From NCBI GenBank assembly GCA_964016885.1, contig OZ024740.1:250728001-250792000 (forward strand): a stretch of DNA of 64,000 nt, read 5' to 3'. Below are positions 1 to 64,000 of the stretch, one piece after another. The notes beneath the pieces are model-generated. The model was not told the DNA's origin. It made no database searches and saw nothing but the letters and a program-made list of their open reading frames with translations. Positions within the stretch are counted from its first letter, which is position 1, and each line of letters begins with the position of its first letter. This DNA comes from Eledone cirrhosa (Eukaryota). Both the position numbers and the translations under genes were made by a program.

Positions 1-1961
1 GATTTGCCACTCCGCATTGGTTGTGCACCATTGACTTGGCCACCAAGTTGCGTAGTGCCTCATTCTCCGGCAGTTCAGCATACACAATGCTGTCGACATC
101 CTCAGCACATCTCAATTTGCAATCTCTATGTAAAATGATCAGCAAATGTGCATGTGGCAATCCTCTTTTTTGGAATTCAATTACGTATGTAAAAGCAACT
201 ATACCTCCAAAGATTCCCTCTTTTTCCACATCATCCATTATCTTTTTCAGATATCCTTTGAATACACTTGCCACAATATCAGGACGGTCCTTTGGCTGTT
301 GTCCTGGCAAAAGTGCATCCTTAATATCAGTCCATTCAGGATTGCATGTAACCCTTATAAACAAATCTGGCTTTCCAAACTTTCTGACAATAGCCATTGC
401 ATCCTGATAGCGAATGTTCATATATCTCGGGCCACCGATGACCGACGATGGCAAAATGATCCGTCGACCAATTTGCTTGTAATTGGCATCATCGGCTGTT
501 ATCGCATCCTGTATATTATTATACAATTCAGCTCTGATATGTTGCTGATGTTTAGCTATATAATTTAGCCTTTGATTTTCGATCTTTGCGAATGCCATAC
601 AACAGTATTCCTGGAACAATCTGCTGGCTTGAAATAGCGCATTTCTCTGTTGATTCCTCTCGTTCAAATGGAACGCGTAAAAGTCGCGAATCGAATTATT
701 ATGTCTATTGCCACCTCCCTGTTGATGCTGATTCTCATGATCATCTAAATGAACAGACATGTTCCATCCATTTTCACCTTTTGGGAATAAAAGAATATAA
801 TGCAATGGATCGTATGCCCTATTTGACTCATTGATAGTCTTGAGACCACCATCTCTGCGATTGAGGACGATATCTCTCGATTCAGGCTTATCATCCATCA
901 ACACAGCAACTTCACGAAATCATTCAGGGGCATTATATCGCCGTTCGTGTTGATTCCTTGGCACTGCGTCAGCCTTAATCACCAATGTTTGCTGCTGAAC
1001 ATTTTGCAGTTCAGCCACCAACATGAAATCCATAACATAAGGATTACACTGTCTAAGCCATGATTGCAAATCACGGATCAAATCACTTAACATTTCCGTT
1101 CAAGTTCAGTTATATTTCCCGGCAACTTCATCCAACCGATCCTGATATCCTCCTCCGATTCACTATAATCTGGATCGTTAACGTAAATTTGAGCGAATCG
1201 AGGCCTCTCTCCTGGGCTAACTTCTAAATTGCCGATACACTGATACAAACGGCCTTGAATGACTACATTCGGTTGCCATGCTCCACTCTCAAATATCTCA
1301 CTAACTCTCTGCGATGCTAAAGCTAATGAATTGTTAATTTGCCGCGAATATTTGCGCAGTAATCTACCTCGGTCTACTTGATCACCCCACATACTTAGTA
1401 TTTTAAACTCCGGTGACTCCTCATCATTCGGCATTCGCAAAGGTTCTAGTTGAACTGCTCCTTTATGACAGCACATTGTGGTCCACGTCTTTTCGTGCCT
1501 CCAAAGCAATGCCCCACAATCTGGACACTCTTAAAATGACACGGTTGCCATGATCCATTTTTAATATCATTCGTTCGTCTTCTAGCCTCTTTACTGGAAT
1601 GAGGAGCACTTTGGCGACACATTCTTTGAACTTCTGTATTGCCCTGGCGCTGTTCAGCCAGCTCTTCTTCATCCATCGCAGCACGCCGTTGCTGCTGAAT
1701 TCTGACCATCTGCTGATGATGCTCAGCCAGTTCGTCTTCAACCATCGCAGCACGCCGTCGCTGGTTGGCTCCAGTGTTTCGTTGGCGCTGTTCAGCCAGC
1801 TCCTCTTCATTCATAGCGGCACGTCTTCGCTTCTGAAGTTCGGCGTTCCGATGGCGCTGTTCGGCCCGTTTTTCTTCATTGCTGGCTGCACGCCGTCGCC
1901 GCTGTAGTTCACTGTTTGATAAAGTCGAATTGCTTTTATTATCAGTATTCATTTCGAGCAA
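1..1961 (-). mobile_element. Helitron Rep/helicase N-terminal part, frameshifted; continues off the left edge
   Basis: Minus-strand translation gives TYVIEFQKRGLPHAHL (~143-190, HUH Rep motif 2), GKPDLFI..TCNPEW (~330-378), GRLYQCIG..RPRFAQIYVNDP and Zn-finger ECPDCGALLW..CCHKG (~1460-1530). ORF 1446-1961 carries ~23-aa Arg/Glu-rich repeats. Confidence 0.9.
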
Positions 1962-1965
1962 TTGT

Positions 1966-2640
1966 CAAAAAATGACACAATAATAAATATAAAAGATGTC
2001 CGTCAATGTAAAGAAAGGTCCCTATTTACTCCCTTCACAACTCTGTGTATGTTAGACTGACAGGAAGGCACACAGACAGATAAACTGCGTGGCGATTGTG
2101 GGACGCCACACACATACACGCATGGAAACACGCACACGCACGCAAACTTACACACGTACACAGATGTTGATAGTTTTTACTTTCTGTGGAACGCTGCACG
2201 CACGCACACACACATAAACATACGCGCACGTACATACGCACGCACACATGTTAATAGTTATTGCTTTCCTTCCCCTCTTATTTCGACACACATCACACAC
2301 ATGTCTCTACACTGACACATATACATAGTGTATAAAAAATGACACAATAATAAATATAAAAGATGTTCGGCAATGTAAAGAAAGGTCCCTATTTACTCCC
2401 TTCACAACTCTGTGTATGTTAGACTGACAGACAGGCACACAGACAGATAAACTGCGTGGCGATTGTGGAACGCCACACACTTACACGCATGGAAACGCGC
2501 ACACGCACCCGTGTACTTACACACACGCACACACTCACACGTGTTGATAGTTTTTACTTTCTGTGGAACGCTACATGCACGCACACACACATAAACATAC
2601 GCGCAAGTACATACACACGCACACATATTAATAGTTATTG
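1966..2640. repeat. ~370-bp imperfect tandem duplication upstream of the Helitron ORF
   Basis: AAAAATGACACAATAATAAATATAAAAGATG...CCCTATTTACTCCCTTCACAACTCTGTG occurs at ~1968 and ~2335; both copies continue to TTAATAGTTATTG. Confidence 0.85.
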
Positions 2641-3051
2641 AACACAGCGTTCACACTCTCCCCTCTCACTCCCTCATTGGCATTATGCATATTAATTTCA
2701 GTTTGGCGTCGTTGAGGTGGGCGGAGTCGTTTGAAACATATGAACCAATGATCGAGAATTATGACACACGGAATACTGACGTTGTTGAAATTAATAAATA
2801 GATATACACACACACACCGCGTCATAATGACGTAATGCAGACCGCCAAGCATACAGACAGATATTATAAGGGCGCAACGTTATATCTATGTATATATCTA
2901 AAAAGAGAAAGACTAAGAATTACAGAGAGAGATCGCTAAATCCCCTAATGCGGTCGCTAGGGCATTGGAAATTGGAAATTTCGTTTGCGCAAAACACTCA
3001 CGGGACCATAGGTATTACATGTGTAAAGTTTGAAAAAAGTCAGCAATGCTA

Positions 3052-6000
3052 GGGCACTGAACGAGTGCCTGCAGGGCGGTTTCGTCGCTCTGTGCGCATC
3101 TCGGACAGATGTCAGAAGACCTTATCTCGAACCGGCAAAGCTACCCGGTAGAACTGACAGGCCAGGGATTTCTGGAAGTTGTCCATTGGCCCCGGGCTGA
3201 AAATTCTCTTGAAGAGAGCGAACAGCTGATCGTCTTCGAGAACGTCGTCACTCTTCCCCTCCTCTAGTCCTCTATAGAATGCCGAGGTGGATGTTCCACC
3301 GATACTAGTGCCCAGCTGGTAGAAGGCTATGAGCGCTTGAAGAGATTCCAGCTTCCAAGCACTATCCCTCGGTCTTTTCCTGGTCCAGGACTGCATCTCC
3401 GTTAATGAGACGAGCTGGGGTAAAACATGTCTGGCAAATGGTCACCACACCTGTTCGCCGTCAGGAAGCACCAGAGATGTCGCAGCCTCAGCGCGTGTTT
3501 GCGCATCATCAGCCACGCATCACCAGCCCTCCACGCAACGGGTGTTGACAGGAGATGGATCGTCTGACCATGGGAGCACGTCCCTTCCATAAAAAGTGGA
3601 GGAGGAGGCTCTTCACTTTTTTGTCAGAGTTGGGCCAGGGCAAGGCACAACGGTTAGGCGGTAGCAGATGACGGATGCGATGAACGCATTCACCACCTCT
3701 GCCCGACCTTTCAGGGACAGCTTCTTCTCGGCCCATTTCTGGGTGAGAGAGGCCATCCTGTTCGTCATCTCGCTCCAGCTTTTCTCCATCTGGAGGTCCA
3801 GACCGAACCAGACTCCGAGCAATTTTACCGGTCTTTCCGTCCAGCGCCCCACGTGGCTGTCGGGCGGCATAGACTTGCCTCTACAGGTGCCGAGCTGCAA
3901 ACCCACCGACATTTCCTGGTTTAACTTTGCTCCTGTCACTGCTTCGTATTCCTTGAGAGCGGTGCCGAGCATCTGGACATGTCTGGTGCTCGACACCACC
4001 ACGGGGACGTCGTCGGCGTAAGCTGGCACGGATCTTGCGCATCCCAGTTCGCGTGGGGACGCCCCTCATCGTCTCCAATTTGTGCAGTAACGGCTCGAGG
4101 GCTCGAGGGCCTGTCGGAGCAAGCGCATGATGCTGAAAGGCTGCGACAGGTGAGCATTCACCCTCACAATCAAGCAGATGTCGCTGTGCATCCCAGCGAT
4201 CCAGCCCTTAAAAACGGGTCCGAAGCTGGAGCCTCGAGGACCCTAGCCAGGTACCGATGGTCGACCCTATCAAATGCTTTAGATTCATCCAAGTTGATCA
4301 GGACCCCACCCGTGCCAGGTTCCTTAACGACCCTCTCTATGCTGTATCGCATGAGGTGGGGGTTGTCGTGGATAGATCTGTCTGGAATGGCGCATGTCTG
4401 GTCCTCTCCTACCAGATTACCGACGACAAGCGCCAATATCGTTGCTAACACCTTGGCCAAAATTTTGAAGTCTGTGTTTAACAGAGTTATGGGCCTGAAT
4501 TTGTCTATAACGTCCCATTTGTTCGGGTCTTTTCTCAACAGCACCACCGTTCCCCGGCTCACAAAACTGGGAATGCTCCCGTTCTGCTGCCAGTTGCAGT
4601 AGACGTCTGCCACGAGGTCGCCGAACAATTCTGTCATGTACGGATAAAGCTCGTAGGGCAGACCATCCAAACCTGGCGATTTACCCCTCGTGCAGTCAGA
4701 CATTGCTTCCCGTATTTCACCAGCTGTTATCGGCTTTTCGCAATACTGCGCTACGGACGTCGAGAGCTGCAGCAGTCCCTTGAGGTATGCACTGAAGGTC
4801 ATACTCCGATCTGACCCGCCGCCGCTCTCAAACAGTTGAGCAAAGTGCCCGTTTTGGTCAGGCAAGGATTGAATTGTGGCTTTGTTGCCACGTCGCGCCT
4901 CCACCACCCGGGCCCATTGGACAGCTTTTGTCCCCTCTTGTCTCAGAGCACGCACTCTAGCTCTGACAACGCAGCCTTTGTGCTTTGCATTGAAGAATTG
5001 GTCGAGTGCCAATTTGCCGCAAGCACGTCGGTTGCGATACCTGTCCTAAACGCCTCTTCTAGCTTTTTAACTAGCTCTCCTTCTACTCTATTTTCCTCTA
5101 ACTTTACTCCTTTGCTAAACTTTATTGATTCTACTCTAATTGTCCTTTTCAGGGTAAACCACCACCTGTTGTTGACGATCGCACCCGTCAACGCACGCTT
5201 AACTAATTCGATTATCCGGTCTCTGTAAGCTTTGCGCGCCGGGAAAGACGCGTTCAGCTTCCAGTAACCGGGTCCTTGCCTATGAAGTATATCTAAGTCG
5301 ACTTCACATATCACAAATATGTGGTCCGAGTAGCCGACTACTTTAAATGTGGACAACCCACGCTAACCATATCTGTTTCCCTACACAATACCCTATCTAG
5401 ATATGATCTGGATGACCCATTGCAGTTTGCCCAAGTCCACATTGGCACATTCGGATAATCCAGTCGATACCTGTCAGACAGTTGAAAACGTCTGAACAGG
5501 TTGGTGAGGCTTTTACATCCTCCTCCCTTATTTACTAGACCCACATAATCCCAGCGTGCATCTAAGATACCGTTCCAGTCACCCACTAACACTAAAGAGC
5601 GGGACGTTCCAAGAAAGGTCTCTAGGCGTCTGAAGAAATCTGGCGTCCTGCCAATGTTGGGGCGTAGACGGCTACTAGCCTGAAAGCATTGCCTTCGCTG
5701 CCTGTCACGTCCAGCACCACCGACTTACCTTCTGGGTCCAGGAAATGGCCCGTATGGCGAGATCCAAGCCTCTACGAAAAAGCACAGCAACTCAGCCCCC
5801 CGCTCCCGGACGGCTAGGAGATGCGTATACATCGTAGCCGCCGAGGATCGGTACGAAGTCTCGTGCTTCGGAAATGCTGGTCTCGCTGATGGCCACGACA
5901 TATGTTTAGTAACTTAAGATCGGTAAGCAGGTGGCCCTGCTTCCAAGATGACCGCAGGCCATATACATTTATTGTATCTATTCTAAGTAAGGCCATATTC

Positions 6001-7850
6001 GGTGAGGAATGGAGTAAGTGAGAAAGGATCATCTACCCTGACCGTGTGGGGAAGGAACAATTGAACCGTCCCTTTGACTGGTCATGGGTGTCTCCAAGAT
6101 GATGTCGGTGTATATCCTTTTGGTAACTGACCTTCTGAAGTCTCCAACTGCGTTGGGGAATTTTACTTTTAAATATTTATAGTGTTCTATTTTAATTTCA
6201 ATAATGCTTATATTTTTCGGGAGAGTTCTTGGTGTTGGTGGGATGTAGTAATTTTTGTCCGTAATGTCTATGTGCTGCTCTATATATTCTAAGAGTTCTT
6301 TATTTGCCAAGTTTATGGCTGTGTAATGTTTTGGGGGTGGTTTTGTTTTGTTGCTCTCTTCTTGTTTCTGCTGTTGGGTATGTTTGTCTTGTGTTTGCGA
6401 TGTTGATGTTTGTGGTGCCGGTGGTGGTGGTGTGGTGGTTGGAGTTGGTGGTGGTGGTGGCGTTGCTGCGAGTCGCCTTGCAGCCTTTACCCCTCTTTGT
6501 TTGCCTTCGCTTTTGGAGAGTGAAGCTAAGGGTTTTTGTTTGTTTTTTGTTTTTTTGTGGCAGACCATTTGCCACTTCACTCAGACTCCATGTCGGATTC
6601 CGTGGCGTCTGGGAGGGGTATGTGCTCCACGGTTGTTGGTGGTGGTAGTGGAGGCCTCTCCGGCGATTTTGTTGCTGGTGCAGCTACTGCAAATGTAGCT
6701 ACTGGTGTTGCTGCCACTGATGCTGCTGCTTTAGTTGTCTGTGGACTTGGTACGGGTGTCACGGACGTTGCCCTCCTACTCACTGTGGAAGGGTCTTCTG
6801 CGTTTGTTGCCTGCCCTGCTCTTGGTAGCAGCAGACCAGGCGGCATTGGAAGGAGGGGGCCTTCTTCTTCGCTGTCTTCTGCGAGCAAAAGGCTCTGAGG
6901 TAACCCTTTTACCCACAGAGATAACATTTTGGGCGTCTTCCTTCCTCGCTTATAAGGAGTTGGAGTCCTTCCTCGAGGTCTATGATATCGGGGATAGCGT
7001 GGATACACTCCTGATTGTATAAGCATTTGCATGCCTATACCTGACCAGTTCTCTCTCCCTATTTTCTCTACTTGCAGCATGGTCGTCCTGTCCTCGATTC
7101 CAGCAAGGACAGACGTGGCCAGCCAAGGTATGGGCATGTCGGGTGGGATCTGGGTCAATTTTACCCTTACAATTTTCTGCCCGCAGTACGGGGGCACCAA
7201 TACTATCTCCTCACTCTTTAGGGTTTCCAAAGAGTGAGACTTCTCGTCTTGTGGGTAGCGAAAAGTACGTCCACTGTGGCATACTTTCTGCTTCGGGTGA
7301 TGTGGGTTTTGCGCGCCCAGACGTACCCTAAGGCCTTTGGGATTTGAGCCTCCGTGGCTCTCTCCACCCGATGTGACATGTTGCTTACGGTGCGGTAAGT
7401 CACCGTCCGTAGCTGCTGGTCCTTGAAAAAATCGGTTTCAGGAAGACTCTATTGGCGCTTCTTGTCACCATGGCCCTTGCGACTGCCATCTCCTCCTCTG
7501 TGACTAACACTGTTTCGATATTTCGGGCGACATCTGCAAAAGAAGTGGTCCCTTTTTCAGAGCACCACTATTGCTGCCGCTACTGGTCTTACTGGTGGTG
7601 CTGAGATCGCTGTTACAGGTATCGATGTCATTGTGATGTTTTTGTTGGTACTGTTGTTGGTGTTGTTGTTGTTGTTTTCGTTGATACTGTTGCTGTTGTT
7701 ACTGTTATTGTGGCTGTTGTTATTATTGTTGTTTTTGTTGATACTGTTCCTGCTATTATTGTTGTTGTGGCTGTTGTTACTCTCTGTGTTGTCTGATAAC
7801 GCTCTGTCTCTTTCTTGTGTTATCCTTGTTGAAATTTTTTTCTTTCAAAA
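3052..7850 (-). mobile_element. Tx1-clade (L1 group) non-LTR retrotransposon copy A, decayed, 3' end lost
   Basis: ORF1 remnants 6029-7800. ORF2 starts near 5997 (MALLRIDTINVYGL); APE motifs GDWNG and SYLDRV; linker GPGYWKLN; RT motifs KSPGLDGLPYE, FRPITLLNTDFKILAK, LDESKAFDRVDH, AYADDV; RGGL; ETALQALVQC near 3060. Confidence 0.92.
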
Positions 7851-7877
7851 AAATAATAATAAGAAGAAGAAGAAGAA

Positions 7878-8775
7878 GGGAAGAATACGCACGTGGTGGA
7901 TAGATGTTATGGAATCGCTCCCGTAAGTTTTTGATTTTTAACATATTTAAAACAATTGGGATATAACAATTCTTAGTACAAATGGGACATAAAGCACCAG
8001 GTTTAGCTCTCAGGAAATGAAAACCCATAATATCCTGTTATATCGCTCAAATATTCAATTTTGTATTATAAATTTGATATTCAAAAAAGAAAATTGTTAT
8101 AAATGGAAGAAAACTCCCTCTGTCTACATTATATAGAACAGCCAAATAACAGCAATTTCACCACCACCACAACCTAGATACACCACCTATCCCATCACCC
8201 CTCTGTATACACTAAATTCAACAGCAAGATAACGGCAATTTCACCACCACCACCACCAATCCCAGCATAATAATAATTGTTCCTACTTTTGGCACAAGGC
8301 CAGCAATTACACAGTACATTACTGGTAGTTTATTTTATCGACCTCGTAAGGATGAAAGGCAAAGTTAACCTCAGCGGGATTTGAAGTCAGATCGTAAAGG
8401 GACGTAACTATGCTGGAAAGCATGTCCGACCCTCTACCAATTCTGCCAATCCAGCATAATAATAATAATAATTACTATTATTGTATCTCAAGTTTTCTCA
8501 AAATGTTTAATTCAAATATTAAGAAAATATGTCAACACATATATTAAACATACGCGATCCGCATAGATATACAGATCAAACAAACGCATACTAGCTACAG
8601 TCTATTCAACAGAACTAAGATACGACAACGCCATAACTACAGTCACCGCCGCCACCACTCCTTCATTGCTACCACCACTATTCCTCCACTACCTTCTGTT
8701 AACTTAAGAAACGGGTAGGTGGCGGAATCACTAGACAAGGGAGAGGCTAGCAAAAGATATAAATAGACTGACTTA
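7878..8775 (+). mobile_element. 5' UTR of R4/Dong-clade element family 1 (copy 1, ORF missing), interrupted by a SINE
   Basis: GGGAAGAATACGCACGTGG...TCGCTCCCGTAAGT and the following ~350 bp align by eye with the reverse complement of 24130-24521 and with the end of copy 2 near 19650-19704. Preceded by (AAT)3(AAG)n. Confidence 0.8.
8272..8452 (-). mobile_element. tRNA-derived SINE
   Basis: Reverse complement of the SINE at 29422 and 51419 (B-box-like TTCAAATCCC, TTTGCCTTTCATCCTTAC core). Flanked by AGCATAATAATAAT direct repeats. Confidence 0.85.
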
Positions 8776-9000
8776 GTGACCCGGTCAACGTCAACGACTA
8801 TTGCACTGCTGGCTCCCCCCTTCCCCACCAACAATAGAAAAAGCACCAGCACCACCACCGACACAGCCAACAACAACAACAGGCAACTTCAACAAAACGT
8901 ATATTATATTATTAATAATAATTTCATTCTTAAGCCACGGAATGCTCACATTAAGGAAACACTCATGATAATAACAATTTAAAAAACAACAAAAATAGAA

Positions 9001-9950
9001 ATCCCCGTGACCAAGAATTACCGGGATGGCGGCCGGCGTGGAATAGCCGTGTCTCTAGGGAATGACGACCCCTCTAGTCTTGGTTGACACTGGTCCTAGG
9101 AGTGGTAACACGAAATGATTACCCCTTGGCGGTTAAGGATAAAACGCAACAAAATAAAGTAAATGTCAAATGACAAAATCTCATACCGGATCGGCCGTCA
9201 CCCGGGTCAAAAAGGGCCGCGTCCCTCAGAGAGGAACCAGACTGGGGTCGAAAAATCAGCTAATGGTTCAAACCTTCCCATCACTTCGGAGCTGGAGACC
9301 TCCCATAACCGGAATACTCCTACTGTTGTCTCTCCATGTTCACCACCAAGAAATCCAAAGAAAAAGAGAGAAAAATGGTCAAGGGCAGACAATAAAGAAG
9401 TCTTTGAGACTTTCTACACTGCCATGTACTACCCATCAAATAGATCGAATACAGAACAGACATATATCAACTGGAAAAAGAAACATCCCGAAAACAGAGA
9501 CTATATTGACAGTAACATACTAGTTAATATACGAAGAAATATTGTTAAGAAAAAGTTACTAACTGATATAGAAATTGATCAGATCAAGCAATTAGCGCAA
9601 AGTCAGCGAAGGGAAAATGAAACATGTGTCAGTGAAAACGAAGTAAATTGTAACACTTCAAATCCCAAGGTTGGGGCTGAATCACTGACAACAGAACAAA
9701 TTAAAAAAAGGATCGAAAAAGTGGAGGGAGTGCAAGCTCAAGATGAAACTCCAAATGAAAACAATGAGATCATCAATGATAAAGAAATAAATGTGAATGA
9801 ACTCGCCAACTTGAAGAATGAAATTATGATCGAATGGAAGAAAATGTAAGAATCTGACATGTAAGAATCTGAAATGTAAGAATATGACCAAAGGATAATA
9901 CACAAGACTAACATAGCTCTCAAACATATTATCATCACAAATAAACTAAA
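9001..9950 (+). mobile_element. 5' fragment of a second R4/Dong-like RLE family (ORF N-terminus 9163-9849)
   Basis: KKREKWSRADNKEVFETFY..NWKKKHP..NIRRNIVKKKLLTDIEIDQIK parallels the WTK.LNRTVMQCY..IW..QARVIRTNGWISELELEEL N-terminal region of ORF 20049-23297. Confidence 0.7.
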
Positions 9951-9959
9951 CATTACTGA

Positions 9960-12900
9960 TCTATCTATCTCCCTGGAACATACCTCACTACCACTCCTTC
10001 CGTCTTCTTCCCCAATCGTCATTACGTGGTGTCGCCTCTGTCGCCTCTTTCGCAAGCGACGCCATTAAAGAAAAAGGAAAATGTAGTTTGTCGTAGCGTT
10101 CTTCATCAAGAGAACGCGCGTGCCGTGGAACATTTCTCCACGACGACGACGACGAAAGATGTGTGCGGTAAATACGGAAAGCCATTTCATTCGTCTGACG
10201 TCATGAAGTATAGCAGCAGCAGCCGTAATAACAGCAGCAGCAGCAAAACTGGCGAGAAAAATACTAGTAGCAGCTGCAACAGTATCAGAAGCAGCATAAA
10301 CAACAACAGCCGAAGCAGCAACAGCAACAGCAGCAGCAGCAACAGCAACAACAGCAGCAGCAGCAACAGTAACAACAACAACAACAACAACAACAACAAT
10401 AACAACAACGGCGGTTACGGCGGTCGTAGTACCAGCAGCAACAACAAGAATAACAGCAGCTCTGACGACAACAACAACAACAAGAAAGAAAAACCAATCT
10501 CGTTTGCAGGTATCGCAAAGAACCTGGACACCATCCTTATAACAAATGAAGAATTACAGGAAGCAAGGAAGATGTTGACGAAAACCGGACACCGAGCAAT
10601 CTGCAAGGCAACCGAAGAATTTTTTGAAATTCAACAGCACTGTACGGTCACGCACCGTACAGTAAGCACAAAATCACGTGGGATTGAAAGGGCCACAGAG
10701 ACTCAAATACAAAAAGCCTTAGGGTCTGTGTGGCAGCGGAAAACGCATATCACCAGAGGCAAGAACTATGCCACCGTGGACGTGCTTTTTGCCACACCCC
10801 AGGAGGCAAAGGCTCAATCCTTAGTGACCCTAAGGAGCGAGGAAATGGTGTTGGTGCCCTCCTACTACGGACAAAAAATTGTGAGGGTCAAACTGACCCA
10901 AGCCCCCCCCCCCCCCTCGGGATCGCCCCTTTTTGGCTAGCCGCGTCGTCTGTCCTCGTCGGAATCGAGAACAAAACAACCGTACTGCAAGTACAGAAAA
11001 AGCTACGAGAAGATTGGGTCGGCGCTTCCATTTTGATGTTAATTCAAACCGACCAGGAGTGTATCGAAGCTATCCCGGATGTGATATTCTTCGATAACGG
11101 CACTCAACTTCCCATAAGTGTTGAGGGCAAACGCCCGAAATGTTTTTCTGTGGGTCGAAGACTCACCTCAAGGTCTTCTGCAATGAGAAGACCCTGAGAA
11201 AAGAGAAACCCCCTCCTTCCGAGACCGGCTCCACTGCTACTAGAAGTAGGACAGGCGGCAAGGAGGAAGGATAGGTCCGTGGTACTCATACCCACGCACG
11301 GAAATAAAGAAGAGCAGCAGCAGTGGAAGTATTAACAACAACAACAGTAATACCAACTGCAGCTGCAACAGAGACTCCACTGCAACCATCACCAACATGA
11401 ACAAGTGAAAGAGTGGAGATGGTACCCCTCCCCGACCTCACAGAATCGGACATGGAGTGTGAGGTGGGAGAGGGATGGAAAAAGTCGCAAGAAGGCGCAA
11501 ACGCAGAAGCAGCGCATCGTTGCCTTCGAAAAGGGAGGGAAGAGATGAAAAAAGGGTGAAGGCTACTGCAAAGAGACTTACAGCAGCAACACCCCCAACA
11601 CCATCACCACCCACACTAGCACTACCATCACCACGGGCGGCAACCTCACCGCCAACAACAACACCTTCAACAACACCACCACAAGCATCAACATCGCAAA
11701 CACAACAACAAAACACACACACCCAGCAACAACGACAAGAAAATAGCAAAACCACACCCCACCCCCAATAAAAGAAATGCACAGCAATATATACACACAA
11801 CAAGAAACTAATGACTTACATAACTGAACACAGACATTTCACAGCACGACTACTTAATACCAGCACCAATCAAAACACCCACGAGCATAAGACTGGTAAG
11901 AATATCACAGAAACAATACACACATTAAAATGAAATTCCCCAACGCAGTTGGTGATTTCAGAGACCTAGGAGGGTCACTCAACCGGAGAGTATACTCGGA
12001 TATACTCACAGAAGAGCCGACGACCAGCCGAAGGGACGGTTCAACGGTCCCTTCACCAGACGATCAAGGTAAGTGATCCTTTCTCACTTGCCCCGTTCCT
12101 CACCCAACATGGCCGTATTCAGGATCGGAAGTGTAAACGTGCGTGGCTTGAGCTCGGTTTGGAAGCAGGGTCACTTGCTTAACGAACTCAGGTCACTAAA
12201 CATAGATGTAGTGGCAATGAGCGAGACGGGAATCTCCGAAGCATGAGCCTTCGCACCGATCTTCGCCGGCTACGATGTATACGCATCTCCCAGCCGTCCA
12301 GGATCAGGGGAGGTGTTGCCGTCCTTTTTCGGAAAGGCTTGAGTATCGCCATACGGAGCATCTTCCTGGACCCAGAAGGTAAGTCGGTGGTGCTGGACGT
12401 GAACGGTACCGAAGGTAACGCTTTCAAGCTAGTAACCGTCTATGCCCCGACAGGGACAGGACGGCCAGATTTCTTCAGACGTCTAGAGACCATTCTGGGA
12501 ACGTCCCACTCTTTAGTGTTTAGTGGGCGACTGGAACGGTATCTTGGATGCACGCTGGGATTGTGTGGGGATAGTGGATAGGCGAGGTGGGTGCAAGAGC
12601 CTCACCAACTGGCTCAGACGTTTTGAACTGTCTGACAGATATCGACTGGATCACCCGAATGTGCCAATGTGGAGATTGTCAAATCGCATCGGGCCATCCA
12701 GATCGTATCTAGATAGGGTATTCTGCAGGGAACTAGATAAGGCTAGTATAGGTTGTCCACAATTTAAAATAGTCGACTACACAGACCACAAATTTGTTGT
12801 TTGTGAGATCGACATAGACAGACTTCATAGACAAGGGCCTGGTTACTGGAAGCTGAACGCGTCTTTCCCGGCGCGCAAAGCCTAGAGAGACAGGATTAGC

Positions 12901-15715
12901 GTATTAGTTAAGTGGGCGTCAACAAAGTAGAGTCGATTAGGTTTAGCAAAGGAGTAGTGATAGAGGGAAATAGAGTAGAGGGAGAGCTAGTCAGAAAGCT
13001 AGAAGAGGCGTTTAGGACAGGCATCGCTACCGACGTGCTTGCGGCGAGATTGGCACTCGACCAATTCTTCAACGCAAAACACGAAGGCTGCGTTGTCAGA
13101 GCTAGAGCGCGTGCTCTGAAATACGAGGGGACGAAAGCCGTCCAATGAGCCCTGGTGGCAGAGGCGCGACGTGGCAACAAAGCCACAATTCGGTCTTTGT
13201 GTGACGAAAACGGGTGCGTGTTGCTCGAACCCGATCAGATGTGTGAGGCTTTTCAGCAGCACTTTGCTGAACTATTCGGGAGCGGCGGCGGGCCGGTTCG
13301 TTGTCTGGATTTCTGTGCATACCTCGACGGACTGCCTCGGCTCTCGATAACCGCAGCACAGTGTTGCGAAAAGCCGGTGAAATACGGGAAGCGATGGCTA
13401 ACTGCACGAGGGGTAAATTGCCAGGTTGGATGGTCTGCCCTACGAGATTTATGCATTTATGCCAGATTTGTTCGGTGACCTCTTGGCAGACGTCTACTGC
13501 AACTGGCAGCAGAACGGGAGCATTCCCATTTTTGTGAGCCAGGAAGCGGTGGCGCTGCTTAGAAAAGACCCGAACAAGGGGGATGTTATCGATAACTTCA
13601 GGCCCATAACTAAACGCAGAGTTCAAGATTTTGGCCTAGCTGTTAGCAACGAGCTTGGCGCTAGTCGTCGAGGGTCTGGTGGGAGAGTCGTATACATGCG
13701 CCATTCCGGACAGATCCAAACATGCGATACATCGTAGAGAGGGTGGTTAATGAACCTGGCACGGGTGGTGCCCTGATCAACTTGGATCAATCCAAAGCAT
13801 TCGATAGTGTCGACCATCGGTATCTGGCGGCGGTCCTCGAGGCAGCCGGTTTCGGGCCCGTTTTCAGGGGTTGGATCGCTGCAATGTACAGCGACATCAG
13901 CTCAGTTGTGAGGGTGAACGGTCACCTGTCGCAGCCGTTCAGCATCATGCGCTCGGTCCGCCAGGGTTGTCCCCTCTTGTCACACTTGTACGTATTGGCT
14001 CTCGAGCCGTTACTGCACAAACTGGGGGGTGATGAGGGGCGTCCCACGCTAACTAGGATGCGGGAAATCCGAGTCGGCTTTCGCCGACGACGTAACCGTG
14101 GTGGTGTCTTGCACCAGACACGTCCAGATGCTCGACACCAGTCTCAAGGAATAGGAAGCGGTGATAGTAGCAAGGATATACCAGGAAAAGTCGGTGGGCT
14201 TGCAGCTCAGCACCTGGAGAGGCAAGTCCATGCCGTCCCACAGCATCATGGGGCGTTGCACGGACGGACAGGTTAAATTGCTCAGGGTCTGGTTCGGACC
14301 GGACCTCCAGATGGAGAAAAACTGGAGCGAGGTGACGAGCAGGGTGGTCTCCCTCACCCAGAAATGGGCCGAGAGGAAGCTGTCCCTGAAAGGCCGGGTG
14401 GAGGTGGCGAATGCGTATATCGCATCCGTCATCTGCTACCGCCTGACCGTCGTCCCTTGCCCCGGCCCAACTCCCACCAAAATGGAGCGCCTCCTCTTCC
14501 GCTTTGTGTGGAAGGGACGCGCCCCCATGGTCAGACGATCCATCTGCTGTCAACACCCGTTACGTGGAGGACTGGGCATGCCATGGCTGATGATGCGCAA
14601 ACATGCGCTGAGACTGCGACATCTCTGGTGCTACCTTGACGATGAACAGGTGTGGTCACCGTTCACCAGGCACATTTTCCCACAGCTCGTCTCCTTGACG
14701 GAACTGCAGTCCTGGGTCAGGAAGAGAACAAGGGATAGCGCTTGGAAACTGGAATATCTCCAGGCGCGTACCGCCCTCTGCCAGCTGGGCAACAATATCG
14801 GTGGAACATCCACCTCGGCGTTCTATAGAGCACTATTGGAGGGGAAGAACGACGACGTTCTCGGAGAGATCCTGGGCGTCGAAGAAAATCAGCTGTTTGC
14901 TCTCTCGGAGAACATTCAGCTCAGGGCCTATGGATAACTTTCTGGCCTGGGGAGCTTTGCCGGTTCGAGATAAGCTCTACAGGCACGGAAGTGCCGTCAG
15001 CCGAGCCTGTCCGAGTTGCGCGCAGTGCGACGAAACCGTCGTGCACGCACTCGTTCAGTGCCCGAGCATTGCTGACTTGTGGAGCTATGTCGAACAGTTA
15101 CTGTCGCGTGTAGGACTGATCCGGTTATCGACTAAGTCCATTGTGCAGATGGTCTCGCCGTCTTCCTTCGAGGAGGAAGGGAGGCGGTTTTCATCTGCCT
15201 GGTGGCCATGGCGAAAGAGATTGTGTGGTGGATAAGGTTGAAAGGGTTAAAGACAGATACTTTCCTCTTCGGCGAATCCCTAAATAACTTTTTCAAGTTT
15301 CACTTGAAGAGGAAAATCAGGGTGGAGAAGCAAGTGCTGTCGTCTAGCAAGTTTGTTGAAAGGTGGGTGAATGTAGCGAGAATGGTCCGAGTGAACGGGA
15401 CCACTCTGAATATACGCTTGTAGTTTGAGGAATGGAAAAAAATTGAGAGAGGGCGCTTGCCCTGGTGGTCAGGGTGGCCGTGGGCTTTTGTGTGGTTTTC
15501 GCCACGAGTAACCCTATTGGGGAATTTTTCATTGTTTGAATTTTAATTTTTATTGTTTATATATATATGTTTCTACGTCGTTTTTTCTTTTTCGTTTCTT
15601 ATATAAATAATAAAAATCTTTACACGCACTAAACCCACATCGTACCGTCCTGTACCGTCCTCTGCCGTCTGTAATGTTTTTCTTGATGTCAGCCCTTGTG
15701 GCCAATAAAGAAATC
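9960..15715 (+). mobile_element. Tx1-clade non-LTR retrotransposon copy B, near full length, many frameshifts
   Basis: ORF1 remnants 10026-12075 (poly-N/S tract, SFAG, HRTVS, EGKRPKCF). ORF2 from ATG ~12109 to 15423 with APE, RT (QSKAFDSVDH, RQGCPL, FADD) and C-terminal CPSC..ETVVHALVQC. AATAAA at 15704 followed by ATC/ATT repeats. Confidence 0.93.
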
Positions 15716-15804
15716 ATCATTATTATTATTATTTGACATCGTTTAAACTAAACATTTTCAGAGACTGTAGAGATACAACAATAATTGTTTCTACGTTAGG
15801 CACA

Positions 15805-18800
15805 AAAAGCGTGAAGGGGCCAATTTTCTTTAACCATCTCTGGAAACTTTTTGACATAGTACCTAGTACGCCTATGACAATCGTGACCACTTTGACTTCA
15901 TGGCAGTTCCAAATCCTTTTTACCACCCACTTTAATTCCTGGTATCGGTTAATTTTCTCCCTCTCCTTCTCTTGCACTCTCGTGTCGAATGGGTAGGCCA
16001 CATCCACAATCAGGCACGATCTTTTTTCCTTGTCCAAAACCGCCAGGTCAGGTCTATTGTGTTCCAGTTTCTTGTCCGTCTGTATCCTAAAATCCCACAG
16101 CACCTTCACCTGATCGTTTTCTATCACCGACTCTGGCTTATGCTCATACCACTTCTCAGAATGTGTTAAATTGTTTACTTTGCATAGGTGCCAGTGGATC
16201 ACCCTGCCATCACATCATGCCACCAGCCTTTATAGTGAGTTTGGGCTAGGTGCTTACACTCGGATACAATATGAGCCACAGTCTCCTCTCTCTCTCCACA
16301 GATCCTGCACAGTGGGCTAGCCTCCTCCTTGTAAATATGGTGTTTCAGCCACTTCGCTTTGAGAGCCTGCTCTTGCGCAGCCATTAGCATTCCTTCTTTA
16401 GCCTTTTTAAGGTCTCCTCTTTTCAACCAGTTCCATGTCTGTGAATCTCTGAATTCAGTTTCTCAAAGAAGGTAATATGAAGGGATTTTTCATGAAGGCT
16501 GCTCTTTCTCCTTGTTGTTATTTTCTCCTTGGACATCCCCTGGTCTATTGTCCTCTCCTTCAGTACACTTCTTAGAATTGTCTCCTTACTATCGGTCACG
16601 TATTTGTGTAGGTTGTTTTTCTCCATCTGAACACAATCCTCTATGCTTATAAGAACTCTTCCACCTTCAGATCTCCTTAAGTAGAGTCTATCGACATCAC
16701 TCCTCTTGTGGAACATGTTGTAGATAGTCAATAGCTTCCTAGTCTTCCTATCCATTTCTTTTTGTTCAACAACGTTCCATCTCAGAATTTCCGCACTGTA
16801 CCTAATAATAGACACAGCTCGGGAATTTACTGTACTTATAGCATTCCTACTGTTCAGATGTGACTTTAATACGCTCCTTATTCTCCGATTGTATTCAGAT
16901 CTTATCAATTCCTTCATTTTTTTGTTCTTGATGTCATCTTCCCGAAGAGCTTAAGGTTATCCATGAAGAGGAGGTGATTGATGGTAAGCTCTCCCTTTCC
17001 CAACTTGTATCATGCTCTCACTTTTCGCAGTATAATGGTCAGGGGCATCAGAGCAAGGACAAACAACAGAGGGGACAGACTATCTCCCTGGAAGATACCT
17101 CTCTTGATCTTCACGCCTCCCAAGGATTCTCCAGCTGATGTTAACTCTGTTTTCCAGGACTTCATACTTATGCTCAACCACTGTCTGATGTTATCTGACA
17201 CCCTGAAGATCTCTAGGCTTTTGGTGATCCAAGAATGAGGCACCATGTCAAATGCCTTTTTGTAGTCTATCCATCCCATGGCAAGACCAGTGTGTCTCCT
17301 CTTGCAATTCCTCATTACCATCTTATGAATAAGTAACTGGTCTTTTATACCACGGGACTTCTTTCGGCATCCTTTCTGTTCGTCCAGTAACAAGTTGTTT
17401 GTGCGGAGGTGATGGTAGATTTCCTCAGACATAATGCTTGTCAACAGTTTCCACATTACGGACAGACATGTGATAGGTCTATAGTTGGTAACATCATTAC
17501 CCTTGATTCGGTATTTCATTACCAGAACTGTGGTACCTTTTGTCAACCACTCTGGTACCTCACCTGACATCAAGCAGTCATTGAACATGTTTGTCAGTTT
17601 CGGGTTGAGGGATGTTATATTTTTAATCCAATACCCCTGCACACCATCTGCGCCTGGTGATTTCCGGTTGGTTACTTTTTTGGCCTGCCTCTTAAAAGTT
17701 TCAACTGTGATACTCAAATCAGTTTGTTGGTGTGCCTGTTCACTAATCTCCTTCTGTACTGTCTCAATCCACACTGCCTGGTCATTATGTTTAAAATCCT
17801 GCTCCCATATTCCTCTCCAGAATGTCTTAGTTTGTTCCGCCTCAGGGATCAAGTCGTTGCCTCTTTCTTTCCCTTCAAGCTGCCCAAACAACATCTTCTG
17901 GTTGTTGTTAAACATGTGGTTCTTGTCTATACTGACTGACTCTGTTCTCGTATCGCCTAATTTTTGCACTCTTTGCTACAATGCGTTGCTTCAGTTCCTC
18001 TATGATAATATTTAGCTTTTTCCTCCTAGTTGTGTACTTTATTTCCAGTGTATTTTTAGAGTCTATGTTTTTTAGTGTCCCATTATGTAGGGACTCAAGC
18101 TTTCCAATGTCATTTCTCATTTCCCTCATTTGACCATTCAGTCGTTTCTTCCACCAAGGTTCTGATCTTTCTTGTTTGTTGTTTCCTCTCGCTTTTATGC
18201 CAAGTAATTTCCTCACCGCATTTGCTGTTGCTTTGAGGATATTGTTGCACTGGTGAAGGCTCCTCGCCTCAAGGTATGGGATGACTTTGTTTACCTTAGC
18301 TGTTGTTTCTTTTAACTTTTTCCTGTCTACAAATCTTAGGTTCATAGGTTTCCCACTATCATTGTTCATTTCATCTACCACTAAGTTTAGGATACCAACC
18401 AACTCTTGTCCTAGCCCGTTAGCATTCGTCTCCTCAATGGCCGTATCTCTGTTCCAGGTATTATTTATTTCAGCATTCAGATCATTGTCTGCTTCGGATG
18501 GTTCCTCCGTTCCCTCAACCTCTTCACCTTCGTTTCCCACTGGCTCGTTTGCCTGGCATACTCCACTCTCCATTTCCAACCTAATGTCTCTGCTCTGTTC
18601 CTCCAGTTCCAGCTCGCTTATCCACCCATTAATTCTTATTACCCGAGCCTGCCTGGCCATTTTTTTTCATCTAATTTAAATAGACCAATCTTGTTCCAGA
18701 TGTTATGCATCCGTTTCCTAGAGCCTTTTTCCTTGGGGTTACTCTTCAGGTATAACAGTTCTATTCAATTCTTTCGTCCAGTTGGTTCTGGTCCCTTTCC

Positions 18801-19704
18801 TTCTTCTTCTTCCTCCGACACCAGCAGTATTTGGATGACAGCCAGGTCCCTGCTGCTGAGCCAGGGAGCACCTGCTGGGTGAGAGTCTGTCACATGACAT
18901 TCCAATCTCCACTTCACCGTTATTTGAACTGTTTAAGTTCGACATTTAAACACTCTTATCGAGGATTGGTGAATGTATGATTACAAAACCACCAGTGATT
19001 TCATCACCCCCGGTGATTTTAGTGTGGCACTATCATGCTGTAGACGAACATAAATAAACAAACAAACAAATGGGTACCCCCCCCCCATAAATAAAACAAT
19101 AAGCATAAGTTTGATTGTAATGTAATGTTTGAATGTCTGACTTAGTTTTTTTTCTTGTCTGTCTGTTTTTCTTTTATTTTTCCTTTTCTTTACGTTTTTC
19201 ATTGCTCCTGTGCTGTTTTGATTTTGATTTTTGGTTTTTTGATTTTTTGACCGGGTCATCAAATCAGTCTATTTATATATTTTGATGCCTTCCTCATTTA
19301 GTGGGAGTACTAAGATGCCTGTCTTAGCAGGAGGTAGTGGGAGAGAATAGCGGCGGTAGCGATAATGAGGCAGCGATGGTGGTGATGTGATCGTAGTACT
19401 GTAGTGATGGTGTTGAAGTAGAAATAGAAGTTGAGGTAACTTGACTAGAGTTTTTGCCTGTCTGTCCACTTAGCCATTTTTCTCTTTTCCGACTATAACA
19501 TTTCTGATCCAAAATTAAATATTAAATATTGGGGCCATATGCTGTAATGTGATGCGTTGTCGCTTGCTGAGAGTCAAAATTGTAATCTTATACTTCATTT
19601 GTAATAAGAATTATTCTATCACAGTTGTTTTAAATAAGTAAAAATCAAAAACTTACGAGAGCGATTCCATAACGATATATATCCACCATGTGCGTTTTCT
19701 TCCC
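15805..19704 (-). mobile_element. R4/Dong-clade RLE retrotransposon family 1, copy 2, decayed with internal deletion
   Basis: ORF pieces 15729-18945 are highly similar to ORF 20049-23297. The RT region after FMDN is deleted (~16940). Retains ATG at 18945 (MSNLNSS). 5' end GGGAAGAA next to an ATT tract. Confidence 0.93.
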
Positions 19705-19714
19705 TATTATTATT

Positions 19715-19944
19715 CTGGGAGAGGGCACTTGCCCTGGTGGTCAGGGTCACTGTGGCCTTTTAATGGGCTTTCTCCACAAATGTCCCTCGGAAGTCTCCCC
19801 CCTATTGGGGAATTTTTCATTGTTATTTTTTTATTACATCCTCTGTTTTTTTTCACGCAGAAATGCCCATTGTACCGTACTATATTGTCCTACACTGTCC
19901 TTAATGTCTACGTTATGTAAACCCTTGTGGTTAATAAAGAAATC
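19715..19944 (+). mobile_element. 5'-truncated Tx1 3' UTR fragment (copy D) between ATT tracts
   Basis: GAGAGGGC.CTTGCCCTGGTGGTCAGGGT...CCCTTGTGG..AATAAAGAAATC matches 15446-15715. Confidence 0.85.
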
Positions 19945-19974
19945 ATTATTATTATTATTATTATTGTTGTTATT

Positions 19975-22900
19975 CCTTGAATCTCAGTCATTGATGTTGG
20001 TTAACTGTAAAGTCCGTTGGAATGAATATCAAGCCACTACCTGCAGCCTCAGATATTCAGGACGTATCGGAGGGTTCTTGCTGTTCCAAGCAAGCATGCC
20101 TTTTGAAGCGTTCCAAAAAGCGTGAAGGGGCCGATTTTCTTTAACCATCCCTGGAAACTTTTGGAGATAGTCCCCAGTGCGCCTATGACAATCGGGATCA
20201 CTTTGACTTCATGGCAGTTCCAAATCCTTTTCACCTCCCACTTTAGGTCCTGGTATCGGTTAATTTTCTCCCTCTCCTTCTCTTGCACTCTCGTGTCGAA
20301 CGGGCAGGCCACATCCACAATCAGACACGATCTTTTTTCTTTGTCCACAACCACCAGGTCAGGTCTATTGTGTTCCAGTTTTTTGTCCGTCTGTATCCTA
20401 AAATCCCACAGCACCTTCACCTGATTGTTCTCCATCACCGCCTCTGGCCTATGCTCATACCATTTCTCAGAATGTGGTAAATTGTTTACTTTGCACAGGT
20501 GCCAGTGGATCACCCTGCCCATCACATCGTGTCTCCAGCCCTTATAGTGGGTCTGGGCTAGGTGTTTACACTCGGACACAATGTGAGCCACAGTCTCCTC
20601 TCTCTCTCCACAGATCCTGCACAGTGGGCTAGCCTCCTCCTTGTAAATATGGTGCTTCAACCACTTCGTTTTGAGGGCCTGCTCCTGCGCAGCCATTAGC
20701 ATTCCTTCTGTAGCCTTTTTGAGGTCTCCTCTTCTCGACCAGTTCCATGTCTGTGGATCTCTAAATTCAGTTTTCTCAAAGAAGGTACTATGAAGGGATT
20801 TTCCCTTAAGGCTGCTCTTCCTCCTTGATGTTATTTCCTCCTTGGACATCCCCTGGCCTACTGTCCCCTCCTTCAGTACAATTCTGAGCATTGGCTCCTT
20901 ACTATAGGTCACGTATTTGTATAGGTTGTTTTTCTCCATCTGAACACAGTCCTCTATGCTGATAAGACCTCTTCCACCCTCAGATCTCCTTAGGTAGAGT
21001 ATATCGACATCACTCCTCTTGTGGAACATGTTGTAGATAGTCAATAGCTTCCTAGTCTTCCTATCCATTTCTTTTTGTTCAGCAACATTCCATCTCAGAA
21101 TTCCCGCACTGTACCTAATAATAGACACAGCTCGGGAATTTACTGCGCTTATGGCATTTCTGCTGTTCAGATGTGACTTCAATACGCTCCTTACTCTCCG
21201 AATGTATTCAGTTCTTAACAATTCCTTCATTTTTTTGTTCTTTATGCCATCAGCCTCCAGAACGCCCAAATACTTGTATCCTTCCTCAGAGTCAATTTCT
21301 TTTATCATCTCACCTGTTGGTATCTGGATCCCGTTACTTCTGCTCAACCTACCCCTCCTCATCACAATGACTCCACATTTACCAATACCAAACTGCATAC
21401 ATATATCACTGCTGAAAATACGGACAGTGTCAACAAGCACATCCAACTCCTTCTCACTTTTCCCGAAGAGCTTAAGATCGTCCATGAAGAGGAGGTGATT
21501 GATGGTAAGCTCTCCCCTTCCCAACTTGTATCCTGCTCTCACTTTTCGCAGCATAATGGTCAAGGGCATCAGGGCAAGGACAAACAACAGAGGGGACAGG
21601 CTATCTCCCTGGAAGATACCTCTCTTGATCTTCACGCTTCCCAAGGATACTCCAGTTGATGTCAACTCTGTCTCCCAGGACCCCATACTCCTGCCTAGCA
21701 ACTGTCTGATGTTATCTGCCACCCTGAAGATCTCCAGGCTTTTGGTGATCCAAGAATGAGGCACCATGTCAAATGCCTTTCTGTAGTCTATCCATCCCAT
21801 GGCAAGATCAGTGTGTCTCCTCCTGCAATTCCCCATTACCATCTTATCAATAAGTAACTGGTCCTTTGTACCACGTGACTTCTTTCGGCATCCTTTCTGT
21901 TCGTCCGGTAACAAGTTGTTTGTGTGGAGGTGATGGTAGATTTCCTCAGACACAATGCTCGTCAACAGTTTCCAGATTACGGACAGACATGTGATGGGTC
22001 TATAGTTGGTAACATCATTACCCTTGATTCGGTCTTTCATTATCAGAACTGCGGTACCTTTTGTCAACCACTCTGGCACCTCACCCGACACCAAGCAGTC
22101 ATTGAACATGGCCGTCAGCTTCGGGTGGAGGGATGTTAAATGTTTAATCCAATACCCCTGCACACCATCTGGGCCTGGTGATTTCCAGTTGGTTAGTTTT
22201 TTGGCCTGCCCCTTAAGAGTTTCAACTGTGATACTCAACTCAGTTTGTTGTTGTGCCTGCTCACCGATCTCCCTCTGTACTGTCTCAATCCACCCTGCCT
22301 GGGCATTGTGTCTAACATCCTGCTCCCATATTCCTCTCCAGAATGTTTTAGTTTGCTCCGCCCCAGGGATCAAGTCGTTGCCTCTTTCTTTCCCCTCAAG
22401 CTGTCCAAACAGCATCTTCTGGTTGTTGTCGAACATGCGGTTCTGTTTATACTGACTGACTCTGTTCTCGTATCGCCTGATTTGTGCACTCTTTGCTACA
22501 ATGCGTTGCTTCAGTTCCTCTATGATAATATTTAGCTTTTTCCTCCTAGTTTTGTATTTTATTTCCAGTCTATTTTTAGTGCCTATGTTTTTTAGTGTCC
22601 CATTCAGTAGTGACTCAAGCTTTCCTATGTCATTTCTCATTTCCCCGATTTGCCCACTCAGTCGTTTCTTCCACCACGGCTCTGCTCTTTCTTGTCTGTT
22701 GTTTCCTCTCGCTTTTATACCAAGTAGTTTCCTCACCGTATTTGCTGTTGCTTTGAGGATATTGTTGCACTGGTGAAGGCTCCTCGCCTCAAGGTATGGG
22801 ATGACTTTGTTTACCTTAGCTGTTGTTTCTTTTAACTTTTTCCTGTCTACAAATCTTAGGTTCATAGGTCTCCCACTATCATTGTTCAATTCATCTACCA

Positions 22901-24521
22901 CTAAATTTAGGATGTCAACCGAATCTTGTCCTAGCCCGTCAGCATTCATCTCCTCAGTGGCCGTATCTCTGTTCCAGGTATTATTTATCTCAGTATTCAG
23001 ATCATTGTCTGCTTCGGGTGGTTCCTCCGTTCTCAGGACCTCTTCACCTTCATTTCCCACTGGCTCGCTTGTCTGGCATACTACACCCACCATCTCCAAG
23101 CCATTCTCTCTGCTCAGTTCCTCCAGTTCCAGCTCGCTTATCCACCCATTAGTTCTTATTACCCGAGCCTGCCCGGCCAATTTTTGTTCATCTAATTTAA
23201 ATAAACCAATCTCGTTCCAGATGTTATGCATCCGTCTCCTGTAGCCCCTCTCCTTGGGGTTACTTTTCAGGTAACATTGCATAACAGTTCTATTCAATTA
23301 TTTCGTCCAGTTGGTTCTGGCCCCTTTCCTTCTTCTCCTTCCTCCAACATCAGCAGTATTTGGTTGACAGTCAGGTTCCTGCTGCTGAGCCAGGGGGCAC
23401 CTGTTGGGTGAGAGTCTGTCACATCACGTTCTAGTCTCCATTTCACCGTTATTCGAACTGTTTATGTTCGATATTTAAACACTCTTATCGAGGATTGGTG
23501 AATGTATGGTTACATAGCCATCTGTGGATCCGCCATTCCACTTGGCCCTTGTGTGGCATTATCACCACGCTGTATACGAACACACATAAACAAACAAACA
23601 CACAGGCAGAAAGGGCCCCAAAAATGAATAGCATAAGTTTCATTGTAATGTAGTGTTCGAATATCTGACTTAGTTTTTGTTTTTTAAGTTTTAGTTTTTC
23701 CCCCCTCTTCTCTGTCCGTCCGCCTGCTTCTCTCTTCATTCTTATTTTCTTTACGTTTTTGGGGTTTTTTTGTTTCTTTGTTTTTTTGTTTTTCTCTGTT
23801 TGTTTTTCTCGTTTTTTGCTGTTGTTGCTGTGCTGCTTTGGTTTTGTTGTTTGTTTTTTCTTTTTTCTTTTGAGTCTATCTATATATTTTGATGCCTTCC
23901 TCTTTTTTAGCAGTAGGAATTCTATAATGTGGTGGCAGCAGCCAGCTGGGAGATGTGGAAGATTGGCGGCGGTAGCGATACTGAGACAGTGGTGGTGGTG
24001 ATGTCGATACCGAGGCAGTGGTGGCGGTGATGTGACCGTATTACTGTAGTGATGGTGCTGTAGCGGTGGTAGCAGTGAAGGAGTGAAGGGGTGGTGGCGG
24101 CGGTGATGGGATAATGGTGGTAATGATGGCCGTAGTGAGCGGTGGTGGTGAAAATGCCGTTATCTGGCTGTTGTGTTTAGTGTACACAGGTGATGGGGTG
24201 GGTGGTGTATCTAGTTTCTGGTGTTGGTGAGTTTGGCTGTTCTATATAGTGTAGACAGAGGAGAGGAGGGGGGGGGGTTCTTCTTCCATTTATAGCCATT
24301 TTCTTTTTTGGATATACAGTGTACAATAAAAAGTTGAATATTTGAATATTTGAGCCTTATAACAATATATTTTGGGTCCGAATTTTTTGGGGCTCAAGCC
24401 GGGTGCTTTACGTAGCATTTGTACTAAGAGTTGTTATTTCACAAATGATTTAAATATGTTAAAAATTCAAAACTTACGGGAGCGATTTCATGACCTCCGT
24501 CACCTCGTGCGTCTTCTTCCC
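19975..24521 (-). mobile_element. Full-length R4/Dong-clade RLE retrotransposon (family 1, copy 3) inserted in (TAA)n
   Basis: Single long ORF with RT, CCHC and restriction-like endonuclease domains. (TTA)n tracts at both ends (19945-19974, 24522-24565). TAA-repeat targeting is the known property of Dong elements. Confidence 0.93.
20049..23297 (-). CDS. RT + CCHC zinc knuckle + restriction-like endonuclease polyprotein (1082 aa open; ancestral start probably ~23473)
   Basis: WKSPGPDGVQGYW, NYRPITCL, WIDYRKAFDMVPH, GIFQGDSLSP, HLLFMDDLKLF, CRICGEREETVAHIVSEC, RHD, RPDLVVVD..IVDVACP..EK..RY. In-frame TAA at 23298-23300 and ATG>ATA change relative to copy 2. Confidence 0.9.
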   Translation of the reverse strand: MNRTVMQCYLKSNPKERGYRRRMHNIWNEIGLFKLDEQKLAGQARVIRTNGWISELELEELSRENGLEMVGVVCQTSEPVGNEGEEVLRTEEPPEADNDLNTEINNTWNRDTATEEMNADGLGQDSVDILNLVVDELNNDSGRPMNLRFVDRKKLKETTAKVNKVIPYLEARSLHQCNNILKATANTVRKLLGIKARGNNRQERAEPWWKKRLSGQIGEMRNDIGKLESLLNGTLKNIGTKNRLEIKYKTRRKKLNIIIEELKQRIVAKSAQIRRYENRVSQYKQNRMFDNNQKMLFGQLEGKERGNDLIPGAEQTKTFWRGIWEQDVRHNAQAGWIETVQREIGEQAQQQTELSITVETLKGQAKKLTNWKSPGPDGVQGYWIKHLTSLHPKLTAMFNDCLVSGEVPEWLTKGTAVLIMKDRIKGNDVTNYRPITCLSVIWKLLTSIVSEEIYHHLHTNNLLPDEQKGCRKKSRGTKDQLLIDKMVMGNCRRRHTDLAMGWIDYRKAFDMVPHSWITKSLEIFRVADNIRQLLGRSMGSWETELTSTGVSLGSVKIKRGIFQGDSLSPLLFVLALMPLTIMLRKVRAGYKLGRGELTINHLLFMDDLKLFGKSEKELDVLVDTVRIFSSDICMQFGIGKCGVIVMRRGRLSRSNGIQIPTGEMIKEIDSEEGYKYLGVLEADGIKNKKMKELLRTEYIRRVRSVLKSHLNSRNAISAVNSRAVSIIRYSAGILRWNVAEQKEMDRKTRKLLTIYNMFHKRSDVDILYLRRSEGGRGLISIEDCVQMEKNNLYKYVTYSKEPMLRIVLKEGTVGQGMSKEEITSRRKSSLKGKSLHSTFFEKTEFRDPQTWNWSRRGDLKKATEGMLMAAQEQALKTKWLKHHIYKEEASPLCRICGEREETVAHIVSECKHLAQTHYKGWRHDVMGRVIHWHLCKVNNLPHSEKWYEHRPEAVMENNQVKVLWDFRIQTDKKLEHNRPDLVVVDKEKRSCLIVDVACPFDTRVQEKEREKINRYQDLKWEVKRIWNCHEVKVIPIVIGALGTISKSFQGWLKKIGPFTLFGTLQKACLLGTARTLRYVLNI

Positions 24522-24565
<44 letters not shown>

Positions 24566-24566
24566 G

Positions 24567-27500
24567 AGTCTGAACGTCTTTTTACTCGCCCTCGTAAGTT
24601 TATTTATTTACCTGTCAAAACTTATTTATTGAATTTTTTGTTGGTGTGTAAGGCATTCAAGCCCTTGGGCTTTGCCCTATGAAGGGGAAAGCAAAATATT
24701 TGAACTCTTTTACATTTTAAAAAATTATCGAAAAAAAACAAAAAAACATGGCTGAGCCACGCCCCCAGCGATATCTCTGCTGTTGTGCGACAACGACGTA
24801 AAAGTTAAGAGGAGCGCTATGGCGAAATTAACAGAAATCGATACAACAAACACCACCACAAACAATGTGAACAAAGACAGCAATGATAACAACATTGAGA
24901 ACTCTAATTTTGAAAAAAAAATGACTAACAGCGACAACGAAAATACAGATAACAGGAAAGAATGACAACAAATGCAACAACAATATCAACATCACTAACA
25001 TGAAAACAAATAGCGACAACACCAACAGCAACAATACCAACTTCACCGAGAACAACGGCGGCACCAAAGACAACAATGATAACAGCGACAGTGATAACAA
25101 CAACAACATCAACAAGAACAACGACAACAACAACACCCCCAACGACAACAAGAAGAACACTTTCGCTGCGGCAGCAGCCAAAAAGAGGCCATGCTTCAAC
25201 ATGGACTTCTCAAACAAAGATGAAAAGTTGGCCCAGGTCTGGAAGCTCATCAAGCAAGAGCAAACCTGGGCCAACTTAACTGTCTCGGTAGAAGCTATTG
25301 AGGCAGTGGAGCGCAGAACGGTACATTATATATGCATCTCAGTACCAACAAAAGGGCAGCTTTAATTCCACAAGCAGATGTTGAACTCGCGCTGAGGTGC
25401 ATCAGAGATGACACCGAATACATAGCGAGGGGCAGACAGTACGGCACCATTTCGGTACTGTTTAAGTCAGAAGCCCTCGCTATGAAACACGCTAAACCAT
25501 CTCCGCATTCCCAGAATCCCACCAGGACTTGACATGTGGTGGCTTCTGGGATGTGTGGAGGGGACGGATACCGTCCCGATAAGAAGTGGCAAGAACTGCC
25601 AGAGAGGACTGGTCCGGAGTTGACCTGGAGATGCCTCTCCAGATCAGGCCCGAGAATGTGAAGACAATCCCGGACCACATCCGCCTTCAGAATGGGACGG
25701 TCTTTCATATTATGACCGAGGGCAAAAGGCCGCAGTGTTTTGTTTGTGGGGGAAAAAACCCATTTGCGAGCCTTCTTCCCTCAACTGCTGAAAGAGGCAA
25801 GGGGTCGAAGGGCTCCACTGCTGCCGACGCCGGAGCGAAGACCACAACCAACACCAGCACCGGAAAAACCACCAGCAACAACACCAATAGAAAGACCACC
25901 ACCAACATTGACCACCCAGGGAGGAAACGAGGAAAGTTGTCAAATTCCCCCTACCCCCCAAAATTCACACACCAATAAAAACATAAACACACACACACAG
26001 ACACACTTACAGACACAGACCCCTCATCTACCAGTAGTGAAGATGAGGGAAAACCAAAATCCCCAAAAATACAAAAAAAGAAACAAAAAGAAGAAAAAAA
26101 CTCAACAAAGCACAAAATCACCCACAATAAAAAAAAATGCAGACACCACCCACGCAAACATCTCCCCAATAACATCAACATCAACACCACCATCACAATC
26201 ACCAGAATCCCCCAAACGCAAACAACTTAAACAGACGCAAGAACAAATACACACACAAACATCTGAAACCACAGACACCGCACTCACAACAAACACAGAT
26301 ACAACAGAAACATCACCATCAAAATCATCACCACCACAGCCACGCAAACAAATAAAATCACACCAACAAAAGATACAAAACTTTGTGCTCGTCAGGAGGG
26401 CCAACAAGGAACTGATGGCCCTCGTAGCACGAAGTGAAGATATACAAAAAGAGAGGGAAATTTTTAAATCGAGCACATTTCGCGTGCCGGAAGATTTGTT
26501 TCTGGTGCGAATGTCGCTCGATTTATACAAAGAGATACGAGACAGCTTTCCTCGGGACGTGGGAACCCCGAACTTAAAACCCACTTCAAGACTTTTAAAG
26601 GGGTTCCCAAAAGAAACCCCACCAACTATGGAGGTCGAACCATCCGACCTTCACAAGAGCCCGGAAGGTCAGTAAACATTTCCTCTCTCTCTTTTACCCT
26701 GCCAAAATGGCCGTATTAAGAGTAGGAAGTTTAAATCTTCGAGGCCTGGGATCGTCCTGGAAGCAGGGTCACCTGCTCAACGACCTCAGGTTTCTAGAAA
26801 TTGATGTAATTGCCGTCAGCGACACCAGGATTTCCGACACGCGCGCACTAGCCCCCATTTTCGACGACTATCAGATCTTTGCATCTGTTAGTCGGTCGGG
26901 AATGGGAGGCGGGGTGGCAGTGCTGTTTAGGAAAGGCCTGGATCTCGAGGTAAGGTCGATCTTCTGAGACCCGGACGGAAAGTTGGTGGTCCTGGACGTG
27001 AACAATAACGAAGCTCGTGTCCATCTCAGTCCGTCAAAGACCGAATCGTGGTTTTATTACCACGTTGCGCCTCTGTAACACGGGCCCATCGAACAGCTTT
27101 GGTTCCCTCGTTTCTCAGACTGGTGGCCGTCTACGCCCCTACTGGGGCAGGACGACCGGACTTCTTTAGACGCCTGGAAACCTTTCTGGGTACGTCTCGC
27201 CCTTTACTGTTAGCGGGGGGACTGGAACGGCATCTTAGACGCACGCTGGGACTGTGCGGGAGTATGCGATAGGAACGAGGGGTGCAAAAGCCTCAAGAAC
27301 CTGATCAGCCAGTTCCAACTGTCTGACAGGTACTGACTAGATTTCCCCAATGCGCCAGTGAGGACCTGGACTAACCGCATAGGGTCATCTAGATCGTATA
27401 TAGACAGGATATTCATTAGGAAAATAGACAGAAATAGTGTAAGATGTCTACGTTTTAAAATGGTCGCCTATTCAGATCACAAGTTTGTGATCTGTATGGT

Positions 27501-30223
27501 CAACCTAGAGAAGATGCGCAGGTTAGGACCTGAACATGTCATTTCCAGCACTTAAGGCTTACAGGCACCAGGTCAAAAATTTAGTTAAAGAAAGGGTTGA
27601 CAGGGGGAGTCGTCAACAATAGATGTGGGGGGGGATCTCAAAAGAGAGATTAGGGTAATGTCGATAGAGTTTAGCAAAGAAGTAGCGTTAGAGAAAAATA
27701 GAAAGGAGGGGGAGTTGGTAGATAAGTTTGTAGTGGCATTGCAACTAACGTGCTAGCGGCGAGAATGGCATTAGACCATTTCTTCAATACCAAACACGAA
27801 GGTTGCATTGTCAGAGCTAAGGCGCGTGCTCTGAGAAACGAGGGAACCAAAGCTGTTCGATGGGCCCGTGTTACAGAGGCGCAACGTGGTAATAAAACCA
27901 CGATTCGGTCTTTGACGGACTGAGATGGACACGAGCTGAGTGATTCCAATGGATGTGTGAGGCCTTTCGCCAACATTTTACTCGCTTGTTCGGGGGAAGT
28001 GGCGGGTCAGAGACGGTGGCAGACTTCAATCCCTACCTCGATGGCTTGCCGCACCTCTCGACAGCCGACGCTGGGCGCTGCGAAAGGCCGATTACTTCAT
28101 CCGAAACTCAGGACGCCCTTGTCGGCTGCATGAGGCGCAAGTCACCCGGTTTGGATGGTCTGCTCTATGAGCTTTACATAAATATGCCAGACTTGTTCTC
28201 TGATCTCCTCGAAGCGCTCTACTGCAACTGGCAGCAGAATGGGAGTATTCCCAGTTCTGTGAGCGGGGGAGTGGTGACGCTGATAAAAAAAGACGAGAAC
28301 AAGAGGGACACATTAGACAATTTCAGGCCCATAACTCTGCTCAACACAGAGTTTAAGATTTTGGCTAGGGTGTTAGCGAAGAGGTTGGCGCTTGTCGTCG
28401 GGGATTTGGTTGGGGAGGCGCAAACTTGCGCAATCCCAGCCAGGTCCATACACGACAACCTCCACCTCATGAGATACATCATAGAGAGAATAGGGTGTAA
28501 ATCTGGCTTCGGTGGGGCTCTGATCAAATTAGATCAATCGAAAGCATTCGATAGGGTCGACCATCGGTACCTGGATGCTGTTCTCAAGGCGGCTGGCTTC
28601 GGCCCCGTCTTCAGAAGCTGGATCGCTGCAATGCACAGTGGCACCTGCTCGGTGGTCAAGGTTAATGACCACATCTCGGAACCGTTTCAGGTCTCCCGAT
28701 CGGTCCGTCTGGGTGCCCTCTTTCCTCCCTTCTGTACGTACTGACTCTCGAGCCTTTACTGCAGAAGCTGGAGCTGTTGCAGAGCATCCCGCTCGAATCG
28801 GGATGCGGAATGGCTGTTTCGGCTTATGCGGACGACATCACCGTGACAGCGTCGGACACCTCAGAAATCGAGGTGGTCGGTAACTTATTGGAGGAATATG
28901 AAAGGTTGACGGGAGCAAAACTTAACCCGGAGAAGCCGATGGGCTTGCAGCTCGGCACCTGGAGAGGCAAGTGTATGCTTCCAACAGAGTCGTTAGGCGC
29001 TGGACGGACGAACCGGTAAAGTTGCTCTGGGTTTGGTTCGGACCAGACCTCCAGGTGGATAAGAATTGGGACGAGGTGACGGGCAGGGTAGCCAATCTCA
29101 CCCAGAAATGGGCTGTGAGAATTCTATCACTGAAAGGTCGGGCGGAGGTCGTGAACGCGTACATCGCGATGACGCACGCGGAGAGGCTCTGGGCGTCAAC
29201 GAAGTCGAACTAACCAGTCTCTTCCGGAGGACTTTCGAGCCGGAGACGGTGGACAATTTCCAGAAATCCCTCGCTTGGCAGTGCTACCGGGGGGCACTGC
29301 CGATTCGAGATAAACTCTACAGGCACGGAAGTGCTGTCAGACGGACTTGCCCGAGATGCGCGCAGAGCGACGAAACCGTTCTGCACGCACTAGTCTAGTG
29401 TCCGTGTATTATTGACTAAAATGGCGGTGGATTGGCAGTATCGGTAGAGGTTCGGACGCCATGCTTTGACGCATAGAGTTACGGCCCTTGCCATTCTGAG
29501 TTCAAATCCCGCCGAGGTTAACTTTGCCTTTCATCCTTACGGGGTCGATAAAATAAAGTACCAGTAATGTACTGGGTAATTTTCTGGCCTTGTGCCAATA
29601 GTAGAAACAATTATTGACTTGTGGAGTCATGTCGAACAGCTATTGTCGCGCGTAGAACGGATCCGGCTATCGGCCGAGTCCATAGTGAAGATCGACCCGC
29701 CGCCTTCCTTTGGCCAGGAAGGGCAGGCAATTTTCCTCTGTCTGGTGGCAGTAGCGAACGATGTTTTATGGTGGACGAGGTTGAAAGGACTGAAGACAGA
29801 CACTTTTCTCTTCGGCCAATCTCTCATCAACTTTTTCAAGTTTCACTTGGAAAATAAGATAAGGGTGGAGAGAGAAGTGTTGCCCCCCAGTACATTTACT
29901 GAAAGGTGGGTGAATGTGGCGAGAATGGCCCGTGTGAGTGGGCCTACTCTAGTCATGCGCCTGTAGGTGGGTAAATTTGAGGAGGAGAGGGGTGCCCTTC
30001 CAGGGTGCTCTCGAAGCGTCGGGTCCTTCAGGTATGGTAGGGTACCTGAGCGAACACTGGGTGGTCACCCCCCCCCCCCCCATTGGGAAATTTTTCTTGT
30101 GTTTTTCTTGTTACTTTGTTATTGTTATTCATATTGCTTACTCGATTTTTCTGTAAAACCCCACTGTCCCAGTCTTTTGTATTGTCCCCTATGTGTCGGC
30201 CCTTGTAGCCAGTAAATGAAATC
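24567..30223 (+). mobile_element. Tx1-clade non-LTR retrotransposon copy C (diverged subfamily), decayed
   Basis: ORF1 remnants (poly-N, TFAAAA, RGRQYGTISVLF, EGKRPQCFVCG). ORF2 from 26707 (MAVLRVGSLNLRGL) to 29966 with KSPGLDGL, QSKAFDRVDH, SAYADDI. Flanked by (ATT)n on both sides. Confidence 0.93.
29422..29612 (+). mobile_element. tRNA-derived SINE inserted in Tx1 copy C with target-site duplication
   Basis: GGCGGTGGATTGGCAGTATCGG (A-box-like), GAGTTCAAATCCC (B-box), conserved core and tail GTAGAAACAATTATT. ATTATTGACT at ~29408 and ~29610. Confidence 0.9.
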
Positions 30224-30238
30224 ATTATTATTATTATT

Positions 30239-30426
30239 GTGGTGGATTAGCAGTATCGGTAGAAAGTCGGACGCCATGCTTTGACGCATAGATTTACGGC
30301 CCTTGCCATTCTGAATTCAAATCCCGCCGAGGTTAACTTTGCCTTTCATCCTTACGGGGTCGATAAAATAAAGTACCAGTAATGTACTGGGTAATTGTTG
30401 GCCTTGTGCCAAACGTAGAAACAATT
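30239..30426 (+). mobile_element. tRNA-derived SINE between ATT tracts
   Basis: Near-identical to 29422-29612. Confidence 0.9.
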
Positions 30427-30447
30427 ATTATTATTATTATTATTATT

Positions 30448-31160
30448 GGCGATCTACGTAGGAAATCGTATTATTGTGAGCTCCGCGAAGGTTTGTTTCA
30501 AATTGCCAGTTATGGAAAATTTTTGTTAAGTGTTTATAAGTTCACATATATTGCTTTCTGTAAAGGACAGCCCAAAATTTAAACTTTTATAATTATCAAA
30601 CAAAAACTTTCTTTGAAAAATACATGGATGACTCACAGCCACACGAAGCTGACAGGCTTCCTCACAAACTAACACCTAACACCACCATTGTAAATATTAC
30701 TACGGTTGCCAACACTAAAAATATAAGCAGTGGCAATAATTTAAATTTGTCACATGCAGACATACATTTCCCGCCATTACCAATAACTGCATGTGTTAAA
30801 GCCGCCACCCCCACCACCACCACAGCGACAACAGAAACAAAAAAAAATTAATTATTATCTCGTGACATCGAAATGGATTCACCCAGAATCGACTCTTCCA
30901 CGCCGAACACCACTGACGCCACAACCACCACCACCAGTACCACCACAACTGAAACTAAAAAATAACAATAACAAAAAAAAAACGATAACAACAGCAACAA
31001 CAACAATGAGAATAACAACAATAACATCAACACCAGCGTAAAACAAAATGTGTCGTTTGCCAAAGCAGCCAAGAAAGGCGAAACAATCGAGGTAAGCCCG
31101 GATGAATTAAATGAAGCCAAGCGAATGGTAAAAAAAGATGGGTACAGGGTCAGCCCCCCC
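30448..31160 (+). mobile_element. 5' fragment of a further Tx1-like element (ORF1 N-terminus)
   Basis: Follows (ATT)n. SFAKAAKKGETIEVSPDELNEAKRMVKKDG resembles SFAGIAKNLDTILITNEELQEARKMLTKTG of copy B. Confidence 0.6.
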
Positions 31161-31430
31161 CCCATTTTTTCTTCTAACTTTGATTTTGTACCTAATTATG
31201 TATGGTTGACGATATATCTAATCGATTTCCACATGCTATTAGAAATGCTGGGTAAATATTATATAGCTGTTGATCGCGGATAGATAGCTATCGTTTATTT
31301 ATCTATTATTTCTTCATACGTGCCTTTTAATCTTATAGCCTTGTTTAATTGGCTTTTTGTGTGGTTGATTATGCTGATTGGGAGAGGAAATAATGTATAT
31401 ATTTTATCAAATGATTCTATGGACATACTT

Positions 31431-31433
<3 letters not shown>

Positions 31434-31526
<93 letters not shown>
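31434..31526. repeat. (TA)n microsatellite; start of the TA/TATG/CA/GA microsatellite field
   Basis: Direct reading. Further long tracts near 36255, 38860, 39630, 44181 (CA), 44660, 48700, 49705, 51840, 52066, 62548 (GT). Confidence 0.98.
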
Positions 31527-31528
<2 letters not shown>

Positions 31529-31579
31529 ACAAGACAGTCAAGGCTGGGACGCTTTTGATCACAGGTCAGTCGATATAGG

Positions 31580-31615
<36 letters not shown>

Positions 31616-31689
31616 TCAATTTCAGCACCATCTCCATAATATTGACCCCCATCGCCACCACCAATAAGTGTTAACAAGCTTAGTTCCTT

Positions 31690-31900
31690 TCACTCGCTAT
31701 CGAGTTCCGGGCAACGAGATTTTCACTCAGCACGACCCGAATCTACTTCCAGTTTAGGCTAAGCCCTTGTCTGCCGAGTCCTCTATAGTTCTCAATCATG
31801 TCTTAATAGGCCTCACGTCCTATGGACCCCACCTCTGGCTTCCACTCGAGAGAGACTCATTTACCTAGCAAGCAACTTCATAGGAGGCGAGCGCAGGTGT
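31690..31900 (-). mobile_element. Possible RTE-clade LINE C-terminal relic
   Basis: Minus-strand SLEWKPEVG..RPIKT.LRTI resembles the W.P.G.R..GRP.KTW C-terminal motif of RTE elements; contains stops. Confidence 0.3.
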
Positions 31901-33183
31901 GTACCGTAACAACAACAACATCAAATGTCCATTGAAGTGTCTTGAATTTTACCACTTAAAAAGGTCTTGATTCAGATTTAACCTCGAAATTCGGCAGCAC
32001 GATACTTTTTCCCTTTTGAGTGTGGTGGTGGTGGTGGTGGTGGTATATTCATTTGGAACGCATAAGGGAATGTGGAAGTGCGATAATAACCATATTCTGA
32101 ACGATTACTAGACAAATATTAGAGTGTAAGACTTATTGACAACAAAACAAACATATTCATGGGTTAGTGCCAAACTAAGTGTTCTGTTGCGGAACTGTTA
32201 AATCGCCCAGCAGGAAATGCTGAAAATTGATTGGTCAAAAGAAGCTCTACGTATGTTTGTGGTGGGCAGAGTTTAATCTGCAATAGTCTGTAGGTGTATG
32301 AGGGAGCGAGAGAAAGAGTGAAAGAAATCGGAGAGGTGGGGAGTGTGTGTATGTGAGTGTTTTTTTTTGTGTATTTGTGTGCGTGGTATGTAAGGTATAC
32401 ATAGATGTGTAGATTAATTCACTAAGGCCATTTTTTAAACCTTAAAAATTTCATTTTTAGAACAGCCAGCGACACTTACTGCATCAGCTATTGTCCTCGA
32501 ACTCTTCACTAATCTGGCAGGAGCGTTACAGTTATCTCATATAGCCGTGTTGAATAGTATGTGTCGAACTGTAAGCCACGGAGTAGCTATATCTGTTAAA
32601 GTAACTAGAAATACTACTTTCAAGCGGTGAACCTCAGCTGCTATATCTACAACACAACATATCACTTGAAATTACTGTGCACGTCTATTCCCTCAACATG
32701 CCGCCTTGAACGACGTGATAAAAAAAAAGGAGCCTTGATAAGGCTGGTTTCTCATCACAACTGGTGCTACTTGGTGATGGTAATCGCCCAAACGAGACAA
32801 CTCTGTTCCCGTTCAAGGGAGTAAACCTCTAATCCAGGAGGCCACGAGCTGCGACATGTTCTCAAACCCCAACCTAGTGGCTTCGACCACAAAGATGGCT
32901 AACTATAATCCGTAAGGCAACGAGGAAAATAGTCAAATACTGAGACATGACCGACTGCTTCTTTTCATGTCGACAACCGTCGTAACCTCTGGTGTCTTCG
33001 GTTCCCGAACTACCGAGTGCCCCAGCAAAATTACAATGGGGTGGATGATACAGCGGGTGTCACTGGCCTTTCTCAGCAGCAGTGCTTTCATCATTGTGTC
33101 GACGAGGTGTCTGAACGCGGCACGATTTAAACGGGTTTTATACAAATATGACTTTGATTTGCGAATGAAATGATGCAACAACA

Positions 33184-33214
<31 letters not shown>

Positions 33215-33240
33215 TGTATGTATGTATGTATGTATGTATG

Positions 33241-33850
33241 TTCTTCTGGTTTTATAATTTCACAAATTTTTACCAATAGAGAGAGAGTCGGTTTCTAACA
33301 TAGACACAAGACTCTCTCATTGGAATTTACACAACATCAACTAGGTAGATTATGTATGTATGCATACATGTGTAGATATGGATGTTATTGTATGTGTGGA
33401 TGTGGATGTTTTGAGTTGTATGTGTGCATGGTTATATGCTTTGTATCTGTACATGTGTATATGAAGTTATTAGATGCAACATTTTTGGAATGTTTTACAT
33501 ATTTTTACTGTTCCGTTAATGGATTGTACTTGTAATTTCCTAACTAGTTGTGTTCTTTCTGTTCCTGTGAAGCCTAGCATCTCAAGATTTGTATTGAAGC
33601 AGTTACTAACATACCCCAGTGCCCCAATAATCAGAGGCATAAATCTGCAGGTGTAATCAGGGTGGAGTATCTGCAGATTTCTCATCAGTTCTGCATAAAT
33701 ATACTCCTTTTCGCTGGCATCTGCTGGGCAGCTAATTTCCACTACTGTGCATGCTTTCTTTTCCCTGTCCCATATCATAATATCTGATCTGTTATGCCTG
33801 CATTTTATTGGGGTTTTTACTGAAACATTCCACCAGTACTCTTTCATATT
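33241..33850 (-). mobile_element. 5'-truncated RLE (R4/Dong-like) retrotransposon family 3, in (TATG)n
   Basis: ORF 33470-33847 [35 protein letters not shown] is an RLE domain. Perfect (TATG)n on both sides. Confidence 0.88.
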
Positions 33851-33925
33851 ATGTATGTATGTATGTATGTATGTATGTATGTATGTATGTATGTATGTAT
33901 GTATGTATGTATGTATGTATGTATG

Positions 33926-34557
33926 TCAGGTCACCAGGTCACACATTATGTCAGATCACCAGTTGGTGCTACTGGTAACATGTATCCCAGTACAACCTGT
34001 CTCATGGTCGCGTCGTTGGCGACTAAACTGGCAACCCCACCTAGGTTTCTTGGTGAGGAGGAGACTTTGGACATCCTGCAGGACTAAAAACAAAACCTGT
34101 CAAAGGGCAAAGGAGCTCTTAAGAGTCAATGGCCATCCAAAATCACCGGGAGAGATGACCCCTTAGCCTTTGTCAAGGCAGAATTCTAGGAGAAGGAAAA
34201 CTCTGATATAACACCTGCAACCCTGATGGTATCCAATGATGTTGACTTGTTCTTCTTTTTGGTAAATATCATCTTGGTTAAGAGAGTGGGACTGGCTTTG
34301 TGCAGTGCCTTTGCTCACTATAAAATCTTCACGGCACAGGCATTTCTTTATATCTGGAGATCTCTCTGCACTTGTCGTCACATGGTACCATGGGCCCAGC
34401 ACTATGTGTCAATAATTGTCACAGGTGTAGTGTTTGTACCAGAGTTTTCAAGTCGCTGGCTGGACTAAAAAGTCACACTTGTTCAGCGCATCGGTACGGG
34501 TTCTCCTACATGGATATAAAGTAGTGGCCGTACTCGAAAACGAGTTGGCAGCCACCA
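33926..34557 (+). repeat. ~610-bp interspersed non-coding repeat, copy 1
   Basis: TCAG.TCACCAGTTGGTGCTACTGGTAAC...GAAAACGAGTTGGCAGCCACCA; also at 37884-38489 (+) and 52719-53327 (-). Short 5' duplication in this copy. Confidence 0.9.
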
Positions 34558-34663
34558 AGTATATATATATAAATATATATATGTATATGTATGTATGTTT
34601 GTATGTATGTATGTATGTATGTATGTATGTATGTATGTATGTATGTATGTATGTGTGTATAAG

Positions 34664-34697
<34 letters not shown>

Positions 34698-34808
34698 TGT
34701 ATGTATGTATGTATGTATGTATGTATATGTAGATATATATATATATGTATGTATGTATATCTATGTGAATATGTGTATATGTGTATGTATGTATATATAT
34801 ATATGGAT

Positions 34809-34846
<38 letters not shown>

Positions 34847-34902
34847 TTCGTTTCTGAATTTGTTTAGCAAGATTCTTTATCTGAAATCGTGTGTTGAAAC
34901 CG

Positions 34903-36250
34903 ATATTGTTATACTTTGGGAGGGTCATGTTGCCAATAAGAAACACACGCACCAGTTGCTTTCACTTCAATTTATTATATATTTATAAATTTATAAATTT
35001 ACAAATCTACAAACTTATAAATTTCTGGTTGGTTGGTTGGTTCCACAACCAGATAGTTGTTTATATATAGTCATAGACCTTTCGTCACACACTCTGTGAC
35101 CTCTTCAGTGACTGGGGATTCCTTTCTTTGTTTCTGTGCCTTTCCTTTCTTCTGTCCTACGCCATTTTGTTTCTGTGTGTGTGTTGTGTGCTCAGTTTGC
35201 GCATGCGCCACATCCGGGTGTCTGTGTGTGTTTGTGTTCATTTATCTATTTGTTTATTTATTTACATGTTGTTGGTTGGTTGTTTGTTCTATGTGTGTGT
35301 TTTCATTTTGTCCTTAATTGTAAGTTGTGATGTTGCTGTTCCACTCATATTTTCTATTTAATTTTGGTTGTAATCCTTTTATGCTTACTGCCTCTGTAAT
35401 TTGCCTAAACATTGCATCTTTTCTGTGTGTGGATTCTATTTTTATTTATATGTTCTCTAATTTACCCTTGTGTTCCATCTTAGCATGTTGGTAGAGTACA
35501 GATGATTCTTTATTATCTTGAAAGTCTCGCCAGTGTTCATTTATTCGTTCCCCTATACTACGAGCTGTCTCACCTATGTACACTATATTTTTGTTTCTAC
35601 ATTGTCCTTCAGTACATCTTATGCTATACACTACATTTCTAGTTTTACAGTTAATATGGGGGCTTATTTTACAGGTTATACATTTCTTATCTATACATGA
35701 GGGTCTTTGGAACGGGTATGTCTTGCTAATAAGTGTTTTTACGGAGGTACCAGAAAAGATGCAATGTTTAGGCAAATTACAGAGGCAGTAAGCATAAAAG
35801 AATTACAACCAAAATTAAATAGAAAATATGAGTGGAACAGCAACATCACAACTTACAATTAAGGACAAAATGAAAACACAACCAACCAACAACATGTAAA
35901 TAAATAAACAAATAGATAAATGAACACAAACACACACAGACACACGGATGTGGCGCATGCGCAAACTGAGCACACAACACACACACAGAAACAAAATGGC
36001 GTAGGACAGTAGAAAGGAAAGGCACAGAAACAAAGAAAGGAATCCCCAGTCACTGAAGAGGTCACAGAGTGTGTGACGAAAGGACTATGACTATATATAA
36101 ACAACTATCTGGTTGTGGAACCAACCAACCAACCAGAAATTTATAAGTTTGTAGATTTGTAAATTTATAAATTTATAAATATATAATAAATTGAAGTGAA
36201 AGCAACTGGTGCGTGTGTTTCTTATTGGCAACATGACCCTCCCAAAGTAT

Positions 36251-36257
<7 letters not shown>
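34903..36257 (-). mobile_element. 5'-truncated Penelope-like element with inverted pseudo-LTR
   Basis: GIY-YIG fragment 35446-35775 (CITCK..NCKTRNVVYSIRC..VYIGETARSIGERINEH). Arms 34903-35426 and 35751-36257 are reverse complements. Confidence 0.9.
35069..35113 (-). ncRNA. Minimal type I hammerhead ribozyme in PLE pseudo-LTR (mirror copy at 36048-36092 +)
   Basis: AGTCA CTGAAGA G GTCAC-AGAGTGT-GTGAC GAAA GGTC TA TGACT: stem I AGTCA/TGACT, conserved core, stem II GTCAC/GTGAC, very short stem III. Confidence 0.8.
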
Positions 36258-36320
<63 letters not shown>

Positions 36321-36627
36321 GTGTGTGTGTGTGTATGTATGTATGGATATATATATATATGTATGTGTGTATGTTTGTATGTATATATATATAAATATAT
36401 ATGTATATGTATATATATATATGTGTGTGTGTATGTATGTATTATGTGTATGTAAGTATCTATATATATATATATATATATGTGTGTGTATGTATGTATC
36501 TATATATATATAAGTATATATATATATGTATATATGTGTGTGTGTATGTATGTATATGTATATAGATATATATATGTATATATGTATGTATATGTGTGTA
36601 TGTATATATATATATATATATATATAT

Positions 36628-37860
36628 AAAGGGGGGGGGAGTCCTTCATCAGTGACCCTCCAACCGTCCCAGGCATTTCATCGCTTTAAGGGCCATATAC
36701 CTCAGGTTGGTGCGAACAACGGCTAAAAAAAGTCGTTGGGACACGTAAATAAAGAGAACGTTAGGGTGAACAAACAAAATGGTTTAAGCAACAGAAAGTG
36801 AGAGGAAAGAGACAAGTCCCAGATTTCTATGAATATAAACTCGATAAAATCGTGAACTACTAGAGAATAAAGACCATCAGACCTGGTTGAAATGTGAGTA
36901 AGGAAGGAATTTCGCGCAGGTCGAACGGGAGGAAGAAGAAGAAGAAGGGGTCTGGTCTGCGAATTCGGTAAACATAAGTTTTGTGAAGACGCAGACGAGA
37001 GAGAGAGAGAAAAAAAATTCATACCGGCTTGGCCAAGAGTGACGTTCTCTTTATTTACGTGTCCCAACGACTTTTTTTAGCCGTTGTTCGCACCAACCTG
37101 AGGTATATGGCCCTTAAAGCGATGAAATGCCTGGGACGGTTGGAGGGTCACTGATGAAGGACTCCCCCCTCCCTTTTTTATATGTAACCCATTTGCAACG
37201 CCGCAGCTCCATTATTATCATATTTACACATATTTTTTCCTCTGCTGCCACCCGTCTGTTTCTCTCTTTGTATCTTTACCCTTTCTAGCAGTCTCTCTCT
37301 CTGTTAGCCTCTTCCTCAACTTTCACTCACTCATACCCTGTCACTACCTCTCCTCCACTCCTCTTTCTTCCCGCTTGACCTGTCCGATTCCTTTTCTCGC
37401 GCACTCTTGGCCAAGCCGGTATGAATTTTTTCTCTCTCTCTCTCTCGTCTGCGTCTTCACAAAACTTATGTTTACCGAATTCGCAGACCAGACCCCTTCT
37501 TCTTCTTCTTCCTCCCGTTCGACCTGCGCGAAATTCCTTCCTTACTCACATTTCAACCAGGTCTGATGGTCTTTATTCTCTAGTAGTTCACGATTTTATC
37601 GAGTTTATATTCATAGAAATCTGGGACTTGTCTCTTTCCTCTCACTTTCTGTTGCTTAAACCATTTTGTTTGTTCACCCTAACGTTCTCTTTATTTACGT
37701 GTCCCAACGACTTTTTTTAGCCGTTGTTCGCACCAACCTGAGGTATATGGCCCTTAAAGCGATGAAATGCCTGGGACGGCTGGAGGGTCACTGATGAAGG
37801 ACTCCCCCCCCCCTTTTTTATATGTAACCCATTTGCAACGCCGCAGCTCCATTATTATTA
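36628..37860. repeat. Inverted plus direct repeat structure, probable PLE pseudo-LTR relic
   Basis: 36628-37037 is the reverse complement of ~37405-37815; 37043-37218 is directly repeated at 37683-37858. Flanked by (TA)n. Contains CTGATGAAGG. Confidence 0.8.
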
Positions 37861-37883
37861 TATATATATATATATATATATAT

Positions 37884-38489
37884 GTCAGGTCACCAGTTGG
37901 TGCTACTGGTAACATGTATCCCAGTTCAACCTGTCTCATGGTCGGGTTGTTGGTGACTAAACTGGTAACCCCACCGAGGTTTCTTGTGATGAGGGTGACT
38001 TTGGACATCCTGCAGGACTAAAAACAAAACCTGTCAAAGGGAAAAGGAGCTCTTAAGAGTCAATGGCCATCCAAAATCACAGGGAGAGATGACCCCTTAG
38101 CCTTTGTCAAGGCAGAATTCTAGGAGAAGGAAAACTCTGATATAACACCTGCAACTCTGATGGTATCCAATGATGTTGACTTGTTCTTCTTTTTGGTAAA
38201 TATCATTTTGGTTAAGAGAGTGGGACTGGCTTTGTGCAGTGCCTTTGCTCACTATAAAAGCTTCACGGCACAGGAATTGCTTTATATCAGGAGATCTCTC
38301 TGCACTTGTCGTCACATGGTACCATGGGCCCAGCACTATGTGTCAATAATTGTCACAAGTGTAGTGTTTGTACCAGAGTTTTTAAGTCGCTGGCTGGACT
38401 AAAATGTCACACTCGTCAGCGCATCGGTAGGAGTTCTCCTACATGGATATAAAGTAGTGGCCGTACTCGAAAACGAGTTGGCAGCCACC
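37884..38489 (+). repeat. ~610-bp interspersed repeat, copy 2
   Basis: Matches 33948-34557; follows (TA)n and ends in (TGTA)n. Confidence 0.9.
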
Positions 38490-38526
38490 ATGTATGTATG
38501 TATGTATGTATGTATGTATGTATGTA

Positions 38527-38566
<40 letters not shown>

Positions 38567-38734
38567 ACGAAGGGGATAAGTAAGAAATTGTTATTATGGT
38601 TATATGTGGTTATTAGAAATGATTATAACAAGAATAAAGATTTTAGTTTATTATATATACATATAACGAAGGAAATGAGGTAAGGAACCAGATGGACCAT
38701 AACGCACCAACGTACTTAGGGTAGTAGAGTGGGT

Positions 38735-38856
38735 AATAGGAACAAGTATGACCCCGACGGCAGAGCTCAAGCCGTTTCGACGGCTAATTCTGGACGCTTG
38801 AGTCCAGAATTAGCCGTCGAAACGGCTTGAGCTCTGCCGTTGGGGTCATACTTGTT

Positions 38857-38860
<4 letters not shown>
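38735..38860. repeat. ~125-bp palindrome (related copy at 51885-51990)
   Basis: TAGGAACAAGTATGACCCC.ACGGCAGAGCTCAAGCCGTTTCGACGGCTAATTCTGGAC and its reverse complement are separated by a few bases. Confidence 0.9.
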
Positions 38861-38916
<56 letters not shown>

Positions 38917-39274
38917 GGCGTCATTTCCGCTAATTTACTTTTACTCTTTTACTATCATAAATAAGATTTAACTTTAATATCAACACCACATTTACTAACA
39001 CCACCATCATCACCACTACTACCCAACCAGCAGTAGCACCACTACCAGTACTATCACTATCACCACCTTTAGATGTAATGTGTAAACTAAACTAGATACA
39101 GTTCTATATCAACGCTACGCTACACTAACTACCTTGAACTAAACCGGATATACGATATAGGTTGTGATGTAGTAATTGGTTTAAATCGACCTTTAATTAT
39201 TTTATTATCTACGCCTTACTTACCTGAGACACAAGCGCACAAGACGCATACACCCACGTTCTACTCTCACACAC

Positions 39275-39306
<32 letters not shown>

Positions 39307-39614
39307 TTCTCTCTCTCATTCTTTCTCTCTCTCTTTCTTTCTCTCTCTCCCTCTCTCCATACATATATCTATATATCTATATATATATATGAGAAAACAT
39401 GCGGTCATATGACAACAACTTTGCTTTGCTTTGACAGGGATATCTCTTTCAGTGTTAATAAGATGTTCAATGGTCATGCAGCAGCTATCTAAAGCTAGCT
39501 ACCTATGTATCTATCTCCCGACAATAAACACATCTAGCTCTCTCTGTCTCATATAATAATTCAACAGTAAGAATTGCCTAGACAGAATATATCCCAATAC
39601 CATGCGTATATATA

Positions 39615-39683
<69 letters not shown>

Positions 39684-39689
<6 letters not shown>

Positions 39690-40280
39690 AGTGTAATTTT
39701 CTACACAAAACGAAGGTTATAGAGAAAATTGAGGTTGGTAATGGCACATGGAATATATAAGAGACAGAATACTTTTTTGTGAAAAACATGTAATTTGATA
39801 AGGTAAGGAAATAATAAAGGGTATAAAAAATGACCGGTTTCGATGGGTCTGCAAAAGCCATCTTTTCAAATGTTGATTAATATTAAGAAAAATTAATAAG
39901 AAGAGTTAAAATTTGAGATTTGAAAATTCAAGTATAAAATTCATTGTGGGATTTCACAGTAGTTTTCGTCTTGGTAGCAGCTCAGGCACCCAGCAGTCAA
40001 CGAGCTGCTAAACGAGCTGCTACCAAGATGAAAACTACTGTGAAATCCCACAATGAATTTTATACTTGAATTTTCAAATCTCAAATTTTAACTCTTCTTA
40101 TTATTAATTTTTCTTAATATTAATCAACATTTGAAAAGATGGCTTTTGCAGACCCATCGAAACCGGTCATTTTTTATACCCTTTATTATTTCCTTACCTT
40201 ATAAAATTATATGTTTTTCACAAAAAAGTATTCTGTCTCTTATATATTCCATGTGCCATTACCAACCTCAATTTTCTCTC
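39684..40280. repeat. Fold-back repeat centred near 40010, probable PLE pseudo-LTR (left arm repeated at 52124-52425)
   Basis: 39720-39985 is the reverse complement of ~40013-40278; flanked by (TA)n. Confidence 0.88.
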
Positions 40281-40297
40281 TCTATATATATATATAT

Positions 40298-41545
40298 AGA
40301 AGTGGTTACACAACCGTTAGTTCACCATACCGAGAACAATTGTTTCGCCTTAGCGGATCTTCAGCTCGGGATGTGCATGGTTATAGGAACAGGAAGGACA
40401 ACCGTACGAACGCGCATGTGCAGAAACTCGGTCACTTCACACAGGCAATACTAGACTGCGTGCGAGAAGTGTAAGGGAGATAACTGCGAAACACGGCGTT
40501 GGCTAACAACGGCTTCTATCACTAGCAACAACACCATTAAGAAAAGTAAGCGCAACAATAGACAAACTATCTGGCTCTCTCCTTCCTTCTCACTCAACGT
40601 TAAAACCAATGTAGGAAAAGAATTTCTAGCCCTCTTAGATAGACACTTCCCCATAGGTCATAAATACTGCTCCATCTTTAACCGACACAAAGTTAAACTA
40701 GAATACTCCTGCGCTAAGAACATGAAGGCCCACATCACCAGCAGCCCTAGGAGCAACACCCCACCAGGGTGCTCTTGCCGTAAACCTGAAGCTTGCCCCC
40801 TTCAACAGCAAAGCAACACACCAGCTGTAATCTATGAAGCTGTGGTCACTTCCAACCGACTAAACGAACCATAGGAGAGGTCAAATCCTATGTGGGCATG
40901 GCGGAGGGCCGATTCAAGGAGCGTTTCCTGAACCACAAGTCTACCTTCAGATACCCGGACAGACGTTCATCCACGAAACTCGCGAGCCACGTATGGTCCC
41001 TCAAGGACTCAAGTATAGGCTACTCCATTCAATGGAAAGCCATCACTAAGTCCAAGCCATACGCAAGGGGAATTCCGACGTATGGCTTATGTATTGACGA
41101 ATGAATAACTATTCTAAAGAGATTACGCAATAGTGATTGCCTAAACACGAGAAGTGAATTTTTCACACGTTGTCCACACGTCACCAAACATCTATTGCAT
41201 AACTACAAGGCTCCGGACTGATTCTTTGTAATTTTATTTTTAATTTTATTTTAATTTTATTTTCAACCTAAAAACTTTCCGGACTTTCGCAGTTATCTCC
41301 CTTACACCTCTCGCACGCAGTCTAGTATTGCCTGTGTGAAGTGACCGAGTTTCTGCGCATGCGCGTTCGTACGGTTGTCCTTCCTGTTCCTATAACCATG
41401 CACATCCCGAGCTGAAGATCCACTAAGGTGAAACAATTGTTCTCGGTATGGTGAACTAACGGTTGTGTAACCACTTCTACCTAACTCGTCCCTTGGACTG
41501 AGTGCTCTACCACTACGGATATTACCTTCCAGTGTTCCACCACTA
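40298..41545 (+). mobile_element. 5'-truncated Penelope-like element with inverted pseudo-LTR
   Basis: PSFSLNVKTNVGKEFL..HFP.GHKY.SIFNRH, then GIY-YIG YVGMAEGRFKERFLNHKSTF..TKLASHVWSLKD..YSIQWK. 40298-40490 is inverted at 41288-41479. Confidence 0.9.
41407..41446 (+). ncRNA. Minimal type I hammerhead ribozyme (antisense copy 40330-40369)
   Basis: CCGAG CTGAAGA TCCACTAAGGT GAAA CAATTG TT CTCGG: stem I CCGAG/CTCGG, core, palindromic stem III ACAATTGT; stem II is weak. Confidence 0.75.
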
Positions 41546-41564
41546 TATATATATATATATATAT

Positions 41565-42142
41565 AATAAAATTAGTCCCTCATCAGTGATTTGCCAACGA
41601 TCATTGGTATTTCATCGCATTAAAAATCATATACCTCAGGTTGGTGCGAGCAATAACTAAAATAAGCTATTGGGACAAGTGAGTCGCGTAAAGCGAGTGA
41701 GACAAGTAAACAACATAGAAGGAAAAGCAAACCGAAGATGGGAAAAAAAACAAGCAACATGGTTATCCGATCAGCATAAGCTGGGTGAATTTCATGAGCG
41801 TTCAGAAAACAGACCTTTCGCTGTGAATGGGATGTGAGAAAGAAAGAATGGGTGGGATTCTTTCTTTCTCACATCCCATTCACAGCGAAAGGTCTGTTTT
41901 CTGAGCGCTCACGAAATTCACCCAGTTTATGCTGATTGGATAACCATGTTGCTTGTTTTTTTTCCCATCTTCGGTTTGCTTTTCCTTCTATGTCGTTTAC
42001 TTGTCTCACTCGCTTTACGCGACTCACTTGTCCCAATAGCTTATTTTAGTTATTGCTCGCACCAACCTGAGGTATATGATTTTTTAATGCGATGAAATAC
42101 CAATGATCGTTGGCAAATCACTGATGAGGGACTAATTTTATA
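41565..42142. repeat. ~580-bp near-perfect palindrome related to the 36628-37860 family
   Basis: 41565-41850 is the reverse complement of 41857-42142. Shares CATATACCTCAGGTTGGTGCGA and TCATCAGTGA with 36640-36720. Confidence 0.9.
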
Positions 42143-42153
42143 ATATGTAATCC

Positions 42154-44176
42154 ATGTGCAACCATGCAGTATTCTTCTCCCCATGTTTTTCATATATATA
42201 TATATATATATATATACTACATTCTTTTCAGCCGTCTATTTTTCACTCCCACCCTAGTAACTTCAATATGCCCAATCACAAATCTTTTCTCCGCCAGCTC
42301 CATTCTACTCTTAAGCGCTTCCTCCAAACTCTTCCCCCTATATGCATCCAATCCTCCCTGCATCTTTCCAACCCCATCTTCACCAAAACACGATACAACA
42401 GTCACATCACATTTTTAAGTCGCTGTCTCCACCCCCACCCCATTCCCCGCGGTTGCCGCCTCAAGTTTTACCCCACATCTTACTCTGCTCCCACCACTGA
42501 GCCCATCCTTACCCGCTCCTCTCGCCAGCTCATGCGGGTGACCATTCGATCAACTCTCGCCCAAATCCGTTCTCTCGACCGAGATCTCCCCAAGGCTTTC
42601 TCCTTCCCTCCTGGTCCCTCCCGCCTTCCCGTTACCCTGGACATCATTTCTCTCTATACCGTCATTCCTCATCATGACGGCCTCCGCAGTCTCCAGCATT
42701 TTTTAGATTTACGCCCTACCCCTTACCCCAGCACTACCGCTCTTCTCCGTCTGGATTTTCTTTTTCGAGTGAACTTTACCAGCAGGTCTCTGGGGTAGCG
42801 ATGGGAACCAGAATGGGTCCAAACTATTCCAACTTGTTTGTGGGCTACGTCTAAGCCCAGATCTTCTCCCAGTACGCTGGACAGACTCCTGAGCTATACG
42901 GTCGATATATCGACGACTGTATCGGCGCCACCTCTCTATCACGAGAACAGCTCGACTGTTTTCTTTCTTTTGTCCAATCTTTCCATCCTGCTCTCAATTT
43001 CATCGCCTCTGTCTCCGATTCTTCTGTCGCTTTTCTAGATATCTCTCTATCTATTAATCACTCTCACCACACCCCCTCTACTTCCATCTACATTAAACCA
43101 ACAGACTCCCAATCTTATCTCGACTTCACCTCCTCCCATCCAACCCACACCAAACACTCCATACCCTATTCCCAGTTCCTCCGTCTTCGTCGACTCTGTA
43201 GCCAGGACGACGATTTCGAAACCCATTCCCTTCGAATGGCTTCCTGCTTCATCCAGCGTGGATATCCCCCCCTCCCCCCACACACTTTGATCCAAGCTGC
43301 TCTCACCCGCGCCCGTGAAACAGACCGCACCACAGCCCTCTCACCTCACTCCCGCCCTTCCAACACCCGTGTTCCTTTCCCTCTCACCTACAACCCCATC
43401 ATCCTACCACTCCGGCGACATATCCTCCGTTCCTTCCGTATCCCCTCTTCTGACCCCGTCACTTCTCACTTTTTTCCAAATCCACCCATTACTGATTTTA
43501 AGCGCGCCCAAAACCCCCGCGGCCTCCTGGTTCGCAGTTCTTTTTCATCCTCTCCTACGACTCTACCCGGCTCTCATCCCTGTTCCCGTTCCCGCTGCCA
43601 CAGTTGTCTCTTTATTTCCACCCTCACCACTCTTACAGGCCCAAACGGGTATTTCCGTATCCGCCATTCCTTCACCTGCACATCCACCCACGTTGTCTAT
43701 GCCCTCCGGTGTTCCCTTTGCGTGTCTTTATATATCGGACAAACGGGACGCCGTATGGCAGACCGTTTTGCCGAACATTTGAGGGACAAACGACTCGGTT
43801 TGGATACTCCTGTCGCCCGTCATTTCTATTCTCCTGGTCATTCTTCCCTACATGTTTCAGTCCTGGGTGTCCTTTTACATCATGGATCACAGGCCTCGCG
43901 CACCAGGACTGAACAAAGTCTGATTCACCGTCTTGGGTCCTATTCTCCTCTTGAACTCAACTCACCTCCCTAATTTCTCTAATACCCCGTCCATTATCAT
44001 ACCCCTAGATTCCTATCGCTTTCTCTTGATCATTAGCAGCTTCCCTTACTACTAATACATGCTGATACACACCCTTATATTAACATACTTTTGCTCATAG
44101 CTTCGTACTTACATGCACACACACTCTTTTACTCACATATACACACACATTTCTTCTTAGCTTCGTACGGGCTTAT

Positions 44177-44273
<97 letters not shown>

Positions 44274-44612
44274 CAAGTATAACTCTTTTTACAAAACGGT
44301 TTTTTTTCCATTTCAGGTAGACGCGCGCCATCATCCAGTTTTCTAAAAAACAAACCATACACAAAACGCCAGCACCAACAGTTTTGCAAGAGATGTCAAC
44401 ATGAATGGACCTGTTATTTTTATCTAAAGAGATTTTTTCCAATTCCATCCCGCCCGTCCCCTCAATCTATTTAATTAGTCATTCTCTCTTCTGATGAAGG
44501 GGTAGCGTCCGAAACGTTAAGACCTTCTTCCTGCTCTGCTATATCAAGCGTTAACCTAATATATACCTTCCATATACTGTACCGATTGTGTTGTTATTTC
44601 TGTTTACCTTTT
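42154..44612 (+). mobile_element. Penelope-like element, decayed, internal deletion in RT
   Basis: TLDIISLYTVIPH, G.AMGTRMGPNYSNLFVG, RYIDDC, FLDI, KPTD, SSHP, IPYSQFLRLRRLC, and GIY-YIG FTCTSTHVVYALRC..YIGQTGRRMADRFAEH (43236-43973). Confidence 0.93.
44486..44523 (+). ncRNA. Minimal hammerhead ribozyme in the PLE 3' region
   Basis: TCTT CTGATGA AGGGGTAGCGTCC GAAA CG TT AAGA: stem I TCTT/AAGA, core, palindromic ACGT stem III. Confidence 0.8.
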
Positions 44613-44620
44613 ACACACAC

Positions 44621-44763
<143 letters not shown>

Positions 44764-44949
44764 TAAGTATCGAGAGTGAGAAAAAATGGAAAGATGGGCG
44801 ATACACATATTTAGTTGCCAATAGTTTATGCATGTGTGCTCAATACAGGGTTAAATATTAGAGGCGTCAATATTTAATGGGCGAGAAAAAATAAGCAGAG
44901 CGATTATAAAGGAAATGAATACACGGAGTTTAAAACCGTTAGAACATGT

Positions 44950-47900
44950 TTATATAACAGTGCGCCTACGTACGTTTCGCCCGGAATGGGATTATCAAGG
45001 GCATGGAAAACAAAACAATGATCAATATAGGACCCAGGAGGGATTTCACGGTTAAATTAACATCATAGTTCATTCTTCTCCTCTGTGCATGTGTTGTTAT
45101 TATCGCAGAGCAGGGGGAGTAACTCTGGTCGGTGTTCAAACAATCCATTCCCATTTAGATTTTTATACCTGTTCATATGCTGGTGTTTAGCATCTTTATA
45201 TTATGTGTGTTGTTTCACTAGTGCCAGTACAGGTCGGGTCTGGGGTGTACATTTATTATTTAGTGGATGTTGCTTCACTAATGCTTGTTCGAGCATGGTC
45301 TGCGATGTACATTTGGTTCACAGATGTTTGTTCATACCGCCTGCCCACCAGGGTGTTATGGTTAGGGCAGGGGGACCCAGTTCGTAGTTTTCATGTCGCA
45401 GTCGCTTCCCAGGCAAAATACGACGCCTGCACCCGGTGTTTACAATTTATGACTGATTCTGCTCGGCTGTTTATGAGCTCGTGGGGTGTTCTTATGATGT
45501 AGTACAGCTCCATGAGGTAGAGCTGGCATTTCACCCTGAAGTTGTAGGGTGCAGCCCTAGCGACAATATCCCAGTCTGTGGAGAAGCTTATGTTGGCGTC
45601 TTGTAATGTGGTGACGTAGTTGGCAAGCGATGTGGAGTGCCTTAGTTTTTTTGTTCCTGAAAAAGTGGAGATGCGTTCTAAATCTCGTTTTAAACTGGCC
45701 AGAGGTGGCTCCTTATATAGTGTTTAACTCCATTGGGGCTAGTTATGGTGCACCTATAAATAACCTTATCAGTCAGGCAGTTTCCCCTGAAAGAGTAGCC
45801 TCCCCTGTCACGACAGTTGCATTTTCCGTCACGGTCGCTCCTAGTTCCTGAAGTAAAGCTATTATTATTGCCACCTATGTTGTTATCTATGTCTCTATCT
45901 CGGTCATTGGTACTGTTATCTCTCGAGGCATGCGGTGTTGTACCATTATCATTCCGCACGCCGTAGCCCGTTCTGTTGCCGGTGGGTGACGCGTGTGGGT
46001 CACTGGTATATTCTCCAATCACGCCCTGGTTACGTGGGTTTCGTCTGCTGGGGCTGCCACCAACCCTATTTGGTGCTGTTAGGAGGATGTTAAGGTTATT
46101 AGTGCTGTTGTCAAGTCTAGAAGTATCTGTGTTAAGGTGTAGTGTTTTGTTGATCTTACTGTGATTAGTTGCTCCTATGATGTCAGCTAGATTGGGAGTG
46201 GTAGAGAAGGATATTTTGTTATTGTTCCTGTTAAGTATTTTTCTGTATTTATGATTAGGTGGGAAATTCCTCTCCAAGACTTCGAAGAATATCCTCGGTA
46301 TGTCGGAGGCCACACTCCGAGAGTAGGGGGGTGGAACCATAGGATTTTTACGGTGACGTTTCCGCTTTACAGTGGGTTTGCTATAGGTTGTGCTTCCTAG
46401 TTGAAAGTACTTACGGTTGTTCCTGTGCTATAGCCGGTTATGCGTCCCCATTACTTTATGTTCAGGTAGGGGCGCCTTCCCTCCGTAAATTTTATGTGTG
46501 GCTAGATGCGGGTTGGAGAGTGTTGGTAATGGGCCACCGCCATTACTGATCCTATAGTTAGGGAATAATTCCAATAGGCTGCAGCGGGTGGCGTTACCAT
46601 ACTGTAACACTTACCATACTGTCGGTTGTCTTGGTCGCTACTCCTGTAATAAACGGTGTGTCCAAGTTTCTTAGTGTGGTTCTCTATACTATAGTTCTTG
46701 ACGCTGTCATGGCTGTAGCGTGTTCTGTTATAGGTATGGCTCACTATAACATTAGTCCTACGTTGGGGTTGGTTTCTAGAGCTAGCGTTAAGGATTTAGG
46801 AGATTCTCCGGTTAAAACCGGCATTTAGTAAAGCCTTATTGTAATATTCGGCTGCTTGGTTGAAGATAATTTCATTGGCGGAGAGCCTCGAGATCCTATG
46901 GGATATGCTATATACTATGGAGTTGAGAGTAGACTTAGGGTGGTTATATGCATAGTTTATATAATACAGGATCTCACCGGGCTTATGGTATGGCTTGGAT
47001 AGGCCCGTGCTCAACTCCAGGGTTACGTCTAGGAAATTGACTATTTGGTGGTTGAGGTCCATGGTCACTGATAGGCCATATGTCTTGAAGAACCTGTGTA
47101 TACGCTTGTTAAGGTTCTCTATCCTGCGGAGGCTGTGGCTTCGCACGGTAAACAAGGCATCGTCCCTATATACCCCGCCCTGTAGGGCCGGTATCTCGTC
47201 CCTAATTCTATGGAGGAGGTATATCCCGACCAGGTCGGTTACTTGCGCTGAGTCACTGGACCCCATCGTGATATCGAAGTTATCAGGACGGTTGGTTCTG
47301 GTCCAGTATGAGCCATCGAACTTGATAATAGTTCTCCGCGCTGCGAGCACTATATCTATCTCTTTCTTAGTGAGGCTAGTATTAGACTTAGCTAGGATAA
47401 GCGCTTTATTTAGGAGTATGGGGGAGATCGATGCGTAGTAGCCGTCTATGTCAAACTGTATGAACCTGAGAGTTGTTTTATCAGGTAACTCTGTGAACCA
47501 ATTAATGACCTGGTCGGCGCTGCTCGCTCCAGAGACAGACCTTGGCTTTATTATTAAGTTCTAGTAGTACTCTATCTAGGATCACTTTACTAATTTTACC
47601 TATATCCGAAGTAGATGGGTTTTCATTAAAGTTACATTTGTGATCCTTAAGAGAGAATCTAGGTGTCATAGGGACATATGGGTTGGTGTACTTATCTATG
47701 TCTAGGCTAGAAAGTATATCCTTCCCTACCCTATTTATGTCATTTAAAGTACTAGTTGGTGTTTTCTTATAATTTTTATGTAGTTCTTTATAAATGAAAT
47801 GTTTGTACTTGCTCACGTCCATCTTATACAGCTTCTTGGTTTTGTCAGAGGTAACGAAGAGGTGTGGGTCCTTCTTGATTCTGGTAATGAGTGCATCCAG

Positions 47901-48560
47901 GGATGTTATGAATGGATTACTGCCTTGGCGTTTACTCTTAAACTTGATGTTTTTGATCAGTTTTAGCAGGTCTTCCTCAAAGCTGTCCAGCATGGTGTTG
48001 CGCGGTGGGTTTCGGTATGTTTTAAAGCCGTATCTCTCTATAGGTTCTGGACGGTTGCAGTTGTCCTTATCGAGGTAGTAGGCATTCCATCTTACTCTCC
48101 GTATAAACGAGTTAGTAGCATCTATAAGCTGCTTGAGATATGTTTCTCTGCTATTTAGTGTGATACACTTGAGAGACATGGGTAACGGTTGATTCTCCAT
48201 CATGATGGCAAATAAAGTATGGTGCTCTACTACTACTATGCTAATATTCTATTAGGTTGTTTGTGGAGACGTTCTCTGGCAATGAACTCTACGACTTCAG
48301 TTATACCATATACGTGGTTTTGTCTTTGCGTGTAATTGTTCTCACCGCTCCACATAATGACGTATTATCTTCGTTTTTCCCGTTCATTGCCAGAGAACGT
48401 CTCCACGAACCACCTAATAGAATATTAGTCTACGACTTCATTTATACCATAAACGTAGTTTTGTCTTTGCGTGTAATTGTTTTCACCACTCCAAATAATG
48501 ACGTATTATCTTCGGTTTTTTTTTCGTTCTTTGCCAGGGAACATTTCCACGAACCAAAGT
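44950..48560 (-). mobile_element. Near full-length Penelope-like element, frameshifted
   Basis: N-terminus FIRRVRWNAYY and SDKTKKLYKM (47502-48203). RT FDIDGYY, FDITMGSSDSAQVTDLVG, YRDDAL, NFLDVTL, NHP (46796-47470). GIY-YIG CNCR..GNCLTDKVIYRC..KHYI (45500-45850). Short inverted/direct repeats at 48240-48560. Confidence 0.9.
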
Positions 48561-48695
48561 ATCGTCTTCTGTCTTCCTTCGGTTGCAACATTTTTTGAAA
48601 TATTTACTTCTGCATTCACAGATTGATTTTTTTAGTTTCAGAAGATCCCGTTAAGAGTGAAAGCAGCGATTCTTTGCTTAAACTTTAATCTGTTA

Positions 48696-48784
<89 letters not shown>

Positions 48785-48956
48785 ATAATAATAAATGTGA
48801 AGACTAAAATCCAAAGAGGGCTCGATAAGGATAAATATATATCAAACCCTAGAGCAAATATTTATTAAAATAACAGATTAAAGTTTAAGCAAAGAATCGC
48901 TGCTTTCACCCCTAACGGGATCTTCTGAATTTAACCTATAACGATAATTTATTATC

Positions 48957-49006
<50 letters not shown>

Positions 49007-49321
49007 CAACTAGAACTTGATTAACATATAAATAAACATATGAAACAATCACAGGGGATATTTTTTACAAGTGTGTAAGCACACATAGCTAGGTAGGTAA
49101 CTAAATAAAGTTAACTAGAACTTCACATGTTTCATATGTTTATTTATATGTTAATCAATTTCTAGTTGTTATAAAATGCTCGGACCTATTCATTAGAATC
49201 TTGGACCTTATTTTGCGGGTGATATGGCGCATGCCTTTCTGGCATGACACCCATAATTTTGATTTAGATTAAATTCATTTTGATTTATCTTAATTTTGTA
49301 TATATATATATATATAAATAT

Positions 49322-49490
49322 GTAAAAGGTAAACAGAAATAACAACACAATCAGTACAGTATATGGAAGGGATATATTAGGTTAACGCTTGACATAGCAG
49401 GAAGAGGGTCTTAACGTTTCGGAAGAAAGAATGAGAAATAAGATAGATTGAGGGGACGGGCGGGATGGAATTGGAAAAATTGTCTTTAAA
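49322..49490 (-). repeat. Inverted partial copy of the PLE 3' end at 44430-44612
   Basis: AAAAGGTAAACAGAAATAACAACACAATC...TCTTAACGTTTCGGA...GATTGAGGGGACGGGCGGGATGGAATTGG is its reverse complement, with the hammerhead core deleted. Confidence 0.85.
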
Positions 49491-49700
49491 TATTGAAGTT
49501 ACTAGGATGGGAGAGAAAAATAGACGGGTGAGAAGAAGAGGTGGTGTAAGAAGATTGTAGTAGAGGAAAAGTGGTAGAGAGTCGAGGAATATTTAAATGC
49601 ACGAAGCAAAGAAAATTTCAATGATACGAAATTTCCTGGTGGAAGTTCAGGTGTACTCCAGGTTGGTATCCAGTTACGGGGGGAAAATCCGATTAGAAAA

Positions 49701-49773
<73 letters not shown>

Positions 49774-49783
<10 letters not shown>

Positions 49784-50420
49784 ATGTATTTTGCAATACA
49801 CTTTATGCTTAATTAAAAGCATTTTGAAGACCGTAAGCTATTGTTTTAAAGTAGTGACAAATTCACTTTCTTTGATCTCAGCAAACAGGGGAGATAAGCC
49901 GACAAGTCTTGTTTCGCTTTGGTTGAAGCTTATCAAGGCCAACTACCCCTCCTGTCTACTGAGATCACTGATGTTATATTCTTATAGAAATCTAGTAAAT
50001 AATCAGGAGCTGATTATGCAGAGCGGTTGTTGGTCAGGCAGAAATAAAAAATTACAATTGGAGCTCTGAAATAGCAATATATATATGGATGTATATATAA
50101 TGTATTTTGCAATACACTTTATGCTTAATTAAAAGCATTTTGAAGACCGTAAGCTATTGTTTTAAAGTAGTGACAAATTCACTTTCTTTGATCTCAGCAA
50201 ACAGGGGAGATAAGCCGACAAGTCTTGTTTCGCTTTGGTTGAAGCTTATCAAGGCCAACTACCCCTCCTGTCTACTGAGATCACTGATGTTATATTCTTA
50301 TAGAAATCTAGTAAATAATCAGGAGCTGATTATGCAGAGCGGTTGTTGGTCAGGCAGAAATTAAAAATTAGAATTGGAGCTCTGAAATAGCAATATATAT
50401 ATGGATGTATATATAATGTA
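49774..50420. repeat. Two near-identical tandem copies of a 316-bp unit
   Basis: ORFs 49791 and 50107 translate identically over 85 aa; offset 316 bp. Confidence 0.95.
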
Positions 50421-51418
50421 TATATATATATATTCGCACCTTTCCGACAGACAACCTTTCCCCCACCCCGGAAAAAACCCCGAGTTGATGGATGTGAATC
50501 CGAAATATATAGGGACAATTAAATCTCTCCCAAGGTAACTCTCTCTCGTGTTGTTATTTTTATTTTTATCCTTTACGCTCTTTCCTTCATTCCTCTACAC
50601 GTCTTATACACGCCACGCATCTCAACGTACACCCACTTACATCTCTCTCTCCACTACCGGATGTTGTTACCCGGAGATTTACCCATTTGCATTTTCGAGG
50701 CTTCCAAACGACTTAAAGAAATTTACCTTATTATTCCACAATGCTTCAAGCAAACTACAATACTCTCTTATATATATATATAAGGGAGTTTAACGTGAAG
50801 TTATTGTAGGTTCACCCATTTGAGCACTTGATGTTTAGGTTCACGTCGGTGGCGAGGTGTAGAGTTAGACAGAGTGAAATATAATACAAGGACGATTTGT
50901 TAAGCCTTCATTACGTTTATTGATTGGTGAGGCGCGTTTCGCTATTGATCAGTTCAAGGTTCGATCTGTATCGGACTTTGGAATAAAAAAAATTTCCCAA
51001 CATTTCTTTCACTCTCTTTCTCTATAGCCACATCACCTCCATTAAGATAAATCAATCAGTCTGCCAGACATTAACCACACGTATATCATCACTGCCCTTT
51101 CACTTTATATTCTCTATCTATCTACTCCTTACCCGTCCTTAGCCCTACCCCTTATGTCTCATCCTCGTATCATCATTACCGCTCTCTGTCTTCTGTCCCT
51201 TATCTCTTCACCTCTCACTTAATTTTTATGTATTATTTTTTATCTTTACCGTCATCACTACGTTACACATACACTTACTCACCACTGTAACTTCAACTAC
51301 CCCCACCACTACTACTATTTTCAGCAATCGTACTCTGTACTTATTTTTTACTTATTTTTTACATCTTTATCATCTTCATTCTAACTTCTTTATTATTATC
51401 TTTTATTAACTTTTATTA

Positions 51419-51607
51419 GGGCGGTGGATTGGCAGTATCAGTAGAGGGTCGGACGCCATGCTTTCCAGTATAGTTACGTCCCTTTACGATCTGAGTTCAA
51501 ATCCCGCCGAGGTTGACTTTGCCTTTCATCCTTACGGGGTCGATAAAATAAAGTACCAGTAATGCACTGGGTAGTTTGCTGGCCTTGTGCCTAAAGTAGA
51601 GACAATT
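51419..51607 (+). mobile_element. tRNA-derived SINE
   Basis: Same head, core and tail as 29422-29612. Confidence 0.9.
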
Positions 51608-51834
51608 ATCTTTTGTTATTGTTTTGATTCTCCGATGTATCTATAAATATCAATGCCATGTGTTAAACCCTCCAGTATTCCGATGATTTGATCAGAGGTA
51701 AACACTGTATTTAAGGTCGAGCGACGCAACTTCGAGTGATTAGCGGCCTTTAGACTCACCTGATCAATGAAACAATTGTTAATACTATAAATAAAATCAT
51801 TTTTGTACAGCCGACCAAGTTATTCTTCACTCTT

Positions 51835-51882
<48 letters not shown>

Positions 51883-52065
51883 CAAAAGTATGACCCCGAC
51901 GGCAGAGCTCAAGCCGTTTCGACGGCTATTTCTGAGTCCAGAAATAGCCGTCGAAGGGGCTTGAGCTCTGCCGTCGGGGTCATACCTTTTCCTATTTCCC
52001 ACACCCTAAGTAATGAGTACTCTGGTGCGTTATGGTCCATTTGGTTCCTTACCACAATTCCTTTG

Positions 52066-52129
<64 letters not shown>

Positions 52130-52552
52130 AGTGTAATTTTCTACACAAAACGAAGGTTATAGAGAAAATTGAGGTTGGTAATGGCACATGGAATATATAA
52201 GAGACAGAATACTTTTTGTTAAAAAAACATATAATTTTATAAGGTAAGGAAATAATAAAGGGTATAAAAAATGACCGGTTTCGATGGGTCTGCAAAAGCC
52301 ATCTTTTCAAATGTTGATTAATATTAAGAAAAATTAATAATACGAAGAGTTAAAATTTGAGATTTGAAAATTCAAGTATAAAATTCATTGTGGGATTTCA
52401 TAGTAGTTTTCATCTAGGTAGCAACAACAGTTGACTGCTGTGTCCCATATATATACGCATGATATTTGGATATATTCTGTCTAGACAATTCTTATTGTTG
52501 AATTATTACATAGAAATTATTATATGGTTTCTTATATATATACATAAAAATA

Positions 52553-52606
<54 letters not shown>

Positions 52607-52718
52607 GAGAGAGTGGGAGAGAGAGAGATGTGAGTAGAGCGTGGGTGTATACGTTCTTGTGAGTTTGCGTGTATTTTATTTATATAGATATTCATACATA
52701 CATATATACATACATACA

Positions 52719-53327
52719 TGGTGGCTGCCAACTCGTTTTCGAGTACGGCCACTACTTTATATCCATGTAGGAGAACCCCTACCGATGCGCTGAACGAGTG
52801 TGACTTTTTAGTCCAGTCAGCGACTTGAAAACTCTGGTACAAACACTACACTTGTGACAACTATTGACACATAGTGCTGTGCCCATGGTACCATGTGATG
52901 ACAAGTGCAGAGAGATCTCCAGATATAAAGCAATGCCTGTGCCGTGAAGCTTTTATAGTGAGCAAAGGCACTGCACAAAGCCAGTCCCACTCTCTTAACC
53001 AAGATGATATTTACCAAAAAGAAGAACAAGTCAACATCATTGGATACCATCAGAGTTGCAGGTGTTATATCAGAGTTTTCCTTCTCCTAGAATTCTGCCT
53101 TGACAAAGGCTAAGGGGTAATCTCTCCCGGTGATTTTGGATGGCCATTGACTCTTAAGAGCTCCTTTTCCCTTTGACAGGTTTTGTTTTTAGTCCTGCAG
53201 GATGTCCAAAGTCACCCTCCTCACCAAGAAACCTCGGTGGGGTTGCCAGTTTAGTCGTCAACGACCCGACCATGAGATAGGTTGTACTTGGATACATGTT
53301 ACCAGTAGCACCAAGTGGTGACCTGAC
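52719..53327 (-). repeat. ~610-bp interspersed repeat, copy 3
   Basis: Reverse complement of 37884-38489; between (CATA)n-rich tracts. Confidence 0.9.
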
Positions 53328-53384
53328 ATAATATATATACATACATATATATATACATACATATATATATACATACATATATAC

Positions 53385-53417
<33 letters not shown>

Positions 53418-53418
53418 C

Positions 53419-53451
<33 letters not shown>

Positions 53452-53556
53452 CATACATATATACATACATACATACATACATACATACATACATACATAC
53501 ATACATACATACATACATACATACATACATACATACATACATACATACATACATAC

Positions 53557-54021
53557 AGAATATTTATGCAGAACTGATGAGAAATCTGCAGATACTCCAC
53601 CCTGATTACACCTTCAGATTTATGCCTGTGATTATTGGGGCACTGGGGTATGTTAGTAACTGCCTCAATACACATCTTGAGAAGCTAGGCTTCACAAGAA
53701 CAGAAAGAACACAACTAGTTAGGAAATTACAAGTACAATCCATTAATGGAACAGTAAAAATATGTAAAACATTCCAGAAATTTTGCATCTAATAACCTCA
53801 TATACACATGTACAGATGCAAAGCATATACACATGCACACATACAACTCAAAACATACACATCCACACATACAATAACATCTGTATCTACACATGTATGC
53901 ATACATACATAATCTACCTAGTTGATGTTGTGTAAATTCCAATGAAAGAGTCTTGTGTCTATGTTAGAAACCGACTCTCTCTCTATTGGTAAAACTTTGT
54001 GAAATTATAAAAACAGAAGAA
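53557..54021 (+). mobile_element. 5'-truncated RLE family 3, copy 2, in (CATA)n
   Basis: [40 protein letters not shown] and the 3' UTR match the reverse complement of 33241-33705. Perfect (CATA)n on both sides. Confidence 0.88.
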
Positions 54022-54088
54022 CATACATACATACATACATACATACATACATACATACATACATACATACATACATACATACATACAT

Positions 54089-54120
<32 letters not shown>

Positions 54121-54247
54121 GCATATATATATATATATATATATATGTATACACACACATATATATATATACACACACATATATATATATGCGTGTGTGT
54201 GTGTGTGTGTGTATGTATATATGTATGAATGTATCAATGTATATATA

Positions 54248-54319
54248 GGGGATCAAGGTAGAAGCGTTCACGTCGCAATCCCTGTCAAGTAATACCCACG
54301 TTTACTTGCGAATTCTACC
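54248..54319 (+). ncRNA. HDV-like self-cleaving ribozyme at the 5' end of the Vingi-like LINE
   Basis: P1 GGGGATC/AATCCCT (G1.U wobble, one terminal mismatch), P2 GGTAGAA/TTCTACC, P3 GCG/CGC, L3 TTCACGT, P4 CAAGTAA/TTACTTG, J4/2 CGAA with the catalytic-position C at 54309. Confidence 0.88.
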
Positions 54320-57218
54320 AAATACTTCAAAGCTGAGCCGGAAGACAAGCAATGTCCAGAAGCTCAACGAATGACGGTAGCCTACCAGTCCGGAGCATGA
54401 AGAGAGGTCAACGCCCGCCTCTAAGGCCAGCATTGGCCATTATATCTCTAAATATTGAAGGACTACAACTAAAGTAGAACTTGTTGCAAAACTCTGCAGA
54501 GAGCATCAGTGTGACATTCTCTGCCTACAAGAAACTCACCATGGACCTAAACATCCCCGCCCTCATGTGGAAGGAATCACCACCCTCATAGAACGACCAC
54601 ATGAGAAATATGGAAGCATCATGCTAGAAAAAAATGGGACAATCATCGTTCTTTGATGATGATCAAAGAACGATGATAATAACATCGAAGTCCTAGCCGC
54701 TGAGCTCAGAGGAATTACCATCACCTCAGTCTACAAACCACCTTTCACACCTCTCGTGATGTCAGAAATACCATCATCTGGAAAACCAAAGATTGTGATC
54801 GGAGACTTCAAACGCCACAGCACACAATGGGGATATGTTAATAACAATGCAGATGGAAATACAGTGGAAGCATGGGCTGAAAGCAACCAGCTTGATTTGA
54901 TCCACGATGCCAAACAACCAAAGTCCTTCAACAGCAGACGATGGAAAGCAGGTTACAATCCTGATATCGTGTTTGTCAGTCATCACCGTACTGAGCAAGA
55001 AGCAGGTACTGGAGCCACTGCCACAACCCAACAACGCCCCATTGGCATCAAAGTCAATGCTGTAATCACCCCAGTCACAATTCCATTCCGAAGAAGATTC
55101 AACTTTGGGAAAGCGAACTGACCTGGCTTCCAAGAAAATCTTGAAAGGAAGGTTGCCCACCTCCCAGTGGACCCCCAAAACTATGATAACTTCACCAAGT
55201 TTGTGCACAAAGCAGCTTGGAAGAACATCCCAAGAGGCTGCCGCACTCAATACATTCCTGGACTCGATGCTCAAAGCAGCGAACTATATGAGCAATACCA
55301 ACAGCTCTATGAATCTGACCCCTTTGATGAAAGTTCCATCGAAGTAGGTGAGGGACTCGTGACCTCCCTATCAGAATGCCGCCAACGGAAATGGCAAAAC
55401 CTGTTGTAGACAATGGATATGACGAAAAACAGTAAAAAGGCATGGAATCTAATCCGGAAAATCAGCAACGACCCGTCAACCCCAACACAACAGCAGTACA
55501 CCATCACCGCCAACCAAGTTGCAAATCAGCTGTTGCTCAATGGGAAATCCACCACCAAACAGCCAAGACCATAGGTAGACCGACTTCAGTACTCCCAAAC
55601 CATGGACTGACTAAGCCGTTCTCGCTTGAAGAGCTCAATTTCAGCATCAATGCCCTTAAGACTGGTAAAGCCATCGGCCTAGATAATATTTTCACAGAGG
55701 AGATCAAGCACTTTGGACCTCTGACACGGAAATGGATCCTTGAGCTGATGAACAACTACATGCTGACAAGAAATTATTGCTCTTCTCAAACCGGGTAAAG
55801 ATCCAGCGCATGCAAAGAGTTTCCGCCCAATCTCCCTGCTATTCCCCCCATTTAAGCAGTTTGAGCGCCTGATCGTCAGCTGGTTGGCCCCAGTTGTTGA
55901 ACTGGATTCCGACCTGGCAAATCCACAACAAGCCGACTCCTGAATCTCACTCAGCACATTGAAGATGGGTTTCAGAAAGGACTGGTAACAGGAGCCGTCT
56001 TTGTTGATCTGTCGGCCGCATACGACACTGTGAACCATCGCCTCCTCCTGAAAAAGATCTTGGAGCTGACAGAAGACCTGGCACTCAGACCTCATTGGAG
56101 CCCTCTTGAAATACAGGCGCTTCTATTTTACCCTTAACAACAAGCAAAGTCGTTGGCGACGACAAAAGAACGGCTTGCTCAAGGTAGTGTGATGGTTCCA
56201 CTACTATATAACATCTACACCAATGACCAGCCAATGGACCATAACACTGAGCGGTTCATCTACGCTGACGACTTCTGAGAGTACGTTCGAAGCAGTAGAA
56301 GCAAACCTCAACTCAGCCTTGGATGAGCTTATCCCTTACTATGAGAGCAACCACCTGCACGCAAACCCTGCGAAGATTCAAGCCTGCTCGATCCATCTCA
56401 GGAACCAGGAAGCCAACCGACCTCTTAACTTCACATGGTGAGGAACACCACTTGAGAACTGCACCAATCATGTCTACCTTGGCGTAACCCTGGACTGCAC
56501 CCTCTCTTTCAAGGAACACATCAAAAACACCAAATTGAAAGTCAGCTTCCGGAACAACATCCTACGGAAACTGACCAACTCCAAATGGGGAACCACAGCA
56601 CACACACTAAGATGTACTGCCTTGGCCCTGTGCTATTCCTCTGCGGAGTACGCGTGTCCTGTTTGGGAGAGATCAACCCATGCCAGTAAACTAGACCCAG
56701 CATTGAACAACACCTGCCGTTTGATCACTGGTTGCCTGAAGCCTACTAACCCGAACAGCCTGCATCTCCTCGGTGGCATTGCCCCTGCAGATGTGAGACG
56801 GGAAGCTGCCAGCCGAGTAGAGATCACAAAGGCTATCCTACACGGACGTGAACCTCCGGCCCAACGACTGAAGTCAAGGAGAAGCTTCCTCAGCCATGTC
56901 CAACCCCTAACAACATCTCAGGAAGAAACCCAACTACAGCTATGGACTAGAAAGCTAGAGAATGACTCCCCTCTTATTGACTTGGGAACCCCCCTTCTGA
57001 AGCCCTCCCTCCTGGCTCAAAAGCACCATGGGTCCAGTGGAAGACACTCAACTGCCCGAGAACAGGAATGGGGCGATCAAAAGCTGCTATGGCCAGATGG
57101 GGCTACAAGACCGGCCCAACCATCTGCGAATGCGGAGAGGAGGACCATACGATGCAGCACTGCCTTGTTTGCCCTTTACTACCCAACGAGTGCAGCTTAA
57201 AAGATCTCGCAGAATTTA
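54248..57218 (+). mobile_element. Vingi/Ingi-like (I-group) LINE, near full length, many stops
   Basis: ATG 54352; APE IISLNIEG, LCLQETH, VIGDF.RHSTQWGY, YNPDIVFVS; RT FRPISLL, FVDLSAAYDTVNH, QGSV, IYADD; C-terminal LALCYSSAEYACPVW..CRLITGCLKPT and CECG..TMQH...C. No RNase H seen. Confidence 0.85.
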
Positions 57219-57221
57219 ATA

Positions 57222-57392
57222 ATAATTGTTTCTACTTTTGGCACAAAGGTGGGGTTGATAAAATAAAGTACCAGTAATGCACTGGCATTACTGGTACTTT
57301 ACTTTATCGACCTCGTAAGGATGAAAGGCAAAGTTAACCTCGGCGGGATTTGAACTCAGAATGGCAAGGGCCGTAACTCTATACGTCAAAGC
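57222..57392 (-). mobile_element. tRNA-derived SINE, 5'-truncated, with internal inverted duplication
   Basis: Reverse complement of the SINE body; 57251-57312 is a hairpin GATAAAATAAAGTACCAGTAATGC/GCATTACTGGTACTTTACTTTATC. Confidence 0.85.
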
Positions 57393-57708
57393 AAATGCAA
57401 AGGACTGTGTAAAGAAATGGGAAACTGTCATATAACTACATGCTTCGAAGATACGAAAAGAAGAAGAATGTATATATATGGATGTATGTATGAATGTCTA
57501 TATATATATAAAAGTCGAATCGTGTCCATCCGTGTGTCAGTCTGCTCGTGAGATGAATGAGATGAATGAATTAAAACGAAAGAGGGGGGGGGGGTTTAAA
57601 AATCTACAAAAGTCTACGACGCAAAAAAATCGACCAGCTTTGGAAAGCTCTGTGTTGGTATATATATATATATACAAACACAGAGCTTTCCAAAGCTGGT
57701 CGATTTTT

Positions 57709-57746
<38 letters not shown>

Positions 57747-57818
57747 AGTGTGTATGTGTTTGTGTGTGTGTGTGTATGTGTGTGTATGTGTGTGAATGTA
57801 TTTGTGTACACACAAATA

Positions 57819-57854
<36 letters not shown>

Positions 57855-57931
57855 GGGAGGAAGTGGATCCTGAAAAACTATAAAATAATATATTCAATAT
57901 GTTTGTATATATAAGAATATACAACTATACT

Positions 57932-60900
57932 TATAACAGCGACACTGGGTTGTATGTACAATATTTATTTAACAAGGTTGAGCTATGTAGAGCAGAATAG
58001 TTGACATGCCAAGAGAGATGAAAGGATGAATTAAAGTTAGTTGTTAACCGTTTTGAAGTCATCGCGCAAGAGACCAAGAGGTCTTTACATTACCATGTTC
58101 AGGTTGCCAGATAGTATACCCTCGGCGGAACGTGCCTGGCCGAAAAGCCAGGCAGGTTAAAAGAGAGGGAGTTAGCTTTCGGCTCTCTCCTTTATAGGGT
58201 CCCTGGACGGAAGTGACAAAGAAGGTTCTGCTACCTCAACGGGAAGTAACTCCAGCTGCTTCTTGTCTACTGGTGATGTGATCGTCATAACAAGGGAGGC
58301 AACTCTTGCTACATTATCTCCCGCCAGATTTTAAAAACATAAAAATCGAATCAACCATGTCTGAAGTAAGATGTGACACCAAAATCCAGGCATGAAAATT
58401 ACAAAAAAATAATGTTTGGAATAAAAGCATGCAAAAATCAATGATAGATATCAAGGAAGCCAACCGCTCTTGGCCAGAGAACGACTGGACATCTATCTAT
58501 TCATCACACAAAGATACCATGTAATCAACCTAAGAAGAGGTCAAAGGAGCAAAGAAACGTGCTCGAACATAGTTATTAAAAAAAGTTCAAATGTTCAAAA
58601 ATAAAGTTCACTGGTGTGCAATCACATGACAGCAGGAAAGAGAGTGTGTCCCAGAGAATGTATGCAGGTGGTTTCTGGACTGTGGTACAACGTGAAATTC
58701 CCAACCTCCAAAGGCGGTGGGATTTTCTCACAGGAAGAGTGCTGCAAAAATAAATTCTTTGTGTTTTCTTCTGCTGGTTTTGGTTGTTGATAAAGCAAAG
58801 ATGAAACTGTGTTGTTGTTGTCTCGCGGAGTGAGCCTATTCGATGTTGTTTCCGTTCACAGTAAAAAGTTTCCCAGAAAAAAATGAGTTGCGCAAAGTGC
58901 TAGAAATAACAGCCAAAGTTGATGGTCGATGTTGAGAACGCGTTGACCTGGAAGGGTCAAGAGGCCAGCGACAATAGAAATAAGCATTCTGAATAAATGC
59001 GCAGTTTTCAATGGCAAATTTACGTGGTAAATTTTTAAACCGGCAAATAGGAGAATATAGCTTAAGGCTGGAGAATCGTTGGCAAGAAACATTATCTATG
59101 GCGTGTGTTATCTCAGTGAGTCGAGATGTGTGCTCCCACTCGTGCCGAAACAAGGTTAAAGTCAAGTTGAATAAAAAAAATATATATATATTTCTTTTGC
59201 GCTAGAAAATGGCGGGAAAATGACAGTGGAACAGGTCGTTGGCAGCCATTTTGAAAACTTTGTGTGTGAACGTGATGTGATGAAAAAGAAGGAAAGGCTA
59301 TATACACTTTGTATATGGCGAGAGTTCAATTTTTTTTTCTTTCTGGAAAGTGATGAAAAAGTAGCGAAAAAGGCTTAGTTGAATGAGTAAGCGAGCTGTG
59401 ATGTTCATCAAAATTGACATGTTGAATATAAGAATACAGGAGTCCAAGTCTTTTTGAGTGTTCATTGTGAGACGGACGAAGGACATATCCAGTGATTGAA
59501 ACACATTTAAACGATGTAAACACGTGAGGTGAAAAGCAAATTTTTTTCTTGTTTCTTTGCTGCTGAGGAAAAGATTACTTATATTTTTCGTTGTAGACAA
59601 AATCCATGTGGAATGTTGTTAGAGGAATTTTTTCTTTTTGAAATACTGCTAATTAATTTTCTTTTTTTCATATTCATACAACACTAGATCCTATTATTTT
59701 TTTCTCGGGGTCACCAATTATAACAGGTGACACTAGGTTGTATGTACAATGTTTACACAACACCAGATCCTCAAATCGGAGGAATTAGGAGATAAAAAGC
59801 CGACGCAACTCCTACGGCGAATGAAGCAGCTCCTGGGAGAACATAAACTCCCGGATGAAATTTTCAAGCAACTCTTCCTCCAGCGTTTGCCTTGCGCCAC
59901 ACAAGTTGTACTAGCATCCACCAGGGAGTCCACCACCATAGAAGAACTCGCCGAGCTGGCAGATAAGATCATGGAGGTATCACATCCGCACTCAACTTTA
60001 GCGAATGTGACGCCAGCCATGCCTTCCACCAATCCTTTCCTTCAGCCCTCCAGTGTCACAGAGATGCCCGATCTACACCAGTTACTGGCACAGCAAGCAA
60101 CACAGATACAGGCCTTGACACAACAAATTCAGGCCTGGGCACTGAGCAACCCTGCCACGCGTCGGTCCAACAGTCGAACTCGCCGATTTGGTGGTCGCTC
60201 AAGAAGTCCGAGCGCATCTCGGGATTCACCAGAAATGTGCTGGTACCACCAAAGATTCGGGAGATGAGCGCAAAAGTGCAGCCATCCCTGTTCATTTGTT
60301 TCGAAAACGAATCAGGGAAACGACACAGCCAGAAACTGAAGGCGACGGACGTTTCTGGCCCTCATAACCAAAGTCGCACATTTTTCATTCAGGATCGCGT
60401 CACAGGCACGCGTTTCCTGGTCGACACCGGTGCTGAAGTCAGCATCATCCCGGTTTCCTGCGTTCCTGGAAAAAGGAGAGAGACACCAGCCTGGCTCCAG
60501 GCGGTGAATCACTCGCATATTCCGACCTACGGAGAACAGTCCCTGACACTAAATTTGGGACTACGCCGCACTTTCCAGTGAGTATTCGTTGTGGCTAAGC
60601 TGCCGACCCCTATTTTAGGAGCTGATTTTCTTCAGAACTTCTAGCTGTTAGTGGACCTGAAAAACCAACGACTCGTTGACAACTTCACTGGTCTCGCTGA
60701 GCGCGGCATAGCCGCTAGGACAGCCACAGTCAGTCCAGTCATTTCATGATCGACAACAACAACCCGGCACAACCACATCATCAACAAATACCCAGACGTA
60801 GCTCGACCACTATTCAACGCTTGCCCTGTAAAACATGACGTCCCACACCACATAAAAACACCCGGCCCACCTGTCGCTGCACGACCTAGAAGGCTACCAC

Positions 60901-61576
60901 CAGACCGGCTGAAGTCCGTCAAACAAGAATTTGAGCACATGCTGGATCTCGGCATCATACGTCCGTCCAGCAGCAACTGGTCCTCACCCATACACTGTGT
61001 ACCCAAGAATTCGTCGAACGACTGGCGAATCTGTGGCGACTACCGTGCACTGACTCTTATCCAGTGCCTCATCTACAGGACTACTCCAGCTCGCTGCACG
61101 GGGCTCGCATATTTTCGAAGATCGATCTTGTGCGAGCTTACAATCAGATACCTCTGGAGCCCGCAGATATTCCTAAGACCGCCGTCACAACAACCTTTGG
61201 AATGTTCGAATTTCTGCGTATGCCTTTCGGTTTGAGAAATGCAGCGCAGACATTCCAGCGATTCATCGATACAGTCACCAGAGGTCTACCCTTTGTATAC
61301 GAGTACATTGACGACTTACTGGTGGCCAGCAACTCCGATAAAGAACATGAGAAACACCTGGATCTCCTATTCACACGTTTGCGTGAATACGGAATTGTTA
61401 TCAACCCCAGCAAATGTGAGTTCGGAGTTGCGTCCCTTCATTTTCTGGGACACATCATTGACAAAGAAGGTTCTGCCACCTCAACGGGAAGTAACTCCAG
61501 CTGTTTCCTGTCTAGAGAGAGCTACTGGTGATGTGATCGTCATAACAAGGGAGTTCCAGCGAAGAGTTTGATTACA
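57932..61576 (-). mobile_element. Non-autonomous LTR retroelement (3' LTR 57932-58313; 5' LTR split into 59718-59750 and 61458-~61576)
   Basis: Shared blocks TTATAACAG..GACACT.GGTTGTATGTACAAT (57931/59718) and TGACAAAGAAGGTTCTGC.ACCTCAACGGGAAG...CATAACAAGGGAG (58215/61459). On the minus strand: PBS-like TGGTGACCCCGA at 59716-59705 and PPT GGCGGGGAGATAA at 58326-58314 before TGTAGCA. No recognisable ORF in the 1.4-kb interior. Confidence 0.75.
59751..61470 (+). pseudogene. Ty3/Gypsy gag-protease-RT fragment
   Basis: Gag ELGDKKPTQLLRRM..LFLQRLP..LAELADKIME..CWYHQRFG; protease FLVDTGAEVSIIP; RT IIRPSSSNWSSP, WRICGDYRAL, FSKIDLVRAY, MPFGLRNAAQTFQR, YIDDLLVAS, FLGH. Stops and frameshifts; no RNase H or integrase. 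Confidence 0.95.
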
Positions 61577-62546
61577 TACATGTTTAGCAGCGACGTATAT
61601 AATGGTAATAGGGCCACATATGTCATAATAATGATGTCAACAGCAGAAATAAGAGATGAAATGTATGTTTATTTGTTGTAGCACAAAGTAATGTTTGTTT
61701 AGTTGTATGGTTCAAGTTAAACATAAAAGGGTTACAAAAAGGATGGCCGACAGGCCAAAGTGCAAATCTCACCGTTGTTTGTGATTAAGTGAATAAGTGG
61801 TCTTTACCTTAGCATGATCAAGCTGCAAGAGAGAGATTTCAAGAATCGGCGCGGGAATTTTCCTTGCAGGGCGCGTAGAAATATATTCTCCTCCGCTGGC
61901 GGTCATTGGCTGGGCTGATGGAGACGGAGAATGTATATGAGCCCACGGAATGTAGGTCAGTACACATGTATAGACACAAACACACAGACAGACGTACACA
62001 TAAACACACACACACACACTCACACACACACACACACACACATACACATACACACACATACACACACACGCACATATTTTGGGGTCTTATACATCTGTAT
62101 AGTATTTGTGGATATATGTGTATCTGTTTGTGTGTTGTACAATGCTAAATACCGAGTGCGAGGGGGAGAAAGAGAGAGACAGGTAAAGTGAGAAAGTGGC
62201 TGTTTACTTCTCCTCCATCCTCGCCTTTTTCATCACAACTTCGTCGTCTCATTGAATCATTTCGAAAGAGGGAGAAATGTAAATAGTAGGAAAGATCGTA
62301 TAAGTGGGTGTGTGAGTGAGTTAGAGAGAGAAAAGAGAGAAAGCGAGAAAGAAACAGATATAGACTAAAAGAGAGGAAGAATTACAGAGGTGAAAGAGAA
62401 TATGTGTGTGAGAGAGAGACACAGAATGAGAAAGAGACAGAGAGATATGTGTGTGTGTGTTTGAATGTACGAGTGTGTAAAATGGAGAAGGGGTGGTGGA
62501 AAGCTATTCTTTGTGTGAGTGTATGTGTTTGCGTTTGTCTGAAAAG

Positions 62547-62651
<105 letters not shown>

Positions 62652-62794
62652 TGTTTGTATATATAAGAATATGTAATTATATATATCTATATCTATATAT
62701 ATCTATATATATAATAAATCAAGAAAGAAGAGTGACACGGTTTGCTATATAATAAGGGCTTTAATCACTTTGCTGACAATTGTTTCTCTGAACT

Positions 62795-64000
62795 GGTAGG
62801 TCTAGAGATCGCTACCCGCCTGTTTCTGCGTCAATCGATCATCAATACATAGTTATAACCAGTCAATTCATCAGAGCTAGCGAGAATGAAGGGAATACAC
62901 AGGCATGGCTTCTATATATAGTAGTGGCATTCAATCAGAACAATAACAACAATACTAATAATGCTAGCAATAAATTAGTTGAAATAATCACAACATCAAT
63001 CTAAGTAAGACATAGAGTATACTTATGACTTAAGCATGTAAAACGAGCTGATATGAGGCAGATGTATGAAATTGACATGTAAAAGCTGTCGTGGGGTGTA
63101 TTATATATAGTGTAGAGATAAGCCGGGGCTTGAAACAATGTACCATTTCCTTTACCGTAGGTTTGGTGACCATAAGAATTATTTATTATCTGACAGATAA
63201 AATATTTTTCATTGTAGTGAGGATAGTAATTGTTGTGGTGTGAAGTGGATTCAATATTTAGGTGGTCTATATTAGATGAAGGGATTGTTAGTTCGAATCA
63301 TGGGGTTGTTTAGCTTTCACATCATCAATAACATACATGTATAAAATAACAATAACAGAGTAGCAATATAATAGGTAAATTAATACAGAGGTTAAGGAGG
63401 CAATATATATATATAGAGAGAAAACATGCTGGCTACAATTATAACAACAGGAGGAAGGTGATGTTTTACTGTGGTAGTATTCTGATAATGTACTTGGATT
63501 TAGGTTCATCTATTGAGAATCAAGGGTGAGGAAGTTGTGTTGACAGCAGCTGAGAAGAGATATATTTATGGGTTGATAAGATATTTGCAGACATTACTGT
63601 GGTGTAGAATTAAGAAGGCTAGAATTTGCTTAATGAATATTATAGTTCTGTGGTGGTCTGTGTAATAGTGTGGATTTCATATGTTGAATGCTAAGTTATG
63701 TTGGTTCGATTCACGGTGGCTTAAATCTTGTGAATTTAATGGCGATCCTGTGTCTGCAGAAAACTGATCTTTCTATCTTGTTGTTGCGTAGCCTTTTTTC
63801 ATTCCTAAGGATATACAGTAATTCAAGATCGCAGAGCCTACAATAGGACATACCGGTACTATATGCCCTTGCGGCCGACAACCTCGACCAGTTGATATTG
63901 TAGTTGATGTTATTGTCCTTAAGTTCCCTTAATGGTTATAACTATGTATTGATGATCGATTGACGCAGAAACAGGCGGGTAGCGATCTCTAGACCTACCA
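62795..64000 (-). mobile_element. Penelope-like element 3' fragment; continues off the right edge
   Basis: Minus-strand ELKDNNINYNINWSRLSAARAYSTGMSYCRLCDLELLYI (63810-63930) is a GIY-YIG C-terminus like that at 40990-41110. 62795-62861 is the reverse complement of 63933-64000. Confidence 0.8.

Follow-up and report, generated by a model that had tools for sequence, protein, structure and literature searches.

The window, as the whole 64,000-nt stretch of Eledone cirrhosa DNA analysed here is called, contains three copies of Dong-type retrotransposons that have a 5' module in common. Copy 1, a full-length element of family A and of its young subfamily SF1, occupies positions 19965-24521 on the minus strand and lies between (TAA)n tracts, the target tract of its 5' junction being at 24522-24565 (-). 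Read from its 5' end, it consists of a first exon of 44 nt (24478-24521), the putative splice donor GTAAGTTT (24470-24477), which is the start point of six genomic deletion events, and a proximal AG (24303-24304) situated 175 nt from the donor, the equivalent of which is used in two apparently spliced family-B copies. The first exon forms part of the 5' module common to families A and B, which extends over approximately 23800-24521 in this copy. Further downstream are a purine-rich tract (23675-23735), weakly predicted to pair with the U/G tract that follows; a block kept across family-A subfamilies at 87-91% (23626-23673), which lies within the proposed intron and is retained in the one spliced family-A copy; the T/G-rich tract with its TACAG (23570-23625), the best acceptor-like site of the element, used by no genomic copy; and the family-A ORF-proximal leader (23475-23569), which shows homology to the short leaders of relatives, namely to their 3' part. 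All these features are on the minus strand, as is the single ORF (20049-23474), with a reverse transcriptase (RT; FMDD at 21488) and a presumed CCHC knuckle and PD..D nuclease.

The protein of copy 1 matched the Pfam family RVT_1 (E 2.5e-23), with no APE family among the matches, and a PDB search returned R2 proteins, the closest solved relatives, as top matches. A motif scan identified CxxC...HxxxxC at residue 893 and RPDL...DV...K at residue 978, which we take to be a CCHC knuckle and a PD..D..K nuclease. The siblings of copy 1 have open frames of 1,141 amino acids in many copies, and TAA or TAA/GAA tracts are found at their 5' junctions, TAA also at their 3' ends. Because a single RT/CCHC/PD..D ORF is combined with a TAA target, the target given for Dong in PMC3812793, the element is assigned to the Dong type of the R4 lineage of non-LTR elements with a restriction-like endonuclease (RLE), an assignment made by domain motifs and target. 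A quick protein tree of 20 rows, whose relatives include no named Dong or R4 sequence, was used descriptively only. In the 3.0-Gb genome, the first-exon end has a GT directly after it at 1,943 places, corresponding to a young and abundant family with about 2,000 full-length 5' ends.

The ORF of copy 1 contains two stops near its N-terminus and has its first ATG at 23441. The initial annotation placed the start codon about 95 nt past TACAG; this agrees well with copy 2, where ATG 18945 lies 92 nt past the AG, but in copy 1 the codon at that position (23474) is ATA. The change of the ancestral start ATG to ATA, with an ATG 11 codons later (23474-23441 in the window), was seen in 50/50 aligned SF1 copies.

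Copy 2 (15800-19704, minus strand) is an older family-A copy with donor 19656, TACAG at 19038, and its ORF in fragments. Copy 3 (7878-9849, plus strand) has donor 7923, a proximal AG at 8089, and a candidate AG at 8934. All three 5' ends had been attributed to one family, of which two copies were thought to reach the ORF; copy 3, however, also reaches it, with an ORF that starts at 9163 and is open to 9849, and it belongs to a different family, B, which shares only the 5' module. At an internal TAA site it carries a SINE-like repeat (8267-8472) that has TG at 8291, where many copies of this repeat have the AG used in two of the spliced copies described below (L220 and L226).

The same repeat occurs in TAA tracts, including those of Dong leaders and ORFs, at 8267-8472, 29408-29615, 30224-30434, 51420-51609, and 57217-57393, and one of its strands ends in a pyrimidine tract and AG, which apparently acts as an acceptor. 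ARAGORN found no tRNA in it, and the label 'SINE-like' is therefore given for its size and copy number. A second, older LINE family with RT fragments is represented by three copies at 70-74% identity (3037-7406, 10644-15078, and 27115-29167). Fragmented ORFs at 42151-43973 (+) and 45690-48248 (-) have no Pfam match and resemble Penelope-type RT/GIY-YIG elements, and an open frame at 2-919 (-), with a 69-nt coding repeat nearby (1645-1917), resembles a Helitron Rep-helicase. Long inverted repeats around TA/TATG microsatellites, MITE- or fold-back-like, are present at 33185-42149 and 48637-54190 (e.g., 41558-42149 and 39721-40279).

Two families with a common 5' module

The first 100 of the 1,943 places, taken without selection, comprised 72 copies of family A, 20 of family B, and 8 unassigned. 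The proteins of the two families are 36% identical over 1,065 amino acids, whereas their 5' modules, over a length of about 700 nt, are as much as 92% identical for certain pairs of subfamilies, with a shorter match for SF1. Family B is devoid of the TACAG site, its candidate AG being another one (8934 in the window), and its ORF-proximal leader (9017-9162, plus strand, in copy 3), 72-76% like the short leaders of relatives, is absent from family A.

These relatives were retrieved as 79 related loci from metagenome contigs, 28 of which were examined upstream and 13 of which have a visible TAA boundary. The leaders of these 13 measure about 150-300 nt (one about 470) and contain no GTAAGT, as compared with 0.9-1.4 kb here, and the 5' module matched none of the 79 loci. 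Likeness to relatives is confined to the ORF-proximal parts of the family-A and family-B leaders, beginning in family A at TACAG. Given that the two families share the module while only the ORF-proximal parts match relatives, the module would be an acquisition that was swapped between families. Inter-family mosaics were also observed (L147, L121, and L152), in which a family-B ORF is preceded by a family-A front end or by an SF1-type module.

The donor and the shortened genomic copies

The donor motif, a C followed by GTAAGTTT, is found at 24477 (-), 19656 (-), and 7923 (+), at distances of 44, 48, and 45 nt, respectively, into the element from its GGGAAGAA 5' end, in agreement with the 45-50 nt given previously. 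On the sense strand of copy 1 it is the sole GTAAGT among 9 GTRAG sites. The donor block is identical at 8/8 positions between subfamilies SF1 and SF7, as opposed to 47% identity in the middle of the segment, and its maintenance while the rest of the module fell to this level points to selection. The first exon also carries an E-box-like CACGTG/CACATG/CACGAG (24490-24515 (-) and 7885-7900 (+) in the window), a candidate promoter element.

Copies in which the first exon is not followed by GTA were sought in the genome with short motifs. The first motif search gave 21 matches (17 point changes and 4 deletions), the second 8 (the same 4 deletions, L118, one single-base loss, and two unrelated matches), the third 16 (14 point changes and 2 junctions), and the fourth 23, all of them point changes; this approach is blind to junctions with NTA as next bases and to copies with an altered first-exon end. 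Of the roughly 1,970 copies in the genome that possess the first-exon end, 7 loci show a deletion beginning at the donor, and these amount to six events: L067/L068 (a single event, duplicated), L069, L073, L118, L220, and L226. In L069 and L073 exactly 167-169 nt are missing, from the GT to the proximal AG, the deletion of L067/L068 ends 5 nt before this AG, and that of L118 extends about 10 nt beyond the candidate AG of family B. In L220 (family B) and L226 (family A), whose leaders contain an inserted SINE-like repeat, the exon is fused to the AG of this repeat; what is missing of the repeat is exactly its pyrimidine-AG tail, and the element then resumes. Four of the six events hence end exactly at an AG, two at that about 170 nt downstream and two at the repeat acceptor (P 7e-4). 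All six copies start at a TAA/GAA tract and retain the ORF-proximal block of their own family; five run to the TAA 3' tail, and the sixth was read only partway.

A background of 35 deletions of at least 50 nt was counted in 413,573 copy-positions of 100 copies, so that 0.33 events are expected at the two scored positions, compared with the six observed at the donor (P about 1e-6). Since L069 and L073 have one nearby base change in common, they may be one event, which leaves five events and a P of 3e-5. A control at intron position +57 gave 0 matches, with the copies carrying the control motif uncounted, and the 23 matches of the fourth search, a control at +3, included 0 deletions. The proximal AG is present in 41/72 readable copies, its distance from the donor being 167-169 nt in family B, and this family accounts for 5/6 events with about 22% of the copies (P 0.002). 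Spliced copies represent about 1.2% of family B and 0.07% of family A, i.e., about 18-fold fewer per copy in A. As the sequence missing from these retrotransposed copies runs from exactly this G up to AGs further downstream, the donor is likely to be a real splice site that is active in both families, and we infer from the genomic junctions that RNA of the element was spliced and then underwent target-primed reverse transcription.

The proposed acceptor and the 908-nt segment

The partner of this donor had been proposed to be TTCGT(A/C)TACAG followed by C, which indeed ends at 23570 (-) and 19038 (-), with donor-acceptor spans of 908 and 619 nt as initially reported. Across family-A copies the span varies from about 670 to 1,740 nt, and the 619-nt span is shorter than the 680-nt majority of the nearest subfamily. 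The site at 23570 ranks first of the 388 AGs of copy 1 for T/C richness, and TACAG is present in 60 of the 100 unbiased copies, 72 of which belong to family A. Between subfamilies, the last 25 nt of the site agree at 22/25 positions (88%), versus 91.5-93% at 4-fold ORF sites. The misaligned 5' part of the SF2-SF7 alignment was left out of the subfamily comparisons; conservation among the 50 near-identical siblings was not counted as evidence of selection. The TACAG acceptor is no better conserved than synonymous ORF sites, and the earlier notion of conserved boundaries therefore stands for the donor but not clearly for the acceptor.

The search for intron-less copies likewise divides the proposed GT-AG intron into a donor that is borne out by the deletions and a 24477-23570 unit that no copy exhibits. 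A junction between the donor and a 23570-type acceptor was found in 0 of an estimated 1,500 or so family-A copies, searched from both the donor and the acceptor side, with an upper 95% bound of about 0.2% of these copies. A first acceptor-side search gave 5 matches, of which 3 are point changes, one is a local loss of about 9 nt, and one is a 5'-truncated copy whose first base is that right after the AG; as all five are on one strand, this search may be incomplete. A second gave 8 matches, all point changes, and a search for a junction at the family-B candidate acceptor gave 0. The 5'-truncated copy L239 begins at the first base after TACAG (equivalent to 23569 in the window), a single case that is within chance. 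Another two unrelated 5'-truncated family-A copies (L352 and L355) start at the same base, equivalent to about 23661 on the minus strand, inside the conserved block and just after an initiator-like AGTCAGA; the shared base may mark either a second start site or a hot spot of microhomology. A further start common to truncated copies sits at a clear microhomology.

Joining the donor to TACAG would reduce the upstream ATGs from 12-18 to 4-5 and leave a leader of about 140-170 nt. A coding role for splicing was considered and discarded, as this joining leaves the ATG of the first exon out of the ORF frame in 3/3 subfamilies, and no joining tested brings it into frame.

RNA folding offers a lead as to why TACAG is not used. 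In 10/10 folds the U/G tract was predicted to be paired (0.53-0.86), its partner being the purine tract just upstream. Folding z values between +0.85 and -2.45 correspond to energies that are not unusual for the composition, covariation was weak, with a preference for the cognate arm of only 1.2 kcal/mol (p 0.034, from non-independent clusters), and the acceptors that were used were predicted to be 0.35-0.72 paired. According to these models, TACAG is probably masked by this pairing, with a hairpin that is mostly compositional and is to be taken as a lead, not a result.

Interpretation and comparison with known systems

The explanation that we favour, at a probability of about 0.5, is that the 5' module was acquired and that its donor, close to the element start, is spliced only now and then, to such acceptors as are accessible, with SpIRE-like copies as the product. 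A TAA-targeting Dong-type element would thus carry an acquired module with its donor about 45 nt from the start; the spliceosome would use this donor only occasionally and with whichever acceptor is accessible, TACAG probably being hidden, and the spliced RNAs would then be re-inserted as shortened copies. Most template RNA would be unspliced, so that the 908-nt stretch would act as a leader and not as a routinely removed intron. The donor block may be kept for a role in transcription or RNA fate, as a promoter element or for start-proximal U1 binding, by analogy with what has been argued for the L1 donor. It is odd for this explanation that the best acceptor-like site (rank 1/388) is unused while a poor A-rich AG is used, and the excess of events in family B looks as if something removed spliced family-A RNA.

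These two points are accommodated by an extension of the initial proposal, a tentative and less probable alternative, in which the donor and TACAG bound an often-spliced intron and the spliced RNA is the messenger, barred from integration by the loss of an intronic cis element such as the 23626-23673 block. The absence of intron-less copies at TACAG is a prediction of that model itself, and it is in line with the strength and the frequency of this acceptor-like site, with the lower number of upstream ATGs after joining, with the activity of the donor in family A (L226), with the approximately 18-fold deficit of spliced copies in this family, and with the retention of the ORF-proximal block in all six spliced copies. 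The Penelope intron, which according to PMC2377424 starts 46 nt from the transcript start, is removed from most transcripts, and is retained by genomic copies, provides a precedent. However, about 1,500 family-A copies hold no direct trace of such a splice, the acceptor is not conserved above 4-fold ORF sites, family B has the donor without a TACAG acceptor, and the first-exon ATG is not brought in frame. The model also needs the extra assumption that TACAG-spliced RNA is excluded from integration, because spliced RNA can evidently serve as a template, as it did for the six other spliced copies; these other spliced RNAs integrated full length, and spliced L1 RNAs do integrate (PMC5860796). In its boldest form, which we consider doubtful, an R2-like LINE would have a two-RNA life cycle, with a real intron in the captured module, a spliced messenger strictly barred from reverse transcription because the needed cis element is intronic, unspliced RNA as the genome, and a module that moved between families 36% identical in protein.

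An improbable origin is that the module is what remains of a first exon and intron captured from a host. A shortened ancestor would have landed behind a host acceptor, read-through RNA would have been retrotransposed, and the 5' part would have recombined onto family B, leaving splice sites that are unselected. The family-A likeness to the leaders of relatives begins right at TACAG, the module matches 0/79 related loci, and modules were swapped between families at up to 92% identity, all of which would fit; yet the donor block is kept where the rest of the module is 47% identical, which points to selection. It is very improbable that the shortened copies result from DNA repair or template jumps, with GT and AG motifs being chance in a composition-biased leader. 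In favour of this view, short similar sequences flank the two ends in L118, one G is common to the repeat junctions, L067/L068 do not end at AG, and internal deletions are common (35 in 100 copies). Against it, six breakpoints coincide at a site for which 0.33 are expected, four of the deletions reach exactly to an AG, both families and two unrelated acceptors are involved, and the control positions are empty.

These findings provide evidence, at the level of the genome, for passage of the RNA of a restriction-nuclease (R2-like) retrotransposon through the spliceosome, and they suggest that such elements may swap a short ancestral leader for an exchangeable 5' module with a splice donor. If true, a split between messenger and template would bear on how LINE proteins pick their template. 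The family is young and has many open frames.

No published report of splicing in Dong/R4 elements was found in a literature that includes few subscription journals. The insertion into (TAA)n and the single ORF with RT, CCHC, and PD..D nuclease are shared with Dong, DongAg, and DongBg of the R4 lineage (PMC3812793 and PMC3774820). Bombyx Dong, according to the latter, has an HDV-like ribozyme that cleaves at the 5' junction and frees the 5' end, whereas here no Rfam ribozyme match was obtained in 8 loci, and a descriptor built for this purpose, run without a positive control, gave 0 matches in 13 regions. The element also differs from its 13 TAA-bounded relatives in its much longer leader.

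As for Penelope of Drosophila virilis, PMC2377424 and PMC3846280 describe a 75-nt intron seen by RT-PCR. Penelope resembles the present element in that its donor lies about 45-46 nt from the start, within the 5' leader, and in that genomic copies keep the segment; it differs in its GIY-YIG enzyme and in a possible antisense template, and here spliced copies occur, while the 908-nt splice is only proposed. Penelope had been cited as the precedent, but for what the genome shows, L1 5' UTR splicing is closer. Human L1 SpIREs, as reported by Larson et al. 2018 (PMC5860796), arise from one donor (G98U99) and several acceptors and account for about 2% of full-length copies. The likeness lies in a single conserved donor close to the 5' end (at about +45 here) that is combined with several acceptors, in the rarity of spliced retrocopies, and in a majority of unspliced copies. 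L1 is an APE element, unlike the restriction-like-nuclease, single-ORF, TAA-targeted element of this work, in which, furthermore, the donor resides on a module common to two families whose proteins are 36% identical, a nested repeat supplies the acceptor in two events, and the strongest internal acceptor is without a product.
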